A stretch of DNA of 64,000 nucleotides from Lachnospiraceae bacterium UBA1201 (GTDB lineage Bacteria > Bacillota > Clostridia > Lachnospirales > Lachnospiraceae): NCBI GenBank assembly GCA_002309675.1, contig DBXX01000016.1, forward strand, positions 5,374 to 69,373. Reading direction: 5' to 3'. This document shows positions 1 to 64,000 of this stretch, one piece after another. The notes under the pieces were generated by a model. That model ran no database searches, was not told where the DNA came from, and worked only from the letters and a program-made list of their open reading frames with translations. Within the stretch, counting starts at the first letter, position 1, and each line of letters starts with the position of its first letter. A program made the position numbers and the translations under genes.

Positions 1-202
1 AAAAACGCTGCCGCATCTCATCTGCAGCAGCGTTCGTAAAAGTGATCACCAATATACTTGCTGGATCGACCTTCCACTGTTCTATCAACGCCTTCACCCG
101 TCTGGTAATGACAAATGTCTTACCGGCACCGGGGCCCGCGAGCACCAAAAGCGGTCCATCCTTATGCAGGATTGCTTCCTTCTGGCGCTCAGTCCCCTTC
201 AT
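1..202 (-). CDS. UvrD/PcrA/Rep-family DNA helicase, N-terminal fragment (gene runs off the left edge)
   Basis: Hand translation of the minus strand from the ATG at 200-202 gives MKGTERQKEAILHKDGPLLVLAGPGAGKTFVITRRVKALIEQWKVDPASILVITFTNAAADEMRQRF. It has Walker A GPGAGKT and the TFTNxAAxEM motif typical of SF1 UvrD-like helicases. It is absent from the ORF track because it is truncated. Confidence 0.75.
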   Translation of the reverse strand, partial: MKGTERQKEAILHKDGPLLVLAGPGAGKTFVITRRVKALIEQWKVDPASILVITFTNAAADEMRQRF

Positions 203-213
203 TTCTAATGAAT

Positions 214-1140
214 TCAAGTTGGATCTCCTCCTTCAAGAAAATCGCTCTCATCGTAATAGTAAAGATCATCGGTATCATTGCCGTAGCCATCGAGCGAGAT
301 CAGGTCGCCCATCTCCTTTGCGTTCGGCTGAAACATCGAAACGAAGAAATCCTTACAACGAGCCAACACCTCACGTGCATCGCGAACGAGCTGTCCATTA
401 TATTTTGTTTCGTCGCAAACACCGTAAGCTTCGATCTCTGCCAGTTTCGCATCGTAAAGCGCACGGTACATATGATACTTCTGCGTGACCACGATCATCT
501 TCTTCACACCGTAGATGCGCTCTGCACGCTTCATCGACTCGTAGGTCGAATATCCGGCATGATCCAGATAAATGTCATCTGCCGGTACGCCGTGGTTCAC
601 CGCGTACATCTTCATCGCCATGACTTCATTGTAGTCCGGGCGGCTGTGATCGCCGCTCATCAGAAGTTTACCGCAAACGCCATCCTTATAGAGGGCAATG
701 CCCACGTCCAGACGTCCTTTAAGCATCGGCGAGGGTTCATTATCCCACAGGCCGCAGCCCAGGATCATGATACAGTCATACTCGCCGTGCTCTTTCGCTT
801 CTTCGGCCTTGATGATGCTGCTCATCGGATACAGGATCACGATCAGATTGAGCACAACGACCGCCAGGATCGCTGCGGCAAAAAGAAGCAAACATATCTT
901 AAGCGGACTGCGTTTCTTTTTTTCAACTGCTTTGGAGGCCGAACTGCGGCGTCCCCTGCTGCGGGTCGAAGATGACGAACTGCGCGTCGACGACGAGTTG
1001 TGCGTCGTGGACCTTCCGGCAGTAGATCTACTCGTTGTGGATGTACTGCGGCCGGAAGCTGCCCGGCTACGTGAACCGGATGATTTTTTTTTCTTTCCTT
1101 TTTTCTGTGAAGCCATATTCCCTCTTGTTTTGCCGGCCAA
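214..1140 (-). CDS. SanA/YdcF (DUF218) family membrane protein with a long basic Ser/Thr/Arg-rich N-terminal tail
   Basis: The layout is a single TM (LLLFAAAILAVVVLNLIVILY) followed by the core ILGCGLWDNEPSPMLKGRLDVGIALYKDGVCGKLLMSGDHSRPDYNEV...VVTQKYHMYRALY, which resembles the SanA/DUF218 fold. The stop lies 12 nt upstream of the helicase start. Confidence 0.65.
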   Translation of the reverse strand: MAGKTRGNMASQKKGKKKKSSGSRSRAASGRSTSTTSRSTAGRSTTHNSSSTRSSSSSTRSRGRRSSASKAVEKKKRSPLKICLLLFAAAILAVVVLNLIVILYPMSSIIKAEEAKEHGEYDCIMILGCGLWDNEPSPMLKGRLDVGIALYKDGVCGKLLMSGDHSRPDYNEVMAMKMYAVNHGVPADDIYLDHAGYSTYESMKRAERIYGVKKMIVVTQKYHMYRALYDAKLAEIEAYGVCDETKYNGQLVRDAREVLARCKDFFVSMFQPNAKEMGDLISLDGYGNDTDDLYYYDESDFLEGGDPT

Positions 1141-1164
1141 TGCCGGCCTGTTCTATAATCTATA

Positions 1165-2292
1165 TTACTGCGTTTTGGTGATCCGAAGCGTTCCATGCTC
1201 TGCATAATAGTCGAGCAGCGCCTCTACGACACGATTGTAACTCCGCCGGCCGTCTTCCACTCCCTGCAAGACCAGGGTCGTATCATAGACCGTGTTCTGC
1301 ACATTGTTCACGACCTCCGTCGGAATGATCACTTCGTCCTCGTGTTCCTCCCAATAGTTATCCTCGTGGTAGCGGTACAGATCACTCCAAATGGTATCTA
1401 CAAATCGTTTTTCCACTTTTTTCGCCCGGTCCTTATAGTCGGACCCCACCTGTTTGATTCCTTCAAGCACGTACTCGATGATTCCCAAATAACCGGAATA
1501 GCGGATATCGGGATTTTCCGAATTGATCGCGGCCATAAAGCCGAAGAAATTCGCCTCATCTTCCCGGATAATGCCTCTCGTATGCGTCAGTTCGTGGCAG
1601 TAGCAATATGGCAGGACCGCATCGACCAGATGCGCATTGACCGTCGCCTCCTCAAACATGGGCATGTAGATGCCCAGTGTCCCGCTCTGACTCATGAAAA
1701 GCGAAAAATGGATCTTCTTTACGTCCGGATAATACCCCGAAAGTTCGGGAAATGTGTCGGCAGCAGCCTTCATGGCCTTAGGGATATCCTGCTCGAAATC
1801 GGTCGAAAACCGGAAGTAACCGCCTTCATCCCGCCGGATCTGCGGCTCCAACGCTTCCACCTCATCGGCGATCTCCTCCAGCATGGATACATACGTCTCA
1901 TCCGAGCGGTCACTGACGGACAGATAGCGTTCCAGGGCCGGCGTCGTTCGATACAGCGCAAACCAGTGGAAATTCAACAGCCAGAGTGTGATGCATGCGA
2001 TCCAGGCCATACACCTTCCGTATAACTTCAGCCCGTGCAGGCGAATCTTCTTTACGAAGATCAGGGCCAACGAAACCAGAAGTCCCAACACGAGCACGAT
2101 GACCACTGCAACGATGTACCATTCACCCAGTGAAAACGGGAACAGGTCGGAAAACCGCATCCAAAGCTGCGACAACGGGCGGTAGACAAGCGAAACGTAG
2201 GCATTTGCCAGCGGGCGGATCCACATGAAAAGCAGGTAGCAAACAGCTATAAAAGCATATAAACTTAGCAGGATCTTCGTAGATCTTTTCAT
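1165..2292 (-). CDS. DUF3810-like membrane protein with HExxH metalloprotease motif
   Basis: There are N-terminal TM helices, and the motif CHELTHTRGIIREDEANFFGF contains HELTH (HExxH). Size and layout fit the DUF3810 family as I remember it. Confidence 0.5.
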   Translation of the reverse strand: MKRSTKILLSLYAFIAVCYLLFMWIRPLANAYVSLVYRPLSQLWMRFSDLFPFSLGEWYIVAVVIVLVLGLLVSLALIFVKKIRLHGLKLYGRCMAWIACITLWLLNFHWFALYRTTPALERYLSVSDRSDETYVSMLEEIADEVEALEPQIRRDEGGYFRFSTDFEQDIPKAMKAAADTFPELSGYYPDVKKIHFSLFMSQSGTLGIYMPMFEEATVNAHLVDAVLPYCYCHELTHTRGIIREDEANFFGFMAAINSENPDIRYSGYLGIIEYVLEGIKQVGSDYKDRAKKVEKRFVDTIWSDLYRYHEDNYWEEHEDEVIIPTEVVNNVQNTVYDTTLVLQGVEDGRRSYNRVVEALLDYYAEHGTLRITKTQ

Positions 2293-2383
2293 ATCGAATT
2301 ACCCCCTTTCCATACGATCTGCTGCGCATCCTACGCCCCCGTTCCGACAATACGATTGTACCATATCACACCCCGAAAATCAA

Positions 2384-2431
2384 GAAAAAAAGCCGACGGC
2401 CAGGGATTTTACGCCCTGTCCGTCAGCTTTT
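2384..2431 (-). terminator. Intrinsic terminator after the 846-aa lipoprotein gene (hairpin is flanked by A/T runs on both sides)
   Basis: Minus strand reads GCTGACGGACAGGGCG-TAAAATC-CCTGGCCGTCGGC followed by TTTTTTT. It starts directly after the stop codon at 2434-2436. Confidence 0.7.
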
Positions 2432-2433
2432 TC

Positions 2434-4974
2434 TCATGCTGTGAAACCATCACTTTTATCTTCTTTATTTCGGTCGTTCTTCGGTGTCTGGTCCCCGTTT
2501 TTGCCATCTCTGTTACCGGGCAATGCATCCTTAAAACGCTCTGGCAGATCATCCGGAAGCGCATCACGGAAACGTTCCTGCCAATCTTCGGGGAGTTTAT
2601 CTTTGAAGAAGTCCTCCCAGTCATCCGGCAGGTCATCGGGCAGCCCTTCCCCGATTCGATCCTGCCAGTCTTCCGGGAGTTTATCCTTGAAGAACTCCTC
2701 CCAGTCATCCGGCAGGTCATCGGGCAGCACATCCTTGAACTGCTCCGGCAGGTCGTCCGGGAAACCCTCGAACGGGTTTACGCCACCGTTACCGCCATTA
2801 CGACCGCCGCGGCCGCCGAAGCCTTCAAAGCCCGTGATATCGGTCGCCTCGACTTCTTTTCCGTCACGGATGGTGCCGTCTATGCAGACCTGATCCGCAT
2901 TGAACGTGCCGTTAACCGTACCGCCGGTGTAGATCTTGTAGCCGTCAGACCTTCCTGCAGCGCTCGCAATTAAGCCCTGCGCTTTTTTCGGTGTAACAAA
3001 CGACACCAGAACGTTTCCGTTCGCATCGGCGATGGTGATCTGCGTATCTGCAGACGCGGCCAGTTTCGTACTGGCCACATAGTTCGCCTCCGGCCGCTCC
3101 ATCATACCGGTGCTGCCTGCCGCCAGCAGGATGCCTCCGGTAATGGAGACTGTATTGCCCTCGCCGCAGTCCAAAGGACCGTTGCCGTTATCCGTAGGTC
3201 CGGCCACCACCGTGATACCGCCGGACACATTAAGATTTCCATTGGAATCCAGTCCGTCACCGCCGGCATTTACATAGAGATAGCCGCCGCTGATCTCCAA
3301 CAGCTGGTTTCCCCCTCCGATGGTCCCGAAGCCTCCGGGGCCTTCCGGTCTGCGTATCCGCGAGCCGCCCTGGCCGGAATCGGCCGTGCTGTCATAGTCC
3401 ATATAACCGGCAGATGTCAGAAGCGCACGCACGGCAACATTATCATCCTCTGTGCCCGGCTCCTGCGCGATCCCATTCGAAGTTCCGCCGGATGCATTCA
3501 AGCCGTCGTCCGATGCCGTGATACGGTGCCAGCCGCCCTTCACATAGATGTTCGCCGACTCGTAACCCTCATAGGACTTTTGAACCTGAATGTAACAATA
3601 CTCATCGAGTGTCAGGCTCTGCTCTGCATGGATAGCGTCGTCGCCGGTGGACAGCTCCATGTACGGGGTGCCGCTGACCCGGATCGTGTCGTCGCAGTGT
3701 ACTGCGTCATCTTTGCTGTCGATGTTGAAGATACCGCCGCTGATCGTCAGGAGTTTCTCCGCCTTCAGACCTTTGGAACTGGTGCTGTCGGTCTTCTGCG
3801 CGGACTGGCCGCGCCCCCATCCTCCAAAACCGCTTCCGGACTTCGCTGTCGCCGATCCAGCGCCGCCACCGGTCGTGATCGCAAACGCTCCGTCCGTGAT
3901 CTCCAGGTTCGTGGCAGCGGTAAATCCGTCGCCCTCCGCCTTTATGGTAAAGGTTCCGCCGTTTATGGAAATGTATCCCTTTCCATCCTTATCCGTTGTC
4001 TTTGTGACGAAACCGTCCTTCTCCGTGGTCAATGTATACTCCCCGGCAGAGATCTCGATCGAGTCATTGCCCTGGATGGCGTCACCGACCGCTTCCACCG
4101 TGATCTTTCCGCCGCGTAGCCTAAGGTCATTCTTTCCGTGAATGCCCTTATCATAATTCGACTGTACCGTGAGTAAACCGCTTCCGTTGATGATCAGATC
4201 ATCCTTCGAATAGATGACGCCGTCCACATCCTCGGAATTCTCATCGGTTTCATCCTTACGGCTTCGGTCCGCCAGTTTATTCTCGCTGTCTTTCGCCAGC
4301 GTCAGGATGGTCTTATCCGCCTGCTCCACATAGATCGGCGCGCTGTCAGCTGTCAGATCCGCTCCGTCCAGTATGAGCCATACCTTATCCGATCCGGCAT
4401 CTACATTCACACGTCCGTTCTCCGACGAACCGGTAATACGGTATACGCCTCCCTTCGTGATGGTGGCTACGCAGATCCCGTTTTCCTCTCCGACCAGAAC
4501 CGCGTCTTTCTTATCTCCCGTTACGGTCGCTTCCTTTCCGGAAAATGTGATCACGGCGTCTGATTTACTTTCATCTGCCAGCATATATTTGTCGGAAGTG
4601 TCTGTAAGCGGTGTATTTGCCTTATAGTCAGCCTTATCCGGCAGCTCCGTGCCCGTATAGTTCGCAAGTTTTGTTTTTACATCGGATCCTTTCGCAGATT
4701 CCTTATCCGCATCCGACTGCGAAGCCTTGGTTTCATCGCCTGCTCCGTTTTTATCTCCGGATTTTGTTTCATCGTCTGACTTAGTCACATCACCCGCCGT
4801 CGCTTTTTCTGTGCCGTTTTCAGTGGTTCCCGCAACTGAAGTCCCCTCCTGCGATGCTTTCGCCGGATCCTCCGTATCGTTCTTATTACATCCCGCCAGC
4901 CAAAACAACATCGCTGTAGACAGCAGGATCGCCTGTTTCTTCATAGTTCTTTTCATAGAATATCCCTTTCTCAC
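2434..4974 (-). CDS. Large secreted lipoprotein, carbohydrate-binding/beta-helix (Cthe_2159-like) family, with acidic C-terminal tandem repeats
   Basis: The lipobox is LFWLAGCNKN. A long Gly/Asp/Thr-rich repetitive beta-strand-like core is present (DKVWLILDGADLTADSAPIYVEQADKTILTL, ISGGIFNIDSKDDAVHCDD, ISGGYLYVNAGGDGLDSNGNLNVSGG). The C-terminus carries LPDDLPDDWExFFKDKLPEDWQ repeats. Confidence 0.55.
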   Translation of the reverse strand: MRKGYSMKRTMKKQAILLSTAMLFWLAGCNKNDTEDPAKASQEGTSVAGTTENGTEKATAGDVTKSDDETKSGDKNGAGDETKASQSDADKESAKGSDVKTKLANYTGTELPDKADYKANTPLTDTSDKYMLADESKSDAVITFSGKEATVTGDKKDAVLVGEENGICVATITKGGVYRITGSSENGRVNVDAGSDKVWLILDGADLTADSAPIYVEQADKTILTLAKDSENKLADRSRKDETDENSEDVDGVIYSKDDLIINGSGLLTVQSNYDKGIHGKNDLRLRGGKITVEAVGDAIQGNDSIEISAGEYTLTTEKDGFVTKTTDKDGKGYISINGGTFTIKAEGDGFTAATNLEITDGAFAITTGGGAGSATAKSGSGFGGWGRGQSAQKTDSTSSKGLKAEKLLTISGGIFNIDSKDDAVHCDDTIRVSGTPYMELSTGDDAIHAEQSLTLDEYCYIQVQKSYEGYESANIYVKGGWHRITASDDGLNASGGTSNGIAQEPGTEDDNVAVRALLTSAGYMDYDSTADSGQGGSRIRRPEGPGGFGTIGGGNQLLEISGGYLYVNAGGDGLDSNGNLNVSGGITVVAGPTDNGNGPLDCGEGNTVSITGGILLAAGSTGMMERPEANYVASTKLAASADTQITIADANGNVLVSFVTPKKAQGLIASAAGRSDGYKIYTGGTVNGTFNADQVCIDGTIRDGKEVEATDITGFEGFGGRGGRNGGNGGVNPFEGFPDDLPEQFKDVLPDDLPDDWEEFFKDKLPEDWQDRIGEGLPDDLPDDWEDFFKDKLPEDWQERFRDALPDDLPERFKDALPGNRDGKNGDQTPKNDRNKEDKSDGFTA
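2560..2727 (-). repeat. Two tandem 84-bp (28-codon) coding repeats, LPDDLPDDWE(E/D)FFKDKLPEDWQ(D/E)R..., with degenerate copies flanking
   Basis: DNA copies are visible directly, for example gtcctcccagtcatccggcaggtcatcgggcag at about 2611-2643 and again at about 2695-2727. The protein repeat is seen in the ORF translation. Confidence 0.85.
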
Positions 4975-5109
4975 GAACCGGCTCCCTAAGCAGACCGGAT
5001 CGTGTATATGAACATATCATTTGCTTCTAACAACTCAAAGATAACCTATTCTTGTGAAGAAAGTGTGATTAATTCTTGTATTTTTCAGGTCACAGGAGCC
5101 GATTCTTAC

Positions 5110-5143
5110 GAAAAAATGCCACCGAAACCTACGGTCCGGTGGC
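5110..5143 (-). terminator. Intrinsic terminator about 230 nt downstream of pheT
   Basis: Minus strand reads GCCACCG-GACCGTAGGTTT-CGGTGGC followed by ATTTTTT. No stronger hairpin lies between it and the pheT stop at 5375. Confidence 0.5.
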
Positions 5144-5374
5144 AGGTATTTCAATTTTCGATGACGCCCTTTTTGATCAAAACGGACTTTCGGCGCCTGG
5201 TCATTGCTGATGTACGCAACATAATTCAGACCGCTGGAGTAATTGATCTTCCCCACGATGTAGGGCAGGGAAATAAACATTCGACCGTCTTCTTTAAACC
5301 ATGCTTCTTATAATATTTTACTGCTCTCTCTATTCTACCCATAGACTAAAAAAGCCGTCAGTTAGATTTGTATG

Positions 5375-7795
5375 TTATTGACGCAGGTCAATGTCCAGAT
5401 GGAACTTCAGGTTCTTCAGGATCTTCTTTACGAAACCGTCCACAGTTTCGGCCGCAAACGGCTCCTCGCCTGCGACGAACTCCACGGTGAATGCCATGCT
5501 CTTCTTACCGGGCGCGATCTGGCCGCCTTCGTATTTATCGAACAGCGTCACGCGCTTTGCGTTCTTGCAGGCAGACAGAATGCAGTTTTCGACCTGGCCG
5601 CAGGTCACGTTTTTATCCATTACGAGCGCGAGGTCACGGGTCTCACCCGGGAACTTCGGTAGCGGCTCGAAGCTTGCCTTTCCGGCGGGCAATGTATTTA
5701 GCAGCTTCAGGTCGATCTCCAGAATGTAAGCATCCGTACGAAGATCGAGCTTCTCAGCAACGGGATATGCGACCTTACCCAGGTAACCTACCTTCGTCTC
5801 GCCGCACAGGATATTCGCGGTCTGGAACGGATGGGTAAATGTCGTCTCGGCACTCTCATAGGTGAATTTCACATACAGGCTCTGCGCCACACGTTCTGCC
5901 AGTCCCTTCAGCGTGAAGAAGCTTTCCTTCTCACCGAAGATACCGATGCAGAAGGTCTCACGCTCATCGGGATACTCCGTAAGCGGCAGTTCCTTCGCGA
6001 TGAACTTCTTACCGATCTCGAACAGGCGGCCTTCGAGGTTGCCCTTCTTCTGGTTACGCGCGATCGCATTCAACATGGACGGGGCCAATGTCGTGCGCAT
6101 CAGCGAAAGTTCTTCGTTGATGGGGTTCAGGATGCGGATCGCATTGCGCTCCGGCGCATCTGCCGAAAGGCCGATCAGATCCAGATCCGAAGGCGAGAAG
6201 AACGAATAATGGATGCACTCGAATGCGCCCTGCGCGCAGAGATCCTTCTTCAGTTTCAGTTCCTTCTTCTGCCGTGCGTTCATGCCACCCGTGGTCACCA
6301 GGGCATCCGGCATGAAGGTCGGGATCACATGCTCATAACCGTACATGCGGATCACTTCTTCCGCTACATCCGGATAGGAATCCATATCTTCACGGTACGC
6401 GGGCACCTGAATAGTCAGCTCATCCCCGTTGATCGCGGGAGCGAAATTTAAGTTCGTCATGATGTGCAGCACATCCTGTGCGGGCACTTCGATGCCCAGA
6501 ACGTCATTGACCTTACGAAGGCTTACCTTCATCTCTCTCGGGTCAATGGAGTTCCCCGTATTCACATCCACGTGTGTGGAGGAAACCTTGCCGCAGCCCA
6601 GCTCTTCGATCAGGTGCAGGGCGCGCTTCATGGCATGTACGGTGGAATATTCGTCCACGCCCTTTTCATACTTCGCGCTCGCGTCGGTACGCTTACCCAG
6701 TGCACGTGCCGTCTTACGGATATTGTCGCGGGCGAACTTCGCCGACTCGAACAGGACTGCCTTCGTGGTGTCGCGGATCTCGGAATTGAGGCCGCCCATG
6801 ACGCCGGCCAGGGCCACCGCCTTCGCGCCGTCGCAGATCACCAGATTGTTCTCATTCAGTGTATATTCCTGCGCATCCAGGGTCGTGATCTTCTCGCCGT
6901 TACCTGCGCGGCGGACTACGATCGCATTGCCCTCGATATACTCGCTGTCAAATGCATGCATGGGCTGGCCCATCTCAAGCATGACATAGTTTGTGATATC
7001 TACGATATTCGAAATGGAGGTCTGACCCACCAGTGCCAGTCTGCGCTTCATCCACGCAGGGGACGGGCCGATTTTCACATCGTACACATAGTGGCCGATG
7101 TATCTCGGGCACAGGTCCGGAGCTTCCACTGAAACAGTGAAACCATCCTTTTTTACCTCGGTCTCGGTGTAGTCATAAGCCGGCTCCTTTAACGGCAGAT
7201 CCAGTACGGCAGCGACCTCGCGTGCCAGGCCCAAAATGCTCTGGCAGTCCGGACGGTTCGCGGTGATGGATACGTCGAAGATCCAGTCATCGAGGCCCAG
7301 GATGGGCTTCACATCTGCGCCGACAGCTGCGTCCGCGGGAAGCTCCAGCAGACCGTTGTAACCGGCACCCTCATACATATCTTCGGAAACGCCCAGCTCG
7401 GTTCCGGAGCAAAGCATGCCCTCGGAATCGTAGCCGCGAAGTTTGCCTTTCTTAATGGTCATCACGCCTTCTACGGTCTTGTGGTCCTTCGCGGTCGCAT
7501 ATACGCTCGCGCCGACTAAGGCTAACGGGAACTTGCCGCCGGTCCGGACATTGTCCGCGCCGCAGCACACCTGGAAGGTGCCCTTTTCGCCCGCATTGAC
7601 CTTGCAGACATGCAGGTGCGTCTCGGGGATCGGCTCGCACTCTTCTACCAGACCTACCACGATGCCGGATACGTCACGGCCTACCTCGTAGGCTTCTTCT
7701 ACCTCGAAGCCACAGGAGAACAGTTTTTTCTCCAGTTCGGCAGGCTCCACATTGATATCTACATATTCTTTTAACCAACTCAAGGGTACTAACAT
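5375..7795 (-). CDS. pheT: Phenylalanine--tRNA ligase beta subunit
   Basis: The 806-aa product starts with the canonical N-terminus MLVPLSWLKEYVDI. Length and B3/4, B5 and FDX-ACB-like regions fit PheT, and it lies immediately downstream of pheS. Confidence 0.95.
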   Translation of the reverse strand: MLVPLSWLKEYVDINVEPAELEKKLFSCGFEVEEAYEVGRDVSGIVVGLVEECEPIPETHLHVCKVNAGEKGTFQVCCGADNVRTGGKFPLALVGASVYATAKDHKTVEGVMTIKKGKLRGYDSEGMLCSGTELGVSEDMYEGAGYNGLLELPADAAVGADVKPILGLDDWIFDVSITANRPDCQSILGLAREVAAVLDLPLKEPAYDYTETEVKKDGFTVSVEAPDLCPRYIGHYVYDVKIGPSPAWMKRRLALVGQTSISNIVDITNYVMLEMGQPMHAFDSEYIEGNAIVVRRAGNGEKITTLDAQEYTLNENNLVICDGAKAVALAGVMGGLNSEIRDTTKAVLFESAKFARDNIRKTARALGKRTDASAKYEKGVDEYSTVHAMKRALHLIEELGCGKVSSTHVDVNTGNSIDPREMKVSLRKVNDVLGIEVPAQDVLHIMTNLNFAPAINGDELTIQVPAYREDMDSYPDVAEEVIRMYGYEHVIPTFMPDALVTTGGMNARQKKELKLKKDLCAQGAFECIHYSFFSPSDLDLIGLSADAPERNAIRILNPINEELSLMRTTLAPSMLNAIARNQKKGNLEGRLFEIGKKFIAKELPLTEYPDERETFCIGIFGEKESFFTLKGLAERVAQSLYVKFTYESAETTFTHPFQTANILCGETKVGYLGKVAYPVAEKLDLRTDAYILEIDLKLLNTLPAGKASFEPLPKFPGETRDLALVMDKNVTCGQVENCILSACKNAKRVTLFDKYEGGQIAPGKKSMAFTVEFVAGEEPFAAETVDGFVKKILKNLKFHLDIDLRQ

Positions 7796-7830
7796 ATTCT
7801 TTCCTCACTTTCTCACAAGATCCCGCGGCA

Positions 7831-8859
7831 TCAGTTGTTGTCGATCTGGTCCAGAACGCGCAGATCCGACTCGAACAGAAGCTTGATGTTATTGATGCCG
7901 TACTTCAGCATGGTCGCACGCTCGATACCGATACCGAACGCCAGACCGCTGTATTCATCGGGGTCAATGCCGCAATTGGAAAGCACTTTGCGGTTTACGA
8001 TGCCCGCGCCTAAGATCTCGATCCAGCCGGTTCCCTTACACAGTTTGCAGCCCTTGCCGCCGCACTCGAAGCAGCTGACATCGACCTCCACAGAAGGTTC
8101 CGTGAACGGGAAATAGGAAGGGCGCAGACGGGTCGTGGTGCCCTCGCCGTAGATCTTCTGAACGAAAACGTCCAGCATGCCCTTTAAGTCACAAAGGGTA
8201 ATCTTCTTATCTACGACCAAACCTTCCATCTGGTGGAACATCGGCGAATGCGTCGCGTCGTCATCCGAACGGAACACCTTACCGGGGCACAGGATCTTAA
8301 TGGGCGGCTTCTTCGCCTCCATGGTGTGGATCTGTGCAGCCGAGGTCTGCGTCGCCAGCAGGAACTCGGGCGACAGATAGAAGGTATCCTGCATATCTCT
8401 GGCCGGATGGTCCTTCGGTGTATTCAGCGCGGTGAAGTTATAATAATCGTTCTCGATCTCTTTGTTTTCCATGACTTCGAAGCCCATGCCTGCGAAAACG
8501 TCGATGATCTCGTTTCGCATCTGGGTGATCGGGTGCAGATTTCCGTTCTTAACGGTGATCGCAGGCTCGGTCACGTCGATCTTTTCCTGCTCATAGCGCA
8601 TCTGGAGTTCCTTTGCCTTGATCTTCTCATCCAACTCGGCAAAACGCTGCAACGCCCATTCCTTCAGGTCATTGACCCCTTTACCGAAACCGGCTCTCTC
8701 CTCCGGCGCGATATTCTTCATCTCCTTCATCAAAAGGCCGATCTTACCCGACTTCGAATCCAGGAAATGTTTCTTCAGCTCATAAACGGCCTTCGAACTC
8801 TGCAGGTCCTCGATGCCGTTTAAGATCTCGTTCTTGATACTCTCAAACTTTTCATTCAT
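7831..8859 (-). CDS. pheS: Phenylalanine--tRNA ligase alpha subunit
   Basis: The 342-aa product carries class II aaRS motifs ([39 protein letters not shown]...[18 protein letters not shown]). Confidence 0.95.
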
Positions 8860-8919
8860 GGTTTCTTCCTCCTATACTCTTCGGTATGGACGATGTCACT
8901 CTATTCCTCACCCGTGCTC

Positions 8920-9150
8920 CGGATAAAAAAATAGAGCCACCATCCCACATTGGGACGATTGCTCGCGGTACCACCCAAATTAGAAGGAAAACAATTCCTT
9001 CTCACTCGAACCCTTTAATGCAGGGGATACATCCGCCACATCGGGCATATTTCCCGTAGCAGCGAAGACTCCGATGCCGAAAATTCGATCCCATCCTCCT
9101 GCGACTTCCCACCTGCCGTCGCTCTCTGTGCGGTCTCAAATGCGATCTAC
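8920..9150 (-). promoter_or_regulatory. T-box leader (tRNA-sensing riboswitch) of pheST
   Basis: The minus strand carries the T-box motif AATTTGGGTGGTACCGCG (8964-8981). A terminator, GAGCAATCGTCCCA-ATG-TGGGATGGTGGCTC plus TATTTTTTT (about 8924-8963), overlaps it and competes with the antiterminator. An AGAGAG box lies near 9130-9140. A UUC triplet at 9008-9010 is a candidate Phe specifier, but I could not fold stem I confidently. The 5' boundary is approximate. Confidence 0.85.
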
Positions 9151-9168
9151 TGCTGCATCATCAACGTC

Positions 9169-9206
9169 AAAAAAACTATCCAGAGGAACTTCATGCCCCT
9201 CTGGAT
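9169..9206 (-). terminator. Intrinsic terminator ending the AT-rich ABC operon
   Basis: Minus strand reads ATCCAGAGG-GGCATGAAGTT-CCTCTGGAT followed by AGTTTTTTT. Confidence 0.75.
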
Positions 9207-9332
9207 ATTCATTATATCAGTTCCTGTTGATATGTCAAGAGGGGAAGTCCTCTTATGTGACACACCTCAATAAGTGCAATCTATGCAACCATATAACTAT
9301 TAAACGCAACATGATCCGAAAGCTCCTCTCAG

Positions 9333-9995
9333 TCAGATAAGGAAAAGCCCATCTTCCATCCTCAATAGCCTTTTAGCATGCTTTGCCACGGTCAGATCAT
9401 GTGTAACGACCATGATCGTTTTTCCATGTTTATTTATTATATCAAACACATCCATGATTTCCTTGCTGGTATTGCTATCCAAAGCTCCGGTAGGTTCATC
9501 TGCAAGAATTAGTTCATGATCAGAAACTAAGGCTCGTGCTATGGCTGTCCTTTGTTGTTGGCCTCCAGAAATATGGATAGGAAGTTTATCCCTTAGTTCG
9601 GCTATTCCCAATTCTTCTAAAGTATTCGTCACTTTTTTCTTTCTTTCCGTCGAATGAATGCCCTGAGCGATAAGCGGTAACTCAACATTCTCAAAAACCG
9701 TGTAGCGATTTAACAGAGCAAAATTCTGAAAGACAAAACTAATATGTTTTTTTCGAAAGATATGCAACTGTTTATAAGATAATTCATGAACAGCTACATC
9801 ATCAAATACATACGTTCCAGAAGTGGAGCTATCCATGCATCCGAGAATATTAAGAAGAGTAGATTTCCCACAGCCTGAGGGGCCCATAACTGCAATATAA
9901 TCACCATTACTTATCGATAACGATACTCCTCGCAGAGCATGTGTCTCTGTTCCTCCCGAAGTATATGTTTTACAAATATTATCCAATAGTATCAT
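9333..9995 (-). CDS. ABC transporter ATP-binding protein (MacB/LolD-like)
   Basis: From MILLDNICKTYTSGG: Walker A GPSGCGKST, signature ISGGQQQR, Walker B LILADEPTGALD. I use the ATG at 9993-9995, which abuts the stop of the upstream permease, rather than the longer ORF-track start at 10103. Confidence 0.9.
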   Translation of the reverse strand: MILLDNICKTYTSGGTETHALRGVSLSISNGDYIAVMGPSGCGKSTLLNILGCMDSSTSGTYVFDDVAVHELSYKQLHIFRKKHISFVFQNFALLNRYTVFENVELPLIAQGIHSTERKKKVTNTLEELGIAELRDKLPIHISGGQQQRTAIARALVSDHELILADEPTGALDSNTSKEIMDVFDIINKHGKTIMVVTHDLTVAKHAKRLLRMEDGLFLI

Positions 9996-9997
9996 AG

Positions 9998-11269
9998 TCA
10001 ATCCTTTACTTGAAGCAAGTCTATTATGTGCTGTCGACTGATATATGCGCAAGGAACAGCAACTGTAACAATATACGATATTAATGATAGTAACAAAAAC
10101 CATCTTAACGTTATAGTACTATGCATTAATTGATAAGTCATCGAACACTCTCTGGCATACCACATTCCAATACCATACGCTAAAACCGCAGACAAAACTA
10201 TCTTTATAAACTGTTCTGCAAAAATCATGGTCTGTACATCAGAGGGAAGTATGCCACTAGCATACCAAATACCTATCTTCTTTCGTTGTACCATCAGAGA
10301 TATTACAGCAGATGCAGTGGATGTCAGTATACATAATACGAACATAAATATCAGTAGCTTCATGTACATTTTTTCTGCTGCCATTTTGTCTGACGCCGAA
10401 TCAGCGAGTATACTATCTACGCTCACCATAGAAAGAATGATATTATACTCATTGCCAATATTCCTGACCTGCCGTTCAACTTGAATGGAATCTGCAGATT
10501 TATCTAGTTTCATATATAAAGCATTTAGTGGAGGAGTTGTACGTACGGATCGCATATCTGATGATCGAAATACAAACTGATAGTTCAGACTGTTCGTCTT
10601 ATAAAAATACGTTCCAAGTCCATTGTTGTTGGGCCATGTAGCGTCAGGATCTAAGAACCCGACGATCCTACATGATTTATCGCCGTAATGTAAAATATCC
10701 CCGATATTCAATATATCTGAAAATGAACTCCCCGCTAAAACCGGCCAATATCCATCAGAAGCAGATAAAAAGTCAGCCAAATAATCATCGCTACATTTCA
10801 GCATAAGATAATTCATGCAATCATCATCAACGATCAATGCAAGAGAATCATTGGACATGATACCTAATTCAAGTTCATCAACTCTTCGAGTACTCATGAT
10901 GTATTCATACTCTTCCGACCGAGATAACTCATCAAACCGAACTCGACTGTAATCATACCCGCAAACAAAATTAACTCCGTCTATAGATCGTATATCCTCC
11001 AAAAAATCCATATATGATGTCTGTTCATATAGAATCCTTGGGGGGGATGTCATATTCATGTACTGGAAATCAATCTTATAAACATCATCAATACCACTTT
11101 TGTATCCATCTATGTAGGTGTCATACTCAAAAGACTGTTCTTTCATGAGTGTCAATACCATATCAAACAAAAGGAAGGTACATATAGTCAGAAGGACGCT
11201 CAAAACCAATAGTTTTATCCTGCCCGTCATGAAATCTGTCATCAATAAAAATCTATCTCTGTTTTTCAT
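9998..11269 (-). CDS. FtsX-like ABC permease (single FtsX domain: N-terminal TM, large extracytoplasmic domain, three C-terminal TMs)
   Basis: The topology was read from the translation. The C-terminal part (KLLIFMFVLCILTSTASAVISLMVQRKKIGIWYASGILPSDVQTMIFAEQFIKIVLSAVLAYGIG) is FtsX-like. The ATGA start/stop overlap with the upstream permease is at 11266-11269. Confidence 0.75.
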   Translation of the reverse strand: MKNRDRFLLMTDFMTGRIKLLVLSVLLTICTFLLFDMVLTLMKEQSFEYDTYIDGYKSGIDDVYKIDFQYMNMTSPPRILYEQTSYMDFLEDIRSIDGVNFVCGYDYSRVRFDELSRSEEYEYIMSTRRVDELELGIMSNDSLALIVDDDCMNYLMLKCSDDYLADFLSASDGYWPVLAGSSFSDILNIGDILHYGDKSCRIVGFLDPDATWPNNNGLGTYFYKTNSLNYQFVFRSSDMRSVRTTPPLNALYMKLDKSADSIQVERQVRNIGNEYNIILSMVSVDSILADSASDKMAAEKMYMKLLIFMFVLCILTSTASAVISLMVQRKKIGIWYASGILPSDVQTMIFAEQFIKIVLSAVLAYGIGMWYARECSMTYQLMHSTITLRWFLLLSLISYIVTVAVPCAYISRQHIIDLLQVKD

Positions 11270-12363
11270 ATTCCATCACTTCTATCCTGTAAAGACTTAA
11301 TGGCTTCTTTTTGATCTAGTCGTCTTATGTGTCTCCACAAACTGAGCAAACAAGTTATAAACGTAAATATCAATATTATAATTACATTTTTATATGTGAA
11401 ACTCAATTTTATTCCAAGCATTCTTTCGCCCGCAAGTAGAAAAAAGCCTTGTATAAACGCACAAAAAATCGATGCCGTCAAAGCAAGTAGAAAAAGCTGA
11501 ATAAACAAATCTATCTTTAGTTGTGTAGAGGAATATCCCAGTGTCTTCTTTACCGATAATTCATAGCGCCGTTCGTAAATCCAAATATCAGAAGCTACAA
11601 CGCAATGCAAAACAGCAAAAGCATACAATAAAATGTAAAAATACGCCTCAGAACGAGGGCGTCCAATACTATCATCCGTATGACTTTGTATACCGGTCAA
11701 ATGAATAAATCCTTTACTATCCTCCAAAATCGAATACATCTCTTTATAACACGTATAGGTATCATTCGTATTGCTTTCAAGCAATAGATTAACCGTATCA
11801 TATAATCTCAGATGATCCATGGTTCTATCTGATAAATTCGTATACCAAAGAATAATATACCAGTCCAAGTATTCAGAACGGTTTGAGCCTATTATTCCAC
11901 TCACCCTGTAATCTGATCCATCTATAGATAGATAATCTCCTGCACTTTTTTTAAACATGTCTGCAACACTTTTTCCGATAACACATACTGGTTCTGCTTC
12001 CTTATTGATCTCAGGATAGTTTCCACTGATCAAAGGATAAATGTATTCAGTCGACCTAAACACCACATGAGCCTCTGTATTATACTCTACCTTTTCTTCG
12101 GACAAAGTGATATGGACGCCGGTCAGAGCTATATTGCAGTTAATATCAGCACGAATATTTGACAAATCAAAATCCTCTGTTTTTGTCAATTCCGCAATAT
12201 ACCTGCTCTTAAACTGCATCTGGTCCCGATCATCTTCATATTCCCCTATTTCGTTAAAAATAGAAAGTGAAATAAAAAGAGCGACAAATGCGATTATGCA
12301 AGAAAAGAACATATACAAATCAACAGCCGGATACCGAAAGATCTTTCTTAGTAGATTTCTCAT
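11266..12363 (-). CDS. FtsX-like ABC permease (second, distinct subunit)
   Basis: It has an N-terminal TM, an extracytoplasmic domain, and the C-terminal segment ERRYELSVKKTLGYSSTQLKIDLFIQLFLLALTASIFCAFIQGFFLLAG, which is typical of the FtsX fold. Confidence 0.7.
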   Translation of the reverse strand: MRNLLRKIFRYPAVDLYMFFSCIIAFVALFISLSIFNEIGEYEDDRDQMQFKSRYIAELTKTEDFDLSNIRADINCNIALTGVHITLSEEKVEYNTEAHVVFRSTEYIYPLISGNYPEINKEAEPVCVIGKSVADMFKKSAGDYLSIDGSDYRVSGIIGSNRSEYLDWYIILWYTNLSDRTMDHLRLYDTVNLLLESNTNDTYTCYKEMYSILEDSKGFIHLTGIQSHTDDSIGRPRSEAYFYILLYAFAVLHCVVASDIWIYERRYELSVKKTLGYSSTQLKIDLFIQLFLLALTASIFCAFIQGFFLLAGERMLGIKLSFTYKNVIIILIFTFITCLLSLWRHIRRLDQKEAIKSLQDRSDGI

Positions 12364-12427
12364 TTATCTTTCAAGATTTGAACACCTGTGAATGTTCTTT
12401 TTTCCTTTCAATCAAACTTATTAAAAT

Positions 12428-12457
12428 GCGCGACAGATAAATATGTATCTGCCGCGC
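12428..12457 (-). promoter_or_regulatory. Intercistronic GC-rich hairpin (weak or partial terminator) between the small secreted-protein genes and the transporter genes
   Basis: Minus strand reads GCGCGGCAGATA-CATATT-TATCTGTCGCGC followed by ATTTTAAT. It is a 12-bp stem in an otherwise very AT-rich spacer. Confidence 0.5.
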
Positions 12458-12483
12458 TGATACAGAAACAATTACACATATTT

Positions 12484-12936
12484 CTATTTGATCTTACGCC
12501 CTATATTGAACAAATACTTAAAATTTGAAACATACTGGCTGGATCTACAAGTAAAAAAGCCGCTACTTCCTTCTGAATATTTGAAAAACACTTCAAACTT
12601 ATCACCACTACAGTGAAACGAAATTGTATCCTCATATTCACCGGATTCTTGAAGTCTTTTACTGTATACTTCTTTTTTTTCATTATCATACACAGCAATG
12701 ATCAATTCACCCTTATGTAATGTCCCTGTATATTCGATTTTCACATCACAGGGGGAATATGATAAATACGCGCCCACTTCCTTCTTGCACCAACCATCCA
12801 CGAAATAATTCGTTCCTTCATTATCCATATTGATCTCAATTTCGGATTCTCCGTTTAAATGCGACTGAAACCCGAGAACGGTCAGTCCTGCTATAATCAG
12901 AAGCAAAAAAATAATTACAAATTTTTTCTTTATCAT
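12484..12936 (-). CDS. Small secreted or membrane-anchored protein, unknown family (150 aa, 4 Cys)
   Basis: The N-terminus MIKKKFVIIFLLLIIAGLTVLGFQS looks like a signal peptide or anchor. The SD GAGAGGGA lies upstream. The body looks beta-rich, and I recognise no family motif. Confidence 0.6.
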   Translation of the reverse strand: MIKKKFVIIFLLLIIAGLTVLGFQSHLNGESEIEINMDNEGTNYFVDGWCKKEVGAYLSYSPCDVKIEYTGTLHKGELIIAVYDNEKKEVYSKRLQESGEYEDTISFHCSGDKFEVFFKYSEGSSGFFTCRSSQYVSNFKYLFNIGRKIK

Positions 12937-12952
12937 AATCCCTCTCGTTTAA

Positions 12953-13420
12953 TCAACTCTCTTTATCTGATACCCAATCTGTTAAGGATTCATATATACC
13001 ATCATCCGAAACAAGTTTTCCCCGAACTTCAACACTTTTCACACTTTGAAACAGTGAGCCAAATGAATCAGTCCAACATGCCTCAGCCACATGCCACATA
13101 GTCGCGGAACCAACTCCACCCTTGTGCGTGTACCGAACATATCCGAACGCCGGACGAGCTGCATATTCAAAGTTAGAGCTTTCCGACGTTCCCTGTCCTG
13201 TAGCTACGCTATGCAGGAACTTTCCAGTTTTTACAGCTCGAAAAGCTGCAAATCCGGCATCTTCCCTGTACTCATGATACGTGTCTGTACATGTGTAACC
13301 TAGCATTCTAAAATTACTTTTGGAATCACTTAATCCATATGCATAAGCAACCACAATATTAGCTACACAAACAATCATTATCAACATAATAGTAACTAAT
13401 ATCTTCTTTTGTCGTTTCAT
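12953..13420 (-). CDS. Small secreted protein, unknown family (155 aa; predicted cleavage near AYA/YG)
   Basis: The signal peptide is MKRQKKILVTIMLIMIVCVANIVVAYAYG. The SD GGAGGG lies 7 nt upstream. The mature part is aromatic-rich with 2 Cys and an acidic C-terminus, and I recognise no family motif. Confidence 0.6.
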   Translation of the reverse strand: MKRQKKILVTIMLIMIVCVANIVVAYAYGLSDSKSNFRMLGYTCTDTYHEYREDAGFAAFRAVKTGKFLHSVATGQGTSESSNFEYAARPAFGYVRYTHKGGVGSATMWHVAEACWTDSFGSLFQSVKSVEVRGKLVSDDGIYESLTDWVSDKES

Positions 13421-13494
13421 TAAAATCCCTCCATGGTATTATTCTTCACCGGGGACATAGATGGCGCGTAATATCATACTCTCCGGCTGTAATA

Positions 13495-13523
13495 ATATTA
13501 ATAATAATTGCACAAATTGTCAA
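13495..13523 (-). promoter_or_regulatory. Sigma-A type promoter of the AT-rich island operon
   Basis: Minus strand has TTGACA (13518-13523), a 17-nt spacer, then TAATAT (13495-13500). It sits about 75 nt upstream of the 155-aa gene. Confidence 0.6.
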
Positions 13524-13588
13524 GTGAAATTCAGTAAACGGATCGGATTAATTGTCATTTATTAATGAATTATGTGTGAGCGCTTCAC

Positions 13589-14944
13589 TTACGAACGCAA
13601 TAGATCGATCGGCTGTTTGCGAAGGTAACTATGCAGAATGACATACTGCATGAAAAACATAAGCAAGAGCAGAATGCCCAATGCACCGGCTGCGACCCTG
13701 ACAAAATCCAAAACATTCAATTCCAATCGGAACATGATCAACGAACCGACATACTCATTTAGAATGAAGATCAATACGGCTGAACATACAACGCCGAACA
13801 AAACGGCAACAAGGGCGATATACAGCAGTTCATAAAACCCGATCTGCAGGATGCCTCCTCTTTGAATACCCATAGCACGTAGAATTCCGTTGTAGTGCTT
13901 GCGGTCCATTGCCCGCTGTGTGAAGATATTGTAGAGATGGATCAGTAGAGAAAATATGATCATTCCACCGAACAACGCTCCGACCTTGTTGACCAGGATG
14001 TCCACCGAAGTGATCTCATTGCAAGGCACGATTACCTCGCGATATACATCATTGTCATAATACATCCTGCTCCCTGCACTCCCGATCTGCTCTGAAAAAC
14101 GATTCGCAACCTTGGCATAATTCTTGTAGTTATCCACAGTGTAACTATGACGCATTCTCAAGGCAGACGTCTCTCGACGCAGTTCTTCATTTCCACGTAG
14201 CCAAATCTGCGGCATATACATCGTTCCATATTCACGGAAGTACTCTCCATCTATGATCCCAACGATCGTCACATGATCCATGACGGTCCCTTCTTTGTGG
14301 ATGAAGGAAACCGTTTTTCCCACATAATCCTCTGCGTCCTGAAGGATTCCATACTTTCGCAGCATGAAATCCGAAATCATGATCTCGTTCGAATTCTGCG
14401 GCTCACGGCCGAACAGTAGAGGGCTGTCCTTCCTGTTTTGATACTGATACTCTTCCAAACAAGCCCCGCAAAATAAGGTATCCGAAAGCAAGAAGCCGAC
14501 CTGAAATTCGATACTCCGCCCGTTATTTCTGCTCTGAAATGTCATACTGGGAGGGTAGAAACTGTTATCATCGACCCCCTGATGGATCTGGTCTTCACAC
14601 ACCATCGTCATAAATCGGTTCGAAGTCCGAACATACGTATCGCTTTGTAATACTTTGTCGAGATCCATCACCGCATACCGAATCGGTTCCGATAATTCCT
14701 CCCACGCATCCATCTCTGACAGAAGTTCAGATTCATCCTCCCCCTGTTCCGTATATACGGTAAATGTACTGGCCGAACGATAACCTTTCGTATATTTCTC
14801 ATTCGCATTCCCGATAGCAGCTCGCATAGAAAGCCAGGCTACCAGAAGCATCGATATAACGATGAGATTGATCAGGATCCGCAGCGTATTACGTTTATGG
14901 CAGCACAGATTATATCCGGCATTTGCGAAATAAAACTTCTTCAT
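13589..14944 (-). CDS. FtsX-like ABC permease
   Basis: The 451-aa product has an N-terminal TM, a large extracytoplasmic domain, and the C-terminal segment DRKHYNGILRAMGIQRGGILQIGFYELLYIALVAVLFGVV plus two further TMs. Confidence 0.7.
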   Translation of the reverse strand: MKKFYFANAGYNLCCHKRNTLRILINLIVISMLLVAWLSMRAAIGNANEKYTKGYRSASTFTVYTEQGEDESELLSEMDAWEELSEPIRYAVMDLDKVLQSDTYVRTSNRFMTMVCEDQIHQGVDDNSFYPPSMTFQSRNNGRSIEFQVGFLLSDTLFCGACLEEYQYQNRKDSPLLFGREPQNSNEIMISDFMLRKYGILQDAEDYVGKTVSFIHKEGTVMDHVTIVGIIDGEYFREYGTMYMPQIWLRGNEELRRETSALRMRHSYTVDNYKNYAKVANRFSEQIGSAGSRMYYDNDVYREVIVPCNEITSVDILVNKVGALFGGMIIFSLLIHLYNIFTQRAMDRKHYNGILRAMGIQRGGILQIGFYELLYIALVAVLFGVVCSAVLIFILNEYVGSLIMFRLELNVLDFVRVAAGALGILLLLMFFMQYVILHSYLRKQPIDLLRS

Positions 14945-14955
14945 ACCCTGCCCTC

Positions 14956-16164
14956 CTACTGCGATTCACTGCGCATTAGTTCAGTGATCTCTGCGGTTTT
15001 AAATGTTCGTTTTCCCAAAAAGCAGGCTGCCCAGGCCAGCACTGAAACCGCAATAAAACCAAACAGCGCAGTCCCGTTCCACACATTTGTCGATATATCC
15101 ATTTCAAAATGCAGATCGGAGAGGCAGACGGAAACGTAAGCCAGTAAATGCGGCGAAATAAACTGAGAAATCAAAAACGCGATTGCTAATACCCCCTGTG
15201 TTACCATGCACACCACAGTCATAATTCCTCGGGTCCGAAAGCCCAATGCCTTAAGCAAGGAAAAAAAGCGGGTTCGACGTGCAAAATAAGCACGTGCAGT
15301 CGCGAACAGAATACCCACTACCATCAGTCCTATAAAACCACACAATACATATAACAGGAACAATACCGTCATGTATCCGTCGATGACGGATTTGTTGTAT
15401 GAATTAGCAAAATAGTAATGCGATTTGATCTCATTGATGATCTTATTGAGTTGCAGGATCGAGTCCGGCTGAAGGAGGACCCGGTTTTCTTTCATCATCT
15501 TGGGAACGACCGATTCATAAACCGGAATCGTAACATAAAAGAATGCCATCTTACTATCGTCACGTCTGTATACTCCCGCAACCCTCGTCGATATCTTTGA
15601 ATTCATCCTGCCCGGAAGCTCCATCACATCGCCCGCGTAGCATCCTATCATTTCTGCCGCTTTATCACTCAACCAGATTTTGTAAGTAGAATTATCCTCC
15701 TCCGTCCACGGATCACCTGCCAACAAAACTTCATTCATCCTCGTGATAGAAGCATGTGTTTTATCTTGTACAACATCCCCGGTACTTCCACTCATGCCAA
15801 AGGATCGTGTAAACACCTCTCCACTTTCGCTATCCTGATATTCCTCCACGTAATACTGATTCTCTGAATCCGACGAATCTATTCCGATCAGATCACTCCG
15901 TATAGTCGGGAATTCAATGACCTTCAGCGGCATCTCTTCCAATGTCGGGAGAAAGCCAGCTGGAAGCTTATTCATTTCGATCACGTTGATATAGGAATCT
16001 GCAAATTCATCATCAAGCACATTCGGAATACGCCTTGTGACTAAAAGAATCGATATTAAAGATGCGAAAAAAAACGAGGCACTCAATAAGAAGACAACAT
16101 AAAAATGCCACTGTGTGCGAAGCTCGTCTCCCGCGATCTGTAAGCATCCCCTAAAGCGTTTCAT
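14956..16164 (-). CDS. FtsX-like ABC permease
   Basis: The start is taken at MKRFRGCLQIAG (ATG 16162-16164), overlapping the last 14 nt of the ATPase gene. The C-terminal FtsX-like segment is RRTRFFSLLKALGFRTRGIMTVVCMVTQGVLAIAFLISQF. Confidence 0.7.
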   Translation of the reverse strand: MKRFRGCLQIAGDELRTQWHFYVVFLLSASFFFASLISILLVTRRIPNVLDDEFADSYINVIEMNKLPAGFLPTLEEMPLKVIEFPTIRSDLIGIDSSDSENQYYVEEYQDSESGEVFTRSFGMSGSTGDVVQDKTHASITRMNEVLLAGDPWTEEDNSTYKIWLSDKAAEMIGCYAGDVMELPGRMNSKISTRVAGVYRRDDSKMAFFYVTIPVYESVVPKMMKENRVLLQPDSILQLNKIINEIKSHYYFANSYNKSVIDGYMTVLFLLYVLCGFIGLMVVGILFATARAYFARRTRFFSLLKALGFRTRGIMTVVCMVTQGVLAIAFLISQFISPHLLAYVSVCLSDLHFEMDISTNVWNGTALFGFIAVSVLAWAACFLGKRTFKTAEITELMRSESQ

Positions 16165-16831
16165 CGGCAACGATTCCTCCATCCAACATACGGATCCTGC
16201 GTTTTGCGCGTTTTGCGTCCTCCTCATTATGCGTAACAAGCAGAATGCTTTTACCTTCTCCATTCAATCGCTCGAACAAATTCATGATCTCCTTTGAATT
16301 CTCCGAATCCAGGTTTCCGCATGGTTCATCGGCCAGAATGAACTCTGGTTCGCCAACTAGCGCGCGGGCAATGCAGACTCTTTGCTTTTCCCCACCGGAC
16401 AGAGTGTCCGCCCGCTGTTTTGCCTTGTGAGCAAGTCCGACGGTCTCCAACGCTTTCATGACACGTTCTTTTCGTTCTTTCTTACCCACACCACCGATCA
16501 GCAGGGGCATCTCAACATTTTTATAGGCACTATAAGCTGGTTCCAAATAAAACGCCTGAAACACGTAACCGATCTTCCGATTTCGCAGATCAGCCCTTTT
16601 GTTTTCCGAAAGATCCTTCGTATTCAGTCCTCCGATCAAGACCTCCCCGGAGGTGGGCATATCGATCAGGCCGATCATATTCAAAAGCGTGGATTTCCCG
16701 CTGCCGGACTTTCCGACCACGGCCACATACTCTCCCGCCTCCATAGAAAATGACACATGAGCCAGCGCTTGCTGACTCTGTGTCTTTGAAACATATTCCT
16801 TCGTGAGATCACGACACTCTATAATCTTCAT
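16151..16831 (-). CDS. ABC transporter ATP-binding protein (MacB/LolD-like)
   Basis: From MKIIECRDLTKEY with SD GGAGGGG: Walker A GKSGSGKST, signature LSGGEKQR, Walker B ILADEPCGNLD. Confidence 0.9.
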   Translation of the reverse strand: MKIIECRDLTKEYVSKTQSQQALAHVSFSMEAGEYVAVVGKSGSGKSTLLNMIGLIDMPTSGEVLIGGLNTKDLSENKRADLRNRKIGYVFQAFYLEPAYSAYKNVEMPLLIGGVGKKERKERVMKALETVGLAHKAKQRADTLSGGEKQRVCIARALVGEPEFILADEPCGNLDSENSKEIMNLFERLNGEGKSILLVTHNEEDAKRAKRRIRMLDGGIVADETL

Positions 16832-16866
16832 GCTTCCCCTCCACACAAGTTTCTAAAAGCTCTTCA

Positions 16867-17391
16867 TTAATCGGACACAGGCGCATATCTCATATAAAAA
16901 ACTTCTTCGCCCGTCTCATAGTCCTCAGAAAAGATTCCAAATTTCCCCTCGCTCGGACAATATGTCAAAAAGGACTCTATTTCAAATCCATTTGCGAATG
17001 TCATCCGAATTTCTACCTCATAATATAACCTTGGGTCATCCTGGAACGCGTTTTCGTATACCTGATCATGAGGGATGAGGTAATGCTTATATCCTTCATA
17101 ATCAAAGTTCTCCTTCAAATCGGCTACAAACTCGTCTGCATCGATCTTCTCATCAATTTTCCGGCCATAAACTGCGGCCTGGAACGCACCAAAAATTTCG
17201 ATATACTCATCCCAAGCATATTTCTCAAGAATGATTCCCTTTCCGTTGACGACGATCCGTTCTTCCACGCCGTTTTCCGTCGTGCCCACATAGGTTCCGC
17301 TCGGAATCAACTGTTTCTTTCCACAGGCCGAAAGAGAAAGCATCAGCATTATCCCTAACATCCATAAAAAGAACCATTTTCGAAGTTTCAT
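16867..17391 (-). CDS. Lipoprotein, unknown function
   Basis: The lipobox is MLSLSACGKKQ. The ATG directly abuts the TAG stop of the upstream gene (TAGATG at 17389-17394). Confidence 0.65.
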   Translation of the reverse strand: MKLRKWFFLWMLGIMLMLSLSACGKKQLIPSGTYVGTTENGVEERIVVNGKGIILEKYAWDEYIEIFGAFQAAVYGRKIDEKIDADEFVADLKENFDYEGYKHYLIPHDQVYENAFQDDPRLYYEVEIRMTFANGFEIESFLTYCPSEGKFGIFSEDYETGEEVFYMRYAPVSD

Positions 17392-18816
17392 CTAGTTCTC
17401 CTTATATTCAAAATAGTAAAACTCATCATCCTGTCCCGCTTTCACGAATCCATTGTCCGTGATCATCTTATAGGAAGCCGAGTTCACCTGATAACAACGC
17501 GCCTTACAGTGCAAGCCCAGTTTTTCACTCGCGTATCGCGCCATAGCGCCGAATGCCACTGTCCCGTAACCACGTCCGTGGTACTCAGGTTGTATCCGAC
17601 AGCCGATCTCCACATCGCCGCAGGAAGTAAACTGCCATAGGATTCCCTCTCCGATCATATCGCCGTCGGGCGTTTCGCGGATCGCGAAATTGATTGAATC
17701 ACCGCAGGCATTGTCATGCAGGATCGAGTGATAGAACAAACCTTCACAGACCGGACCGGTCAATGATACATCCTCGCGGTAATCGTAGCCCCAGTAGCGG
17801 TTGTTTTCCACGTCGGTGTTGAGCGCAAAACATGCGAGGATATCCTCCGGGCGGATCCGGGTCAGGACGACCGGACCGGCCTGCAGGACCAGATCCTGCG
17901 GCACGCACGCTGCCGGTGTATTCACATGGACCAGGTATTTGTGGACCATGTCGATCGGGTGATACTGCTGCTTCGACGTACGAAGCCCGGGATCGCCCGA
18001 ATCATCTTCACGGTTGATCGTTGTACATTTTCCGGGGAAAAGCTCGTCTACGAGCCTTACAAGGCCATTGTACATGGTCGGGTAAGCTCCTTCGTATTCT
18101 AGGAGCGCCTTTTCCACGTGGATCACGAGCATATCGCCGACGATCTCGGCGATACTGAACGCTGCGATCGCGTCGCCAACCTCCAGGCAGGCCGTGATCA
18201 TCTGAAAGCATTCGCTTAAAGCGAGCAGATTTTTCGCAGATTCCAGTTCCATCCGTTCCAGCAGGTTCGCATCCGCGTGCTCCGCCTCATAGCGTGTGAG
18301 CATAACGTCGAGTTTCGGCTGATCCTCCGGCTTAAGCAGACGGATCTTCGGCTCGCCGTATAGTTTCCGAAATTTATTGATATGGTTGCGCTGCCCGCTG
18401 TATTTCTTTCCGGCAAATGTCTTCGTCTCCTCAAAGGAATAGAGATAGTCGCTCCAGCGACGGTCATAGGAGCCCATGGCGTTGTCAAATCGCGAATCTT
18501 CGCGAAGTTCCAAAAGCCTCTGCTCCGATACAGGATAGAAACGAAGCGGCAGGTTCTCCTCCTGCACATATTGCAGAAGCTCATCGATCATACCGTCCGG
18601 ATCCTTACCGACCGGATAGGTAAAAGCCGGCTGGTCTCCTACATTCTGCCGGATCGTAAATGTATCATTCCATAAGCAAAACTGCATGTCCGTGCCTGCA
18701 TTCCAGAGGATCAGACTCCCGACCGAGAGATCACTCGCCGGAAAGTTCTTTCCGCACTTCAGAAAGCAGCGGTACGCATGCAGTTTCTCTATAGAATACG
18801 GCTCAAATAAAAGCAT
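17392..18816 (-). CDS. Soluble DUF2156 (MprF C-terminal, aminoacyl-transferase-like) domain fused to a C-terminal RimJ/RimL-like GNAT acetyltransferase
   Basis: The N-terminal 300 aa (FAGKKYSGQRNHINKFRKLYG..., LVIHVEKALLEYEGAYPTMYNGLV) resemble DUF2156 as I remember it. The C-terminal approximately 150 aa (NNRYWGYDYRED...IQPEYHGRGYGTVAFGAMARYA) are GNAT-like. No TM is present. Confidence 0.5.
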   Translation of the reverse strand: MLLFEPYSIEKLHAYRCFLKCGKNFPASDLSVGSLILWNAGTDMQFCLWNDTFTIRQNVGDQPAFTYPVGKDPDGMIDELLQYVQEENLPLRFYPVSEQRLLELREDSRFDNAMGSYDRRWSDYLYSFEETKTFAGKKYSGQRNHINKFRKLYGEPKIRLLKPEDQPKLDVMLTRYEAEHADANLLERMELESAKNLLALSECFQMITACLEVGDAIAAFSIAEIVGDMLVIHVEKALLEYEGAYPTMYNGLVRLVDELFPGKCTTINREDDSGDPGLRTSKQQYHPIDMVHKYLVHVNTPAACVPQDLVLQAGPVVLTRIRPEDILACFALNTDVENNRYWGYDYREDVSLTGPVCEGLFYHSILHDNACGDSINFAIRETPDGDMIGEGILWQFTSCGDVEIGCRIQPEYHGRGYGTVAFGAMARYASEKLGLHCKARCYQVNSASYKMITDNGFVKAGQDDEFYYFEYKEN

Positions 18817-18943
18817 CGTGTAAACCTCCCATCAATTCTACATATCGACGCTTAGCAATCATTCTTCTTTTAATTTGTTTATCAGCATCTCATCTCTCTG
18901 AAAGAGATGACACGCCCATTCTTCTTATTCATTCAAAGCGGGT

Positions 18944-19822
18944 TCAAAAATGCAGATCAAACATTGTATATGCCATACCGACAGTTGCACTGAAAAAATT
19001 AGCGAGAACGCCATATGCAGCTGCAGTCTTAGGGCGCTTCTCCCCTTTCAGATTCACGAGGCTGCGGGAATAGTATATGCTTTCGGAGAGCATAATAATA
19101 CATTCCAAAACTATAAAACTTTCAAACCAGATATTCCAACCGGCTGAGGCGGAATAAAGCGTATAAAGAAACAGATTCATCGGGATATTCGACGCAGTAT
19201 TCGCTATGAAAAACTTCTTTCTGTTTTGGGGCACCCTCGAAAAGCCGAAGGATGAAAAGACTGCGTACTCCATCACCAACGTAAGTATATAGCAGACCAA
19301 AAGGTATGTAATAAACGATACGAAAGGCCCTAATGAACCGGAAACGACCCATCTGTCTTTTTGAAAGTCATATGTATAGTCACGTGGCTCTATCATACTC
19401 TCGCTCATGGTCACTTCGCCTTCCGGCGAAATAAAAAGAAGTCTGCCGGGAAAAGGATTCTTATAGCCGCCATAATGCCAAGGGCCTTTTGAATGGTATA
19501 ACAGAGAGTTCGGATAGTATATCCAGCCATCATAATAAAACAGACTCAGGTACTCTTCGATCGATTCCTTATCCACTTGATCCAAATGAAACCCACTGTT
19601 TACTTTTTCCCGCTCGTCCCAAAAACCATAGGGCTTTGTGGCACCAGTATATTCTTTCACGATTATGGCACAAGAATACCCTGACGGCAGGTTTTCGATG
19701 TTGATCTGATAGTCCGGATGACAGCCCATGTCCGCAGAAACATATGAAACACTCGTCCAAATAACGAGCAGAGTCATGGAAAGCATCACGATTCCCTTTA
19801 AAAAACCACCTTTTGTTTTCAT
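18944..19822 (-). CDS. Membrane protein, unknown family (signal peptide, approximately 150-aa external domain, 4-5 C-terminal TMs), AT-rich gene
   Basis: The topology was read from the translation. I recognise no family motif. A sample line of the gene is only about one-third G+C by hand count. Confidence 0.5.
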   Translation of the reverse strand: MKTKGGFLKGIVMLSMTLLVIWTSVSYVSADMGCHPDYQINIENLPSGYSCAIIVKEYTGATKPYGFWDEREKVNSGFHLDQVDKESIEEYLSLFYYDGWIYYPNSLLYHSKGPWHYGGYKNPFPGRLLFISPEGEVTMSESMIEPRDYTYDFQKDRWVVSGSLGPFVSFITYLLVCYILTLVMEYAVFSSFGFSRVPQNRKKFFIANTASNIPMNLFLYTLYSASAGWNIWFESFIVLECIIMLSESIYYSRSLVNLKGEKRPKTAAAYGVLANFFSATVGMAYTMFDLHF

Positions 19823-19910
19823 ACTATTCTCCTCCTAAAAACACACTGCAAAAACTGCAGATTCCGAAACCATATCCTATCATTGATATTACCATGAAGC
19901 CTTATAAAAG

Positions 19911-20138
19911 TCAATCCCGGGGGTGCCTTTGCAGGCACTCCCGGGATCCGGATTTTTTCTCTGCGAGTAACATATTATAAGCTTCGATCTTGCGGATCTT
20001 ACGTGCCTGCCATACCGAAAACAGGAAGACCAGCACCGAAAGTATGATGGACGGCATGAAGCTGATGGCCGTCTGCAGGATCAGACTGTCAGAAGTATAT
20101 CCGATGGCCTTGTAGATGCCGTAATCCTTTCTCTTCAA
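19911..20138 (-). pseudogene. Remnant of an FtsX-family permease C-terminus
   Basis: The 75-aa ORF RKDYGIYKAIGYTSDSLILQTAISFMPSIILSVLV...WQARKIRKIEAYNMLLAE matches the conserved loop-TM and C-terminal KIxKIEpyxxL tail of FtsX/BceB-type permeases. It lacks the N-terminal TM, the external domain and a partner ATPase. A GC-rich hairpin (about 19914-19946) overlaps its 3' end. Confidence 0.5.
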
Positions 20139-20143
20139 ATGCT

Positions 20144-21205
20144 TTATTCATAGTAGGCGTAATATACGACCTTTCCATCCTCCACATAGACGAGGATCAT
20201 GTTTTCCACGATTCCCTTTTCGATATCGGCTTGCGTCCGACCCGGGTGATCCTTCGGATAGGACATACCGATACCGATTCGCAGATAACGAAGCCCATTG
20301 TCCGTGCTCTGTCTGAGGTGGATATACGTCTCATACCCCTCAGGCGGCATATAAGGCTTAAAGGATTTTGTCTCCTGATCATACCTGCCGATCGCCAGAT
20401 GCTGTTTCAGCGAATTAGCATCGATATCCTCGTAGGACAGGCGGACATAGAAGAACTCCATCACGCAGAATTCCCGGGTCTTATCTCCTTCCGGTTCTCC
20501 ATAGGCTATACCCGTAACCTCCGGATCAATGCCCAGATAATGTCCATCCAGCAGGATCGGGGCATTATCTGCCATATTATCGATCTTAATATCCGCGATC
20601 GGAGTATTCACCGTAAACTTCATCGTTTCGATGTAGGCGGAATTCTCACTGTCATAACGATAGCGGACCGGAACTTCAAAAGTCAGTCCCTCACCAGGCA
20701 CCTTCTGTTCCTCTTTTGAAATAAAAACCAAAGCAACCTTATAGAATACCTGATCATCCCCGGGACGCTCGATCCACTGGAAAACCTTCGATGGATGGGT
20801 ATAATTCGTCCCGCTGTCCTTATCATAATACTTGGATTTTCCGGTGTGATCGGAGATGTAGTAACCGGGCTTATCAAATTGCAGATAATAGGTCGAATAA
20901 TAGCGATCTCCGACCTTCGCATGATCGATCATCGCGAAGTAATAATCCGGTGTATCCATCTTCGGAAACTCCGTCGCCGGTTCGGTGGGCGGTTCAGTGG
21001 TCGTTTCGGCGATGGTCGTCGATACCTCCGTTGTAGGTTCCGCTGTCGTAGGCTCCACCGTCGTTTCCGGGACAGTCCATGCATCCACACTCTCTTCGGA
21101 CGTAGCCTGAGTTTCGTTGTTGTTCCCTTTACCGCAGCCTGTCAGGGCTCCGATCGCCAAAAGCAGGCACACTACTGCTAATAGCTTTCTGATACGTTTT
21201 GTCAT
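20144..21205 (-). CDS. Lipoprotein with Thr/Glu/Pro-rich linker, unknown function
   Basis: The lipobox is LAIGALTGCGKG, followed by the linker TTVEPTTAEPTTEVSTTIAETTTEPPTEPATE and then a globular domain. Confidence 0.6.
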   Translation of the reverse strand: MTKRIRKLLAVVCLLLAIGALTGCGKGNNNETQATSEESVDAWTVPETTVEPTTAEPTTEVSTTIAETTTEPPTEPATEFPKMDTPDYYFAMIDHAKVGDRYYSTYYLQFDKPGYYISDHTGKSKYYDKDSGTNYTHPSKVFQWIERPGDDQVFYKVALVFISKEEQKVPGEGLTFEVPVRYRYDSENSAYIETMKFTVNTPIADIKIDNMADNAPILLDGHYLGIDPEVTGIAYGEPEGDKTREFCVMEFFYVRLSYEDIDANSLKQHLAIGRYDQETKSFKPYMPPEGYETYIHLRQSTDNGLRYLRIGIGMSYPKDHPGRTQADIEKGIVENMILVYVEDGKVVYYAYYE

Positions 21206-21289
21206 ATTCCTTCCTTATCCCTTTCTCAATCGGCATTTACGCCGTTGTAGTTTCTCATCCCCTATCTTACCATAAATGCCACCTATTTT

Positions 21290-22081
21290 CTACACCAGTT
21301 CTTTCTTCTGATAGCGCACCAATGTCATCAGGATCAGCACTGCAAACAGCGCCAGACTGATGACAACAAAGATCGGCCGGATCTCGGAATTCGTGATCAC
21401 ACCACGCGAGTCTGCGAGCGTAAACACGGAAATATATTTAAATCCTTCCACCGAACTTCCCATCTCGGATATCACGTTCAGAATATACGCGGCAAATACC
21501 ATGCCGATGCTGATCCCCAGCATTTTCTTCGTCTTATGGGTAAATGTGGATATGAACAAGCCCAGCGAAAACAGCACAATGGACGGAAATACGGGGGTAA
21601 TGCTTAACAGCAGGAGTTGTACATTGTCCGGGGTCTCCGAGATATTCAGTGCGACCATATTGAACACTCCGAGGAGGATGATCATAGACAGGATGTAGAA
21701 CATCGAAACGAGGATCTTATCCGTTACGACCCTACGTCTGGAGATCGGCAGCGCTGCCAGGTATTCGATCGTTTTCTCGCTCTCTTCTTTCAGAAGGATG
21801 TTCGAGCCGAGCAAACAGCTGTAGATTCCGACGATCAGGTACAGGAACACGAAACCCTCCGACTTCAGCCATCCGAACGCAGTGTCCAGACTCGCGATGT
21901 CCATGTTAAATGCCTTCAAGATCTCCGGGGGAAATGCTTTCAACATCTCGTCTACTTTGCTTCCGTTTTCATCGTTAATGATCGACGGATAAACCATGAA
22001 GATCAGCAGTAAGAGCACCAGCATGATCCCGGTCCAGATGAGAAAGCCCTTCAGATTTACTTTTAATTCACGTTTGATCAT
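21290..22081 (-). CDS. ABC-2 type transporter permease
   Basis: From MIKRELKVNLKGFLIWTGIML there are six predicted TMs. It lies immediately downstream of an ABC-2/DrrA-like ATPase. Confidence 0.7.
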   Translation of the reverse strand: MIKRELKVNLKGFLIWTGIMLVLLLLIFMVYPSIINDENGSKVDEMLKAFPPEILKAFNMDIASLDTAFGWLKSEGFVFLYLIVGIYSCLLGSNILLKEESEKTIEYLAALPISRRRVVTDKILVSMFYILSMIILLGVFNMVALNISETPDNVQLLLLSITPVFPSIVLFSLGLFISTFTHKTKKMLGISIGMVFAAYILNVISEMGSSVEGFKYISVFTLADSRGVITNSEIRPIFVVISLALFAVLILMTLVRYQKKELV

Positions 22082-22082
22082 C

Positions 22083-22982
22083 TTAGCGCTCCTCCGTGTA
22101 ATAGTGCATGAACATTTCTTCGAGTGTCGCTTCTTCAATGAGGATCTTATCGATGCGGTGGTTCGACAGTTTTTTGATCAATGTATCATCCGGCAGTACA
22201 TTTGCGAACCGCACGGAATGATCTTCTTTCGAAAGCACTTTTACGCCCAGATCCGATACGAGCGCATCGATGTCATCGGTTTCGACCGTAACAAACTTCA
22301 ACTGCTTATCGCTGATCTCGTCGACCGGACCGGCTTTTATGAGTTCTCCGCCGCGGATGATTCCGACACGGTCACAGATTCGCGAGACCTCGCTCAAAAT
22401 ATGCGTGGAATAAAAGACCGTGTTGCCTTTTTCACGTTCTTCTTTCAACAGTTCATAAAAAACGTTCTGCATGATGGGATCCAGACCGCTCGTCGGCTCA
22501 TCCATGATGATGAGCTCCGGCCCGTGCATCAGCGCCAATATGATCCCGACTTTCTTCAGATTTCCCAGAGAAAGATCTTCGATCTTCTTCGACTCATCAA
22601 GTTTCAGTCGCTCGACCAACTCTTTTCTTCTCTCATGGATCCCGGCTGCACGCTCGTATTTTCCGTAAAAACTCTCGTGATGATCGAATATCCCTTTTAC
22701 GGTAAGGTCATCGTATAAGAAGACCTCACTCGGCAGATAGCCGATCCTGCTTTTCGCCTCTATATCATCCCGGTCCAGTTCTTTTCCGTGAAACAAGACT
22801 GAGCCCGAATCTTTATTGATCAGATTCATGATCGAACGGATCGTCGTAGATTTACCGGCTCCGTTCGGCCCGATGAAGCCGAATATCTCCCCGCACTCTA
22901 ATTTCAGCGAAAGGTTCTCGACTCCCTTCACCTTACCATAGTATTTGGTAAGGTTTTTGATCTCCAAAATCGTTTCACCCAT
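22083..22982 (-). CDS. ABC transporter ATP-binding protein (ABC-2/DrrA-like)
   Basis: From MGETILEIKNLTKYYG: Walker A GPNGAGKST, signature LSLGNLKKV, Walker B IIMDEPTSGLD. Confidence 0.9.
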   Translation of the reverse strand: MGETILEIKNLTKYYGKVKGVENLSLKLECGEIFGFIGPNGAGKSTTIRSIMNLINKDSGSVLFHGKELDRDDIEAKSRIGYLPSEVFLYDDLTVKGIFDHHESFYGKYERAAGIHERRKELVERLKLDESKKIEDLSLGNLKKVGIILALMHGPELIIMDEPTSGLDPIMQNVFYELLKEEREKGNTVFYSTHILSEVSRICDRVGIIRGGELIKAGPVDEISDKQLKFVTVETDDIDALVSDLGVKVLSKEDHSVRFANVLPDDTLIKKLSNHRIDKILIEEATLEEMFMHYYTEER

Positions 22983-23065
22983 ACTTCTTCTCCTATTTGG
23001 TCTTTCTTCGACCTGTTCGCCCGCGGTCACCCCCGATTCCGCTTAGCATCCTAAGCCACGCACGC

Positions 23066-23527
23066 CTATCGCAGCGACATCACATAGATCTGGCAAGGGT
23101 TCAGTTCATCCCATAAGGTCGGAAGCATTTCGAACTCCTTAAAACCAAGCGCTCTGTAAAACAGGTTCGTCCTGTCATAGTCCTCATACAGTCCCATTTG
23201 AACCGTCTTCACCTGCATGAAGGAATACCCTCCGTCTACGGCTACCTCCTTCGCCCTCTGGAACATCGCCTTTCCGATTCCTGCCCTGTGATAGTCCATG
23301 AGCACGCCCATCACGTGGATCTCCATAGTATCCCTTCCCGTTTCTTTCAGACATAAAAAGCCAACCGGTTTTCCTTCGTCAAAGGCTGCGATCAAAGGAA
23401 GTCCGGCGCTCTCTTTTATATAGTTTTCGCGTGTCTCGCTGACCCCGAACCAATCGGGCAATGCTTCCAAAACCAGACGCGTGATCTGTTGTTTTTCATT
23501 TCCATCGTCTACTACTCTGATATCCAT
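23066..23527 (-). CDS. GNAT family N-acetyltransferase
   Basis: From MDIRVVDDGNEKQ, the acetyl-CoA site reads HRAGIGKAMFQRAKEVA. Confidence 0.75.
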   Translation of the reverse strand: MDIRVVDDGNEKQQITRLVLEALPDWFGVSETRENYIKESAGLPLIAAFDEGKPVGFLCLKETGRDTMEIHVMGVLMDYHRAGIGKAMFQRAKEVAVDGGYSFMQVKTVQMGLYEDYDRTNLFYRALGFKEFEMLPTLWDELNPCQIYVMSLR

Positions 23528-23708
23528 AGTTTTCCTTTCCCAACTCTCTGCCGTTATCATCGGTAAAATGGCCACACGATCGTAAATTCCGCCGTGAACA
23601 GCCGACACCCATCCGCCCGAAATACATTATTCAACCCACTAAAAATGTAGCATTTTCGGTACTATATGTCAACCGGATAATCGGTTTCTAAAGGCTTCAT
23701 CTGCCCTG

Positions 23709-23747
23709 AAAAAAAGCGAAAGGCTGCCGGAGCACGGCAGCCTTTCT
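23709..23747 (-). terminator. Intrinsic terminator after the MarR-like gene
   Basis: Minus strand reads AAAGGCTGCCG-TGCTC-CGGCAGCCTTT followed by CGCTTTTTT. Confidence 0.8.
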
Positions 23748-23770
23748 TGTATCGCAAAACAAGCGAAATA

Positions 23771-24358
23771 TTATTCTGTTCCGAGCAGTTTATCCAGCAG
23801 ATCAGAAAGCGTCTGCTTCTCATCTTCGGTCAGGCGACCGAAGAGTTCATCCAGGAAGGAATCTCTCTCCGAGCGGATCTCTTCCGCGCGGACAGCGCCC
23901 ATTTCTGTAAGCTTCAGTAAGGTAGCGCGCTTATCGTTTTCGTCGATAACGCGAACCAGGTATCCGTCGTCCTCCAGACGGCTGACAACTTCCGACGCCG
24001 AGGATGCGTTGATGCCGGCTGCCGCCGCCAGATCCTTCTGGCGAATGCCTTCCGGATATTCGCTGATGATGGTCAGCAAACGCTCACGGCTCATGCCTCT
24101 GCCCATCGGGCCGGCAGGTCCCTTTCCGAAACCGGGACGACCGCAGCCGGGCTTTCCGCCCATACCGAACGGCGGCTGAAAAGGTGCCCTACCCGGACCT
24201 CCGAGGCCGGGTTTACCACCCATGCCTCCAAAGCCGGGCTGACCACCCATGCCAAAAGGCGGGCGGAACGGCGTCTGACCGCTCTCTTTCATCTTCATCA
24301 TACCAAGTACTTTGGGTAAACTCATCATTTTTCTGAAAAGATCTCTGTTACTTACCAT
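23771..24358 (-). CDS. MarR-family winged-helix regulator with approximately 90-aa Gly/Pro/Met-rich repeat N-terminal extension
   Basis: The C-terminal approximately 105 aa (RERLLTIISEYPEGIRQKDLAAAAGINASSASEVVSRLEDDGYLVRVIDENDKRATLLKLTEMG) form a MarR wHTH. The N-terminus contains three copies of PPFGMGG(Q/K)PG(F/L/C)G-type repeats. Confidence 0.75.
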   Translation of the reverse strand: MVSNRDLFRKMMSLPKVLGMMKMKESGQTPFRPPFGMGGQPGFGGMGGKPGLGGPGRAPFQPPFGMGGKPGCGRPGFGKGPAGPMGRGMSRERLLTIISEYPEGIRQKDLAAAAGINASSASEVVSRLEDDGYLVRVIDENDKRATLLKLTEMGAVRAEEIRSERDSFLDELFGRLTEDEKQTLSDLLDKLLGTE

Positions 24359-24385
24359 TTTTTTCTCTCCTTTTCTTATGTGTAT

Positions 24386-24432
24386 TACTTCGGTTCCGAA
24401 CTAATTATACTTCGGTTCCGAACTAATGTCAA
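24386..24432 (-). promoter_or_regulatory. Consensus promoter of the MarR gene with two 20-bp direct-repeat operators
   Basis: Minus strand has TTGACA (24427-24432), a 17-nt spacer, then TATAAT (24404-24409). The 20-bp unit tacttcggttccgaactaat occurs twice (24386-24405 and 24408-24427). Each copy contains the inverted repeat TTCGG-nn-CCGAA. One copy fills the -35/-10 spacer and the other covers the start-site region. Confidence 0.75.
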
Positions 24433-24474
24433 GAGGTTTTTCAAATAAAATTTTAAGTTTCTTTCTGTTCCTCG

Positions 24475-24511
24475 AAAAAAAACCGGGAAGCCTCATTGCG
24501 AAGGCTTCCCG
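24475..24511 (-). terminator. Strong intrinsic terminator (second terminator of the riboswitch unit)
   Basis: Minus strand reads CGGGAAGCCTT-CGCAATG-AGGCTTCCCG followed by GTTTTTTTT. Confidence 0.85.
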
Positions 24512-24703
24512 AAGCAGTCATAAAGAATTTTAGAAACGCAAATGCCCCGTTAAACTAGGGGAAAGTTAACGGAGCACTTGCATGTGTAAATAAGGAAGGG
24601 ATGTATACAAAAAAAGTCAGTAAACGATTTCAGGTTGAAGATCCGGTATTGACCGCATGTTACAGGCATTTTTTCGGGCCTGTATCGGAAGAAGAAAATG
24701 GGA
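24512..24703 (-). ncRNA. Candidate non-coding RNA segment between the two terminators (C-rich motifs, no credible ORF)
   Basis: Minus strand contains the hairpins ACAGGC-CCGAAAAAAT-GCCTGT and CCGTTAA-CTTTCCCCTAG-TTTAACGG (UCCCC in the loop), plus the single-stranded CATCCCTTCCTTAT. The longest ATG ORF I found on this strand is 39 codons with no SD. Confidence 0.35.
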
Positions 24704-24736
24704 TAAAAAAAACTCCCCGGCTAAATTCCGTGGAGA
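24704..24736 (-). terminator. Intrinsic terminator, likely the riboswitch expression platform
   Basis: Minus strand reads CTCCACGG-AATTTAG-CCGGGGAG (one mismatch) followed by TTTTTTTT. It begins about 15 nt after the aptamer. Confidence 0.7.
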
Positions 24737-24751
24737 CAAAAACATACAAAA

Positions 24752-24838
24752 ATAAATGATAGCAGCTGGCTGTCCACTTCACATGGACCCTATAGCTTTG
24801 CGTCCTTATCTTACGATAAGTTTGCCCCACATATCTTC
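24752..24838 (-). ncRNA. c-di-GMP-I (GEMM-I)-like riboswitch aptamer
   Basis: Minus strand reads GUGGGGCAAAC-UUAUC-GUAA-GAUAA-GGACGCAAAGCUAUAGGGUCCA-UGUGAAG-UGGACAGCCAGCUGCUAUC. The GGCAAAC element, the GNRA-capped first hairpin, the ACGCAAAGC junction and the second hairpin closing into ..GCCAGC.. follow the pattern of the Vc2-type class I aptamer. Confidence 0.7.
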
Positions 24839-24857
24839 TTCAATTTTCAACAACTTG

Positions 24858-24886
24858 ATTATACCAAGCATATTTCGTCTTGTCAA
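24858..24886 (-). promoter_or_regulatory. Perfect sigma-A consensus promoter driving the riboswitch unit
   Basis: Minus strand has TTGACA (24881-24886), a 17-nt spacer (agacgaaatatgcttgg), then TATAAT (24858-24863). It is preceded by an A/T-rich UP-like tract. Confidence 0.75.
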
Positions 24887-24916
24887 TAGGTTTTTTCAAA
24901 ATTTTTTAGAAAAATT

Positions 24917-26320
24917 TTAGATTTCCGTTTTTGCGGGTTTTGAAGCGAATTCTTTGAGCTTTCGATAGACATCACCCACGTGTTCGATCCCGATACATGT
25001 AACGTTTTTGGGGATCTGCAGCTGTTTTACGGCAACGGCCGGAAGCATGCAGAGCGAGAAGCCGAGCTTTGCGGCTTCGTTCAAACGCTGCTGCGCCATA
25101 GAGACCTGGCGCACCTCACCCGTCAGACCTACTTCGCCGAATACGAGCAGATTTTCCGGAATGACCAGATCACGGTAACTGGAGATCAATGCAGTCAGAA
25201 TGCCCAGATCCAACGACGGCTCTGCGATGCGCATACCGCCGGCGATATTGATGTACACGTCGTACTCATACATAGGCAGATTCAGTTTCTTCTCGAGCAC
25301 CGCGGTCAAAAGCTGCACGCGGTTCGGATCCGCTCCTGTCGTATTACGACGGGGCAGGTTCAAATTCGTGCGCGCAACGAGCGCCTGGATCTCCAAAAGA
25401 ACCGGACGCGTGCCTTCCATGGCACAGGTCACTACCGAACCGGGAGCCTCCACAGGACGCCCCTTAAGCATATACTCCGACGGATTTGCAACGGGAACCA
25501 GACCGGTCTCCTGCATTTCGAAGACACCGATCTCATTTGTCGAACCGAAACGATTTTTCACAGCGCGAAGCAGACGATAGGCCACGCTCCGCTCCCCTTC
25601 AAAATATAGAACAGTATCCACCATATGCTCGAGAACGCGAGGTCCCGCGACCACGCCTTCCTTCGTCACATGACCGACCAGGAAGATCGGGATTCCGAGG
25701 CCCTTACTGAGCATCAAAAATACGTTTGTCGCCTCACGCACCTGCGTTACACTGCCCGGTGAGGAAGGAACTTCCTCATGAAACATGGTCTGAATGGAGT
25801 CTATGATGACGATATCCGGGTTTTCCGAGCGAATGGTATCTTCGATAGGGCGCAGGTTCGTCTCGCAGTATAAAAGCATGGTATCGGAAAATGCACCCAT
25901 ACGGTCCGCGCGCATGCGGATCTGCTTCGCACTCTCCTCACCGGAAATATACAAGACGCGCTTACCGTCGGAAGCCAGGTTCCGGCACATCTGCAAAAGG
26001 ATCGTGGACTTTCCGATACCGGGATCACCCCCGACTAAAACCAGCGATCCGGGTACGATACCGCCGCCCAGGACACGGTCCAGCTCACTGATATGCGTGG
26101 AGATACGGGCATGCTCCGCCGTGGAAACCTCATTGATCGCCACCGGTTTCACAGGATCCAGGACCGGGCGGGAAATGCTTCCCTTCCCGGAACTCTTCGG
26201 TGCCTTCGGTTCCTCAACGAAACTGTTCCACTCTTTGCATGCCGGACACTGTCCGAGCCATTTGCTGCTTTCATATCCGCATTCCTTACAGAAGAATGCG
26301 ACGTCCTTTGCTTTCGCCAT
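24917..26320 (-). CDS. radA: DNA repair protein RadA/Sms
   Basis: From MAKAKDVAFFCKECGYESSKWLGQCPACKEWNSF (zinc finger): Walker A GGDPGIGKST, a KNRFG motif, and a Lon-like C-terminal domain. Confidence 0.95.
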   Translation of the reverse strand: MAKAKDVAFFCKECGYESSKWLGQCPACKEWNSFVEEPKAPKSSGKGSISRPVLDPVKPVAINEVSTAEHARISTHISELDRVLGGGIVPGSLVLVGGDPGIGKSTILLQMCRNLASDGKRVLYISGEESAKQIRMRADRMGAFSDTMLLYCETNLRPIEDTIRSENPDIVIIDSIQTMFHEEVPSSPGSVTQVREATNVFLMLSKGLGIPIFLVGHVTKEGVVAGPRVLEHMVDTVLYFEGERSVAYRLLRAVKNRFGSTNEIGVFEMQETGLVPVANPSEYMLKGRPVEAPGSVVTCAMEGTRPVLLEIQALVARTNLNLPRRNTTGADPNRVQLLTAVLEKKLNLPMYEYDVYINIAGGMRIAEPSLDLGILTALISSYRDLVIPENLLVFGEVGLTGEVRQVSMAQQRLNEAAKLGFSLCMLPAVAVKQLQIPKNVTCIGIEHVGDVYRKLKEFASKPAKTEI

Positions 26321-26405
26321 TTGAACTCCCCAAAATGTCAGATCTCGCACAAAACCATGCGCGGATCATTCTTTTAACGAATGATCCGCCGCATAGAGAG
26401 CGATA

Positions 26406-26822
26406 TTATTCATGCTTCTTGATCGTTACTTCGACCGGCTTTTCCTGCTCCAATTCGATATTGAGCGCAAGCTTTCCTCCGAGGTTGGTGCGCAGCAGAT
26501 CTACCTGCTTATTGTCCAGATATACCTCGTAGTCTGTCTCATCCTCGAGCATCACGATGACCTGTGCGGTCTTCGGACCCTCGACTGTGAAACTAACGCC
26601 GTCTTTTGTGGTCGTGTAATCAAACACGGACGTACCCGGAACCGACTCGTACGCAAACAATCCGTTGCGCTCCAGCTTCGTGATCTCTTCGAAGGTCTTT
26701 ACCTTGAAAATATCTCCGCCAAAGGAAAAGCCGTCCAGCTTTGCCTTCTGTGCGAGGGTATAGTCCCCGAAGCAAAGTTTTCCGTCTGCCTGCTGCTTGA
26801 TCAATTCTTTTACGACTGCCAT
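26406..26822 (-). CDS. Hypothetical cytoplasmic protein (138 aa) between clpC and radA
   Basis: The ORF is clean with matching codon style. It has no signal peptide, and I recognise no motif. Confidence 0.5.
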   Translation of the reverse strand: MAVVKELIKQQADGKLCFGDYTLAQKAKLDGFSFGGDIFKVKTFEEITKLERNGLFAYESVPGTSVFDYTTTKDGVSFTVEGPKTAQVIVMLEDETDYEVYLDNKQVDLLRTNLGGKLALNIELEQEKPVEVTIKKHE

Positions 26823-26840
26823 TTTGTTGCCTCCTGCATG

Positions 26841-29303
26841 TTATGCTTTTTTCTTGAATGATAATCCGTTTTCATCTGCCGAAATGATGACCTTATCGCC
26901 CTTTTTGATAGTGCTTTCCAGGATCTCCTCGGCCAGTTTATCCTCCAGACTCGTCTGGATGGTCCGACGCAGCGGACGTGCGCCGTATTTCTCATCATAC
27001 CCGTGCTCGACCAGCCAGTTTTTCGCTTTTTCGTCGATGTTGAGTGTGATGTTCATCTGCTCTTTTACGCGTCCTGTGATCTCTGAGAGCATCACATCAG
27101 CGATCTCGATCATCTGATCACGCCCCAGTGAATGGAACACGATCTGCTCATCGATACGGTTCAGGAATTCCGGTTTGAACATCTGCTTCACTTCGTCCAT
27201 CACGCGGGTCTTCATGTACTCGTAATCCGCTTTCGCGTCTGACGATGCTCCGAAACCGAGGCGCTTTGGCGAAACGATGTTCGCTGCTCCGCAGTTGGAA
27301 GTCATGATCAGCACGGTATTGCGGAAATCGACCCGGCGTCCCTGGGAGTCCGTGATCTGTCCGTCGTCCAACACCTGAAGCAGGATGTTGAATACGTCCG
27401 GATGTGCCTTCTCGATCTCGTCAAACAAGATGACCGAATAGGGGTTCCGGCGAACCTTCTCCGAGAGCTGGCCGCCCTCTTCGTAGCCAACGTATCCGGG
27501 CGGAGAACCTACGAGTTTACTTACGCTGTGTTTCTCCATGTACTCCGTCATGTCGACGCGAATGAGAGCATTTTCCGTTCCGAATATCGCTTCGGCGAGT
27601 GCTTTCGAAAGCTCGGTCTTACCGACACCGGTCGGTCCCAAAAACAGGAAGGAACCGGTCGGACGCTTCGGGTTCTTCAGACCCACACGACCACGGCGGA
27701 TCGCACGTGATACGGCGGAAACCGCCTCATCCTGGCCAATGACCCTCTTATGCAAAATCTCCTCGAGTTTCTTCAGGCGCTGCGTCTCACCCTCTTCGAG
27801 TGTACGTACCGGGATCTTCGTCCATCCCGAAACGACGTCGGCGATCTCTTCCGCGCCGACCGTCAACTCGCGGTTTTCCTTCTGCTGCTCCCACTTCTTC
27901 AGAAGCGCTTCGATCTTCTCCTGCTTCTTCTGTTGTTTCTTATGGATCTCTCCGGCTTTTTCGTAGTTCTCGGATTTGATATATTCTTCTTTGGTTTTGT
28001 TGAGTTCCTCCATCTCCTCTTCCAGCTTCTTCACCTCTTCCGGCGGATTAAATGCCGAAAGACGCAGTTTGGAGGCTGCTTCGTCCATGAGGTCAATTGC
28101 CTTATCCGGGAGGAAACGATCGTTGATATATCGGATGGAAAGCTTTACTGCAGCCTGCAGCGCTTCATCCGTAATGGTCACTTTATGGTGCGCCTCGTAT
28201 GCGGGACGCAGACCCTTCAGGATCTCGATGCTCTCCGCTTCGTTCGGTTCGTCGACCATGACCGGCTGGAAACGACGTTCGAGCGCCGCATCCTTCTCGA
28301 TGTGTTTACGGTACTCATCGATCGTGGTCGCGCCGATGATCTGGATCTCGCCGCGTGCCAGACTGGGTTTCAGGATGTTGGATGCATCCAGCGCACCTTC
28401 TGCACCGCCGGCTCCGATGATCGTATGAATCTCGTCGATGAACAGAAGTACGTTCTTATCCAGGCGAACTTCATCGATCAGGTTCTTGATCCTCTCTTCG
28501 AACTCACCGCGGTATTTCGATCCCGCAACCATGCCGGACAGATCCAGCATGACCAGTCGTTTATCCGCGATGCTGTCCGGAACATTACCGTCCGCGATCC
28601 GCTGTGCCAGTCCCTCGATAACGGCGGTCTTTCCGACACCGGGCTCACCGATCAGGCACGGGTTATTCTTCGTTCTGCGGCTCAAAATCTGGATGATACG
28701 ACCGATCTCGGTCTCTCTTCCGATGACTGGGTCGATCTCGTCTTTTGCGGCCAATGCGGTCAGATCCCGTGAGTATTTATTCAGCGTCGGTGTCTTTCCT
28801 TTTGCTGCGCGCATGTGATCGATCTCATCGCGAACTTCGTTGCGGTCCGCTCCCATCGCCTGGAAGATATCGACGTACATACGGCGGATGTCCACCTTCA
28901 GCGTATTCAGAATCTTACGGGCAGCGCAGTCATTTTCCCGAAGGATCGCGATCAGGATATGCTCGGTACCTACGAGCTGGCTCTGCATACGCATAGATTC
29001 CTTAGCTGCCTGCTCCAGGATAAGCCGCGCGCGCGGTGTGTAACCGCCGGCATCCGCGATCATGGCCGAGCTGACCGGCGAGATGACCTCCTCGATCAGA
29101 TGGCTCACCTTCTCAGCGGTGACGCCGTACTTTCTGAGTATCTCGCCGGCGATCGAATCATCCTCGATCAGGATACCCAGCAGGAAATGCTCAGAACCTA
29201 TATAACTGTGGCCGAAACGCGCTGCAGCCTTCTGTGCCTCTTCGAGCACGGCCTGCGCTTTTCTGGTATATCGTTCAAACACGTTGGTTTTCCTCTCTTT
29301 CAA
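26841..29303 (-). CDS. clpC: ATP-dependent Clp protease ATP-binding subunit ClpC
   Basis: The 820-aa product has Clp_N repeats, two AAA+ modules (GEPGVGKT and GPTGVGKT) and a UVR-like linker. It lies downstream of mcsA and mcsB. Confidence 0.95.
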
Positions 29304-29323
29304 ACATTGCCGACAGGCATCTG

Positions 29324-30361
29324 TCAGCCGACGATCTCGGGCAATGCAGACCGCAGATATTCTGCGCGGAGCACGTTCAGCTCGTTCTCGTCTAATTCCT
29401 TCTGATAGTGTACACGCAGATTATCCGGCGACACCATCAACATCAGTTTATACAGGCTGAGGGGCTTCGAAAAGTTTACCTTGCCTGCCGAAGCCGCGAT
29501 GCGGATACGGGACAGATTCAGAAGCGCCTCGTCGTACCGCATGTAGCGGGCATATTTCAGGATACCGTAGGAGCGGTAGACTTCATCGTCGTTCTGCAGG
29601 CTGAAACGCTGCGCACGAATGTTGCGCACACGGCGTTCCGACCCGGCGAGCTGCATGCCCACCTTCGTCAGCACCGACATGATCTCCGACTCACTCTGGC
29701 CCAGGGTCTTCTGGTTGTAGATCACATACAGGCCGCTCGGATTCTTATCTTCGTAAACGAACGCATCGCGGATGGCAACGCCGTAGCGTCCCAGCTCCGA
29801 AGTGATCGTACGGAACCTCTGGCTCGAAGCCAGGAGAGGCAGATGCAGCACGAGATACGCACGCATGCCGGTTCCGACGTTCGTCGGGAATGCGGTCATA
29901 TAACCATATTTATCATCGAAAGCGTAATTATAGGTTTCATTGATCGCGTCATCCAGGCGATCCGCCTTCGCGAATGCCTCACGCAGGTGAAGACCGCTCT
30001 CACTCACCTGCAGTCGCAGATGGTCGTCACAGTTAAAAAGCACGCTGTAACTTTCGTCTTCCGAAACCGTCAGAGCGATATCCTCGGTCTCCCGCAGCGA
30101 AGTCTTCGTGAGCACGCTACGCTCCAGAAGAGCGCTCTTCTGCACAGCATCCATTTCCGACAGATGCAGGCTGTGGTTTTCCACGCCACCTGCCGACAGG
30201 ATGCCGGACACATGGTTCATCAGCTCGGTCCCCAGTTTCTTACGCTGGTCGGACGGCAACTTCTCGGGGAACATCTTCCCCTGTATATTTCTGCGCAGGC
30301 GAATGCGGCTTCCGACGATCACATCCTGCTCCGCGCCGATACCTTCATACCATTTTTCCAT
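29324..30361 (-). CDS. mcsB: Protein arginine kinase McsB
   Basis: The 345-aa product has a guanido phosphotransferase-like core (NCDDHLRLQV, FPTNVGTGMRAYLVLHLP). Its position between mcsA and clpC fits. Confidence 0.9.
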   Translation of the reverse strand: MEKWYEGIGAEQDVIVGSRIRLRRNIQGKMFPEKLPSDQRKKLGTELMNHVSGILSAGGVENHSLHLSEMDAVQKSALLERSVLTKTSLRETEDIALTVSEDESYSVLFNCDDHLRLQVSESGLHLREAFAKADRLDDAINETYNYAFDDKYGYMTAFPTNVGTGMRAYLVLHLPLLASSQRFRTITSELGRYGVAIRDAFVYEDKNPSGLYVIYNQKTLGQSESEIMSVLTKVGMQLAGSERRVRNIRAQRFSLQNDDEVYRSYGILKYARYMRYDEALLNLSRIRIAASAGKVNFSKPLSLYKLMLMVSPDNLRVHYQKELDENELNVLRAEYLRSALPEIVG

Positions 30362-30363
30362 GG

Positions 30364-30894
30364 TTATTTCTCCCCGCTTAATGCTTTGATCTCATCCCTG
30401 AACACAACTGCCTGCTCGTAGTCTTCTGCGGCCAATGCTTCCTGGAGCCGTACGCGCAGTCTCGCGATCTTCTCCTCGGCCGTCAGCTCTTCGATCTTCT
30501 CCGCCGGCTGCGTCTTCTTACCCTGCAGTTTCGGATGCTTACCGGTATGGACGTCGCTACCCTGCAGTTTGTGGATATTCGCGTCGATCAGTGGTCCGAA
30601 GATGTGATAGCAATCTTCGCAGCCAAAGCGACTGCAGTCGACAAACTCCCGGTAAGAGGTCTTACATGTCGGGCAGAAAATGCCTGCATACTCATCCTCT
30701 TCATCCGCGTCGTTCTCTGCGACCATGCCGAGAATACCGGATAAAAGCTGTCCGAAAGGAAGCTCTCCTTCCGGGGGAAGCAGATCCATCTCAGCGGCGC
30801 ACTGACTGCAGTAGTAATGTTCGGTTCTTTTATTTCCATCCACCTCGGTGACCACTACGGTCGCCTCGCGGGACTTACATTTTTCACATATCAT
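30364..30894 (-). CDS. mcsA: McsA (UvrB/UvrC-motif protein, activator of McsB)
   Basis: There are four CxxC zinc-finger pairs (CEKCKS..CSQC..CPTCK..CEDC) and a C-terminal UVR motif LQEALAAEDYEQAVVFRDEIKAL. Confidence 0.85.
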   Translation of the reverse strand: MICEKCKSREATVVVTEVDGNKRTEHYYCSQCAAEMDLLPPEGELPFGQLLSGILGMVAENDADEEDEYAGIFCPTCKTSYREFVDCSRFGCEDCYHIFGPLIDANIHKLQGSDVHTGKHPKLQGKKTQPAEKIEELTAEEKIARLRVRLQEALAAEDYEQAVVFRDEIKALSGEK

Positions 30895-30983
30895 AGGTCG
30901 TACTCCTTTGGAGTGATCGGGGCATAAATTGCCTCATTTATAGTATACCCCATTCATGGTCAATTTTCAATGGAATAAAGTGT

Positions 30984-31032
30984 GAAAAAACGATGAAAAC
31001 GGGCGGAACGATCATTCGGATCGGTCCGCCCT
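30984..31032 (-). terminator. Intrinsic terminator after the 784-aa surface protein gene
   Basis: Minus strand reads GGGCGGACCGATC-CGAAT-GATCGTTCCGCCC followed by GTTTTCATCGTTTTTT. Confidence 0.75.
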
Positions 31033-31075
31033 GTACATTTCGTTTTATTGGATTTCACACAACGGCGAAACGTTA

Positions 31076-33430
31076 TCAGAACTCGATAAACTCGAAGTCA
31101 TCATCGTTTGCTTCGTCATTGCCCGAACCTTTTCCGGCCTTTTCGTCAGCCGAATTCATATCCAAATCATAAAGGCCCTTCTTATCGGACACGGCATTCA
31201 ACTTCATGCCGGCTGCCTTCGCCTTCTCAGCTGCAGCATCGGCCGCCTTCTTTGCTTCAGCCGCCTTCTGCGCTGCCTCTTTCGCCCTCGCTTCTTTCTC
31301 GGCTACTTCCTTCGCTGCCGCCTCTTTCGCTGCTGCAGCCTTCTGTGCCGCTTCCTTTGCCTTTGCTTCCTTCTCAGCCTGGCGTGCCGCATAAGCTGCA
31401 GCTACCTGCTGTTTGATAGCCTCGTCAACGGTCTGGCCGGATTTCGGCGCATTTTTCTCTGCGTCTACGGAAGCCATCTTATTGCGGAAAGCCTCTGCCT
31501 GCTTAGCAGGGATCACCGGCTCCGGCTTAACGTATTCGTCGTCGTCATCATCGTCGGTGTCGTCGTTACCGCCGTTGTCGTCGCCGCCGTCATCATCGCC
31601 GCCGTCATCATCGCCGCCATCGTCATCGCCGTCATCGCCATCGCCGTCATCGCTGAAATCGTAACGGGCATACAGCGAACGAAGCTTCCATGCAAGGATG
31701 ATCGCCAGAATCAGGACGATGAACAGCACTACCAGTACGATGTACAGAAGGATACTCTGCTGTTTCCGTTTTTCTACCAGTGAATTATAGTCGTCGATAT
31801 CCTTACGGTTCTTCGCCTGGAGAGATGAAAGCTCGTCTTTTAATTTTTTGATCTCGGAAGCTGCACCGGGGTCTTCCTGCGTCTCCGGCTGTGAAGGGTT
31901 CGGCTCGGTGTTTCCCTGCTCGGGAACCGCATCCTTCGTATACCGAACGAAGGTTCCGATCTTGGTATCGAAACGATACCAGCCGACACTACCGTCTTCT
32001 GCCATAGCGTAAACGAGGAATACACCGTCGTCTACATTGCCGGACAATGACCATGCATTGATGGTCGGGCCGCCTTCATTGACACGAAGCGTCACCTGAC
32101 GCTTGCCTTCGGTAATGTCCGATGCGCCGATGTTGAGCAATACATAAACACCGCCGGTCGGGTTTACCGGATAGTACGGATAGAAGGAGTCATTTTCCGG
32201 GTTGTATACATAGAAATCTTTGGTTTCACCGTCTTTCGATGCAAGGCAGTATAAAACCATATCCTTCTGGGACTTAGCTACGTCAACATCCGTTCCCTTA
32301 TAAGAGATCGTCGAACGGGTAAAGCCTGTCGGCATCGCCTCATCGAGCCAGTCAGACTTGATCACCTTCGGGCCTGACCCGTCGAAGATATTTGAAACTT
32401 CAACATCTTCTCCGCTTGAAGGGGGAAGTGTTTCTTCGGGATCGGACTCCTTCGTGGTGTCTTCCTCGGAAGGATCCGTTTCGGATGTATTTGTCTCCGT
32501 GGGCTTCTCGGTAGGCTTTTCGGTAGGCTTCTCCGTAGGAGCTTCGGTCGGAGGCGTTACGATCACCTCTCCGTTTCTCGTCTTACGATTTACGTCGATG
32601 GTGTATTCTTTCTTCGTTCCGTTCTGAGCGGTTACTTCGATGGTAATGGTGTTCTTACCGACTACTAGATAACCGTTTCCTTTGATGACGAGCGTCGCGT
32701 TCGGATCCTCGGTCGTAGCGCCGACATTCATCAAGGTGACATTGTTATCTACGTCTGTCGCCGTATAGGACGTACGATCCGGGGAAAATGCTTCGTTGAT
32801 CGATGCGGGAGCGATCGCCAGCGAACTCAGGTTCGCATTGCCCGAAAGGTTCGGTTGCGTAGGCGGATCCGGGATCGGATCTGTCGGGGCATCCGTGATC
32901 GGCTCGGTCGGAGCATCTGTAATCGGCTCGGTCGGAGCATCTGTCGGAGGCTCGGTCGGCTTTTCCAATACATGGATGATCACACTGGGGATAGCCAGTG
33001 CCGCATAATCACGGCCCTCATACGGAACCGCGTACTTGAAACCGTATCCGGTTCCTTCCGGATCCATGATATTTGCGTGAATTTCCGCATCACCCGCTTT
33101 TAAAGCAGTAAATGAAAATGTTTTGCTGTACGATTTGATATCCACCTCGGGATCTTCGAGTACCAGGAACGAACCGGTGGTATTCCCGCCTTCTGCTGCA
33201 ATAACGCCGCTATTCGAAAAGGCGATCGCATAATCTGCGAGAAGGTATCCCGGAACGTTATCGTTAAGTACTACACTCAACGTTACGGTAAATGTGTCGC
33301 CGACGGTAACCTCGGTTGCGCTGGCTGTAATCGAGGAAACACCGTCATCTGCGCTTACCGTCTTCGCAGGCAACAGACAACAAGTCAGGATCATAGCAAG
33401 CACGATCAAACCGGCTAATTTCTTTTTCAT
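31076..33430 (-). CDS. Type I membrane surface protein: signal peptide, cohesin-like N-domain, Pro/Thr linkers, cadherin-like beta-sandwich domain, further external domain, TM, poly(Asp/Gly) and Ala/Lys/Glu-rich cytoplasmic tail
   Basis: The signal peptide is MKKKLAGLIVLAMILTCCLLPAKTVSADD. The cadherin-like motif reads LSSLAIAPASINEAFSPDRTSYTATDVD...GKNTITIEVTAQNGTKKEYTIDVNR. The TM is ILLYIVLVVLFIVLILAIILAW. The tail reads DDGDGDDGDDDGGDDDGGDDDGGDD... and AEKEAKAKEAAQKAAAAKEAAAKE.... The cohesin-like call rests only on ATEVTVGDTFTVTLSVVLNDNVPGYLLADYAIAFSNSGV and is tentative. Confidence 0.6.
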   Translation of the reverse strand: MKKKLAGLIVLAMILTCCLLPAKTVSADDGVSSITASATEVTVGDTFTVTLSVVLNDNVPGYLLADYAIAFSNSGVIAAEGGNTTGSFLVLEDPEVDIKSYSKTFSFTALKAGDAEIHANIMDPEGTGYGFKYAVPYEGRDYAALAIPSVIIHVLEKPTEPPTDAPTEPITDAPTEPITDAPTDPIPDPPTQPNLSGNANLSSLAIAPASINEAFSPDRTSYTATDVDNNVTLMNVGATTEDPNATLVIKGNGYLVVGKNTITIEVTAQNGTKKEYTIDVNRKTRNGEVIVTPPTEAPTEKPTEKPTEKPTETNTSETDPSEEDTTKESDPEETLPPSSGEDVEVSNIFDGSGPKVIKSDWLDEAMPTGFTRSTISYKGTDVDVAKSQKDMVLYCLASKDGETKDFYVYNPENDSFYPYYPVNPTGGVYVLLNIGASDITEGKRQVTLRVNEGGPTINAWSLSGNVDDGVFLVYAMAEDGSVGWYRFDTKIGTFVRYTKDAVPEQGNTEPNPSQPETQEDPGAASEIKKLKDELSSLQAKNRKDIDDYNSLVEKRKQQSILLYIVLVVLFIVLILAIILAWKLRSLYARYDFSDDGDGDDGDDDGGDDDGGDDDGGDDNGGNDDTDDDDDDEYVKPEPVIPAKQAEAFRNKMASVDAEKNAPKSGQTVDEAIKQQVAAAYAARQAEKEAKAKEAAQKAAAAKEAAAKEVAEKEARAKEAAQKAAEAKKAADAAAEKAKAAGMKLNAVSDKKGLYDLDMNSADEKAGKGSGNDEANDDDFEFIEF

Positions 33431-33488
33431 TTTGATTGCTCCATTCCGCTCGCACGATGCGAACTTTTTTCTTTATATTTCCTAATTG

Positions 33489-35603
33489 TCAATTATCTTC
33501 TTCGGTTTCCCCGACATTCTCCGGGGAGGTTTCCTCCGACGTCTCCGGCTCCTCACGGAATACATGCACCTCATAATCAAAGGTCGTTCCGTTACCGGCT
33601 GTCACGCGGATCGTAAATACATTCTCGCCGTAAGAGAGTTCTTTCTTTCCTGCTCCTTCGACCGACGCTTCTTTCTTACCGCGTCCGCCGGATGCTGCAT
33701 TTTCGATCACATTCGCGATCGCTTTAGCATCAAACGTGATGCTTCTGACGTTTTCGTCAACGTAGACATCATAGCGGAAAATGCTGCGGTCAAACTCAGG
33801 TTCTAACCGCGGAAGCGTAGGCTCAGGTTCGGTCTCGGGTTCGCTCTCAACCTCCGATGTAGTATCTTCGGAAGATCCCCCGATCGTTTCCTCCGTCTCA
33901 GGATACTCCGTCGTCGGCTCGATCGTCTCTATCTCTTCGATCGAAAGCATCTGCAGGTACGCATTCGGGTTTCCGTCGATCTCCGGCTTCGGTGCGGGCG
34001 TCTCCGGCATGTTCTCGAAGACGGGAATGTAGAAAATGTAGCCATTGTCCATACATCCCAGTTCCGTGTAAGCCTTCGCCGTGCGTACTGCCTCGTTACG
34101 CGCCGCCAGCAGGTTTTGCATATACTGATGACGATACAGGGCATAGGCGCCGTTCTTGATGACGTTGAACTTCTGCAGGTATAAAGTGAACTGACCGGCC
34201 GCGATGTATTTCTGTACGATCCTCTCGGCACCGCCGCGTATCGCATTTACCGGGCTGTCCCATCCGTTTTCCTTCGCATACGTCAGACCGTTTTCTATGA
34301 TCTCCGTATCCGTAACACCGGAAGCTCCGAAATTGAAATAGTTATAATATCCTTCAAAGCCTTCGTATTTCCCGCTGATCAGGGCACTCTTTCCTTCGGT
34401 CCCCTGCTCCTGGCGGAGCCGTACTGCCAGCATATAAGGGCTGATTCCGTACTCTTCGGCCAATGTGACGATGCACTCCGCATAGGTCTGCCCGTCGGCG
34501 CCGTATAAAGCGAACGCCTTCGTCGACTTCTGCTCGGTATCATTTACCCGGCGCTGTGTCAGCGGGTAGTATCCGTACGCCGCACGTTTCACGTAGAGTC
34601 GGTCCATGTGATCGATGTCGCCGTCCCGATCGGTGTCTGCCGCAAATAGGTACGGTTCTTCCAACGGATAATAGTTCAGGAAATGACGCTTAAAGTACAG
34701 ATAATCGAGCTTCGTATGCTGTCCGTCGCCGTTCGTGTCACCGTAGATCAGGCACGTATAGGTCGCATGCGCTGGTTCTACATAGTCCTCCGGGAGCTCT
34801 TCGGCATCCCACAGCAACTCTCCATCCGATACCGTGACCAGATCTCCGGTACAGATCCGTGCTCCGTCTTCCTTCGCACTGTGATCTGCATTCCATATCC
34901 GGATGGTCTTACCGGGCTCGCAGGCGATCAGCTTCAAAAAGTCTTCTTTCTTCGTATCCGGCTCGATTCCGGTAACAAAGCCTTCCTGAATAAGCAGTGT
35001 CGGCTTCACAACATAGGTGTGTGCCATGAAACCGCCGGAAAGGATCTTTTCGACACCGTCCAGTGTCTGCACCATCGGGTTCGATGCCAGATATTCGAAC
35101 TGGAAGATCTCCTCCGAATTCAGGAAATTACGCGGATCCATATAGTAGGCGATCGCTTCCCGCGAAGCCTGGACCCAGTTTGGAGCACTCATGATAACGA
35201 ACGCATTCTGATCGAAATCGAAGGTGATATTTCCGTCGACCGGATCCGTCGCATGGAAGGAAGTCGGATAATTCACCGTGTTCGGCGTCAGGTTGATGCG
35301 ATAGCCGGACTCTCCGTCGAGAGCCTCGTCCCAGGAAAGCCCCGTCTGATACGGCAGAAATGCCCAGTTCGGATGCTCTTGGTGAAGTTCTGTCAGTTTT
35401 TCATAGTAACTTTCCGGAAAGCCCAACTGGTTCAGCAGCAGTTCGTACGCCGGGTCTTTCTCTGCAAATACATCAAAAAAACCCGCATGAAAGAAACCCC
35501 CGCAGATGAAAGCGAGGGAGAACAGCAGGATCATTATAATGCTGCAAATTCTCTTCCTTCGTTTCAAAGCCTTGCTCCTTAAAGGTAAGTCGAATGCTTG
35601 CAT
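33489..35603 (-). CDS. Secreted or anchored peptidoglycan hydrolase-like protein (GH73 glucosaminidase-like) with internal dockerin-type repeats and a C-terminal cadherin-like beta-sandwich domain
   Basis: The N-terminus has a signal anchor. YYMDPRNFLNSEEIFQFEYL and YGISPYMLAVRLRQEQGTEG...YYNYFNFGASG resemble clostridial glucosaminidase autolysins. GDTNGDGQHTKLDYLYFKRHFL and ADTDRDGDIDHMDRLYVKRAAYG are dockerin-like EF-hand repeats. The C-terminal motif is ..FRYDVYVDENVRSITFDAKA...GENVFTIRVTAGNGTTFDYEVHVFR. Confidence 0.6.
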   Translation of the reverse strand: MQAFDLPLRSKALKRRKRICSIIMILLFSLAFICGGFFHAGFFDVFAEKDPAYELLLNQLGFPESYYEKLTELHQEHPNWAFLPYQTGLSWDEALDGESGYRINLTPNTVNYPTSFHATDPVDGNITFDFDQNAFVIMSAPNWVQASREAIAYYMDPRNFLNSEEIFQFEYLASNPMVQTLDGVEKILSGGFMAHTYVVKPTLLIQEGFVTGIEPDTKKEDFLKLIACEPGKTIRIWNADHSAKEDGARICTGDLVTVSDGELLWDAEELPEDYVEPAHATYTCLIYGDTNGDGQHTKLDYLYFKRHFLNYYPLEEPYLFAADTDRDGDIDHMDRLYVKRAAYGYYPLTQRRVNDTEQKSTKAFALYGADGQTYAECIVTLAEEYGISPYMLAVRLRQEQGTEGKSALISGKYEGFEGYYNYFNFGASGVTDTEIIENGLTYAKENGWDSPVNAIRGGAERIVQKYIAAGQFTLYLQKFNVIKNGAYALYRHQYMQNLLAARNEAVRTAKAYTELGCMDNGYIFYIPVFENMPETPAPKPEIDGNPNAYLQMLSIEEIETIEPTTEYPETEETIGGSSEDTTSEVESEPETEPEPTLPRLEPEFDRSIFRYDVYVDENVRSITFDAKAIANVIENAASGGRGKKEASVEGAGKKELSYGENVFTIRVTAGNGTTFDYEVHVFREEPETSEETSPENVGETEEDN

Positions 35604-35671
35604 AAGGCATTCCGATGAAGTACCGATGTAAGTATACTATTCTTTACGGTATTTGTCAAGAAATCCGACCA

Positions 35672-35701
35672 TGGAAAATGCCCCTGCACGGGGCAGGGGC
35701 A
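35672..35701 (-). terminator. Intrinsic terminator after rubrerythrin
   Basis: Minus strand reads GCCCCTGC-CCCG-TGCAGGGGC followed by ATTTTCC. Confidence 0.65.
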
Positions 35702-35724
35702 CCGATAGGATCTATGCGATTTTA

Positions 35725-36273
35725 TCAGTAATTATCAGCGGAGATCTCGAAGAAACTCTGCGGATGCGCGCAGGTCGGGCATACCTCGGGCGCCTTCTCC
35801 CCGACCACGATGTGGCCGCAGTTTCTGCACTCCCAAACCTTCACTGTACTCTTAGCAAATACCTGTGCGGTCTCGATGTTCTTAAGCAACGCACGATAAC
35901 GCTCCTCGTGGCGCTTCTCGATAGCTGCTACCAGGCGGAATCTTTCAGCCAGCTCGGTAAAGCCTTCTGCTTCTGCCGTCTTTGCGAACTCTTCGTACAT
36001 GTCGGTCCACTCGTAGTTCTCACCGTCTGCGGCCGCATTCAGGTTCTCTGCGGTGTCGCCGATGCCGTTCAGCTCCTTAAACCATAATTTTGCGTGCTCT
36101 TTTTCATTGTCCGCTGTCTTCAGAAACAGATCCGCGATCTGCTCGAAGCCTTCTTTCTTTGCTTTCGAAGCAAAATATGTGTACTTGTTTCTCGCCATGG
36201 ATTCGCCGGCAAATGCGGCTTCCAGGTTCTTCTCGGTCTGCGTTCCCGCGTACTTATTCTGTGCCATGATCAT
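35725..36273 (-). CDS. rbr: Rubrerythrin
   Basis: There is a ferritin-like diiron domain ([25 protein letters not shown]...EKEHAKLW...EKRHEERY) and a C-terminal rubredoxin-like CRNCG...CPTC. The true start may be the third codon (ATG at 36265-36267). Confidence 0.9.
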
Positions 36274-36478
36274 TCTCCTTTGCTGTAAGGGGGACCCCCG
36301 TTCTTATTTTCGTCCGTTTCTTCCGGACCGGTTATTTTGATTATATCACACTATACCCCATCGGTCAAAAGGATTTTCTCTACAATTCTCCCATTTTACG
36401 TTGTATTTTTAGAGAAACGTGGTAAACTAGAAGGTAATGAACTTATACAACACTGAAGGTGTGGAAAGTGAGGTTATT

Positions 36479-38017
36479 ATGAGTGTTGAAAAACGTGGCA
36501 AATGGGGCTCCCGTTCCCAGTTCATCCTGGCGGCCATAGGTTCCGCAGTCGGTCTGGGCAATGCATGGCGCTTTCCGGGACTGGCAGCGAAGCATGGCGG
36601 CGGCGCCTTTTTGCTGGCCTATCTGATCGCAATGGTAGCGATCGGCATCCCCTTCCTGATGATGGAGATCGCCATCGGACGTAAGATGCATCGTGGTGTT
36701 CCGGGTGCCCTTCGTGCGATCAATAAGCATGCCGAACCCGTCGGCTGGTTCGCTGTATCGAACGCTTTTGTCATCTCCGTTTATTATGCGGTCGTATTCG
36801 CCTGGGTCATCCTGATGGCATTTGCAAGCTTCAAATTTGCCGGGATCACCGGTGACACCGGCGCAGCATCCGGAATTTGGGCAGATCTCATCAAGACCAC
36901 CGGAACCACTTCCGGATATGATACGATCTCAAGTTACGTGTTTATCTGCCTGCTTCTGGCCTGGGTACTTATCTACTCCTGTATCCGTAACGGCACGGGA
37001 ACCGTAGGAAAAGTCGTTAAATACACTGTATTTCTTCCGATCCTCTGTCTGTTGATTCTGGCCGGTAAGGGTATATTTATGTCCGGTGCTTTCGAAGGTC
37101 TGAATAAATTCTTCGTTCCCGATTTCGGTGAGTGGGCGAAGTCCGACCTCTGGATCGATGCCGTCGGCCAAGTCTTCTACTCCCTGTCCATCATGATGGC
37201 TATCATGGTCGCCTATGGTTCCTTCCTGAAGGAAGACAGCAACATCGCAAAGGACGCGATGATCATCGCATTTTCCGATTTCGCCATCAGTGTCCTCTCC
37301 GGTATCGTTCTGTTCACGACCATGGCGGGTACCGGAAGCCTCGACAGCATGACCGAATCCGGTATCGTTACAGCGTTCATCGTCTACCCGCAGTCCATTG
37401 TCCAACTTTCCGGAAACGGCGTGGTCAACGCCCTGTTTGCCTTTGTATTCTATTTCTGCCTGTGTACGCTTGCGATCGATAGCGCTTTTTCCATCATCGA
37501 AGGTGTTTCCACTGCGATCTCCGATAAGTTCGGCCTGTCGCATAAGAAGACGACGCTTCGCGTTTGTCTCGTAGCCGGTATCCTCTCGATCTGGTTCACG
37601 ACCGGCGCAGGCCTCGCATGGCTTGACATCGTTGACAACTGGTGTAACGCGTACAGCCTGATCTTAGTCGGTATCCTCGAAGCGCTCACCATCGGCTGGC
37701 TGTTCAATCCCAGGAGAGTCCTTAAGGAAGTCAACCGCAACACGGGCAAGTTTAAAATGCCTGCATGGTGGTTCGTGATCTCGATCAAGCTTCTGGCCCC
37801 TCTGACGCTCCTCGGCTTCTTCATCTGGAACATCGTAACTCTGGTCGATGCAGGCGGCATCTATGGTGCAAAAGACGGCTACTCTCTCGCCTCCAACATC
37901 ATCGGAGGATGGCTGATCCTGGCTCTCTGCATCGCCAGCGGTTTCATCGTTAAAGCCATTGAAAAACGCATCTCAAAAGACAGTGTTGTCGGCGATGAAG
38001 ATACATGGGTCGATTGA
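36479..38017 (+). CDS. Sodium-dependent transporter, SNF (neurotransmitter:sodium symporter) family
   Basis: From MSVEKRGKWGSRSQFILAAIGSAVGLGNAWRFP (hallmark GLGNxWRFP) there are about 11-12 TMs. It is the only plus-strand gene in the window. The ORF-track start at 36437 is an alternative. Confidence 0.9.
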   Translation: MSVEKRGKWGSRSQFILAAIGSAVGLGNAWRFPGLAAKHGGGAFLLAYLIAMVAIGIPFLMMEIAIGRKMHRGVPGALRAINKHAEPVGWFAVSNAFVISVYYAVVFAWVILMAFASFKFAGITGDTGAASGIWADLIKTTGTTSGYDTISSYVFICLLLAWVLIYSCIRNGTGTVGKVVKYTVFLPILCLLILAGKGIFMSGAFEGLNKFFVPDFGEWAKSDLWIDAVGQVFYSLSIMMAIMVAYGSFLKEDSNIAKDAMIIAFSDFAISVLSGIVLFTTMAGTGSLDSMTESGIVTAFIVYPQSIVQLSGNGVVNALFAFVFYFCLCTLAIDSAFSIIEGVSTAISDKFGLSHKKTTLRVCLVAGILSIWFTTGAGLAWLDIVDNWCNAYSLILVGILEALTIGWLFNPRRVLKEVNRNTGKFKMPAWWFVISIKLLAPLTLLGFFIWNIVTLVDAGGIYGAKDGYSLASNIIGGWLILALCIASGFIVKAIEKRISKDSVVGDEDTWVD

Positions 38018-38039
38018 TCCGATAACCGAATAAATCACC

Positions 38040-38072
38040 AAAAGGCTGCGACACTTATGTGCCGCAGCCTTT
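38040..38072. terminator. Hairpin between convergent genes (bidirectional terminator candidate)
   Basis: It reads AAAGGCTGCG-ACACTTATGTGC-CGCAGCCTTT and lies between the transporter stop and the esterase stop. Confidence 0.6.
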
Positions 38073-38074
38073 AA

Positions 38075-39007
38075 TTATTCGCCACTCACCAGGCGCTTGA
38101 AGAAGGTGGTCTGGTCTTTGTTGCAACGCTCCGCGATCGGCAGTCGGATGTTCACGTGGAACACATGGCCGACCTCGTGGTCTTCCTTCTTTCCATAGAT
38201 ACGAGACTGTACAGAAATGCCCTTTTTACGCAGGAAGGAAGCAAACGGACGGCATTCCTCCCTCAGGGAATCATTTGCCGCAGAAAAGATGTAAGTCGGC
38301 GGATAATCCGCCGTGATGTACGCAGAAACCTCGGTACGAGGATCCTGCGCCATGCTCTCATCACCGAAATAATCCAGCATCATCTCGTTGTGCGGACCCG
38401 TTATCTTGCTTCGCAGCTCATACAAGCCGCAGGCCAGCGATATTCCTCGCAAGATCACGCCTCGCGGCATCATAAAGCCAAATAACTTCGCATATGCTTT
38501 ATTCGTGCAGATCGCCGCGAACTGGCTTACGAGCTGTGCTCCCGCCGAATCGCCGACCATGAACAGGTTGGTTTTATCCAGTTTGTATTTTCTCGCATTG
38601 GCCGAGATCCACTTAAATACGGCCAATGTATCCGCTAACGGTGCAGGAAACTGATTCAGCGGAGCCAGACGGTAATTGAAATTCACAACGGCAAAACCGA
38701 ACTGTGAAAGACGCATCGCATAAAAACGATACAGTTCCTTATCGCCGTAGAAATAACCGCCGCCGTGAACGTTTACGATCACCGGAAGAGTCTTCCCCGC
38801 CTCCTTCACCGGTCGATAAACGTCCAACAGGTTCTCTTCGCCGTACGGACCATATGAAATGTCCCGAAACTTCTCAATGTCCTCGGGCTCGGTCAGGCCG
38901 GCATCGCGCTTCGCGTCGCTCATGGCCCATAGTTTTCGTGTCATAGTGACCCTGGCCGGAATCTTCTCCTGTGTATCCGGCTTTTTCGATGTCCCTTTTT
39001 TCACCAT
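38075..39007 (-). CDS. Alpha/beta hydrolase (esterase/lipase, HSL-like)
   Basis: It has the oxyanion motif HGGGYFYGD and the nucleophile elbow GDSAGA. Confidence 0.8.
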   Translation of the reverse strand: MVKKGTSKKPDTQEKIPARVTMTRKLWAMSDAKRDAGLTEPEDIEKFRDISYGPYGEENLLDVYRPVKEAGKTLPVIVNVHGGGYFYGDKELYRFYAMRLSQFGFAVVNFNYRLAPLNQFPAPLADTLAVFKWISANARKYKLDKTNLFMVGDSAGAQLVSQFAAICTNKAYAKLFGFMMPRGVILRGISLACGLYELRSKITGPHNEMMLDYFGDESMAQDPRTEVSAYITADYPPTYIFSAANDSLREECRPFASFLRKKGISVQSRIYGKKEDHEVGHVFHVNIRLPIAERCNKDQTTFFKRLVSGE

Positions 39008-39078
39008 ATTTCACCCTCTTTATATCCCGTTCTGTTATTCATCTGTCGATGATTCATTATCGCATTATATCATTCTTT

Positions 39079-40818
39079 TTACTCTTTTTTCTCTGCGCTC
39101 TGGATGCGGTTCATGCGCGCATAGCGCCCGCCCAGGGCAATAAGTTCTTCGTGTGTGCCCTCTTCGATCAGGCGACCTTCTTCGATGACGAGGATCTTAT
39201 CCGCGTTACGGATCGTAGAAAGTCGGTGAGCGATGGCGATGATCGTCCGGCTTCCTGCGATGTTGGCGATTGCCTCCTGAATCTGGTGCTCCGTCTCAAC
39301 GTCGACGGAGGCCGTCGCCTCATCCAGGATGATGATCGGCGATTTGCGCAGAATCGCACGTGAGATGGCCACGCGCTGCTTCTGACCGCCGGAGAGGCGC
39401 AGTCCGCGCTCTCCCACTAAGGTATTATATCCGTCCGGCATGTGCATGATATCCTCGTGGATATTCGCCGCTTTTGCCGCTTCCATGATCGCTTCGAGCC
39501 CGGCTTCAGGCTCGGCGTAACCGATGTTTTCGGCGATCGTTCCATTAAACAGGAAGGTATCCTGTAACACGGGGGAAATGTTCTTACGCAGGCTTTCGAT
39601 GGTGACATCCATCAGATCCTTACCGTCGATCCGGATGCTGCCTCCGGTAGGTTGATAGAACCGTGAGATCAGCTTCGTAAGCGTCGTCTTTCCGACGCCG
39701 GTCGGGCCGACGAGTGCCAGCATTTTCCCGGCCTCGCACTTGAATGATATATCATTCAGCACCACATCGCCGGTCTCATAGGAGAAGCTGACATGGTCGA
39801 ATTCGATCTCTCCTTTAACGTCCGTGAGCGGAGTTGCATTTTCCTTATCTACGATCTCGCAGGGAGCGTCCAAAATACTCATGACACGCTCCGCACCTGC
39901 CATGGACTGCTGCATGTTCTCCAGCAGGTTCGCGAGTCCTGTGACCGGAGCGTAGAACAGACCCAGATACAGCAGAAATGCAACGATCGACTCGACCTGC
40001 ATGCCCTCCTTCCATGCCAGATAACCGCCGAACGAAACGACCAGAATGGTTCCGATCGAGGAAATGAACTCGACACAGGGGTGAAAGATCGCACTGATCT
40101 TCAGGGCCTTCAGCATCGCGGAAATGTGCTCGAAATTCTTTACATTGACCTGCTCGGTCTCATACTCCTCACGGCCGAACGACTGGATCTCCTGGATACC
40201 GGAGAGGTTATCCTGGAGTTTGCCGTTCAGTTCACCCATCTTCTTCTGGGAAGCGCGGAAAAACGGACGCACCTTTTTAGAGAAGAAAATGCCGGATAAG
40301 AAGATCAGCGGAATCGGCGCGCAGGTGATCAGCGCCAGTTTCAGATCGATCGTCAACAGGATGATCAAAGCGCCGACGAAGGTCATGATATTCGTGATCG
40401 TGTCCGGTATCATGTGCGCATACAAGAGTTCAAAATCGCGCGTATCATTGACGATGCGGCTCATCAGGTCGCCTGTCTGCTTATCGTGGAAATAGCCGAT
40501 GTGCATGCGCTCCAGCTTATCATAGGTCCGTGTACGCAGGTCGCCGACCAGAAACCAGGCCGCCTTATGCGCCAGGTAATTATTTAAGAAGCGGAAAATG
40601 ATACGAAGCAGATATAAGCCGATCAATAGCCCGGTCAGGCCCCAGATCCGCTTCATCCCTGCATCGTCCACACCTTTGCTGACGATTCCCGTCATGGCGG
40701 ACATGACGCGGGGAGCCGCCAGGTTAACGGCCGTCAAAAGCAGCGTTGACAGGATGGCGATGATATACAAGGTCCGATAGCGTATGGCTTCCCGGCTCAG
40801 TCTCAATAACATTTTCAT
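39079..40818 (-). CDS. ABC transporter, fused permease/ATP-binding protein (MsbA/MdlB-type exporter)
   Basis: The 579-aa product has a six-TM domain followed by an NBD with [17 protein letters not shown] and ILDEATASVD. Confidence 0.9.
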   Translation of the reverse strand: MKMLLRLSREAIRYRTLYIIAILSTLLLTAVNLAAPRVMSAMTGIVSKGVDDAGMKRIWGLTGLLIGLYLLRIIFRFLNNYLAHKAAWFLVGDLRTRTYDKLERMHIGYFHDKQTGDLMSRIVNDTRDFELLYAHMIPDTITNIMTFVGALIILLTIDLKLALITCAPIPLIFLSGIFFSKKVRPFFRASQKKMGELNGKLQDNLSGIQEIQSFGREEYETEQVNVKNFEHISAMLKALKISAIFHPCVEFISSIGTILVVSFGGYLAWKEGMQVESIVAFLLYLGLFYAPVTGLANLLENMQQSMAGAERVMSILDAPCEIVDKENATPLTDVKGEIEFDHVSFSYETGDVVLNDISFKCEAGKMLALVGPTGVGKTTLTKLISRFYQPTGGSIRIDGKDLMDVTIESLRKNISPVLQDTFLFNGTIAENIGYAEPEAGLEAIMEAAKAANIHEDIMHMPDGYNTLVGERGLRLSGGQKQRVAISRAILRKSPIIILDEATASVDVETEHQIQEAIANIAGSRTIIAIAHRLSTIRNADKILVIEEGRLIEEGTHEELIALGGRYARMNRIQSAEKKE

Positions 40819-40840
40819 AGTAAACCCTCCACATGATCCG

Positions 40841-43336
40841 TCAGCGAATCATAACACCTTCCGTAGGTTTCAGTTTTACGACGGCGCGTACGATGATCAT
40901 ATGAATGATCACCGAGAAAAAGAGTAAGATGACGGCAGCCACGACCCAGGCCGTGATCTGCGGATCCCGGATGATATGGAACTGGCGTCCCTCCATCAAA
41001 CGCAGGATCTTACCGGAAAGCCAGGTTCCGCCGATAATTCCGAGCACGATGCCGGCCACATGGGTCAGGATCGACTCTCCGAGCACATATCCGGCCGTCT
41101 CCATCGCCGTAAAGCCGTTGATGCGCATGACCACCAGGCTGCCTTTTTTTCGATAATATTGCAGGTAGATCAGGTTGATCAGGACGCCGCCCGCCATAAA
41201 CGCGGCGATCGCAGCCAGCAGGGCAGCTACGGCATTCAGGGCGGTCGTATATTTCATATACTCCTGCTTCTTATCACTCGTCCGCATCACATGGACCGGA
41301 AGTTGTGACAGTTTCTCGCAAAGCGGATCGCACGTTTTCTCCCCGCATCGGATCAGAAAACAGTTATTCTCCGGCTTCTCTTTGTAGATTTCTTCGTATG
41401 AGGAAACCGTCAGTAAGAGATGCCCTCCTACATAGTGCTTATAGATTCCGACAACATCCACGACTTCCAGGTCCATCCGGCTATCCAGAAGGAACATGTT
41501 ATCGCCGATTCTGATATTTCCCGTCTCCGAAGCACGAAGCGGAATATATACACCCGTGGTCTTCAACTGCCCGAAATGCCCGCCGTTTTCGGTATCTTCT
41601 GCCGAGAAAAAGTTTTCCAGCCCCTCGGGATCTGCACAGAGCAGTTCGCCTCCGTTTATCCGTTCTTCGGCGTAATACAGGCATTCGCGTTCGAGGACCT
41701 CGACCCAGCCTCCGTTCGCGTCCCGTTCCTTCAGGCCGAACGAAAGAAGGACATCCCGGATCTTCTGCTGTAACGACTCACCTCCGGCAGCCTCTGTCGC
41801 ATCGAAGCTGACCTTCAGGTCGTAGTGTTCCACATCGGTGAACTGGCGCCCGATCGATTTCGAGATCGCAAATTTAATGGAAAATCCCGTCACGAGCAAT
41901 ACCATACATCCGGTTATCGATACCGCGATCATCAGGAGACGCCATTTTTCACGCCGCATCTGCCTGCGGATCATGCGGGCGTAGAACCCGTATTTGGATG
42001 TGTGCCTTGCTTTTCGGCTTCTTCCGTATCTCCTCGGCGGTGTTTTTATCTCATCCCGTTCATTCAGCAGGGACAATGCGGGCCTTCGGATCAGGCCGAC
42101 ACAGGCGATGCCCGCTGCCGCAGTCGCGATCAACATACCTACAACGAAAACCACAAGCGCCGCGCCGGGCAAAAAAGCCGGATAGCCCATACCGTAAACA
42201 TAAAAACGTCCGTAGATCAACAGCAATATCATCTGAACGATACCGAAACCCACGAGCGTGCCGACCAGCATTCCGGCAACAGCCGGAGCCACGCCTGCCA
42301 TCAGATACCTCGTTGCGATCTCCTTATCTGTCATGCCGACCGCCTTCGCGGTTCCGATCTGCCTCTTATCTTCTTCCACCATACGATGGATCGAGGAAAA
42401 GATCACCAGGGCGCCGACGATCACAAACATGAAGGCGAAGGTCCTGCCGATGTCGCTGACATTATCCACGGCCGTGCGGATCGCGAAGCTGTACATGGAG
42501 CTCCACACATCCAACACCATCCATGGCTCGGCATCATTTCCGCCGGCCAATGCGTATGTAAGGATCATCTCCGCCGACAACCCGTCCGGATCACCGGACA
42601 TCTGCTGTCCGATGTCCTGCGCCGCCAGAAGGTATAAGCGCTTCATGACCCGGTCGACCTTCTCCTGATACTCTTGTGAAAAACGGTCACATCCCTCGCT
42701 TCCTTCGACCCGAAGGATCGCTTTCATGCAGCGGTTATCTATCGCCTCGAGGTCGAAAGCCTCTTTTCTGACGATCATATATCGGTTTCCGGGCACCTGG
42801 ATCGGCAGGCAGGCATGTTCCGCATGCTGCGCTATGCCGCACACCAAAAAGCGCCGGATCGCCAGTGCATCGGCTTCTCCTACTTCGATCGTATCTCCGA
42901 CGGATATCCCCAATTCTTCCAAAACCGGGAGTTCCAGCAGACATTCTTCTGCCGTTTCCGGCATCCGTCCTTCCTTCAGAATCACGGTATTGATCTGCTC
43001 CGTCAGGGAAATGACGTCAAATCCGGTTGCATTGCCCGAGTTGGAACGCGCGGTCGTGTACCACAGCGGTTCCACGGCCGCAACACCCTCCGTATGCCGG
43101 ATCGCTTCCAGATCCTCCCCGGACAGAAGTTTCGATGTCGAGATCTCTATATCCCGGAATGCAGTATCTTTCCAGAACCTGCCGATGTTGTTCTTCATGG
43201 CCTGCGCCGTATCGATGATCCCGAGATACGCCATCACGGCAAGCATAGCCACAACAAAAACAGACAGACAGGCTGCCCTCTGTCTTCGCATGTAGCGTAT
43301 ACATAGTGTTCTTTGCGTTTTCTTCATGGTCACCAT
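40841..43336 (-). CDS. ABC permease with two FtsX domains (MacB/YbbP-like)
   Basis: The 831-aa product has two copies of a TM plus external domain plus 3-TM FtsX unit. It overlaps or abuts the upstream ATPase gene. An alternative start is the ATG at 43325-43327. Confidence 0.8.
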   Translation of the reverse strand: MVTMKKTQRTLCIRYMRRQRAACLSVFVVAMLAVMAYLGIIDTAQAMKNNIGRFWKDTAFRDIEISTSKLLSGEDLEAIRHTEGVAAVEPLWYTTARSNSGNATGFDVISLTEQINTVILKEGRMPETAEECLLELPVLEELGISVGDTIEVGEADALAIRRFLVCGIAQHAEHACLPIQVPGNRYMIVRKEAFDLEAIDNRCMKAILRVEGSEGCDRFSQEYQEKVDRVMKRLYLLAAQDIGQQMSGDPDGLSAEMILTYALAGGNDAEPWMVLDVWSSMYSFAIRTAVDNVSDIGRTFAFMFVIVGALVIFSSIHRMVEEDKRQIGTAKAVGMTDKEIATRYLMAGVAPAVAGMLVGTLVGFGIVQMILLLIYGRFYVYGMGYPAFLPGAALVVFVVGMLIATAAAGIACVGLIRRPALSLLNERDEIKTPPRRYGRSRKARHTSKYGFYARMIRRQMRREKWRLLMIAVSITGCMVLLVTGFSIKFAISKSIGRQFTDVEHYDLKVSFDATEAAGGESLQQKIRDVLLSFGLKERDANGGWVEVLERECLYYAEERINGGELLCADPEGLENFFSAEDTENGGHFGQLKTTGVYIPLRASETGNIRIGDNMFLLDSRMDLEVVDVVGIYKHYVGGHLLLTVSSYEEIYKEKPENNCFLIRCGEKTCDPLCEKLSQLPVHVMRTSDKKQEYMKYTTALNAVAALLAAIAAFMAGGVLINLIYLQYYRKKGSLVVMRINGFTAMETAGYVLGESILTHVAGIVLGIIGGTWLSGKILRLMEGRQFHIIRDPQITAWVVAAVILLFFSVIIHMIIVRAVVKLKPTEGVMIR

Positions 43337-44073
43337 TCCAGCATATCCACTCCGCAGCGAGTCTCCTGCGTCACATCAGAAGCGATCCTTCCCTGCTTCA
43401 GCACCACGACCCGATCGGCCATCTTTGCGATCTCACGGTTATGTGTCACCAGCAGGATCGTCGTTTTGCATTTCGGATCCGGCTGTTCATCATTCTTCCG
43501 GATCAAGCGTTCGAAAACCCGCAGGACTTCGCGGGCGGAATCTTCATCCAGTGCTGCGGTCGGCTCGTCGGCCAGCAGGATCCGCGGGCGTTTGACGAGG
43601 GCACGAGCGATCGCATTCCTCTGCTGCTGTCCGCCGGACATCTGCCCGGGGGTGTGATCCGCAACATTGGCCAGACCGACCATATCGATCACTTCATCCA
43701 CGGACATCGGGTCCTCCACCAGTTCCGCGATGAATTCCACGTTTTCATAAGCTGTCAGTTCCTGCATCAGATGGTATTCCTGGAAGATGAAGCCCACATC
43801 CCGGCGCCGGTACAGGGTCCTCTCCTTCTCGGAGAGCGTCGTCATGTCCCGCCCGAAGATCTCGATCTTACCGGAGGTCAATCCATCCATACAGCCGATC
43901 ATATTTAAGAGCGTGGATTTCCCGCAGCCGGACTCGCCGTTTACCACGACGAACTCACCCGGATAGATATCCAGCGTGATCCCGTCCAATGCCTTCACAA
44001 CGCCGCTGCCCGAGGGAAACTCTTTCACGGCATTTACCATTCTGACACAAGGTTTTACTTCACTCATAGCCAT
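43330..44073 (-). CDS. ABC transporter ATP-binding protein (MacB/LolD-like)
   Basis: Walker A is GESGCGKST, the signature is MSGGQQQR, and Walker B is LLADEPTAALD. Confidence 0.9.
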   Translation of the reverse strand: MAMSEVKPCVRMVNAVKEFPSGSGVVKALDGITLDIYPGEFVVVNGESGCGKSTLLNMIGCMDGLTSGKIEIFGRDMTTLSEKERTLYRRRDVGFIFQEYHLMQELTAYENVEFIAELVEDPMSVDEVIDMVGLANVADHTPGQMSGGQQQRNAIARALVKRPRILLADEPTAALDEDSAREVLRVFERLIRKNDEQPDPKCKTTILLVTHNREIAKMADRVVVLKQGRIASDVTQETRCGVDMLEW

Positions 44074-44189
44074 CCCGCTCTTTCATGTTTTTAATCGTCA
44101 CAAAACTCACATCATCAACATAGGTTCTCAGTGTTTTCATTCTACCACAGTTCGCCTTCAGCGTCAATGAACCGCGCAGATTACAATAA

Positions 44190-44237
44190 GAAAAAAACCG
44201 GGCAGTCCCGCATGAAACACGCGAAAACTGCCCGGTC
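44190..44237 (-). terminator. Intrinsic terminator after the GMP synthase-like gene
   Basis: Minus strand reads CCGGGCAGT-(20-nt loop)-ACTGCCCGG followed by TTTTTTTT. Confidence 0.75.
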
Positions 44238-44251
44238 TCTATATAAACTTT

Positions 44252-45259
44252 TTATTCCCACTCGATGGTGCTGACGGGCTTCTCACTGATATCCCAAAGC
44301 ACACGGTTTACGCCGGGCACGGTCGCGATGATACGATCGCGAATCGTGCAAAGCATCTTAAACGGAATCTCGGGAACCGTCGCCGTAACGGCATCTACGG
44401 TATTCACCGCACGGATGACAACTGCCCAGCCCATGTAACGCTCACCCTTACCATCCACATAACGGATGCCGGTGGATGTGAAATCCGGGATCGCACAGAA
44501 GTACTGCCACGGTACGGGATCCAGTTTTCCGATCTCCTCGCGAACGATGGCGTCTGCCTCACGCAGAGACTCCAGACGGTCGCGTGTGATCGCGCCGACG
44601 CAGCGAACGCCGAGGCCCGGTCCGGGGAACGGCTGACGATAAACCATATTATCCGGAAGCCCGAGTTCCTTACCTACTACACGAACCTCGTCCTTATACA
44701 GAAGCTTCACGGGCTCAACAAGTTCGAACTTCAGATCCTCCGGAAGGCCGCCTACATTGTGGTGAGCCTTTACGCCGTGACTCTCCAGGATATCCGGGTA
44801 AATGGTTCCCTGTGCCAGGAACTCTACGCCGTCCAGCTTACGGGCTTCTTCCGCAAATACCTCGATAAATTCCTTACCGATGATCTTACGCTTTGTCTCG
44901 GGATCCGAAACTCCTGCCAGTTTATCCAGAAAACGATCGATCGCGTCCACATAGACGAGGTTTGCATTCAGCTGCTTTCCGAATACATCGATGACCTGCT
45001 CGGGCTCACCCTTACGAAGCAAGCCGTGGTTAACATGTACACAGGTCAGATTCTTACCGATCGCCTTTATCAGGAGAGCTGCAACAACGGAGGAGTCAAC
45101 GCCTCCGGACAGCGCCAGAAGCACCTTCTTATCTCCCACCTGCTCACGGATCGCTGCGACCTGCTCTGTAATAAAAGCCTGCGCCAGCGCCGGAGTCGTG
45201 ATACGTTCCATCGTTTCCGGTCTTACATTACTGCTCATTTCAGTCCTTTCCGCGGGCAT
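44252..45259 (-). CDS. guaA: GMP synthase ATP-pyrophosphatase/dimerisation domains only (no glutamine amidotransferase domain)
   Basis: It has the PP-loop LALSGGVDSSV and the canonical C-terminus ...VSTIEWE. At 335 aa it matches only the C-terminal two-thirds of bacterial GuaA. The exact start is uncertain (Met1, Met8 or Met17). Confidence 0.85.
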   Translation of the reverse strand: MPAERTEMSSNVRPETMERITTPALAQAFITEQVAAIREQVGDKKVLLALSGGVDSSVVAALLIKAIGKNLTCVHVNHGLLRKGEPEQVIDVFGKQLNANLVYVDAIDRFLDKLAGVSDPETKRKIIGKEFIEVFAEEARKLDGVEFLAQGTIYPDILESHGVKAHHNVGGLPEDLKFELVEPVKLLYKDEVRVVGKELGLPDNMVYRQPFPGPGLGVRCVGAITRDRLESLREADAIVREEIGKLDPVPWQYFCAIPDFTSTGIRYVDGKGERYMGWAVVIRAVNTVDAVTATVPEIPFKMLCTIRDRIIATVPGVNRVLWDISEKPVSTIEWE

Positions 45260-45304
45260 ACAACCCGCTCTGCTTTTCTAATCGTTTCTATCTCTCAAAC
45301 TCTG

Positions 45305-47053
45305 TTACTGAATCGCGTTTGCTACGCTCTCGATCTCTTCGGTCAATGTGCAGATCCAGCGCATCGTGGTCTCCAGAACTTTATCCAGTTCTACCTTCTC
45401 CGAGAAACGCTTATCACGGGTCGCCATTTCGGCCACGCCTTCTTTCATGTTTCTGGGACTTACGGTAATACGGATCGGCGCACCGATCAGATCAGCATCG
45501 GAGAACATTACGCCCGGACGTACATCGCGGTCGTCGTACAATACGTCGATACCCTTCGCCTGAAGCGCTACGTACAGGTCATCCGCCGTCTTCTTAGCTT
45601 CCGCATCATCGGAACGGATACAGCACAGATGCACGGTATAAGGAGCGATGGTGATGGGCCAGATCGGACCGTACTCATCGTGCTTCGCCTCGCAAACGGA
45701 CGCAGCCAGACGGCCGACGCCGATACCATAGCAACCCATGATCGGATAGTGCTTCTCGCCGTTCTCATCGATATACTGCATGTTCATAGACTTCGTGTAC
45801 TTCGTTCCGAGCTGGAAGATATTGCCCACCTCGATACCACGGGAAATGTGGATCGTCTTCTTACCGCACTTCGGGCAGATACCGCCCTCGGTGATCTTCG
45901 CCAGGTCGATATATACTGCCTCCGGACAGTCGCGCTCCATGGAGAGACCCGTGAAGTGATAGCCGGCATCGTTCGCGCCGCAGACCATATTATCTGCGCC
46001 CATCAGTGACTTATCGAAAAGTACGATGGTGCCTTCCTTTGCATTCAGATCGACCGGTCCGATATATCCGGCAACGATGCCGCTCTCGAGGTCGATCACT
46101 GCAGGATGCACGTCCTCACCCAGGTGATTCGTAAGCTTTGTTTCATTGACATCCAGATCACCGCGGATAAAGATGATCACATACTCATCCGTGCGGTTCA
46201 ACTGATATACAACGGCCTTAACACTCTTTATGGTTTCCGCATTCAGGAACTTACATACATCTTCGATGGTCTCCTGGTGCGGGGTCGCTACCTTAGTAAG
46301 CGCCTGTTTCTCGGCTACGGGAGCATTTTCCGTAATGCTTTCCGCCGCTTCCATGTTCGCACGGTAGTCGCAGGAATCACAGATCGCGATCGAATCCTCG
46401 CCGACCGGTGTAAGAAGCATATATTCGTGGGACAGGCTGCCGCCCATCATTCCGCTGTCGGAAGCGACCGAGATGACCTCCGGAACGCCGGCACGTGCGA
46501 AAATACGCTCGTACGCTTTGTAGCAGACATCGTAGTACCGCTCCAGATCCTCCTGGCTGGTATGGAAGGAATATGCGTCCTTCATGGTGAACTCACGAAC
46601 ACGGATCATACCGCCGCGCGGGCGAGCCTCATCACGGAACTTCGTCTGGATCTGATAGATCATGAACGGATAACGGGTATAGCTGAGACCATACTCGCGT
46701 ACCAAATGCACTGCAGCCTCCTCGTGTGTCATACCCAGGATCATCTTACTTCCGTTACGGTCCGTAAAGCGCAAAAGCTCACTGCCGACTGACTCATAAC
46801 GACCCGACTCCTCCCAAAGGGATGCCGGCATAACGACCGGGAACAGAACTTCCTGTCCATCGATACGATCCATCTCCTCGCGGATAATGTTCTCGATCTT
46901 CTTCGAGATCCGCTTCAGGATCGGATACTGAGAAAAGATACCGTTTCCGACATACTTCATGTAGCCACCGCGCACCATCAGCGCATGGCTGTCAATGACA
47001 CAATCCGCGGGACGCTCCTTAAAACGCTCTCCAACAAGCTTGTCAATTTTCAT
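45305..47053 (-). CDS. proS: Proline--tRNA ligase (bacterial type with editing insertion)
   Basis: From MKIDKLVGERFKERPADCVIDSHALMVRGGYM with SD GGAGG. Class II motifs are present (FRDEARPRGGMIRVREF, GCYGIGVGRL). The ORF-track N-terminal extension to 47191 runs through the leader hairpin and is rejected. Confidence 0.93.
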   Translation of the reverse strand: MKIDKLVGERFKERPADCVIDSHALMVRGGYMKYVGNGIFSQYPILKRISKKIENIIREEMDRIDGQEVLFPVVMPASLWEESGRYESVGSELLRFTDRNGSKMILGMTHEEAAVHLVREYGLSYTRYPFMIYQIQTKFRDEARPRGGMIRVREFTMKDAYSFHTSQEDLERYYDVCYKAYERIFARAGVPEVISVASDSGMMGGSLSHEYMLLTPVGEDSIAICDSCDYRANMEAAESITENAPVAEKQALTKVATPHQETIEDVCKFLNAETIKSVKAVVYQLNRTDEYVIIFIRGDLDVNETKLTNHLGEDVHPAVIDLESGIVAGYIGPVDLNAKEGTIVLFDKSLMGADNMVCGANDAGYHFTGLSMERDCPEAVYIDLAKITEGGICPKCGKKTIHISRGIEVGNIFQLGTKYTKSMNMQYIDENGEKHYPIMGCYGIGVGRLAASVCEAKHDEYGPIWPITIAPYTVHLCCIRSDDAEAKKTADDLYVALQAKGIDVLYDDRDVRPGVMFSDADLIGAPIRITVSPRNMKEGVAEMATRDKRFSEKVELDKVLETTMRWICTLTEEIESVANAIQ

Positions 47054-47102
47054 TTCTAACCTCCTGATACATGCAAGGAAGAGACCCCTTTGGGAAATGA
47101 AA

Positions 47103-47138
47103 CGCCCTAAACAGCAGCATCGCTGCTCATTTAGGGCG
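47103..47138 (-). promoter_or_regulatory. Strong hairpin in the proS 5' leader (attenuator candidate)
   Basis: Minus strand reads CGCCCTAAA-TGA-GCAGC-GAT-GCTGC-TG-TTTAGGGCG followed by TTTCATTT. It lies downstream of a candidate promoter, TTGACA (47186-47191) with a 17-nt spacer and TAAACT (47163-47168), and about 50 nt upstream of the proS ATG. Confidence 0.45.
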
Positions 47139-47206
47139 GTTTTCTTCAATGCCTTATGAATAAGTTTATCAAATGCACATGGGGTTGTCAAGAAGAAATG
47201 CGGACT

Positions 47207-47749
47207 TTAAAACCGCATATCAACATCTTGACGCTTGCTGTCATCGATCTTAAAGAACTCCCGGCGGGAAGCACCGATGATAGCTGCCACCAGTGAATTC
47301 GGGAAGGACACACACATCTGATTATAACGCGAGATGTTCGAGTTATAAACGCGACGCGCGGCCTGAAGGTGCTCCTCCGTGTCCATGATCGCGATCTGCA
47401 GCTGCTTAAACTGATTTGTCGATCCGAGTTGCGGATAGCTCTCGCCGACAGCCAGCAGCTGTTTTTGCGCATTTTCCATAGCGGCGCCGGTGGCGCCCTT
47501 CTGCTCGAGGCTCATCGCCGCGCGCATCTGGATGCTCTTCAGGATGATATCCCTCTCCTCACCCAGGTAGGATTTCGCGACATCAAGCATCTTCGTCAAA
47601 ACATCAAAACGCTTATTCAGCGCTACATCGATATCCGCTTCTGCTTCGCTTATCTTAACTTGCATCCGGCGGATACTGTTGATCGTAACGATGATCCATC
47701 CCACTAAAAACAGTAATACAACGCAGATAATGACTACTACAGGATTCAT
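47207..47749 (-). CDS. lemA: LemA family protein
   Basis: The 180-aa product has an N-terminal TM, then RRMQVKISEAEADIDVALNKRFDVLTKMLD...YPQLGSTNQFKQLQ...RRVYNSNISRYN, which is typical of LemA. Confidence 0.85.
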   Translation of the reverse strand: MNPVVVIICVVLLFLVGWIIVTINSIRRMQVKISEAEADIDVALNKRFDVLTKMLDVAKSYLGEERDIILKSIQMRAAMSLEQKGATGAAMENAQKQLLAVGESYPQLGSTNQFKQLQIAIMDTEEHLQAARRVYNSNISRYNQMCVSFPNSLVAAIIGASRREFFKIDDSKRQDVDMRF

Positions 47750-47762
47750 ACTGCCCTCCTTC

Positions 47763-48638
47763 TTACAGATCCGCGTCCAGTTTAAACTCCTCTATGGTAC
47801 GCCGGATCAATTCGATCTCATTTGAGACCTCCGCACGGACCTCCTCCACATCGTTTTTCCGAAACAGACTCGGTTCCATCGGATTCTTTGAATTATTTAT
47901 CGCAACATGCAGACGGTTTCCGAGAATGCCCAACATGAACCTTCCGTCGGACTGACTGCAGTAACGGTCGATCTTCTCCATCATGTGCGGTGTCAGAAAA
48001 TAGAACGCATCATGATCATCCTGCGCCATGACTACATAACGTTTGTTGAAGCTTTCATCCTCCAAAAAGATCTCATGGCGCCGCTCTGCCTTTTTGGTGA
48101 AGATACCTTTTCGTTTCTTCGCGTAATGAAAGTTCTTTTCGAATACCTGCAAGTCTCCGGACAGTTCCTTCGGAAAATCAAACACCATCCATCTTCCTTC
48201 GAAGAATACCGTGGTCGATGAATTCCCTTCGCTGTCCGACGAAGAACTCGCGATATATACATCCGACCGGGAGAACGGCACACCGTTGCAAACGCCGCTC
48301 ACATAGTCGTCACTGCTGTATTCATTGCCCATCTGGAGCAGACCCGTGTGGGAGATGAAATTTTCAGAGAAGCCCTTATTATAATCCACCATGACTTCAC
48401 CGAAGGCCTTTTCAAACTGGCCGCGGATCGCGCTGTCCTTTACGGCATCGTAGTATTTCTTCTTACTCGGGTTCGGAATGAGCGCCGTAATAACGATCCC
48501 GGTAAGTGCACCGAAGATCATTAAAAACGGCGAGATCACAACCAGGCAGATCGCGATCAGCAATACGACTCCGATCCGTATCCAGAACCGGCTTAAAGCT
48601 TCTTTGCGCAGCTGCTCCAATGCAGCGTCAGAATACAT
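47763..48638 (-). CDS. DUF3137-like membrane protein (frequent LemA neighbour)
   Basis: From MYSDAALEQLRKEAL there are two TMs and then a globular domain. The family assignment is from memory of LemA-adjacent genes and is tentative. Confidence 0.45.
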   Translation of the reverse strand: MYSDAALEQLRKEALSRFWIRIGVVLLIAICLVVISPFLMIFGALTGIVITALIPNPSKKKYYDAVKDSAIRGQFEKAFGEVMVDYNKGFSENFISHTGLLQMGNEYSSDDYVSGVCNGVPFSRSDVYIASSSSDSEGNSSTTVFFEGRWMVFDFPKELSGDLQVFEKNFHYAKKRKGIFTKKAERRHEIFLEDESFNKRYVVMAQDDHDAFYFLTPHMMEKIDRYCSQSDGRFMLGILGNRLHVAINNSKNPMEPSLFRKNDVEEVRAEVSNEIELIRRTIEEFKLDADL

Positions 48639-48750
48639 AGTCCTATCCTCCTCAAAATTTCTTTTGATCGTTTCCCCATGTATACTATAGCATAATGCCA
48701 CGCGAATTTCCTTAAATTATTCTTACATCATGCAAATGACATGCCTTTAT

Positions 48751-49368
48751 TCATGCCTCTCCTGCAAAAAACACGTTTGTGAAACCTGCCTGCATGGCCG
48801 CGGCTGCCGCGATCCGGCTTTTTACCCCCTTCTCGCACACGAAGCAGATCGCTTCTTCTTTCTTCGCGGGCAATGCTTCGATGTCGTTCACACATTGCGC
48901 CAGCGGGATATTTACCGCGTTCGGAAGGTGACTCTCCCCGAATTCCCCGGCATCCCGTACATCGATGATGCGAACGTCCGCTCCCATATGCTCCAGATTC
49001 GCATATAACAATCGTCGCGGGGCATCCTCCTGTGTGCTTCCTCCCGTCCTTTTGAAACGCAGGGCCGGATACTCAGCACGCGCCGCGATCTGCTGCGCCT
49101 CGATCCCGGAAAGCACGGCCTGCATGCCGAACACCGGCGCCCCGTCTCCCATGATGCCTTTAATATAGACCTGGGCGACATGCAAAACACATCGGCGGCA
49201 ATCCATCAGATCCAACAGCCTGTAGGCCGGGGTGATATCCGGCTCGTCCGGCTCTTTCTTTACGGAAAGCAGCCATTCGTGCACGATCTGTGCCGCCGCC
49301 TGGCGGGTGTTCCCCGTCAGGCGTTCGGCTAATCTGCAGAGTCCTGTATTCGCTTCCTGCTTAAGCAT
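48751..49368 (-). CDS. Rhodanese-domain protein with uncharacterised N-terminal domain
   Basis: The C-terminal RIIDVRDAGEFGESHLPNAVNIPL...ICFVCEKGVKSR has a rhodanese active-site loop (CxxGxxSR). Confidence 0.7.
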   Translation of the reverse strand: MLKQEANTGLCRLAERLTGNTRQAAAQIVHEWLLSVKKEPDEPDITPAYRLLDLMDCRRCVLHVAQVYIKGIMGDGAPVFGMQAVLSGIEAQQIAARAEYPALRFKRTGGSTQEDAPRRLLYANLEHMGADVRIIDVRDAGEFGESHLPNAVNIPLAQCVNDIEALPAKKEEAICFVCEKGVKSRIAAAAAMQAGFTNVFFAGEA

Positions 49369-51187
49369 TCGGAGTTACCTTTATCGTCACATTGCCACAA
49401 GCGGCCAATGTCTTAACCCCGAAAACGCCGGTCGTGTTCTCGGAAACCTCTCCGGTCCAAAGGTCCGTGACCGTAAAACTCTTTGTATCCGCAGTCCACT
49501 TATTACCGGACGGAAGCTTCGCTCCGATACCATTAAGGATCGCGGAAACATCCACGCTGTAATCCCCATTCTTCTCAGTTTCACTCACGTTGATGAACGA
49601 GAGCGCTACCGAACCGTCTGAAAGAGGCTTCGCCAAAATGTCCACGCGGTCGATGTTCGTCAAATACTCGCGGTCCGGGGCATATTTTCCGGGGATGCTA
49701 CTGTAGATACGTTTCGCCTGCACGCCGAGTGCATCCTGGTTCAGGTCGATCAAACGCTTATTTGCGATGATCTGCCAGATCGGATCTCCCACCTTCACGC
49801 GGCGCAGATCCAGGCCCAGCATCAGCGGGGCATTCAGCATGCACCACATCGCCATATGCGTACGATACATCGTATCGGTCAGACCGTTCATGCCGATCAT
49901 CAGCATGTCCGGATCGTTCCATCCCTTATCCAGGCCGGCAAATTCATCCATGATGACTGCCTTATTATACTGCGTGGTCACACTCGGTGTGTAATCGTCT
50001 TTCCATGAGCCGGCGCCGGGATCCCCGTCGCTGCCGACGCGGAACGTGATATCGTTCAGGATGCGCCAGGTATCGCCCACCTTATAACCCCAGTTCTGCG
50101 GCTGCGTCTTACCCCATTCGCAGATCGAAAGCAGGATATCGTGGCCGGGCTTTTGCTTATTCAGTTCCTTCAGTAAGGTAGAATACGAACAGAGCGTGTT
50201 CTCCTGACGGCGGTGGTTCATGAGGCGGACCACATTTTCCCCGCAGGCCAATGTAACGGTAATACCGGAAAATGTCTCAAATACGGTGCGTACCGGCGTC
50301 TCCGGTACGAAGCCATCGTACGACAGTTCGGTCGTTTTTTCACCTACCGCAACCTGAAGCCAGCTGCCCTGACCTTCTTCACAGGAGGTCGCATACTCGA
50401 TCTCCAGGCGGTAATCACCGGCCTTCGGTACATTTACCCGAAATACCAGTTCACCACTCCGGGGTCCAACGGGCGACGGTCCGGGACCGGTTCCGTCATA
50501 AGTACCGATGCTAGTTACGCAATCGGATGTTTTTACGATGCATCCGCCGCGGATCTCTCCGTCGGTCAGTGCACAGTATTTCTTATCAAATCCATCTCCG
50601 AAAACACGGATCGACCGGATGGCCGGTGCGAAAACATACTTCGCATTACGCTTATCGGAGAATGTCGCATTGTCCCAAAGATAATAACAGTTGTCGACTT
50701 TGATAAAGTCGATATCCCAGTTGATATATGACTTTGCATCTTCCGCCTCGTGACCGCAGGTGCCGACGTAGGCGCTGCTGCACAGTTTGACGCCGATATC
50801 GTTATACATACCGAACTTCAGGCCGCGTGCGTGGATGTAGTCCGCCATGGCGTTAAAGCCGATCGGAAAACGCTCTGCGTTGCTGACCAGAAGACCGTTC
50901 TCACGCGTGTTCTGATAGCATCCGTCGTCCAAAACGACGTACTGATAACCCAATTTATCCAGCCCCAGTGCGACCAGCGCATCCGCCATCTGCCGAGTCA
51001 GCGCTTCGGTATTCCCGGTACCAAATGCATTCCAACTGTTCCAGCCCATGGGCGGCAGGTGCCCTTTCTTCTTTCCGTGAACGACGTTCCCGTCGTCAAA
51101 TGTGTCATACCGGTACTCCGGAAGGACCTCGTGCGGTCCCGCCTTGATCTTCGCTTCGATCTCTTCACGGATCTCTTGCTCTGTCAT
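49361..51187 (-). CDS. Glycoside hydrolase family 27 alpha-galactosidase-like enzyme with inserted/C-terminal beta-sandwich domains
   Basis: Motifs are PPMGWNSWNAFG, YVVLDDGCY and DFIKVDNC. The start is taken at MTEQEIREE (ATG 51185-51187), preceded by the SD AAAGGAGAA. Confidence 0.8.
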   Translation of the reverse strand: MTEQEIREEIEAKIKAGPHEVLPEYRYDTFDDGNVVHGKKKGHLPPMGWNSWNAFGTGNTEALTRQMADALVALGLDKLGYQYVVLDDGCYQNTRENGLLVSNAERFPIGFNAMADYIHARGLKFGMYNDIGVKLCSSAYVGTCGHEAEDAKSYINWDIDFIKVDNCYYLWDNATFSDKRNAKYVFAPAIRSIRVFGDGFDKKYCALTDGEIRGGCIVKTSDCVTSIGTYDGTGPGPSPVGPRSGELVFRVNVPKAGDYRLEIEYATSCEEGQGSWLQVAVGEKTTELSYDGFVPETPVRTVFETFSGITVTLACGENVVRLMNHRRQENTLCSYSTLLKELNKQKPGHDILLSICEWGKTQPQNWGYKVGDTWRILNDITFRVGSDGDPGAGSWKDDYTPSVTTQYNKAVIMDEFAGLDKGWNDPDMLMIGMNGLTDTMYRTHMAMWCMLNAPLMLGLDLRRVKVGDPIWQIIANKRLIDLNQDALGVQAKRIYSSIPGKYAPDREYLTNIDRVDILAKPLSDGSVALSFINVSETEKNGDYSVDVSAILNGIGAKLPSGNKWTADTKSFTVTDLWTGEVSENTTGVFGVKTLAACGNVTIKVTPNA

Positions 51188-51298
51188 AGTTTCTTCTCCT
51201 TTTCTCACTGTCGGCTGGCTCATCTGCCGACCCGTCTACTATCCCCACTATTATACCGAAACCTTAGGAAAAATACAACATAAACCGCACATTTCGAC

Positions 51299-51329
51299 GA
51301 AAAAAGCGAGCCGAAACGACCGGCTCGCC
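51299..51329 (-). terminator. Intrinsic terminator after the GGDEF gene
   Basis: Minus strand reads GCGAGCCG-GTCGTTT-CGGCTCGC followed by TTTTTT. Confidence 0.8.
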
Positions 51330-51370
51330 CACTTTGCAGATCATTCCGGTGATACGGCGCAGCGCCTAAA

Positions 51371-52435
51371 TCACGCTCCTCTTCGTTTCTTTCCGGATAT
51401 CCGATAATATTCATCTTTATCGCTGTACATATAGGTCTCAGCCTTCGTGGTCAATGTATTGATCTCGACCATCTCCGCCGGACTGTTGGAAAAACCGACT
51501 GCAACCTGATATCCCGCTTCCCGCACCTGCTTTTTCAGCTGGCGAACCTTTTCTTCGATCTTTGCATCGCTCCAATCCACCGTGTAGGCCAGGAATTCAT
51601 CACCGCCGATACGATAGGTATCCTTCTTTCCGAAGTTTTCCTGAACGAAATGCGCGATGGTCTGCAACATGATATCTCCGGCCCTATGGCCTTCCGTATC
51701 ATTCAGATCATGCAAACCATTGACATCGATGTAAACACATCCCAGGCTCTCCCTGCACCGGCGTGTGTACTCAGCGAGATGCCACTCGTACGAGTTACGG
51801 TTATTCAGACCGGTCAGCTGGTCCTTCTCGCTCATGTATTGCAGCCGCTGTTCCAGAATAAAACCATTGACCTTAACACGAACGATGAAAACGATGCTGA
51901 CGATCGCCAGCAGTCCGAACATGACAGCGTTCGAAACATCCGCCATCAGAACCTTCCCGGACTTTGTATTAACCGCAGCAACCAAATAAACGGTCACATA
52001 GAAAACCAAGGCAGAAATAAGCCGGATGGGCTTATCGATGAACAAAAGCGGCAGGAACAGCATCAACACTACAAACGTTACTGTCTGCTCACCCGGACGG
52101 CACAGCGTACCCATCAGGATACCATAGATCATGAACAGGGAAATCGCTGCATAGATCGTAAAATATGTGAATTTCAGATGAGTCCGGCATATGCCGGCGA
52201 GTACAAATATGATCAGGGAACCGAATACGCCGAAAATGAAAACGACCCAGGCCTCCGACATCGCACGGATAACAAAAACATACAGGAGCGTCATGATCGA
52301 TGTCAAAACGAATGCAACCAAAGAATAGATCGTCAATGTGACGACATTCGCGTACTCGATCTTTTCTTTTACGGAGCGATAAACTTCTTTATCAACATCC
52401 GCATAAAAGAGTGCGTGTTTGATCCTCTCCAGCAT
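51371..52435 (-). CDS. Membrane-anchored diguanylate cyclase (GGDEF domain)
   Basis: There are about six N-terminal TMs. The GGDEF domain follows, with SEKDQLTGLNNRNSY and the active site RIGGDEFLAY. Confidence 0.9.
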   Translation of the reverse strand: MLERIKHALFYADVDKEVYRSVKEKIEYANVVTLTIYSLVAFVLTSIMTLLYVFVIRAMSEAWVVFIFGVFGSLIIFVLAGICRTHLKFTYFTIYAAISLFMIYGILMGTLCRPGEQTVTFVVLMLFLPLLFIDKPIRLISALVFYVTVYLVAAVNTKSGKVLMADVSNAVMFGLLAIVSIVFIVRVKVNGFILEQRLQYMSEKDQLTGLNNRNSYEWHLAEYTRRCRESLGCVYIDVNGLHDLNDTEGHRAGDIMLQTIAHFVQENFGKKDTYRIGGDEFLAYTVDWSDAKIEEKVRQLKKQVREAGYQVAVGFSNSPAEMVEINTLTTKAETYMYSDKDEYYRISGKKRRGA

Positions 52436-52507
52436 CTTTCATTCCTGTCCCGCCGTATCCGGCGTCCTCGTGAATAGTCCTTTAGTTCGTTTCGATCCGC
52501 ATTTGGA

Positions 52508-53638
52508 TCATTGATCCTGTCCCGCAAACGCCGTAGTCTTCAGCGGCGCGAGATCCGGCATCGTATCCATTTTGTAGTACATACGGTCGAAGTACGGCAG
52601 GAAGAGCTTTACGTCCTCTTCAATGACCGCGTGGCCGACCAGATGGAAATGTACCACCAAATGATCCTCCAGTCCATGCTCCGCATAAACTGCATTTGCC
52701 TTTTTGTAACACTCCCACATGGAAGGTGCATTGACCCAGTCTTCACCTGTGTAAGCAGCTATGATGAAGTAATACCGGTCTTCATCCATCGCCATCACGG
52801 GCAATGCATCCTGGTCCGGGGTAATATCCGACGGCTCCTTAAACTCCAGGAACCGGTCGACGAACCAACCGCGCTCTGCATCCGACTGCAGGCAACTAAG
52901 CGGTTCGTTCTGTGTGTAGGTGTAGGCCTGTGGGCCGCCGACCGATGAAAGGTCGTAGGTCCTGCCTTCGGAAACATAGTTATACTGTGCCAGGCCGCCC
53001 GCGCCCGAACAAGTCGGGATCGTCAGACGGAAGCGTTTTTCAAACGCCCCGCAGACTGCGGTTGCTTTACCCCAGCGGGATACGCCGGTCACCATGGAGG
53101 CTTCGGCATCTAGGCCGAATTCGATATCCAGTCCCGCATAAACGGCATCCAGAACTTTGGAAGCACCCCATGCCCACGCCATCAGACCACCGGTCTGGGT
53201 CGCAGGATCCTCCATATAAGGGTACAGATCGTAGAAGGCTCCGACACGACGAATGTCATCCGAAGCGATCTGGTAACAATCCATGAAAAAGACTGCAACT
53301 CCCTGCTCCAAAAGATAGTCCTTCGGGAAGATCGGATGCATGCAGATCAGAAACGGGAGACCTTTGTATTTCGAACTCCCGCCATGGCGAACAGCAAACG
53401 CCTCTCGCTGCTCCTGTGTCGGTATATAAGCATGGACAATGAACGAAGAAGTTCTGCCCTCCGCTTCGATCCGGATCTTCACTAATTCTCCGCCGATCGG
53501 AGCAAACGGGTTTTTCGGTTTCTCGGCACCTTCCACAGCGGCCGGATCCTCACCGAGTCTTTCATATGTGACACTTTCGCCTTCGCGCCAGATGCCGTAC
53601 ATCTTTTCCTCGTAAAACTTCTTAACGTCCATATTCAT
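52508..53638 (-). CDS. Carbohydrate esterase family 15-like (glucuronoyl esterase) protein, cytoplasmic
   Basis: GVSRWGKATAVCGAFEKRF matches the CE15 G-x-S-R-x-G-K nucleophile motif. No signal peptide is evident. Confidence 0.6.
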   Translation of the reverse strand: MNMDVKKFYEEKMYGIWREGESVTYERLGEDPAAVEGAEKPKNPFAPIGGELVKIRIEAEGRTSSFIVHAYIPTQEQREAFAVRHGGSSKYKGLPFLICMHPIFPKDYLLEQGVAVFFMDCYQIASDDIRRVGAFYDLYPYMEDPATQTGGLMAWAWGASKVLDAVYAGLDIEFGLDAEASMVTGVSRWGKATAVCGAFEKRFRLTIPTCSGAGGLAQYNYVSEGRTYDLSSVGGPQAYTYTQNEPLSCLQSDAERGWFVDRFLEFKEPSDITPDQDALPVMAMDEDRYYFIIAAYTGEDWVNAPSMWECYKKANAVYAEHGLEDHLVVHFHLVGHAVIEEDVKLFLPYFDRMYYKMDTMPDLAPLKTTAFAGQDQ

Positions 53639-53857
53639 TTCTGCCTTCCGCTTTATTGTCGATAATAGAATCGGTCTATCGGCTCTGAAACCACAAATGA
53701 TCCCTTATCGATCCAACACCATTAGAACTATTATAGTATATTCAACTTTTTATTTCAAGGCATTTAGCCCGAATTATTCATTTTCTTACATTTCTTGCAA
53801 AAATGCAAGAAGCAAAGATCTCCGAAACACTTGACGCATCCCGGAGACCTGTTTCTT

Positions 53858-54490
53858 TTATTCTTGCTCTTGTTTGTCTGTCAGCACTTTCTTCTGCCAG
53901 CTTCTCTCACCGCATTTGGGACATTTCATGAGACGTGTCCTGCCCATATGCGGCGCATTTAGTGTCCGAAAATACGTCGGGACCTGCCTGTATCCGCACT
54001 TTTGGCATTCATAGTATCCTGCTTTCTGTTCGATCATCACACCGACGAGTGCCATAACCAGAACAAACGTCATTCCGGTCACGATCAACAAGATCCGCGC
54101 CCATTGTGGGATGTCGGCATAGGCTCCCACCACGATCAGGCTAAACGCCGCTACAAAAGCAGGTATGCCAAACAGCATTTCGAGCATAAGCATACGTCGG
54201 TTCTGCTCCTCGATCTGCCGCTTCATCTCGATCATATTCTCTTCTGCTTTTTTGTCATATACTTCCGTCATGATCTTTTCGCCCGACAGGAGTTCATTTA
54301 CATTGATCTTCAGCAGTTCACTGAGTTCCAGCATGATTCCGGAATCCGGCATGGATCTTCCGTTCTCCCATTTGGAAACCGCACGATCGCTGATGCCGAG
54401 CTTCTCAGCCAGCGCCGCCTGTGTCATGCCCTGCTCCTTACGACAAGAAGCTATGAATTTTCCGATTTTGATCTGGTCCATATCGGGCAC
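53858..54490 (-). CDS. XRE-family HTH regulator with two TM helices and a C-terminal zinc ribbon
   Basis: The HTH is IGKFIASCRKEQGMTQAALAEKLGISDRAVSKWENGRSMP. The TMs are GIPAFVAAFSLIVVGAY and ILLIVTGMTFVLVMALVGVMI. The zinc ribbon is CQKCG...CPKCG. Confidence 0.8.
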   Translation of the reverse strand: MPDMDQIKIGKFIASCRKEQGMTQAALAEKLGISDRAVSKWENGRSMPDSGIMLELSELLKINVNELLSGEKIMTEVYDKKAEENMIEMKRQIEEQNRRMLMLEMLFGIPAFVAAFSLIVVGAYADIPQWARILLIVTGMTFVLVMALVGVMIEQKAGYYECQKCGYRQVPTYFRTLNAPHMGRTRLMKCPKCGERSWQKKVLTDKQEQE

Positions 54491-54600
54491 CTCCTTTCAT
54501 GGACGAGCATAGCCCATCCTGCGGCCAATGTACACATACCGCCGGTTGATTATTCATCGCTCAACTGCCGGTTGACATACGGATGTTGATCATAATTCTA

Positions 54601-55617
54601 TCAACGATCATCAAATTTCTTTGCGTTTCGGATCGCTTCCACCAGGTTCCTGCCGAAGGTCTCCGTTCCCAGACAGTTCGGGTGCAGATTATCCAGGAAG
54701 TATTCCTTCAGGTGCGGCACCATCTTGAAACCGTCCACGACTGTAACGTTCTTGTAACTGCCGGCGATCTTCTTGACATTCTCGCAGAAGCGTTCCAGCG
54801 TATCGAAACCTTCCGGGTGATCCCCACGCCAGAGCGGAGAAATGCACAGGATCGGGATCTCATTGCCATAGATGCCGATCAGCGTCTCGTAGTATTCTTC
54901 CACATCGGTCATGGTCTCCGCGCCGAACTGGTTCGTACCCAGAGCCACGATGATCTTATCGGGAGTGTAGCCGTCCATCTTCATCAGGGACTTCTTGTCG
55001 TATACGTAGCCGCCGATTCCCTGGTTGATGATATCATAGTTCAGAAGCCGGTTCGCCACGCTGACATAGGTCATGGCCGAACGAAGCGGTCCGAAGCCCT
55101 GGGTAATGGAATCCCCGAGCCACAGCACCTTCGCGTTCTTCTTCGGGCGCTCTGCGGGTGCATTGATCTCGCAGTTTTTAAGCAAAACCGTGGCATCCGA
55201 AGGCAGGTAAAGTACTACGTTCTTCTTTCCTTCAGGAAGCTCCCAGGTCAGTTTTCCTTCTATCGGCATGTCCCAAATGGGAAACCCTTCCGGCGTGTGC
55301 TTCGGCTCGACGCCGCTCTCCTTCAGAAGATCCAGAACGTACACGATCTTTGTGATCTGTCCGTCGATCGAAAGTTCAAACGTATCCGGCGAGCCCAGCC
55401 AGATGATCTTATAGTCGAACGAGAGCTTTGTAGCTTCGGTGACCATCTCGATGGTCTTTGCCGTAGTCGCCATGGACCGGTCATACCAGAAATCAAAGGC
55501 TCCCTTAAAGTAATCCATCTGCGCCTTCGTGTACTGGAACGCCTGCAACCATCCATCCTCGGTCTCCTCGAAGCTGTAGGCTCCGAAATAATACTTCTTC
55601 AGTTCTTCATTCGTCAT
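54601..55617 (-). CDS. SGNH/GDSL hydrolase family protein
   Basis: Block I is VLWLGDSITQG. The N-terminal domain is beta-sandwich-like. Confidence 0.75.
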   Translation of the reverse strand: MTNEELKKYYFGAYSFEETEDGWLQAFQYTKAQMDYFKGAFDFWYDRSMATTAKTIEMVTEATKLSFDYKIIWLGSPDTFELSIDGQITKIVYVLDLLKESGVEPKHTPEGFPIWDMPIEGKLTWELPEGKKNVVLYLPSDATVLLKNCEINAPAERPKKNAKVLWLGDSITQGFGPLRSAMTYVSVANRLLNYDIINQGIGGYVYDKKSLMKMDGYTPDKIIVALGTNQFGAETMTDVEEYYETLIGIYGNEIPILCISPLWRGDHPEGFDTLERFCENVKKIAGSYKNVTVVDGFKMVPHLKEYFLDNLHPNCLGTETFGRNLVEAIRNAKKFDDR

Positions 55618-55728
55618 GTTTCTCTTACCCCGCTCATTTCTTTTTTGGAAAATGTCCGGCTTTTCCCAACCGTTTACAAATCGTATCTATTATAGCACAC
55701 TTCATCAGTTTCGCCAAACGTTCTTTTT

Positions 55729-56619
55729 TCATTTCTCTGCGCGGTCAATGGCCTTATGCAGGGTATTCATCACGTGCTTCTTATCGGCACACCAGCGCGG
55801 TTCGATCAGAAGTTTCTTCGGTCCGTCGCCGGTGATCCGATGCACGATCGTCTCCTTCGGCAGGATACGCAGCGCCTTTACCAGCAGATTCGCATACTCC
55901 TCGAGTGTCATTACATGCCAGGGGTTCTCGGCGAATTCTTCCGCGATCTTCGTCCCGCGAAGGATCTGCAGCATCTGCAATTTCACTCCATCGAGGCATG
56001 GCGTCAGGCTCGCAAGGTAACGGACCGAATCAAGCATCGTCTCTTCATCCTCCCCGGGAAGCCCGAAGATCAGGTGGACGATCACAGTCAGCCCGGCCTC
56101 CTTAAGCCTCTGGTACGCGTCCTCGAACACGTTCCGGTCATAGCACCGGTTGATGCGTCGCGCAGTCGCCTCGTTTGCGGTCTGCAGGCCCAGTTCCACC
56201 CAGACCGGTTTGATGCGGTTCAGATCTTTCAGCATCGCGATCACATCGTCCCCTACGCAGTCCGGACGGGTCCCAAGAGACAGGATCACGATATCATCAC
56301 GAAGCACGGTCTCATAATATAGTTTCCGCAGCCGTTCCAAATCACCGTAGGTGTTCGTATAGGACTGAAAATAAGCGATGAAACGCGACCCGCTGGTCTT
56401 CGCAGAAACCAGTTCCTTCGCTTTTTCGATCTGCTCCGCGACCGGCGCCGGGGCTGCCGCAAACTCGCCGCTTCCGCCTTCAGAGCAGAACGAGCACCCG
56501 CCAAAACCGAGCGTTCCGTCCCGGTTCGGGCAGGTGCAGCCGCTTTGCAGCGCCAGCCGATAGATTTTCTCTCCATACTGTGCCTTAAGCACATCGGAAA
56601 TATAACGAACGTCCATCAT
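55729..56619 (-). CDS. Radical SAM protein, TIGR01212 (YhcC-like) family
   Basis: The Cys cluster is GCTCPNRDGTLGFGGCSFCSE, and the length and C-terminal region are typical of the family. Confidence 0.75.
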   Translation of the reverse strand: MMDVRYISDVLKAQYGEKIYRLALQSGCTCPNRDGTLGFGGCSFCSEGGSGEFAAAPAPVAEQIEKAKELVSAKTSGSRFIAYFQSYTNTYGDLERLRKLYYETVLRDDIVILSLGTRPDCVGDDVIAMLKDLNRIKPVWVELGLQTANEATARRINRCYDRNVFEDAYQRLKEAGLTVIVHLIFGLPGEDEETMLDSVRYLASLTPCLDGVKLQMLQILRGTKIAEEFAENPWHVMTLEEYANLLVKALRILPKETIVHRITGDGPKKLLIEPRWCADKKHVMNTLHKAIDRAEK

Positions 56620-57711
56620 TCACCTTTTTATCACCGATACATGGGTGATCCCATTTGCCTCATCCGGGTATTCGCGGTCGAACACCATCCCGATGGACTC
56701 GGCAGTTTTTATCGAAGCGATATTCGTGTACTTGCAGTAGGAATACAGCGCCGGATAGGACGTGCTCCGAAACGCCCAGTCCCGCACGGCCGCGGCCGCC
56801 TCCTTCGCGTAGCCCATGTTCTGCAGATCCCGGCGAATGTGATAGCCGATCTCCGGCAGCATTTCCCCGTCGATGTTCTGAAGTGTCAGACCGCAATCGC
56901 CGATCAGCTCACCGTTTTCCTTCCGGCACACACCCCACAGACCAAACCCGTACATTTGGTAACGCATGCGGTTCCGCTCGATCCAGTCACGAACACGCGC
57001 CTCGTCAAACTTATAGGGATAATGCTGCATGTTTTCCGGATCTCCCAGGACCGCATACAGCGCATCAAGATCGTTCAAAGTCAAAGGCCGGAGAAACAGG
57101 CGGTCCGTCTCCAGATGAAAGTCCGCAACATGTTTTTCCAGATCCGCGTGCTCCAAAAGCGCCTTCTTTACATCGATCTGATAGTCCACCACCATGCAGT
57201 GCAACTTCTCGTCTTCAAAATACTCCCGGATCCGCTCGCCGCCGAGCGCTTCCATGGTTTTCCACGAGGCCGGGTTTTTCAGATCCGCATCCATAAACAC
57301 CGTTTGGATTCCGTATTGATGGCACACCTTGAGCCCCAGGTACAGATTGATCTTGTTATATCCACGCGCACGCTCCGTAGGCCGAATGCTGTAACCGATA
57401 TGGCCGCCGTACTTCCTGAGCTGCTCATTGAGCGCAATGCGGATGTTGATCATCCCGATCACTTTATTATCATTTTCGCGTATCAGAAAAAACTCGCGTG
57501 CCGGGACCCTCTCCTCATTTGGTTGAGCCAAAGCGCGTTCCTCTGTCATCCGCAGCCAGCCTTCGTAATCCTCGGGAAAATGATTTAAGCCCCCGGCGCC
57601 GTTTAATGCAGAACGATACTCGGCAAATTCCCGCAAGTATTCAAACGCCGCCTCCTTACGGGCCGGACCCGGAACTTCCAGGTAAAACTTTTCCATAGGT
57701 ATTTCCTCCAT
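56620..57711 (-). CDS. Tandem GNAT acetyltransferase (two GNAT domains)
   Basis: There are two GNAT-like halves (..IRPTERARGYNKINL.. and ..IRRDLQNMGYAKEAAAAVRDWAF..). Its stop codon abuts the ATG of the downstream radical SAM gene. An alternative start is MEKFYLEV (57696). Confidence 0.7.
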   Translation of the reverse strand: MEEIPMEKFYLEVPGPARKEAAFEYLREFAEYRSALNGAGGLNHFPEDYEGWLRMTEERALAQPNEERVPAREFFLIRENDNKVIGMINIRIALNEQLRKYGGHIGYSIRPTERARGYNKINLYLGLKVCHQYGIQTVFMDADLKNPASWKTMEALGGERIREYFEDEKLHCMVVDYQIDVKKALLEHADLEKHVADFHLETDRLFLRPLTLNDLDALYAVLGDPENMQHYPYKFDEARVRDWIERNRMRYQMYGFGLWGVCRKENGELIGDCGLTLQNIDGEMLPEIGYHIRRDLQNMGYAKEAAAAVRDWAFRSTSYPALYSYCKYTNIASIKTAESIGMVFDREYPDEANGITHVSVIKR

Positions 57712-57764
57712 TTCTGTTGCAGGTTTTCACATACAACCATTAGCGAAACCCCTCGCAGATTTAA

Positions 57765-58274
57765 TCATTCGCATTTCAGCTGCACCGTCAGCACATGCCG
57801 CGTAGGCCAGAATTCGTATATATAAAGCGTGGTCACCTTTCCGGAAAATGCCCGGAATTCCTCCAGGACCACCTTCCGCGCTTCTTCGATCACCTCCGGC
57901 CTATCGATCAGGAGGGTCGTATGCGGCGACCACGGAAATTGATCGATTCTATCCGAAAAATGATCCTGGAGCTCCAGCATTTCCACACTGATCTTCGGAC
58001 GAACAAACAGGACTTCCCTTTCAGGGTTTTCAAACAGACCGAGGTTACTAAAGTCCACCTCAAAAGCCTCCATTGATCCGGACAATGCGCTCATCCGATC
58101 TTTCAGCTCCTGTTCTCCCGAAGTATCAAACTGCCCCAGCGTAAAATGCATGGGGATGTCCTTCGTCTGAGTTCCGGAAAAGCCCAGCTCGTACAAACGC
58201 TGCTGCATTCCAGCCAGTTTTGCTTCCGTCTCATCGTCATATCCGGCTAATACATATAAAGATTTTTCAGCCAT
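57765..58274 (-). CDS. 2H phosphoesterase / 2'-5' RNA ligase (LigT-like) family protein
   Basis: There are two HxTx motifs, HFTLGQF and PHTTLLI. Confidence 0.75.
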   Translation of the reverse strand: MAEKSLYVLAGYDDETEAKLAGMQQRLYELGFSGTQTKDIPMHFTLGQFDTSGEQELKDRMSALSGSMEAFEVDFSNLGLFENPEREVLFVRPKISVEMLELQDHFSDRIDQFPWSPHTTLLIDRPEVIEEARKVVLEEFRAFSGKVTTLYIYEFWPTRHVLTVQLKCE

Positions 58275-58329
58275 TATATTCCCTCTCGTAAAAAAGCCTG
58301 CTACTATTCGATTCCGTCATATCAGACCG

Positions 58330-58731
58330 TCAACACTTCATAAACCCTGTGCATCCGATCTCGGAAAACTCCCGAAATCCCATGGAACGGTAAAATGCCA
58401 CCGTTTTCGGCGTATTGTCCGTAGCCAGTTCCACCTGGCGCACGTGAGCGTATCGATCCAGAACAGCCGCAAGCAACGCGGAACCCACGCCCTTTCGCTG
58501 ATGCTCCGGATATACCAGGATGTCCTGGATAAAGACGATGGTCGCACCGTCGCCCACCACACGGATCAGACCCAGCAGTTCCTCGTTTTCGTAGGCCGCC
58601 AGTGTCAGCAGGGAGTTTCGGTAACCCTCCCGCAGCGCGGCCGGATCCGAGGTATAGGCCGCCCAGCCCACGGATGTATACAGGCTCAGTATTTCGTCTT
58701 CGTTGTAATTCGTATATTCTTTGATCTCCAT
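58330..58731 (-). CDS. GNAT family N-acetyltransferase
   Basis: The acetyl-CoA binding segment is QRKGVGSALLAAVLDR. Confidence 0.8.
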   Translation of the reverse strand: MEIKEYTNYNEDEILSLYTSVGWAAYTSDPAALREGYRNSLLTLAAYENEELLGLIRVVGDGATIVFIQDILVYPEHQRKGVGSALLAAVLDRYAHVRQVELATDNTPKTVAFYRSMGFREFSEIGCTGFMKC

Positions 58732-58792
58732 GATTCTATTCCACTTCGTAACTTTATTCTTCCGATCCGGATCTGCAACCGGAACGGTTTTC

Positions 58793-59059
58793 TCAGATCC
58801 AGCCGTAATCGCCGCCGGTCGTGGCCAGGCTCAGCAGCGTATCGTACGCTTCCACTTCTTCGCCTTCCAAAACCCGGATCAGCATGGCGCTTGGGGTCGC
58901 GTCCGGAGCTTCTTCATCCGGTCCGATCTCCATGTCCGGCTCCTCGCCGCAGTACGGACAAATCATCGCGGGCCGAATCTTCACATGCAAGAAGCGGTTG
59001 CCGCAATCCTTGCACTCATAAAACCCACATTTTTCCGTTCCATCAGGTACGTAATACAT
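58793..59059 (-). CDS. Small zinc-ribbon protein (88 aa)
   Basis: From MYYVPDGTEKCGFYECKDCGNRF...CPYCGEE, with the strong SD AAGGAGGAG. It overlaps the 3' end of the metallophosphoesterase gene by 17 nt. The longer ORF-track start is rejected. Confidence 0.6.
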   Translation of the reverse strand: MYYVPDGTEKCGFYECKDCGNRFLHVKIRPAMICPYCGEEPDMEIGPDEEAPDATPSAMLIRVLEGEEVEAYDTLLSLATTGGDYGWI

Positions 59060-60008
59060 GATCTCCTCCTTGTTTCCAGGCTTCATATGCCTGCTCCCAG
59101 GTCTCAACGCTAAACGGCCTTCTCGCATCGCCGATCGACTTTGCATACTCATTTACAAACTGCAGGAAAAATGTCAAATGCTCCCGCGCCGTGAGTAACT
59201 CCCGGATGATCACTTCGGTCCAGACCCTGGCCTCGGTAAACTGCGTCGTCTTCTTTAATTCTTCCACATACGCCGCCTTATCAAAAGGAACGCGGATCTC
59301 CTCGACTTCCACGGTCGCATCGTCCAGAACAGTCATGATCGAATAGGGGATGCTGTCCCGGATCGCATCGAGCGGCAGTCCGCAGGAACCCGGATTGATC
59401 AGAACTACGTTGCGGTCTTTCGCTTGAAACTTCCACTGCACATGCGAGTGTCCGAAGATATAGACGCCGTCTTCCAGCGCAGCTATTTTCTCCTGAAATT
59501 TCGGATCCTGCTCCAGGATCTCATGGATGTCCTTTTGCAGTTTTTCCGGAGTAACTTCCGCTTCCCCGTACCTTTCCGCCAGGATCGCCGGCCCGAACTT
59601 TCCGAACTCATACGCTCCGAGAAACTGCTCCGAAGAGTGAGCCACATGGATCTTCACGCCACCTGCTTCAAACTCCGTTACCTGCGGCAGCGACAGAATG
59701 TACTCCAGGTTCTCCTTTTGGATGTTCCGATAGTTCCAGTACGAGATCTGCATCTGCCCGTCGGTCCAGGTGCGCTGGTCCTTCCCGATCAGATTTTCCA
59801 GGTATCTCTCTTCATTTCCCCGGATGATGCATGCTCCCGGCAGCTCCTTCAGCGTCTGGATGCAGGCATCCGGCCAGGCTCCGCTCAGGCAGTAATCGCC
59901 CGCGATGATATATCGGTCAATGCCCCTCTTCGCGGCATCCTCCAGCACCTTCAAAAGCGCAAGGCAGTTGCCGTGCACATCCGAAAGGACCGCTAATCTT
60001 ATACTCAT
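59043..60008 (-). CDS. Metallophosphoesterase family protein
   Basis: Motifs are LAVLSDVHGN, IIAGDY, IRGNEE and GHSH. Confidence 0.8.
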   Translation of the reverse strand: MSIRLAVLSDVHGNCLALLKVLEDAAKRGIDRYIIAGDYCLSGAWPDACIQTLKELPGACIIRGNEERYLENLIGKDQRTWTDGQMQISYWNYRNIQKENLEYILSLPQVTEFEAGGVKIHVAHSSEQFLGAYEFGKFGPAILAERYGEAEVTPEKLQKDIHEILEQDPKFQEKIAALEDGVYIFGHSHVQWKFQAKDRNVVLINPGSCGLPLDAIRDSIPYSIMTVLDDATVEVEEIRVPFDKAAYVEELKKTTQFTEARVWTEVIIRELLTAREHLTFFLQFVNEYAKSIGDARRPFSVETWEQAYEAWKQGGDHVLRT

Positions 60009-60031
60009 TTTCCGTATCTTCTCCTGTAAAA

Positions 60032-60739
60032 CTATTCCAAACTTTGTAGCAAAGCAGCCAGCTGTGTGACCTCCCGGATCTGGTAGGTGGCATAGCCCAG
60101 TTCATCGGCCTCCGAATTTCGGTTGATCCACACCGTACGGAGCCCGGCCGTATGGGCGCCGACGATATCGGTCCGGTAGGTATCGCCGATATAGAGGATG
60201 TCATCCAAGGCGACCTCGGGATGCCGCTCGCTTAACTCGCGCAGCACCATCCCGAAAAGCTCCGGGCTCGGCTTCACACGGCCGAAATCCGCGCTGGACC
60301 AGATCTCTTCAAAGAACTCCGCGATTCCATTTAGGTCCAGCATGATACGAAGAGCGCCGGCAGTAAAGCCGCTGTTGGATAAAACCTACATGGGGATCCG
60401 TGCCCTGCGAAACGCATCGAGCATATCCGGAAGTCCATCCGGCACTTTCACTTCATTACACCGCATCAGAAATTCCGCCTCCGTCTTTGCATCCATGGGA
60501 ATGACCTTTCCCCCGAACTTTTCCGCGTAGTAGGGCAGTTCGTCCTTCACAAAAGCAAACTCCAGCCCCTTCTTATGCTGTTCCTGCATATAAACGAAGA
60601 GCTCCTCCCCATAGGTTTTGATCTCCTCGAAAGAGCATCTCTCCCGATAATGCCTCTCCCAAAAGGTCTTTAAGCCCCGATTAAAATCCAGGGAAATATC
60701 ATCGATCAATGTCTCAAACAAATCAAAAATCAATATCAT
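60032..60739 (-). pseudogene. HAD-superfamily hydrolase interrupted by a single in-frame TAG
   Basis: ORFs 60386..60739 and 60032..60343 are in the same frame (708 nt in total). Read across the TAG at 60386-60388, the sequence is ...AFRRARIPM*VLSNSGFTAGALRIMLDLNGI..., a continuous HAD core (SN motif, then K...GD motif YIGDTYRTDIVGAHTAG). Motif I is also atypical (FDLFETL). Confidence 0.65.
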
Positions 60740-60785
60740 ACGCTAACCTACCTGCCTGTTCGGCCACATTAACCATTCACACTTC

Positions 60786-61589
60786 TTATCGTTTTGCCTC
60801 CGCGATCCGGAGCAAAATCTCCGGGATCACCTGAAATCTCGAAACATTATAGACCGCTTTCTGCTCCGGCGTGCGAAGCACCAGCGATTCGCCGGTAGCG
60901 GAATTGTCCGATACGACCAAAAGGGCGATCGCAGGCTTCTCCATCAGATCCGCCATCAGGTAGAACGACGATGTCTCCTCTTCGATCAGCTTCACGTCAA
61001 AACTCTTGATAAAACCCATGTGCGCATATTCACATAATACGCTGTCCGTGCAGAACACGGGCACCTGCAGGATCTCATGCCCCATTTGGGCCATGAGATC
61101 CACGATGCTTGCAACGAACTCCGGATCGTTCGGGAAGACCTTTCCGAAGGGTTTATACGTCCGGAGATCCTCCGTGAGGTAACCATTGGCCAGGGTTCCC
61201 GAAATGCTGTAGGAAGGCGTGCAGATCGCGCCGATGCCGATCTCTTCGGATAGGGAACCCACGGCTCCCAAAAAGACCATCTGATCGAAATCCAGAAAGG
61301 CGCACAAGGCCAGCTCATCGATCAGGGAGCCGGCACCTGCGCTCGTCTGAATCCAGGCGATGCGAAAACCGTCCCCTATAACTTCAAACCCGGATTTGTA
61401 GGAATGCTTCGCGGTCGTCATGATCTCCACCGGAAATCCATTCAGGATCTTCGGCGGCGTCCAACCGGGAGCGACGACCAAAAGGTCATAATGTCGCTTC
61501 GTCGAAAGTCCGAACTCCGCCATGACCGCGGAATCATAATCGGACGTTGACGTATCGGCATCAAATAGTTCCTGTAAACGTTTCTTCAT
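60786..61589 (-). CDS. Phosphorylase (PNP/UDP-like) superfamily protein, tentative
   Basis: WIQTSAGAGSLIDELALCAFLDFDQMVFLGAVGSL resembles the nucleoside phosphorylase-I fold signature. The support is weak. Confidence 0.4.
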   Translation of the reverse strand: MKKRLQELFDADTSTSDYDSAVMAEFGLSTKRHYDLLVVAPGWTPPKILNGFPVEIMTTAKHSYKSGFEVIGDGFRIAWIQTSAGAGSLIDELALCAFLDFDQMVFLGAVGSLSEEIGIGAICTPSYSISGTLANGYLTEDLRTYKPFGKVFPNDPEFVASIVDLMAQMGHEILQVPVFCTDSVLCEYAHMGFIKSFDVKLIEEETSSFYLMADLMEKPAIALLVVSDNSATGESLVLRTPEQKAVYNVSRFQVIPEILLRIAEAKR

Positions 61590-61592
61590 GAA

Positions 61593-62150
61593 TCAAACTC
61601 CTGTTATGCTCTGTGAAAGCCACTCTTCCAGTCCGCGGTCCGACCACATCTGAACCTCAACGTAGCATTCGGGACCGAATTTGAAGTCCGGATTCCAGAT
61701 CTGCGGCAGTCCGTACCGGTCAATGATCTCCGGTATTTCGTCGTAGGTATAGAGGCGATTTCGGTATTCCTTCCCGTCCTTCACATTTCCGCTGAAGGTA
61801 GGATGGGAGTCCCCATAGGTAAAGGAAAGCGTCCGAGGATCCAGTCTCTTTGTATCGATGGTGATGTAGGCCGGATGTTCATACCATTTTTCAAAAAAAG
61901 GCACCGCCTCCACGACCAGATAGTGCGGGGTTTCCCGCTCTATAAGACCGCCTTTCTTTAAGAATTCCGCCCTCAGGATCCCTTCAAAACGTCTTCGTTT
62001 CTGCAGGTAGTCCTCCGGCCGTTTCGCCAGAAAGATATCGGGTTTTTCCCTGCGGATCCGCTGCAGGACCTCTTCTGCCTGCTCATCCGGCAGCTCCGAT
62101 ATGCTGCGAAACGGACCGATCTCTTTTTCGTAATAGTGATACAACAGCAT
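61593..62150 (-). CDS. Hypothetical cytoplasmic protein (185 aa)
   Basis: The ORF is clean and ends 4 nt upstream of the next gene. I recognise no motif. Confidence 0.5.
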   Translation of the reverse strand: MLLYHYYEKEIGPFRSISELPDEQAEEVLQRIRREKPDIFLAKRPEDYLQKRRRFEGILRAEFLKKGGLIERETPHYLVVEAVPFFEKWYEHPAYITIDTKRLDPRTLSFTYGDSHPTFSGNVKDGKEYRNRLYTYDEIPEIIDRYGLPQIWNPDFKFGPECYVEVQMWSDRGLEEWLSQSITGV

Positions 62151-62191
62151 GTTTCAAGCCTCCTTTATGACAGTGGGGACGGTTCTTTTTG

Positions 62192-62635
62192 TCACATTCC
62201 GAACCTCTTGCACATCTCTTTCATCCCGAATTCCCGAAAGCCGGTATCCACGAAGCCGACCGACTCATAGAGCCCCTTCGCCACACGATTTCCGGGTGCG
62301 ACTCCGGTATAGATCGTATCCGGGTGGAACTGCTCCTGCACAAAGTTAAGGCCCAGTTCCAGCGCCTTTTTCCCATATCCGCGCCCCTGATAGTTCCGGT
62401 CGATCATGAACTTCCACAGGGTATAATACTGCTTCGCTTCATAATAGCCCATCATGATAAAACCCACGAGCGTCTTATCGTCGTAGACCGCAAACGGCCA
62501 TGCAGTCTCGGAATAAACGTAGGCCTGCGCCAGCGATTCCGCATTGGTCGAAACATAACTCTTCTGGTCTTCATTGACCCGGAGAGCCAGTACATCATCT
62601 AGGTTATCTTTGGTAATCTCTTCTAATCGGATCAT
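62192..62635 (-). CDS. GNAT family N-acetyltransferase
   Basis: From MIRLEEITKDNLDDVLAL, the acetyl-CoA site is YQGRGYGKKALELGLNFV. Confidence 0.8.
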   Translation of the reverse strand: MIRLEEITKDNLDDVLALRVNEDQKSYVSTNAESLAQAYVYSETAWPFAVYDDKTLVGFIMMGYYEAKQYYTLWKFMIDRNYQGRGYGKKALELGLNFVQEQFHPDTIYTGVAPGNRVAKGLYESVGFVDTGFREFGMKEMCKRFGM

Positions 62636-62651
62636 AAATATCCCCATTAAC

Positions 62652-63428
62652 TCATTCTGCGATAAACATTCCGTATTCCTTCGGTACGCGAAGGACGCCA
62701 TTCACCGTATGGGCCGCCAGGACTTCGAGCAGGGTCTCCCGCGAAACATCCTGCATGCCGGACATTCCCGAAAGGGAGTACACGTAGTCGGCCATGTCAT
62801 CTAAGTTCGTAACCTCCAAAGCGTCGGGATAGTCGCAACGTTTCACGTTTGCAAATACCTGCGAGAGCTTCTCTGCGCCGTTTTGCAGGGTAAATGCACG
62901 GTTGGTCTGTGACTGCACCCCGTAGTCTTTCAAAAGGCCGTAGATGTATTCCATGATGCCGTTCTCGCCGAAGGTGGCGCAGTAGAAACGGCCGCCTTCC
63001 TTCAGGACCCGGCGCACCTCACGAAGGCCCTTTTGCAGGTCCGGTACGTGGTACAACATCATGTTGGCGATTACGATGTCAAATGTATGGTCCCCATAGG
63101 GGATATTTTGAATATCGATGGTCTGATACTCGATGCCTTCAAGATCCTTCAGTGTCTCCCGGGTCTGCTCTAGCATGCCTTCCGAAAAATCCGAGAGGAT
63201 CAGTTTTCCGCACTTTTTAACCAGGTCGCCCTTACCGACCCACATGCTGCCGGTGCCGCAGCCCAGCTCCAGCACGCGCATTCCTGCTTCGATCTCATAG
63301 CGATCGGTGATCCAGTTTCCGAATCCCTGTTTATTGACCGAGTATTTGTCGTGGATCGAGATCCGCGCGCTTAAGTTTGCCGATGTCTGATATTGCTTCG
63401 CTACGGAAGCTGTGTCATTGATTCCCAT
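62652..63428 (-). CDS. Class I SAM-dependent methyltransferase
   Basis: From MGINDTASVAKQYQ, motif I is VLELGCGTGSMW. Confidence 0.8.
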   Translation of the reverse strand: MGINDTASVAKQYQTSANLSARISIHDKYSVNKQGFGNWITDRYEIEAGMRVLELGCGTGSMWVGKGDLVKKCGKLILSDFSEGMLEQTRETLKDLEGIEYQTIDIQNIPYGDHTFDIVIANMMLYHVPDLQKGLREVRRVLKEGGRFYCATFGENGIMEYIYGLLKDYGVQSQTNRAFTLQNGAEKLSQVFANVKRCDYPDALEVTNLDDMADYVYSLSGMSGMQDVSRETLLEVLAAHTVNGVLRVPKEYGMFIAE

Positions 63429-63503
63429 TTCCTGTTCTCCTTTTGACTGCCGCGATCCATGGTTGCCGGTTAAGAGCCTGCAACCGGGATGGTCCGTTAA
63501 CAA

Positions 63504-64000
63504 TCACTTTTGTACTTCCTCAATGTAGTGGTCTAATAACCCGTAGATCCAGTCTTTCAGCTTTGAAAACCGAAATCCCAGTTTCTCCGCCTGATCCGTA
63601 TTGATGCTGTACGCCGGCTCGTCATTATACGGAGCCTCTTCGCCGCTTGCATCCAGAACCGCCTTGCAGCCTGTCTTCCGCTCCACATAGTCCAGGATCT
63701 CGCGAACGGAGATCGTTCCCTTGGAACTTCCATTGACCGCGCCCCGAAATGCGTGGTCCACCAAAAATGCGAGGAACCTGCCGGCTTCATCATAACGGAT
63801 AAAACCCATCTGCGCATCGATGTTATCAATATACATGGGGATGCCCTTTATAGCATGCTCCACATAAAAGCGCACGCGGCCCGTGTAATCCTCGCCGCCG
63901 ACCACAAAAGGGTAACGGACAGCGACCCAGTTTCGGTCCGGATAGACCTGCCACAACGCATACTCTGCCTGCCGTTTGATCTCGTCATAGGGAAATGCGG
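63504..64000 (-). CDS. NAD-dependent epimerase/dehydratase-like protein, C-terminal part (gene runs off the right edge)
   Basis: The reading frame stays open to the window end. The C-terminal region resembles the substrate-binding half of SDR-type epimerases. The assignment is tentative. Confidence 0.45.
   Translation of the reverse strand, partial: AFPYDEIKRQAEYALWQVYPDRNWVAVRYPFVVGGEDYTGRVRFYVEHAIKGIPMYIDNIDAQMGFIRYDEAGRFLAFLVDHAFRGAVNGSSKGTISVREILDYVERKTGCKAVLDASGEEAPYNDEPAYSINTDQAEKLGFRFSKLKDWIYGLLDHYIEEVQK

Follow-up and report, generated by a model that had tools for sequence, protein, structure and literature searches.

What is a markedly AT-rich set of five genes doing beside pheS and pheT in a rumen Lachnospiraceae genome, and how did it arrive there? 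The window analyzed here is a 64-kb stretch of that genome. We find a self-contained operon of five genes on the minus strand, spread horizontally and transcribed from one promoter in the order promoter, A, B, stem-loop, X1, X2 and ATPase (Table 1). We tentatively propose that it encodes a new secreted protein bacteriocin together with anchored and ABC-based immunity, and we weigh this proposal below against the alternatives.

Table 1. Features of the cassette and its surroundings in the window.
Feature	Position	Strand	Basis
Inserted cassette (~4.32 kb)	9265..13585 (approx.)	.	Empty-site comparison with L015; G+C content
Cassette promoter, sigma-70-type, TTGACA-17 nt-TAATAT	13495..13523	-	10/12 consensus matches
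Gene A, 155 aa	12953..13420	-	ORF
Gene B, 150 aa	12484..12936	-	ORF
Stem-loop, 12-bp, G+C-rich, in the B/X1 gap, then AUUUUAAUAA	12428..12457	-	Folding
X1, 365 aa, FtsX/MacB-type permease	11266..12363	-	Pfam FtsX 38.8 bits, MacB_PCD 28.3 bits
X2, 423 aa, very divergent FtsX-type permease	9998..11269	-	Four TM segments; sub-cut-off Pfam FtsX/MacB_PCD
ABC ATPase, 220 aa, MacB/LolD/FtsE type	9333..9995	-	ABC_tran 113.6 bits
pheS promoter, perfect TTGACA-16-TATAAT	9238-9211		
Host hairpin and run of seven T	9177..9207	-	-20.8 kcal/mol, z = -5.2
pheS T-box leader	9173-8948		Rfam 102.8 bits
Resident lipoprotein/ATPase/FtsX/FtsX module	13589-17391		
radA	24917-26350		

Composition, limits and acquisition of the cassette

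The interval 9207-13525, delimited in a preliminary description of this DNA, has a G+C content of 36.8%, compared to 52.0% in the rest of the window once 9207-17391 is left out. No other 4.3-kb stretch of the 64 kb is as low in G+C (mean 50.4%, sd 4.0%), and its tetranucleotide distance of 0.52 is the maximum within the window (mean 0.19, sd 0.08). The island thus differs from its background as described, but the accompanying hand count of 20-35% G+C was too low, as 500-nt windows across the cassette read 33-42%. At third codon positions, the G+C fraction is 0.31-0.36 in the five cassette genes vs. 0.70-0.74 in pheS and pheT.

The closest species-representative genome, sister genome L015, provides an empty site: the genes that flank the cassette are separated there by just 104 nt of intergenic DNA, which the insert replaces. 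Because its alignments with the window (L015 146-654 with 14094-13586; L015 759-4734 with 9264-5280) leave only these 104 nt between the flanks, the limits of the insert shift from 9207-13525 to approximately 9265-13585. Moreover, the nucleotide identity of the cassette between strains is 98-99.6%, whereas pheS and pheT of the same strains share 86-89%. Based on composition, the empty site and the excess of cassette identity over that of pheS and pheT, the suspected horizontal acquisition is borne out, and the cassette is a recent gain by this genome. Flanking genes vary between cassette loci, a TraG/VirD4 coupling protein adjoins one cassette, and in most loci the G+C content of the cassette is below that of its flanks. 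The upstream neighbor is not radA, as previously stated, but a second, resident lipoprotein/ATPase/FtsX/FtsX module.

Operon signals

The promoter predicted earlier is located ~100 nt upstream of the start of A, with an AT-rich spacer and -10 region containing ATTATTA repeats, and the same motif is kept at equal distance to A in five other loci (L100, L005, L002, L010, and L011). The hairpin reported between B and X1 is confirmed by folding (-20.9 kcal/mol, z = -5.3, 0/200 shuffles equally stable) and in 5/9 cassettes a comparable hairpin separates X1 from the small gene(s). The B/X1 hairpin is a probable partial terminator or mRNA stabilizer. In the case of the terminator placed at 9169-9206, the hairpin is real, but it does not mark a cassette boundary: it is host DNA situated directly after the pheS promoter and ahead of the pheS T-box leader, and it is present also in the cassette-free L015. 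Being the sole terminator-like element 3' of the cassette, it probably ends the cassette transcripts although it lies outside the insert.

Two small exported proteins

A carries a Sec-type signal peptide (MKRQKK, a hydrophobic core, AYA then YG), which contains its single hydrophobic segment (residues 7-25). The mature protein of ~128 aa is predicted to consist of a short helix and a seven-strand beta-sandwich (AlphaFold2 from 18 sequences, pLDDT 88.5, pTM 0.76). A Foldseek search of this model against the PDB returned nothing at E<=0.001, and its similarities are generic Ig-like sandwiches only. G93 is invariant in the family and Y48, A59, and W116 are nearly so; given these few invariant residues and the lack of conserved Cys and His, a binding protein is more likely than an enzyme. 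The pI of mature A ranges from 4.6 to 9.2 across the family, which is therefore not uniformly cationic, and in the homologue of L001 a lipobox-like AAGC ends the signal peptide. B has an N-terminal membrane anchor lacking a clear cleavage site, a Gly/Ser linker and an acidic extracellular domain of ~115 aa with four Cys; the pI of this ectodomain is 4.2-5.7 in 8/8 members.

Neither protein has a Pfam, NCBIfam, PADLOC, PHROG or PDB match, and Pfam finds no match in any of the 18 A members. Together with the ORF and hydrophobic-segment evidence, this agrees with the earlier view of two novel proteins with an N-terminal signal or anchor each, and judged by sequence searches A and B each represent a previously undescribed family. 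The A family comprises ~15 representatives among 1.84 billion proteins.

A heterodimeric FtsX-type ABC transporter

X1 exceeds both Pfam cut-offs (FtsX 25.5, MacB_PCD 27) and has four TM segments, TM1 being followed by an extracellular domain of ~205 aa and TM2-4; weak PDB profile matches to HrtB (7w78), MacB and LolC were obtained. X2, whose start overlaps the X1 stop by 4 nt, has the same organization with an extracellular domain of ~255 aa, yet its scores (FtsX 18.3 bits, MacB_PCD 16.2 bits) remain below these cut-offs and a PDB search gave no match. An invariant GIWYA motif of X2 is found at the position of the post-TM2 loop. BLAST detects no mutual similarity between X1 and X2. All motifs of the ATPase are intact (Walker A, Q-loop, signature, Walker B, and H-loop), and its best NCBIfam matches (DarD, TIGR03608, MacB, FtsE, and LolD) each fall below their cut-off. 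Like its homologues without exception, it starts at an internal ATG; the longer 256-aa ORF is an over-extension. X1-X2-ATPase is a heterodimeric type VII (MacB/FtsX-type) ABC machine, in accordance with the two different single-domain FtsX permeases and MacB-type ATPase recognized before.

LolC/LolE/LolD likewise combine two distinct FtsX-type permeases with a single ATPase (PMC5985334), and the few weak PDB matches of X1 include LolC and LolE, albeit marginally (E = 0.002-0.07). By analogy with FtsEX and its hydrolase partners, or with LolCDE and lipoproteins, the complex might have no protective role and instead activate, release or extract A and/or B on the outside of the membrane, in the service of cell-wall remodeling, adhesion or signaling. 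The substrates of type VII ABC systems are indeed already outside the cytoplasm, such as the Sec-exported enterotoxin STII (PMC5985334), and the lipobox-like sequence in L001 also speaks for this reading. We nevertheless regard this explanation as improbable, since A and B lack a hydrolase, coiled-coil or other recognizable effector domain, Cys and His of A are unconserved, and a patchy, strain-level, horizontal spread is less expected of envelope housekeeping than of an accessory trait used in competition.

Gene linkage and distribution

The small proteins and the FtsX pair occur together. X1 comes after A in 8/8 distinct cassettes with downstream DNA, and X2 and the ATPase also follow in 7/8, i.e., in all whose contig extends far enough (the contig of L009 breaks off after X1). 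Linkage of A, X1, X2 and the ATPase is therefore strict. B is present in 7/8 of these cassettes and is dispensable in one lineage (L011/L012); its homologues adjoin A in seven other cassettes, and in L006 a B homologue sits after the ATPase. The X2 family is as rare as A, with 6 clusters in 5.8 billion proteins, a single locus in JGI metagenomes and none in viruses. Searches for transporter loci lacking A, the immunity-only type that is common among lactococcin-972-like systems, found none. Where X1 and X2 are 46-54% identical, the identity of A is 53-66%, so the divergence of A does not outpace theirs.

This obligate linkage and unexceptional divergence would also suit a resistance or detoxification module, in which X1-X2-ATPase removes an external envelope-active compound (an antimicrobial peptide, lipid II binder or host factor) while A and B, neither of them a toxin, serve as extracellular accessory subunits that capture, sequester or sense it. 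In Firmicutes, the best-known role of FtsX/MacB-type ABC systems is resistance to peptide antibiotics (PMC5985334; PMC7038271). The host region is rich in such genes, comprising the resident module, the LPG_synthase_C+GNAT gene that comes after it and an ABC-2 exporter, to which sister strains add a HisKA kinase and a BceAB-like 783-aa permease. In addition, the consistent acidity of B would suit a trap for cationic peptides, and the resident module likewise opens with a small extracytoplasmic protein. That lipoprotein is, however, unrelated to A, and the A signal peptide is cleavable without an anchor, so that most A should leave a cell lacking an outer membrane. The dispensability of B and the absence of a two-component or other sensor-regulator, unlike typical Bce-type modules, further make us consider this explanation rather unlikely.

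A putative bacteriocin with self-protection

Our preferred, still tentative, reading remains that of a secreted protein bacteriocin. A would leave the cell via Sec, have its signal peptide cut and be released as a ~14 kDa beta-sandwich protein that attacks the envelope of competing cells. Anchored B, whose acidic ectodomain may bind or mask A, would shield the producer on the outside of its membrane together with X1-X2-ATPase, in which ATP-driven motion of the large extracellular domains could dislodge A from the membrane or its target, as thought for BceAB-type transporters and proposed for the lactococcin-972 orf2/orf3 products. The stem-loop after B may keep A and B transcripts above those of the transporter. 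That A is toxic, that B and the ABC complex confer immunity and that the stem-loop has this effect is suggested by the layout: one operon encodes a Sec-signal protein first, then FtsX-kind membrane proteins and a MacB-type ATPase. The same order is seen in the lcn972-orf2-orf3 cluster of pBL1, whose sequence we compared, and such a layout has been described as a 'structural bacteriocin followed by two immunity genes' (PMC4055356; bioRxiv 10.1101/2024.10.01.616058). MacB-type ABC systems have also been tied to immunity against bacteriocin AS-48 and to target protection (PMC5985334; PMC7038271).

The strict linkage with a rare X2 family, the accessory and mobile character of the cassette (empty site, varying hosts, high identity), the maintained promoter and recurrent hairpin, and a conservation pattern of A that suits a binding protein all argue for a bacteriocin. 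Against it, A has no detectable relation to known bacteriocins, is not uniformly cationic and diverges no faster than the permeases; A-less immunity-only loci were not found, and a regulator, of quorum-sensing or other type, is missing from the cassette. Hairpins are likewise typical behind the first gene of operons that begin with an overproduced binding protein, and the resident module pairs its FtsX duo with a small extracytoplasmic partner showing no sign of a toxin role.

Given the identical gene order, the cassette could be a true, very divergent member of the lactococcin-972 family. TIGR03608, the model of the lactococcin-972-group ABC ATPase, ranks second among the NCBIfam matches of the ATPase, Lcn972 is likewise a Sec-exported beta-sandwich, and the DUF1430 region of its orf2 product weakly matches FtsX. 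Yet PF09683 and TIGR01653 are absent in 18/18 A members, hhalign gives A and Lcn972 a probability of 2.7% and X1 and X2 against orf2 ~1%, and both permeases lack DUF1430 and TIGR01654. The ATPase scores 219.9 where TIGR03608 has a cut-off of 254.85 and is 31% identical to orf3 vs. 44% to the resident ATPase, and Lcn972 is outside the top 50 Foldseek matches of the A model. With every sequence, profile and structure test of kinship failing, membership is very improbable and largely refuted; of the analogy drawn in the preliminary description, the match in gene layout stands and family kinship is rejected.

Comparison with known systems

Lachnospiraceae are a family of Bacillota not known to have an outer membrane, which sets the cassette apart from LolCDE. 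Both have two different 4-TM FtsX-type permeases with large extracytoplasmic domains and one separate ATPase (PMC5985334), and LolD-type models score high on the cassette ATPase. However, similarity to LolC/LolE is marginal, no LolA- or LolB-like partner is encoded, and the cassette is a mobile accessory element rather than an essential one. FtsEX with its partners PcsB, CwlO, EnvC, and RipC similarly couples an FtsX-type ABC complex to a dedicated extracytoplasmic protein. In contrast to the cassette, FtsEX belongs to the core gene set and contains an FtsX homodimer, and its partners possess coiled-coil and hydrolase or activator domains, of which A and B have neither.

The Gram-positive MacB-family peptide-resistance transporters BceAB, YknXYZ and AS-48EFGH, the latter providing bacteriocin self-immunity, belong to the same ABC superfamily and act on the external side of the cell membrane against envelope-targeting peptides. 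Unlike BceB, a fused 10-TM protein, X1 and X2 are separate, and no BceRS-like two-component system is present; the cassette also lacks a membrane-fusion-protein partner and carries its own exported proteins. The two layers of immunity proposed for the cassette have a parallel in lantibiotic producers, where the lipoprotein LanI, a tethered extracellular binder to be compared with B, is joined by the ABC transporter LanFEG, which is of the ABC-2 and not the FtsX type. B has no sequence relation to LanI and is anchored by a transmembrane helix instead of a lipid.

The layout resembles that of the lactococcin-972-type clusters (lcn972-orf2-orf3 of pBL1; streptococcin scbABC). Compared to these, the cassette encodes an A protein of double size and unrelated sequence, adds membrane-anchored B, has two 4-TM permeases with MacB-like extracellular domains in place of one ~650-aa DUF1430 protein, and its ATPase stays below the TIGR03608 cut-off. 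What they share is a Sec-exported, non-lantibiotic, beta-rich first product, an FtsX-like membrane protein and a MacB-type ATPase encoded next in the same operon, an own promoter and a location on mobile DNA.

The cassette and its acquisition

The five minus-strand genes of the cassette, which encode the small exported proteins A and B, the FtsX/MacB-type permeases X1 and X2, and an ATPase (Table), lie in the most deviant segment of the window. The G+C content of 9207-13525 is 36.8% compared to 52.0% for the window outside 9207-17391, the lowest value of all 4.3-kb windows (mean 50.4%, sd 4.0%), and its tetranucleotide deviation is the window maximum as well (0.52 against a mean of 0.19, sd 0.08). 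Third-position G+C ranges from 0.31 to 0.36 in the five cassette genes versus 0.70 to 0.74 in pheS and pheT. The deviant composition claimed in the preliminary description is thus confirmed by both windowed measures; its hand-counted 20-35% G+C captured the AT-richness but was somewhat low, as 500-nt windows give 33-42%.

The insertion site is empty in a sister genome. PheS shares 98% identity with its counterpart in L015, a sheep rumen genome and GTDB representative ('Lachnospiraceae bacterium RGIG7058'), followed by relatives in MAGs from herbivore guts named Acetatifactor or Lachnospiraceae. In L015 the upstream FtsX gene (homologous to 13589-14944) has its stop codon only 104 nt from the pheS promoter; L015 146-654 aligns with window 14094-13586, and L015 759-4734 with window 9264-5280. 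The insert therefore comprises approximately 9265-13585 (4.32 kb). Its atypical composition and its presence/absence polymorphism at a conserved site, empty in L015, are the features of a horizontally acquired genomic islet. A search of both insert junctions for direct or inverted repeats yielded none, and the five cassette ORFs include no integrase, transposase or other mobility gene; the cassette has probably spread via recombination in the flanks or via carrier elements.

In L100, L101 and L103, metagenomic strains of this lineage, the cassette occupies the same site, and L102 matches window 2953-18018 at 100% identity. Compared with L100, the flank genes of the window share 89.2% (pheS) and 86.3% (pheT) nucleotide identity, whereas the cassette genes share 99.6% (A), 97.6% (B), 98.2% (X1), 98.3% (X2) and 94.0% (ATPase). 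The cassette thus postdates the host split by a wide margin. Horizontal acquisition, originally proposed from base composition, is now supported by composition, by the empty site in L015 and by a cassette identity that exceeds that of pheS and pheT. The empty-site comparison and the contrast in identity form a record of very recent spread in one rumen lineage. The cassette is real and of recent acquisition, and it can now be well delimited.

X1 is called as a 299-aa protein in L100 and L101, but the idea that it is a pseudogene there was rejected because the DNA is identical to that of L103, which leaves a difference in start-codon calling. Several assemblies break at or beside the cassette or the insertion site: L015 starts inside the upstream FtsX gene, the L097 and L098 contigs end 60-80 nt past A, and L099 is likewise among the breaking assemblies. 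Such breaks fit strain-level presence/absence or coverage changes at cassette loci.

Table. Features of the cassette, the pheST control region and their neighbours (window coordinates)
Feature	Position	Strand	Remarks
A	12953-13420	minus	155 aa
B	12484-12936	minus	150 aa
Stem-loop	12457-12428	minus	12-bp stem
X1	11266-12363	minus	365 aa
X2	9998-11269	minus	423 aa
ATPase	9333-9995	minus	220 aa
Cassette promoter	13523-13495	minus	TTGACA-17-TAATAT
pheS promoter	9238-9211	minus	TTGACA-16-TATAAT, perfect, extended TG
Host hairpin	9207-9177	minus	13 bp and a run of seven T; also in L015
pheST T-box leader	9173-8948	minus	102.8 bits, E = 2.4e-22
Resident module	13589-17391	minus	lipoprotein (174 aa), ATPase, two different FtsX permeases; counterpart L100 6053-9807
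RadA/Sms	24917-26350
ClpC-type ATPase	26841-29303

Transcription signals and the pheST control region

The cassette has its own promoter, as first described, and this element recurs approximately 100 nt 5' of A in L100, L005, L002, L010 and L011. The stem-loop downstream of B has a folding energy of -20.9 kcal/mol (z = -5.3), and a hairpin between the small gene or genes and X1 is found in five of nine cassettes. A 256-aa ORF for the ATPase was discarded as an over-extension, an internal ATG being the start in all homologues.

The promoter spacer and -10 region (13480-13523) contain ATTATTA repeats (TTGACAATTTGTGCAATTATTATTAATATTATTACAG) that are common to cassettes of different genomes, being located at approximately 9880-9960 in L100 and 1560-1610 in L005; the repeat region of L100 carries in addition a 12-nt duplication (ATTATTACAGCC). 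These repeats may act as an operator whose regulator gene lies elsewhere. An Rfam match to a eukaryotic C/D-box snoRNA (10868-10942, minus strand; 32.5 bits versus a gathering score of 50) is weak and was attributed to chance, as it is below threshold and lies within the X2 coding region.

The terminator that had been taken as the downstream boundary of the cassette turns out to be host DNA, since the hairpin is present in the cassette-free L015. It is situated immediately 3' of the pheS promoter and immediately 5' of the T-box leader, and can terminate read-through transcripts leaving the cassette. A terminator-like hairpin some 4 nt past the pheS -10 box is oddly positioned; it may end the upstream operon or act as a 5' stabiliser of the pheS leader.

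Proteins A and B

Protein A starts with a typical Sec signal (MKRQKK, hydrophobic residues 7-25 as core, and AYA before YG) that is conserved across its family, all members of which (126-172 aa) have a signal peptide. Protein B has a single N-terminal hydrophobic segment without an A-x-A site, followed by a Gly/Ser-rich linker and a domain of approximately 115 aa; all eight B proteins have an acidic ectodomain (pI 4.2-5.7). As anticipated in the preliminary description, both are novel: neither matches a family in Pfam, NCBIfam, PADLOC, PHROGs or the PDB sequences, where profile searches gave chance-level hits only, and a Pfam scan of every member of both family alignments returned nothing. By hhalign the two are not paralogues, and a relationship of either one with the lipoprotein of the resident module, the second lipoprotein/ATPase/FtsX/FtsX set upstream of the cassette, was likewise rejected upon comparison.

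A word-indexed search of 5.8 billion proteins retrieved five A clusters, and exhaustive HMMER against 1.84 billion representatives gave 16 matches at E<=0.001, one of which (P0030, 428 aa, E = 4.7e-4) is a repeat protein judged to be spurious. Scanning GTDB genomes with A patterns gave no relative, viral contigs gave none, and JGI metagenome contigs gave one partial locus. A direct search for B finds two clusters only; the genes beside A elsewhere encode recognisable, albeit weak, B homologues.

The AlphaFold2 model of A became confident only with 18 sequences (pLDDT 88.5, pTM 0.76; pLDDT 42.5 with five sequences) and predicts a signal helix, a short helix (residues 30-39) and a seven-strand beta-sandwich. 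Foldseek of this model gave no PDB match at E<=0.001; the Ig-like, ApaG and GH2-type/glycosidase-accessory sandwiches retrieved (TM <= 0.36 for PDB, <= 0.39 over PDB and BFVD) are generic and were set aside as functional leads, and BFVD contributed one uncharacterised phage protein (6.8e-4). The family alignment has few invariant columns, and a Cys/His enzyme was rejected because Cys44 and His110 vary. A looks like a binding module rather than an enzyme. In the L005 copy (1600-1700) the MKRQKK start is lost and a downstream ATG leaves a signal peptide without a charged N-region, so that secretion of this copy may be impaired.

The X1-X2-ATPase transporter

X1 passes the Pfam cut-offs for FtsX (38.8 bits, cut-off 25.5) and MacB_PCD (28.3 bits, cut-off 27), whereas X2 stays below them (18.3 and 16.2 bits, respectively). 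Both show the MacB/FtsX pattern of four hydrophobic segments with an extracytoplasmic loop after TM1 (approximately 205 aa in X1 and 255 aa in X2). The closest solved structures for X1 are HrtB (7w78, E = 4.5e-4), MacB and LolC, and a PDB profile search found no solved relatives of X2. In the ATPase the Walker A, Walker B, Q-loop, signature and H-loop motifs are intact, and its top NCBIfam models are DarD, TIGR03608, MacB, FtsE and LolD (E = 1e-58 to 2e-69), all under the equivalog cut-offs. Based on these Pfam, topology, motif and model results, we place X1-X2-ATPase in the type VII (MacB/FtsX) ABC superfamily, whose known members handle their substrates at the outer face of the membrane and do not move them across (PMC5985334). 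BLAST detects no similarity between X1 and X2, so that the pair is an old heterodimer as in LolC/LolE (PMC5985334).

Linkage of the parts across loci

The expectation that the small proteins travel with the FtsX pair was borne out by the gene neighbourhoods. A is followed by X1 in all eight distinct cassettes with downstream DNA (the window, L001, L002/3, L006/7, L009, L010, L011/12 and L013/14), and X2 and the ATPase gene are present wherever the contig reaches, the L009 contig breaking off after X1; three further A genes lie on contigs that end too early for downstream DNA. B is found in seven of the eight, being located 3' of the ATPase gene in L006 and absent from L011/12. A profile search with X2 recovered only six clusters plus a single locus in JGI metagenomes, and gave nothing in viral contigs; the permease pair thus matches A in rarity, and no transporter-only locus (X1-X2-ATPase without A) was seen in these searches. 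It is clear that A and B represent new families without a structural neighbour (based on the predicted model for A and on PDB sequence profiles for B) and are tightly coupled to a dedicated permease pair.

The flanks of the cassettes vary (homoserine dehydrogenase, 2-hydroxyacid dehydrogenase, an HlyIII-family protein in L010, zinc-ribbon proteins, a TraG/VirD4 coupling protein), and cassette G+C is usually under that of the flanks, e.g., 38% versus 55-57% in L013. All five genes are passed on together as one unit, which was transferred recently. The most divergent cassette, A-X1-X2-ATPase without B, occurs on L011 (1-16519) directly 3' of a TraG/VirD4-type coupling protein gene and near a gene for a double radical-SAM/SPASM enzyme, with RNase III, HIRAN and WYL genes downstream; it probably resides on a conjugative element.

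Proposed function

The cassette forms one transcription unit for a Sec-released protein with a predicted beta-sandwich fold, a membrane-tethered acidic protein and a heterodimeric type VII ABC transporter. We tentatively propose, at a little under an even chance, that A is an envelope-targeting protein bacteriocin and that protection of the producer falls to B and X1-X2-ATPase. In this model B would serve as decoy or mask, and the ABC complex would use mechanotransmission to free the target from A. The layout corresponds to that of lcn972-orf2-orf3 on pBL1 and of scbABC, and the documented roles of MacB-type ABC systems include AS-48 immunity and BceAB target protection (PMC5985334). However, A has no detectable relation to any known bacteriocin, mature A is not uniformly cationic (pI 4.6-9.2) and not hypervariable compared to the permeases, immunity-only loci were not found, and the cassette contains no regulator gene. 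A and B show only a weak and non-significant tendency towards complementary charge (r = -0.59, p = 0.13, n = 8, phylogeny-uncorrected). An FtsEX- or Lol-like complex that activates or extracts A and/or B is an improbable alternative.

Taken further, the bacteriocin proposal becomes slightly more speculative: A might found a new class of Sec-exported beta-sandwich bacteriocins of approximately 14 kDa in gut and rumen Clostridia, unrelated to lactococcin 972, with a two-layer self-protection in which an anchored acidic decoy (B) is combined with a LolCE-like heterodimeric type VII ABC complex stripping the toxin from the producer envelope.

The variable pheS-radA interval

The preliminary description had named radA as a neighbour of the cassette. 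The gene beside the resident module (17392-18816, 474 aa) in fact encodes a fusion of LPG_synthase_C (MprF C-terminal-like) and GNAT, and RadA/Sms lies farther away. The resident module is hypervariable across strains of the same lineage, with amino acid identities of 49% for the lipoprotein, 54 and 66% for the permeases and 86% for the ATPase, whereas its flanking genes reach 92% (LPG_synthase_C) and 98% (PheS) between the same strains. This divergence suggests diversifying selection or allelic replacement of surface-exposed parts. X1 and X2 were rejected as paralogues of the resident FtsX pair: BLAST gives no similarity, and only the ATPases are related (44% identity). The mechanical 435-aa ORF of the first resident permease (14956-16263) overlaps the ATPase gene (16151-16846) by approximately 110 nt; the L102 gene call of 402 aa (start at approximately 16164) leaves a short overlap.

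Between a 292-aa gene and radA (approximately 19959-24358) the contents vary by strain. The window carries MarR, GNAT, ABC ATPase, ABC-2 permease and an unknown 353-aa gene; L100 (1-3471) and L103 have instead a HisKA kinase, an ABC ATPase and a 783-aa BceB-like FtsX permease, of which only the last 104 aa leave a trace in the window (19959-20135, 55% identical). The pheS-radA interval is overall a variable, exporter-rich region. The main rival to the bacteriocin proposal draws on this setting: the cassette would be a module for resistance in which A and B serve as extracellular accessory subunits, in a host region rich in such genes and next to a resident module that likewise starts with a small lipoprotein. 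We regard this explanation as somewhat less likely.

Since Firmicutes carry many small-protein-plus-ABC cassettes, the present one will not greatly surprise the specialist. Yet, as a Sec-exported protein with an FtsX-type ABC partner, it is a compact candidate for a bacteriocin and immunity system of new design. Should A be a toxin, the cassette would contribute a new protein-bacteriocin family with a new mode of immunity to the competition systems of Lachnospiraceae in rumen and gut, which have been little studied, and would offer a simple five-gene model of a heterodimeric MacB/FtsX-type ABC complex that acts on a protein at the outer surface of a cell with a single membrane. Should A not be a toxin, two new families absent from Pfam are still defined by the cassette. 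With A and B so strictly coupled genetically to the permease pair, their partner and function can be tested directly.

Comparison with known systems

With LolCDE the cassette has only the heterodimeric layout of the permeases in common, and the Lol-specific families are missing: NCBIfam gives no LolC/LolE match for X1 or X2, and PDB profile matches to LolC/LolE reach E = 0.002-0.07 only. A LolA-like gene is likewise absent.

The analogy with lactococcin-972-type clusters (lcn972-orf2-orf3 of pBL1; scbABC), drawn in the preliminary description, stands for the gene layout: the first product carries a Sec-type signal, and the order is exported protein, membrane protein, ATPase. It fails in each of the protein families. 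Even with the threshold relaxed to E<=10, PF09683/TIGR01653 matches neither A nor the other proteins in its 18-member family, and hhalign of the A profile against Lcn972 gives a probability of 2.7% (as a positive control, Lcn972 itself matches PF09683 at 8.7e-15). The ~650-aa 'bacteriocin-associated integral membrane protein' family DUF1430/TIGR01654 is not matched by X1 or X2, whose hhalign probabilities against pBL1 orf2 are approximately 1% and 0.4%, whereas orf2 as positive control matches DUF1430 at 5.9e-22 and FtsX weakly. The ATPase scores 219.9 bits with TIGR03608, the lactococcin-972-group ABC model, against a cut-off of 254.85, has this model as its second-best after DarD, and is 31% identical to pBL1 orf3. 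Judged by these comparisons, the cassette is not a member of the lactococcin-972 group, which it resembles in layout.

Follow-up and report, generated by a model that had tools for sequence, protein, structure and literature searches.

In the rumen Lachnospiraceae bacterium UBA1201, a canonical c-di-GMP-I riboswitch aptamer stands not before a protein gene but before a conserved small-RNA gene, and we infer that it controls, by transcription termination, how much of that small RNA (sRNA) is made. Sister lineages carry the same sRNA behind a plain promoter and without any riboswitch, so the switch looks like a recent add-on. We put the probability of this reading at roughly 0.7.

The aptamer was found in a 64,000-nucleotide stretch of DNA, hereafter the window (GenBank assembly GCA_002309675.1, contig DBXX01000016.1, positions 5,374 to 69,373). 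A preliminary description, made from the sequence alone, had claimed that the minus strand after radA holds a perfect promoter, a c-di-GMP-I-like aptamer, a hairpin followed by U8, and a very strong second terminator, with no open reading frame (ORF) of 60 aa or more and with a MarR-like gene that has its own promoter beyond. What was observed there is real: each of these elements is present. The interpretation, that the aptamer gates a noncoding transcript rather than an mRNA, is also supported, although it can be sharpened. What had been missed is that the 190 nt between the terminators is not an anonymous transcript, and “orphan” and “no gene” should therefore read “riboswitch-controlled sRNA gene.” The claim that this is rare for the class is fair, but the arrangement is not unprecedented.

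A canonical aptamer in a unit without a protein gene

The elements of the unit are collected in Table 1. The promoter starts 30 nt after the radA stop codon (24919..24917), with no terminator hairpin between the two, and the A/T-rich tract in that gap is conserved in two of the homologous units, those at loci L002 and L028 (L numbers denote the loci compared with the window). The unit is not an assembly artefact, because it occurs in at least nine independent assemblies. The sequences at L002, L028 and L044-L050 come from sheep and buffalo rumen.

Table 1. Features of the riboswitch–sRNA unit and its surroundings (window coordinates)
Position	Strand	Feature	Composition and remarks
24887..24916	-	A/T-rich tract	UP-element-like; between the radA stop codon and the -35 hexamer
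24858..24886	-	Sigma-70 promoter	TTGACA-17-TATAAT, 12/12 matches, TG extension; inferred (unmapped) transcription start about 24851
24834..24841	-	Leader motif	GAAGAAGA, complementary to UCUUCUUC
24758..24836	-	c-di-GMP-I (GEMM-I) aptamer	P1 GAUA/UAUC; GGCAAAC; P2 CUUAUC-GUAA-GAUAAG; ACGCAAAGC junction; P3 GGGUCCA/UGGAC
24705..24735	-	Terminator 1, the expression platform	CUCCACGG-AAUUUAG-CCGGGGAG (24735..24713) plus U8 (24712..24705); 5' arm can instead pair with the aptamer 5' strand GUGGGGC as an antiterminator
24688..24695	-	UCUUCUUC motif	Just after the terminator 1 U-tract; partner of GAAGAAGA
24644..24683	-	Variable spacer	Hairpin A, ACAGGC/GCCUGU (24683..24662); hairpin B (24655..24644)
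24532..24620	-	Conserved sRNA core	CUGACU..UUGUAUA, seed, hairpin C, short U-run
24584..24603	-	Candidate seed	CAUCCCUUCCUUAUUUACAC, C/U-rich, anti-Shine-Dalgarno-like
24538..24581	-	Hairpin C	17-bp stem; loop UUUCCCCUA (24564..24556); probable intrinsic terminator of the sRNA in L051, L052 and L044
24475..24512	-	Terminator 2	Hairpin of 12 pairs (24512..24483) plus U8 (24482..24475); strong back-up that insulates the MarR-like gene
24601..24759	+	Opposite-strand 52-codon ORF	Apparent SD; not a gene
24745..24617	-	42-codon ATG ORF	Not conserved
24432..24404	-	Promoter of the MarR-like gene	12/12 matches
24358..23771	-	MarR-like gene	117 nt after terminator 2

The aptamer is a genuine, canonical member of the c-di-GMP-I class. 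The Rfam model RF01051 matches over its full length (positions 1-87 of 87) at 57.9 bits against a gathering score of 35 (E = 1e-8 for the whole window), and nine homologous units score 58.4-63.4 bits. All of the conserved helices and junctions are present, and across five variants 98.7% of helix cells are paired, with one compensatory change (A-U to G-C) in P3. The GGC specificity variant was considered as well, because its model, RF03167, ranked first by E-value in a permissive scan; however, its score lies below that family's own cut-off (55 against 59 bits), and the sequence reads GGACGCAAAGC where the GGC-variant consensus has GGACGCGAAGC, giving the canonical A at the position equivalent to A47 of Vc2 (the G20 and C92 equivalents are assigned from the alignment only). 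A GGDEF-domain protein is encoded in the same window, which shows that the cell can make the ligand, although binding itself is inferred from sequence.

Might the unit nevertheless serve a protein? No ORF of 60 aa or more lies downstream of the aptamer on its strand. The 39-codon ATG ORF of the preliminary description exists, but so, as a small correction, do a 42-codon ATG ORF and a 56-codon GTG ORF that overlaps the aptamer, and none of these is conserved. On the opposite strand, a 52-codon ORF has AAGGAAGGG directly before its ATG, and because c-di-GMP-I riboswitches precede antitoxin RNAs in Clostridioides difficile (PMC7699646), one could imagine a type I toxin with the riboswitch-driven RNA as its antitoxin. 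We find this very unlikely. Among seven variants, ORFs on both strands change frame or length or vanish; the 52-codon ORF is frameshifted in L002 and L044, and no ORF of 15 aa or more remains on either strand in L051 or L052. A search of 5.8 billion protein clusters returned no homologue of the 52-aa sequence, which also has no hydrophobic segment of the kind that type I toxins have. Conservation is at the nucleotide level and includes synonymous positions, and the SD-like string is simply the complement of the invariant seed.

It is equally unlikely that the riboswitch is a long 5' leader of the MarR-like gene, reached by read-through of both terminators, even though that gene lies on the same strand and close by. 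Terminator 2 is strong (-20.7 kcal/mol, z = -4.3); compensatory changes keep its stem in L002 and L044, and it is truncated at a breakpoint in L045. The MarR-like gene has its own promoter with twin operator repeats, and the identical promoter and operator follow a symporter gene, with no riboswitch, at L001, L003 and L004, where the unit is absent. Contigs with identical RadA carry different genes after the unit, and in L044-L050 the unit is followed by other genes.

A conserved small RNA, with and without the switch

The core of the sRNA recurs in two sister lineages whose RadA is 69-71% identical (L051 and L052/L053). There, it lies after radA and directly behind its own TTGACA-17-TAnAAT promoter, and in L051 and L052 the RNA runs for about 130-145 nt to hairpin C plus a U-run. 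No riboswitch of any Rfam class was found in the L051 and L052 leaders, even at E <= 0.5. A covariance model of the core (R1) scores 136 bits in the window, 104 in L052 and 93 in L051, and it found no other copy in the window or in 22 other loci examined. Among the window, L002 and L028, which differ by about 8% elsewhere, a 120-nt block (24647..24528) has only one variable site.

Two elements of the core are invariant across the deeper split. The C/U-rich seed is identical in all 13 copies, including L051, L052 and L053, and its segment UCCCUUCCUU is predicted to be unpaired with a probability of 0.97-1.0 in four of five folded contexts and of 0.65 in L044. The second is the C-rich loop of hairpin C. 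The hairpin itself folds at -26.8 kcal/mol (z = -7.4); 99% of the cells of its 17 pairs are paired, and 5 pairs carry compensatory double changes, whereas slid controls give 27-44% paired. Only three independent lineages carry the sRNA, however, and thus, the covariation rests on few events. In the spacer, the stem of hairpin A is kept while its loop varies, and hairpin B is re-formed in a different register in L028 and L044.

How widely is this RNA distributed? Loci in which RadA is about 65% identical, along with L054 and L060, lack the RNA, and several carry a tRNA gene in that slot. A metagenome scan with a two-seed DNA pattern gave 35 hits, of which only one (L028) is a true homologue, the rest being chance matches with other spacings. 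The seed gave no match in viral contigs, and the sRNA region (24518..24700) gave none in plasmids or phages, so that no mobile-element origin was found. A permissive scan of the 190-nt region against Rfam 15 gave only chance-level matches, all at 22 bits or less and far below their cut-offs; the weak resemblance to Xanthomonas sX13 scores 17.9 bits against a gathering score of 50, and RsaE gives no hit. Nothing was found in the L051 or L052 sRNA regions. Short unpaired or loop-displayed C-rich motifs suited to pairing with G-rich ribosome-binding sites, a stand-alone promoter and an intrinsic terminator recall the C-rich-seed sRNAs of Firmicutes, such as RsaE/RoxS, but sequence and architecture are unrelated, and this appears to be a new, narrowly distributed family.

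How the switch might work

What the comparisons show is the identity of the aptamer, the absence of coding capacity, the independence of the unit from its neighboring genes, the conservation and covariation of the sRNA as an RNA, and its existence without the riboswitch in sister lineages; what we infer is ligand binding, the direction of the switch, action in trans and the kind of targets, and the start site, termination at terminator 1 and read-through are likewise predictions from sequence. In our view, the promoter starts an RNA whose first ~100 nt fold into the aptamer. When c-di-GMP is bound, the 5' strand of the aptamer (GAUA-UGUGGGGC) would be locked into P1 and the ligand-binding junction, terminator 1 would form, and a terminated RNA of ~147 nt would result. 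Without ligand, that strand, with GUGGGG at 24830..24825, would pair with the 5' arm of terminator 1, with CUCCAC at 24735..24730, as an antiterminator, and RNA polymerase would read on to give an RNA of ~320-377 nt that carries the sRNA core and ends at hairpin C plus a U-run or at terminator 2. That is, the folding predicts an OFF switch, in which c-di-GMP causes termination and less sRNA.

The expression platform is the least secure part of this picture. Terminator 1 is real but weak (-9.0 kcal/mol, z = -1.46, one A.G mismatch), and a simple terminator scan missed it, although its stem is invariant in five variants. When its 3' arm is withheld in folding, the antiterminator is the best fold in all four variants examined, and it lies within about 2 kcal/mol of the terminator state in three of them; in the window's own sequence, however, the terminator state is better by 7.8 kcal/mol, and the OFF model therefore rests on kinetics and on the other variants. 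The seven antiterminator pairs are 100% paired in five variants, but the support comes from two one-sided changes that keep pairing, with no double compensatory change. Nor does the model explain the leader motif and its complement after terminator 1, which pair in the minimum-free-energy fold of the read-through RNA and are invariant in all riboswitch-bearing variants, although the spacer around the downstream motif has indels.

Could the logic be the opposite, with terminator 1 forming by default and c-di-GMP promoting read-through? The full-length minimum-free-energy fold of the window sequence already contains aptamer-like helices plus terminator 1 without ligand, and ON-type c-di-GMP riboswitches exist in other bacteria. 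We nevertheless consider this unlikely. About 22 nt of A/U-rich linker separates the aptamer from terminator 1, and ligand binding therefore cannot sequester a terminator arm directly; the only strong competitor for the 5' arm of the terminator is the 5' strand of the aptamer, which ligand binding should lock away. Most class I c-di-GMP riboswitches in Clostridia are reported to be OFF switches (PMC7699646).

Still less likely is that the terminated aptamer RNA is itself the main product, an abundant c-di-GMP buffer or sponge with the sRNA as a mere passenger. The strong promoter would allow such abundance, and Bdellovibrio bacteriovorus merRNA, a riboswitch-containing RNA with no conserved downstream ORF and an apparently strong promoter, was proposed to store c-di-GMP (PMC3627812). 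However, merRNA has no separately conserved sRNA module, whereas here, the downstream module is conserved on its own, and the same strong promoter drives the sRNA alone in L051 and L052, so that promoter strength belongs to the sRNA gene and not to the aptamer. A promoter scan found no promoter-like site between terminator 1 and the sRNA core (one weak 9/12 hit lies inside the aptamer and, by eye, is not conserved in L028), and sRNA output must therefore depend on read-through. The sponge idea does not explain the regulated terminator.

What might the sRNA do? It displays an unpaired C/U-rich stretch (UCCCUUCCUUAU) and a C-rich loop, and we infer that it acts in trans by pairing with purine-rich ribosome-binding regions of mRNAs, so that low c-di-GMP would repress a set of targets post-transcriptionally. 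Within the 64-kb window alone (no whole genome was searched), the best duplex with the seed is -25.2 kcal/mol, whereas the best values for ten shuffled seeds range from -23.3 to -28.8 kcal/mol; no target in the window pairs with the seed better than shuffled seeds do. It is possible, though we think it unlikely, that the sRNA instead sequesters a protein or serves as a structural RNA: conservation covers about 105 nt with no substitutions within the genus, more than a short seed needs, no target was found in the window, and the B12-riboswitch-controlled RNAs EutX and Rli55 act by protein sequestration (cited in PMC13501541). Against this, the two invariant elements are short, unpaired and C/U-rich, which is the usual signature of pairing seeds in Firmicute sRNAs, and the only long helix covaries freely.

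Precedents and meaning

The closest precedent is in C. difficile, where the c-di-GMP-I riboswitches Cdi1_4 and Cdi1_5, with their own promoter, precede the noncoding RNAs RCd11 and RCd12 (Peltier et al. 2020, PMC7699646; reviewed in PMC11477304). The mapped RNAs there, of 140 nt (terminated) and 400 nt (read-through), resemble the products predicted here, and the read-through form decreases at high c-di-GMP, which is the direction that we predict. RCd11/12, however, are cis-antisense antitoxins of prophage type I toxin–antitoxin modules and have a stronger second promoter downstream of the riboswitch; here, we found no toxin ORF, no second promoter and no prophage context, and the RNA is a chromosomal, lineage-conserved sRNA that exists without the riboswitch in relatives. 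The B12-riboswitch-controlled RNAs EutX of Enterococcus faecalis and Rli55 of Listeria monocytogenes share the logic of a riboswitch and terminator that decide whether a full-length regulatory RNA is made, with ligand leading to a short, inactive RNA, but their ligand and aptamer class differ, and they act by sequestering the EutV protein through specific hairpins (PMC13501541). Here, the functional elements look like C/U-rich pairing seeds.

A further reading, which we offer only tentatively and consider somewhat less likely than not, is that a preexisting, strongly expressed sRNA gene with an anti-Shine-Dalgarno-like seed captured a c-di-GMP-I riboswitch into its 5' leader in one rumen Lachnospiraceae genus. 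The second messenger would thereby control a post-transcriptional regulon through a trans-acting RNA, and an OFF switch combined with a repressor sRNA would amount to net activation of the targets by c-di-GMP. The sister lineages, which in this view keep the ancestral riboswitch-less form, would provide a natural before-and-after pair for how riboswitches are recruited to noncoding genes.

c-di-GMP riboswitches are almost always read as direct controllers of the adjacent protein genes, such as those for flagella, adhesins and pili, and a unit of this kind would be missed by annotation pipelines that assign riboswitch function from the next ORF, which here would wrongly be the MarR-like regulator. 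Although the hosts are uncultured rumen bacteria, the locus adds an apparently undescribed sRNA family and a concrete riboswitch–sRNA fusion. It also shows modular evolution directly, in that the same sRNA core sits behind the same kind of promoter with the sensor in one genus and without it in two sister lineages. A riboswitch that meters a conserved sRNA, rather than a neighboring gene, would extend second-messenger signaling to distant genes through RNA–RNA pairing.

Anatomy of the unit downstream of radA

Each element of the transcription unit lies on the minus strand, and the unit opens just past the radA stop codon, where a 30-nt A/T-rich tract leads into a perfect promoter with a TG extension (the coordinates of this and every other feature are collected in the table). 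The observation made in the preliminary description, of an aptamer with its own promoter, two terminators and no gene, is confirmed. Rfam's c-di-GMP-I model matches the aptamer end to end. A permissive scan did rank the GGC specificity variant (RF03167) first by E-value, but that score (55 bits) is below the variant family's own cut-off (59), and the diagnostic junction reads GGACGCAAAGC, with the canonical A where the variant consensus has G. That is, this is an ordinary class I c-di-GMP aptamer, which satisfies each class feature that we examined, with the binding of ligand itself inferred from sequence alone.

The two terminators are very different from each other. The first is a weak hairpin, CUCCACGG-AAUUUAG-CCGGGGAG, with one A.G mismatch, which explains why a simple terminator scan missed it; the second is strong. 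There is no terminator between the radA stop codon and the riboswitch promoter, such that read-through from the clpC-radA operon would enter the aptamer, and terminator 1 may also end that operon (the more distant locus L051, discussed below, does have a hairpin plus U-run after radA). The preliminary description had stated that no ORF of 60 aa or more lies on this strand and that the best ATG ORF has 39 codons, and this is essentially right, although there is also a 42-codon ATG ORF as well as a 56-codon GTG ORF that overlaps the aptamer.

Coordinates of the riboswitch unit and of other features noted in the window
Feature	Strand	Position	Details
T-box leader	-	8948-9173	full length; RF00230, 102.8 bits against a gathering score of 93
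MarR-like gene	-	24358..23771	Pfam MarR, hit only at residues 93-145
Direct 19-nt repeats TTAGTTCGGAACCGAAGTA	-	24426..24408 and 24404..24386	overlap the MarR-like promoter; each contains the palindrome TTCGGAACCGAA
Promoter of the MarR-like gene	-	24432..24404	12/12 matches
Terminator 2	-	24512..24483, plus U8 to 24475	-20.7 kcal/mol, z = -4.3
Hairpin C	-	24581..24538	-26.8 kcal/mol, z = -7.4
Block with a single variable site	-	24647..24528	120 nt
Opposite-strand ORF	+	24601-24759	52 codons; apparent SD (AAGGAAGGG-ATG)
Post-terminator motif UCUUCUUC	-	24688-24695	
Terminator 1	-	24735..24713, plus U8 24712..24705	-9.0 kcal/mol, z = -1.46
c-di-GMP-I aptamer	-	24836..24758	RF01051, 57.9 bits against a gathering score of 35
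Leader motif GAAGAAGA	-	24834-24841	
Inferred transcription start	-	near 24851	
Promoter of the unit	-	24886..24858	TTGACA-17-TATAAT
Interval without a terminator	-	24887-24919	
radA	-	26350..24917	stop codon TAA at 24919..24917
ORF between clpC and radA	-	26406-26822; also L044:2505-2921 and L051:2581-2991	136-138 aa; no Pfam domain
GGDEF-domain protein	-	52435..51371	354 aa; PF00990, 70.5 bits; motif RIGGDEF
Site of gene-content change		24475-24512; also L044:4860-4900 and L045 about 4828	

Neighboring genes and reading frames

Does the unit control the gene that comes next? It does not. A genome scan with the MarR-like protein found four close relatives in rumen Lachnospiraceae MAGs (loci L001 to L004). 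In L001 and L004, the same promoter, the same twin repeats and the same gene sit directly after a different upstream gene (read as an amino-acid symporter) with no riboswitch, and L003 shows the same junction with no room for the unit, although its contig begins only 168 nt upstream of the MarR-like gene. Only L002 has radA, the riboswitch unit and the MarR-like gene in that order. The repeats, which are probably an autoregulatory operator, are conserved in L001-L004 with one substitution in L003, and the protein itself has an ~85-aa Gly/Pro-rich N-terminal extension ahead of the MarR domain.

Contigs that encode the identical RadA protein (P0001; loci numbered from L044) all carry the unit right after radA, but what follows differs, and the slot after the unit is a hotspot for gene-content change. 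Contigs with identical RadA carry MarR plus GNAT, a remnant of the MarR-like gene plus a GNAT gene (in L044 and L047, and also seen at the unit's end in L050) or opposite-strand genes (DUF4417 in L045 and L046, with an IS110 transposase in L045), with the junction in L045, L046 and L049 at a breakpoint inside the loop of terminator 2. The unit therefore travels with radA and is indifferent to what comes after it. On the other side of radA, the conserved ORF that lies between clpC and radA in the window is also found in the contigs labelled P0001, P0003 and P0004 as well as in several more distant RadA loci.

Neither is there a hidden protein gene. Across seven distinct variants, every ORF of 15 codons or more on either strand changes frame, start or length. 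The plus-strand 52-codon ORF, with its textbook-looking Shine-Dalgarno sequence, is one that gene callers might pick up, but it is frameshifted in L002 and again in L044, most of its substitutions in L028 (a homologous metagenomic locus) change the amino acid, and no opposite-strand ORF of 15 aa or more remains in the two distant lineages described in the next section. It has no homologue among 5.8 billion protein clusters. Its "SD + ATG" is the reverse complement of an invariant RNA segment, the mirror image of what we call the anti-SD-like seed, and it is not conserved as a reading frame.

A conserved RNA core with and without the riboswitch

What, then, is in the 190 nt between the two terminators? 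The window, L002 and L028 are about 92% identical over 4 kb of flanking genes, and within the unit, the P3 helix of the aptamer, the linker, the spacer after terminator 1 and terminator 2 all carry substitutions and indels, some of which are compensatory. In contrast, a 120-nt block has a single variable site. The decisive result came from RadA synteny. Loci L051 (RadA 71% identical) and L052/L053 (69%) have no c-di-GMP riboswitch, and yet right after radA they have their own TTGACA-17-TACAAT or TATAAT promoter, and about 65-75 nt further on lies the same core: CUGACUAGAUUUUGUAUA, then CAUCCCUUCCUUAUUUACAC, then a long hairpin with loop UUUCCCCUA and then a U-run.

The 20-nt C/U-rich segment is identical in all 13 copies, and UCCCUUCCUU is predicted to be unpaired, with P = 0.97-1.0 in four of five folded contexts and 0.65 in L044. 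The hairpin keeps its lower stem and loop but rewrites its upper stem, which is CUCCGUUAAC/GUUUAACGGGG in the window, GUCCGCCUC/GAGAGCGGGC in L051 and ACCCAUUCUC/GAGAAUGGGU in L052. On a model-guided alignment, 99% of cells are paired and 5 of 17 pairs carry changes on both sides, whereas slid controls give 27-44% paired. This is the signature of selection on an RNA, in the same orientation as the riboswitch.

The family appears to be narrow. No Rfam family matches it, no further copy was found in the window or in 22 other loci examined, and nothing similar was found in viral contigs, plasmids or phages. Loci with RadA about 65% identical, plus two others (L054 and L060), lack it, and several carry a tRNA gene in that slot (on the opposite strand in L055 and L057 and truncated in L059, all three being relatives with RadA about 65% identical). 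We are left with three sampled lineages, with the riboswitch in one of them.

Predicted switching and known riboswitch-controlled RNAs

Read from its 5' end, the unit consists of the promoter, the leader GAAGAAGA, the aptamer, a 22-nt A/U-rich linker, terminator 1, UCUUCUUC, two small variable hairpins, the sRNA core with its seed and hairpin C and, finally, terminator 2. The leader and post-terminator motifs are perfectly complementary and are invariant in all riboswitch-bearing variants, although the spacer around the second has indels, and in the predicted fold of the read-through RNA they close off the riboswitch domain; one might imagine a processing site or a folding insulator. The predicted RNAs are about 147 nt (terminated at terminator 1) and about 320-377 nt (read-through), sizes close to the 140-nt and 400-nt species mapped for Clostridioides difficile Cdi1_4/RCd11 (PMC7699646). 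No second promoter lies between terminator 1 and the core, and in this genus, sRNA output would therefore have to pass through the riboswitch decision.

In which direction might the switch work? When the 3' arm of terminator 1 is withheld, as at the moment of decision, the best fold in all four distinct variants pairs the aptamer's 5' strand (GAUA-UGUGGGGC) with the terminator's 5' arm and loop, making an antiterminator. In L002, L028 and L044, this state is within about 2 kcal/mol of the terminator state, but in the window sequence, the terminator state is favored by 7.8 kcal/mol. The seven core antiterminator pairs are intact in all five variants, and the only two variable positions change U-A to U-G and G-U to G-C, which is consistent with pairing but is weak evidence. 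Because the aptamer's 5' strand forms P1 and the ligand-contacting junction, ligand binding should withdraw it and let terminator 1 form. We therefore infer, with about 60% confidence, an OFF switch: high c-di-GMP would give the short RNA, and low c-di-GMP would give the sRNA. The ligand would be at hand, in that the GGDEF-domain protein encoded in the same window, a candidate diguanylate cyclase, indicates that the organism makes c-di-GMP.

The invariant, accessible C/U-rich segment and the C-rich loop of the sRNA suggest pairing with purine-rich ribosome-binding regions, although the 64-kb window, the only sequence in which we sought targets, contains no duplex better than shuffled seeds give. 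The reader should keep apart what the sequences show (the identity of the aptamer, the lack of a conserved reading frame, the independence from the next gene and the conservation and covariation of the RNA core) from what we infer, which includes ligand binding, the transcript ends, the direction of the switch and any pairing with mRNAs.

The arrangement belongs to the small group of riboswitch-controlled noncoding RNAs. The nearest case is C. difficile Cdi1_4/Cdi1_5, which precede the antitoxin RNAs RCd11/RCd12, prophage-borne cis-antisense antitoxins with a stronger internal promoter (PMC7699646; PMC11477304); in the present unit, a toxin ORF and a second promoter were looked for and not found. 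EutX and Rli55 share the logic but use a B12 aptamer and sequester a protein (listed in PMC13501541). Bdellovibrio merRNA shares the c-di-GMP aptamer and the lack of an ORF, and it was proposed to be a sponge (PMC3627812). A sponge role for the 147-nt product is not excluded here, but it does not explain the predicted regulated terminator or the conserved downstream RNA.

The preliminary description had proposed that the aptamer gates a noncoding transcript rather than an mRNA, and that interpretation is supported and can be extended. What differs from the earlier cases is that the riboswitch is predicted to gate a conserved sRNA gene that exists without the sensor in sister lineages, and that sRNA represents an apparently undescribed, narrowly distributed family. 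The review that covers the C. difficile cases also lists an unexplained "orphan" c-di-GMP-I riboswitch in that species (PMC11477304), and such units may be under-recognized.

Follow-up and report, generated by a model that had tools for sequence, protein, structure and literature searches.

A c-di-GMP-I riboswitch ahead of a conserved, structured C-rich RNA, a candidate trans-acting sRNA, downstream of radA in a Lachnospiraceae-like lineage

The window, which is the whole stretch of 64,000 nucleotides from Lachnospiraceae bacterium UBA1201 that we analysed, carries radA at 26350-24917 and, downstream of it, a unit that reads from the sequence as lying entirely on the minus strand. Transcription is predicted to start at about 24851 on the minus strand. 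The elements that open the unit and delimit the segment under study, which had been flagged in a first-pass annotation, are the following.

24886-24858, minus strand: sigma-70 promoter (TTGACA, 17-nt spacer, TATAAT, TG-extended -10; 12/12 consensus match)
24841-24826, minus strand: purine box GAAGAAGAUAUGUGGG of the 5' leader, overlapping the P1 5' strand GAUAUGUGG
24836-24758, minus strand: c-di-GMP-I (GEMM-I) aptamer (RF01051, 57.9 bits, gathering score 35, E=1e-8)
24740-24705, minus strand: expression platform, in which UUUGUCUCCACGG (24740-24728) is both the antiterminator partner and the terminator 5' arm
24735-24705, minus strand: terminator 1, CUCCACGG-AAUUUAG-CCGGGGAG followed by U8 (stem-loop 24735-24713, U8 24712-24705)
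24703-24513, minus strand: flagged segment, between terminator 1 and terminator 2
24701-24687, minus strand: pyrimidine box CCCAUUUUCUUCUUC, complementary to the 5' leader
24512-24475, minus strand: terminator 2, strong (12-bp stem 24512-24483, U8 to 24475), the end of the unit in the window's lineage

Beyond terminator 2 lies a second perfect promoter with two TTAGTTCGGAACCGAAGTA operators, which drives a MarR-like gene (24358-23771, minus strand).

Relatives of the locus were located by queries with the radA and MarR-like proteins and by synteny. The radA protein search revealed a sparsely sampled lineage, with four clusters clearly above the rest (~65% identical). The metagenome contig L085 is 99% identical to the window genome-wide, with a divergent patch over the riboswitch 3' half and the linker, and L096-L101 (radA 97% identical in amino acids) carry the entire unit at ~87% nucleotide identity; the 12/12 promoter of the unit is found in L085 and in L096-L101 alike. 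In L093 (radA 71%) and L094/L095 (69%), the only part present downstream of radA is the one that matches window positions 24640-24530, with 82-87% identity to the window in L093 and L094. The core defined by this match is absent from L092, another of the four top radA clusters. Exact-protein matches of the MarR-like gene led to contigs with an intergenic region 100% identical to that of the window, and these are uninformative on divergence.

A c-di-GMP riboswitch and a first terminator had been proposed to precede the segment, and both are there, the aptamer at 57.9 bits and terminator 1 at 24735-24705. The aptamer of L085 scores 58.4 bits with RF01051, and the variant model c-di-GMP-I-GGC (RF03167) stays below threshold on the window aptamer (55 vs 59). 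Alignment to RF01051 places all of the core nucleotides GGCAAAC, GACGCAAAGC and ACAGCC, and the GNRA tetraloop that caps the aptamer hairpin is GUAA. Across four variants, two pairs of the distal stem of the 3' helix (here P3) are changed on both sides and others differ through G-U pairs; the consensus fold of the same variants forms P1 from GAUA-GUGG paired with CUGC-UAUC. The membrane GGDEF cyclase gene that had been pointed out at 51371-52435 exists, on the minus strand; its product is assigned to PF00990 at 1.8e-19, and besides an intact RIGGDEF motif it carries several hydrophobic N-terminal segments, as in a multi-pass membrane protein. Judged from this gene, c-di-GMP signalling is present in the organism.

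We modelled the expression platform and predict an OFF switch, in which the sRNA is made at low c-di-GMP; this polarity is probable, because the P1 5' strand can alternatively pair with the terminator 5' arm. The extended P1 5' strand, AUGUGGGGCAAAC, pairs with UUUGYCUCCRCGG, the 5' arm of terminator 1, and this antiterminator duplex reaches -13.4, -16.1 and -18.2 kcal/mol in the window, L085 and L096, against -9.0, -8.7 and -12.5 kcal/mol for the respective terminators. When the nascent transcript is folded, the MFE structure includes this antiterminator in every variant. The terminator-1 stem is likewise preserved in all of them, and its internal mismatch (A or G opposite G) falls at the very position whose partner in the antiterminator is U. 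If no ligand is bound, the leader together with the P1 5' strand would pair with UUUGUCUCCACGG and sequester the terminator 5' arm, giving a read-through transcript of ~325-375 nt. With c-di-GMP bound, P1 (GAUAUGUGG with CUGCUAUC) would be locked; a ligand-stabilised P1 would therefore free the terminator, so that terminator 1 forms and a riboswitch fragment of ~145 nt alone is made, as predicted for an OFF switch. The sRNA would then be a signal of low c-di-GMP. Gating may be leaky, because terminator 1 is a weak to modest terminator (-9.0 kcal/mol in the window).

The same architecture could also work as an ON switch, with c-di-GMP promoting read-through and the sRNA signalling high c-di-GMP. 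Riboswitches of the c-di-GMP-I class exist with both ON and OFF polarities, and the polarity at this locus is a model-based prediction only. We nevertheless consider an ON switch rather unlikely, since the terminator 5' arm has no overlap with the P1 3' strand, and since the terminator faces a single strong competitor, the P1 5' strand with the junction, which ligand binding would sequester.

The leader takes part in two complementarities: the purine box GAAGAAGAUAUGUGGG is complementary to the 5' arm of terminator 1, as in the antiterminator, and to the pyrimidine box at 24701-24687. The duplex between the leader and the pyrimidine box reaches -18.3 kcal/mol, compared with -11.0 +/- 2.8 kcal/mol for shuffled leaders, of which 5/300 do equally well. 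Within the pyrimidine box, UUCUUCUUCC is unchanged across the four variants. Pairing of the leader with the candidate seeds described below, which would amount to self-masking, is no better than with shuffled leaders.

The segment had been described as a 190-nt RNA with two stable hairpins and a strong terminator. All of these features are present, but the functional unit is smaller, a core of ~100-110 nt, which is set off from its surroundings by the comparison with the sister species (L096). Between this species and the window, the DNA identity of radA is 84%, while that of its four-fold sites is 51%, which is near saturation. Identities along the unit are as follows.

Aptamer: 76/81 identical
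Linker and terminator 1: 41/55 identical
Stretch with hairpin A: 47/63 identical
Core 24640-24530: 108/111 identical
Terminator 2: 29/38 identical

From 24640 to 24545 the core has zero changes between the two species, and it is under strong purifying selection. A covariance model built from three lineages matches it at 108-136 bits. The elements of the segment, on the same strand, are the following.

24684-24661, minus strand: hairpin A (UACAGGC...GCCUGUA), 7 bp, a linker hairpin specific to the riboswitch-bearing lineage
24640-24530, minus strand: conserved sRNA core, ~100-110 nt, defined by the covariance model and by sister-species identity
24603-24590, minus strand: candidate seed 1, C/U-rich CAUCCCUUCCUUAU, unpaired in the MFE, centroid and consensus structures and invariant in all lineages
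24583-24536, minus strand: hairpin B, 18-20 bp, with the loop UUCCCCU inside CUUUCCCCUAG
24565-24555, minus strand: candidate seed 2, the apical motif CUUUCCCCUAG of hairpin B, invariant

The core thus holds an ACUGACU box (24621-24615), the single-stranded block UUUUGUAUACAUCCCUUCCUUAUUUACACA (24612-24583), hairpin B and a U-rich tail. Invariant across lineages are ACUGACU, the 30-nt block, the outer stem GCAAGU/AYUUGC and the apical motif. Both C-rich motifs to which attention had been drawn are borne out: UCCCC does lie in a hairpin loop, UUCCCCU within CUUUCCCCUAG, and the single-stranded C-rich stretch corresponds to CAUCCCUUCCUUAU, which remains unpaired in the MFE and centroid folds and does not vary. 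The segment as a whole folds with a z-score of -6.5, and 0/200 shuffles fold equally well.

The two hairpins, both of which exist, differ in extent and in conservation from what had been proposed. Hairpin B had been given by its inner part only and extends to 18-20 bp. It bears compensatory changes across three lineages (radA ~70%), and the check on hairpin conservation, which had been named as a possible refutation, thus came out in favour of the proposal; hairpin A is lineage-specific. The hairpin A stem is unchanged inside a 75%-identical stretch in the riboswitch-bearing species and is missing from L093 and L094, where other, lineage-specific 5' hairpins precede the core; together with the 5' third of the segment, hairpin A makes up a lineage-specific linker. 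The inner stem of hairpin B has been wholly rewritten among the lineages, with its pairing kept and its loop untouched, as its two arms show.

Window: GCUCCGUUAAC / GUUUAACGGGGC
L093: GUCCGCCUC / GAGAGCGGGC
L094: ACCCAUUCUC / GAGAAUGGGU

In a model-based alignment, 98.8% of the cells of the 16 consensus pairs are paired and four pairs are changed on both sides, compared with 29-43% paired in slid controls; this covariation comes from three independent lineages only, and its statistics are thin. In two of the three lineages, G-U pairs give the sense strand a clear advantage in stability over the antisense strand. By sequence, the pattern of covariation is the classic one for a structured RNA. 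Hairpin B runs into a U-rich tail in each of the lineages and scores as a terminator in L094, and it is probably the sRNA's own terminator. Terminator 2, by comparison, is an addition of the window's lineage and is not present in L093 and L094. It shows one compensatory change (G-C to A-U) in L096, and in L097, L098 and L101 an insertion of 2.6 kb of DNA has taken the place of its 3' arm.

We next consider whether the segment encodes a small protein instead, either through a plus-strand ORF of 52 aa (24601-24759), which had been named as the competing feature, or through a minus-strand ORF of 39 aa (24669-24550). The plus-strand ORF exists and is preceded by the SD-like AAGGAAGGG; it is open throughout the window's lineage (52 aa in the window, 47 in L085, 50 in L096, 51 in L098), and its SD-like sequence, ATG and first four codons (MYTK) are invariant. 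These invariant positions are, however, the complement of the C-rich motif; the ORF shrinks to 7 aa in L093 and 13 aa in L094, and its C-terminal halves are frameshifted even within the window's lineage (FFGPVSEEENG vs FSGLYRKKKG). Between SD and ATG lie 1-4 nt, and a plus-strand promoter was looked for and not found. The minus-strand ORF lacks an SD, is broken by a stop or indel in L093 and is without a start codon in L094; more generally, the sense-strand frames share only the peptide that follows from the invariant nucleotides, with no common start or stop and no SD. No reading frame is conserved on either strand across the relatives compared, and gene callers annotated zero genes at the segment in 15 public contigs. 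By its sequence the segment is non-coding, the plus-strand ORF is ruled against as the expressed feature, and we regard a small protein as highly improbable.

The same antisense relationship bears on a possible role as a type I antitoxin, for which a precedent exists in Clostridioides: in C. difficile, c-di-GMP-I riboswitches lie 5' of the RCd11/RCd12 antitoxin RNAs, and one orphan lies between CD2517 and CD2517.1 (PMC11477304). There, too, the same riboswitch class controls non-coding RNA in Clostridia, and the RNA described here is perfectly antisense to an SD and ATG on the opposite strand. But RCd11 and RCd12 are cis-antisense antitoxins of prophages and also have a stronger internal promoter, whereas our locus has no toxin ORF and no internal promoter that we could detect, and is chromosomal, syntenic with radA and conserved across species. 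The antisense ORF is hydrophilic and unconserved, falling to 7-13 aa in L093 and L094, and the site beside radA is not a prophage: viral contigs searched with a conserved 26-mer and plasmids searched with the core gave zero matches. An antitoxin function is therefore very doubtful. A real, conserved and structured non-coding RNA under the control of a c-di-GMP riboswitch is, by comparison, very likely.

In L093 and L094 the core lies 40-60 nt downstream of a TG-extended promoter of its own (11/12 and 12/12), with no aptamer. Because it stands alone in these relatives, driven by a promoter and free of a riboswitch, the core is, on sequence grounds, an RNA gene in its own right that has been placed under riboswitch control in the window's lineage. 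No sense-strand promoter-like site was found between terminator 1 and the core in the window's lineage, and the core should therefore depend there on read-through of the riboswitch terminator, although there may be a weak internal promoter. The riboswitch may have been gained in the window's lineage or lost from L093 and L094. It is possible, and we suggest it tentatively, that a second-messenger riboswitch was joined to a pre-existing trans-acting sRNA gene in one Lachnospiraceae-like lineage, with the sister lineages using a stand-alone promoter that is possibly controlled by a transcription factor.

A more conventional arrangement would make the riboswitch a cis-regulator of the downstream MarR-GNAT-ABC operon, with the 190-nt segment as a long leader. 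The MarR-like gene is indeed next on the same strand, but it is separated from the unit by the 12-bp terminator with U8 and, after that, by a perfect promoter and operators of its own. What comes after the unit in L096 and L099 is GNAT, with MarR missing, and in L097 and L098 it is the inserted DNA. The MarR homologues of L086 and L087 keep the operators and have no riboswitch. The unit is not tied to MarR, because the homologues in L086, L087 and L088 (55-61% identity) come with neither riboswitch nor sRNA. The genes 3' of the core are unrelated among the lineages (MarR, GNAT, a Zn-ribbon/LRR protein and a Sel1 protein); for L093 and L094 a role as cis-leader was rejected on this ground, their downstream genes being mutually unrelated. 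The differing downstream genes, together with MarR homologues that lack the unit, therefore exclude a cis role for the downstream gene, and we rate the conventional arrangement as very unlikely.

As known, the distribution of the core is narrow, comprising three lineages. We searched downstream of radA in GTDB representatives (at least 80 loci, the best listed at 64-65% identity) and found neither aptamer nor core by blastn, nhmmer, regex or covariance model; the syntenic matches listed are distant Lachnospiraceae, at no more than 65% amino acid identity. The radA homologues at 65-66% (L102-L104) and that of L092 are without the sRNA, because the next gene follows within only 18-115 nt.

By analogy with the C-rich sRNAs of Firmicutes, we propose that the RNA is a trans-acting anti-SD sRNA, a proposal for which we see about even chances. 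It would pair in trans with purine-rich ribosome-binding regions of the GGAAGGG or GGGGA type and alter translation or stability, with the single-stranded CAUCCCUUCCUUAU and the apical-loop motif CUUUCCCCUAG of hairpin B serving as seeds. Two such invariant, exposed C/U-rich elements, with one placed in the loop of a hairpin or terminator, are characteristic of SD-pairing sRNAs in Firmicutes (PMC2790875, PMC4409812, PMC8583004). A target scan over the 59 start regions of the 64-kb window showed no enrichment, as shuffled seeds bind equally well on average. The best candidate in the window is the ribosome-binding site GAUAAGGAAGGAAUAUG of a lipoprotein-like gene (21205-20144), at -19.4 kcal/mol and a z-score of about -2.5 among the 59, which is not significant.

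The invariant single-stranded block spans 30 nt (24612-24583), above typical seed length, and could equally be a protein-binding site. We therefore weighed a reading in which the RNA is riboswitch-gated but binds or titrates a protein, or in which the whole transcript is a c-di-GMP sponge. Besides the length of the block and the lack of target enrichment in the window, there are precedents for both, namely the sequestration of protein by EutX/Rli55 (PMC8237595) and the c-di-GMP storage proposed for merRNA (PMC3627812). A sponge, however, leaves unexplained why the 3' core is kept in the aptamer-free relatives L093 and L094. As for protein binding, the sequence of the core shows neither an ANTAR-type dual hairpin nor GGA-type CsrA motifs, and unpaired C-rich loop motifs are a hallmark of base-pairing sRNAs in Firmicutes (PMC2790875, PMC8583004). 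We consider this reading unlikely, if less so than a small protein or an antitoxin. For the locus as a whole we favour, on balance, a single transcription unit in which a strong constitutive promoter and a riboswitch terminator gate a conserved non-coding RNA of ~100 nt, which would pair in trans through its C-rich motifs.

Riboswitch-derived transcripts with trans-regulatory roles include SreA and SreB, the Listeria SAM riboswitches that act in trans, and the RNA described here is a candidate for such a role. With SreA it is the terminated riboswitch that regulates, while the candidate regulator at our locus is the read-through extension. Close parallels are EutX of Enterococcus faecalis and Rli55 of Listeria monocytogenes, AdoCbl-riboswitch-gated sRNAs whose 3' module is made by ligand-free read-through (PMC8237595): the architecture agrees, with a 5' aptamer and terminator, a conserved non-coding 3' module and no controlled ORF. 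The ligand differs (B12 there, c-di-GMP here) and the sequences are unrelated. EutX and Rli55 also carry dual hexaloop hairpins that bind ANTAR proteins, in contrast to a C-rich hairpin RNA here that by analogy is likely to act by base pairing; its core forms one long hairpin with a 7-nt loop and does not look like an ANTAR substrate.

The merRNA of Bdellovibrio bacteriovorus likewise has a c-di-GMP-I riboswitch inside a non-coding RNA, without a downstream ORF, and is a proposed ligand reservoir (PMC3627812). No functional downstream module is described for it, whereas the downstream module here is conserved and occurs aptamer-free in L093 and L094. The RNA does not fall into the merRNA-type sponge class, in which the aptamer alone is conserved or functional and the RNA is exceedingly abundant, as the 3' core is conserved without the aptamer in these two relatives.

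With RsaE/RoxS and other C-rich sRNAs of Bacillales, which have been proposed or shown to pair with SD regions (PMC2790875, PMC4409812), the RNA shares its short length, unpaired C-rich motifs that lie partly in hairpin loops, and a terminator at its end. It differs in the sequences of its motifs (CAUCCCUUCCUUAU and UUUCCCCUAG), in its Lachnospiraceae-like taxon and in its control by a riboswitch rather than by ResDE/SrrAB/Rex. RF01820 (RsaE/RoxS) was not among the Rfam matches at E<=10 for the window, L093 and L094, and membership of that family was rejected on this ground, the resemblance being functional only. At the same cutoff, Rfam 15 gave only chance matches for the three homologues (sX13 at E=0.56, rliE, miRNAs), none of them common to the homologues. 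The sRNA thus matches no Rfam family, and it comes from a poorly sampled rumen/gut clade in which almost no sRNAs are known.

Our literature search, the coverage of which was incomplete, returned no report of a c-di-GMP riboswitch that gates a conserved C-rich sRNA of the trans-acting type. Protein effectors and riboswitches ahead of protein-coding genes are known routes of c-di-GMP action. A riboswitch that releases a base-pairing sRNA would add fan-out, in that one sensing event could reach many mRNAs, and, if true, this would be the first case of c-di-GMP controlling a post-transcriptional regulon via a base-pairing C-rich sRNA. The locus would, in addition, illustrate the modular rewiring of sRNA input in nature: the same sRNA is found with a riboswitch in one lineage and with only a promoter and an upstream palindrome in others, a natural experiment that shows how the input of an sRNA can be swapped. 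As far as its sequence tells, this bacterium probably converts the level of c-di-GMP into translational control of other genes.

The 5' leader and the segment that follows terminator 1 on the minus strand carry two complementary boxes.

Window 24841-24826, minus strand: purine box GAAGAAGAUAUGUGGG in the 5' leader, complementary to the pyrimidine box
Window 24701-24687, minus strand: pyrimidine box CCCAUUUUCUUCUUC, directly 3' of terminator 1

The duplex between the two has a computed energy of -18.3 kcal/mol, compared with -11.0 +/- 2.8 kcal/mol for shuffled leaders, 5 of 300 of which matched the real value. Both boxes are invariant across the four variants, whereas the linker around them is just 75% identical. 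The duplex could act as a closing helix or as an RNase III processing site, in either case specific to read-through transcripts.

The same region stands out in a comparison of the window with L085, a metagenome contig of the same lineage. The two are about 99% identical across 6.5 kb except for one divergent patch (window about 25056-24645; L085:2330-2745; 70-90% identity), which extends from the 3' end of radA through the 3' helix of the aptamer and terminator 1 to hairpin A. Inside this patch, L085 is similar to the allele type of the sister-species contig L096. The patch looks like a recombination mosaic of the riboswitch platform only, with the sRNA core unaffected.

Foreign DNA was found at the other end of the unit in three sister-species contigs (about 2.6 kb at L097:5830-8425, likewise in L098 and L101). 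Its left junction lies within the loop of terminator 2, and it substitutes for the 3' arm of that terminator and the next 250 nt of L096. The insert encodes a DUF4417 protein and small ORFs, with an additional IS110 transposase in L098. Insertions may have a hotspot at the sRNA gene's 3' end.

Further genes and leaders of the window are as follows.

Window 24358-23771, minus strand: MarR-like repressor gene, with its upstream operator/promoter region at 24432-24359
Window 26822-26406, minus strand: gene for a 138-aa protein without Pfam match, between clpC and radA
Window 9173-8948, minus strand: T-box leader (RF00230, 102.8 bits)

Unusually, the MarR-like repressor is extended at its N-terminus by about 90 Gly/Pro-rich residues with PFGMGGxPG-type repeats. 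Two TTAGTTCGGAACCGAAGTA operators overlap the 12/12 promoter of its gene and are kept in homologues with 55-61% identity (L086, L087). All close relatives (L092-L104) have genes of 136-138 aa without Pfam annotation between clpC and radA; the 138-aa protein may be a lineage marker.

The more distant relatives L093 and L094 carry the sRNA without the riboswitch. In L093 (5590-5685), a gene starts 20 nt 3' of hairpin B; AUAGGGAAG and the ribosome-binding site of this gene, AAGGAGA, are able to pair in cis with the C-rich stretch, and one sense frame is open from the core through into that gene. This arrangement hints at a possible local target, with coincidence the probable explanation. Upstream of both riboswitch-less sRNA promoters lies a conserved element.

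L094:5446-5472 and L093:5450-5480: TTCGACAAAATGTAAAAA(A)TTTTT

In the L094 copy, the arms ATGTAAAAA and TTTTTACAT flank a single T as a perfect palindrome with its centre near -63. The element is a candidate transcription-factor site and may supply the regulatory input that comes from the riboswitch in the window's lineage.
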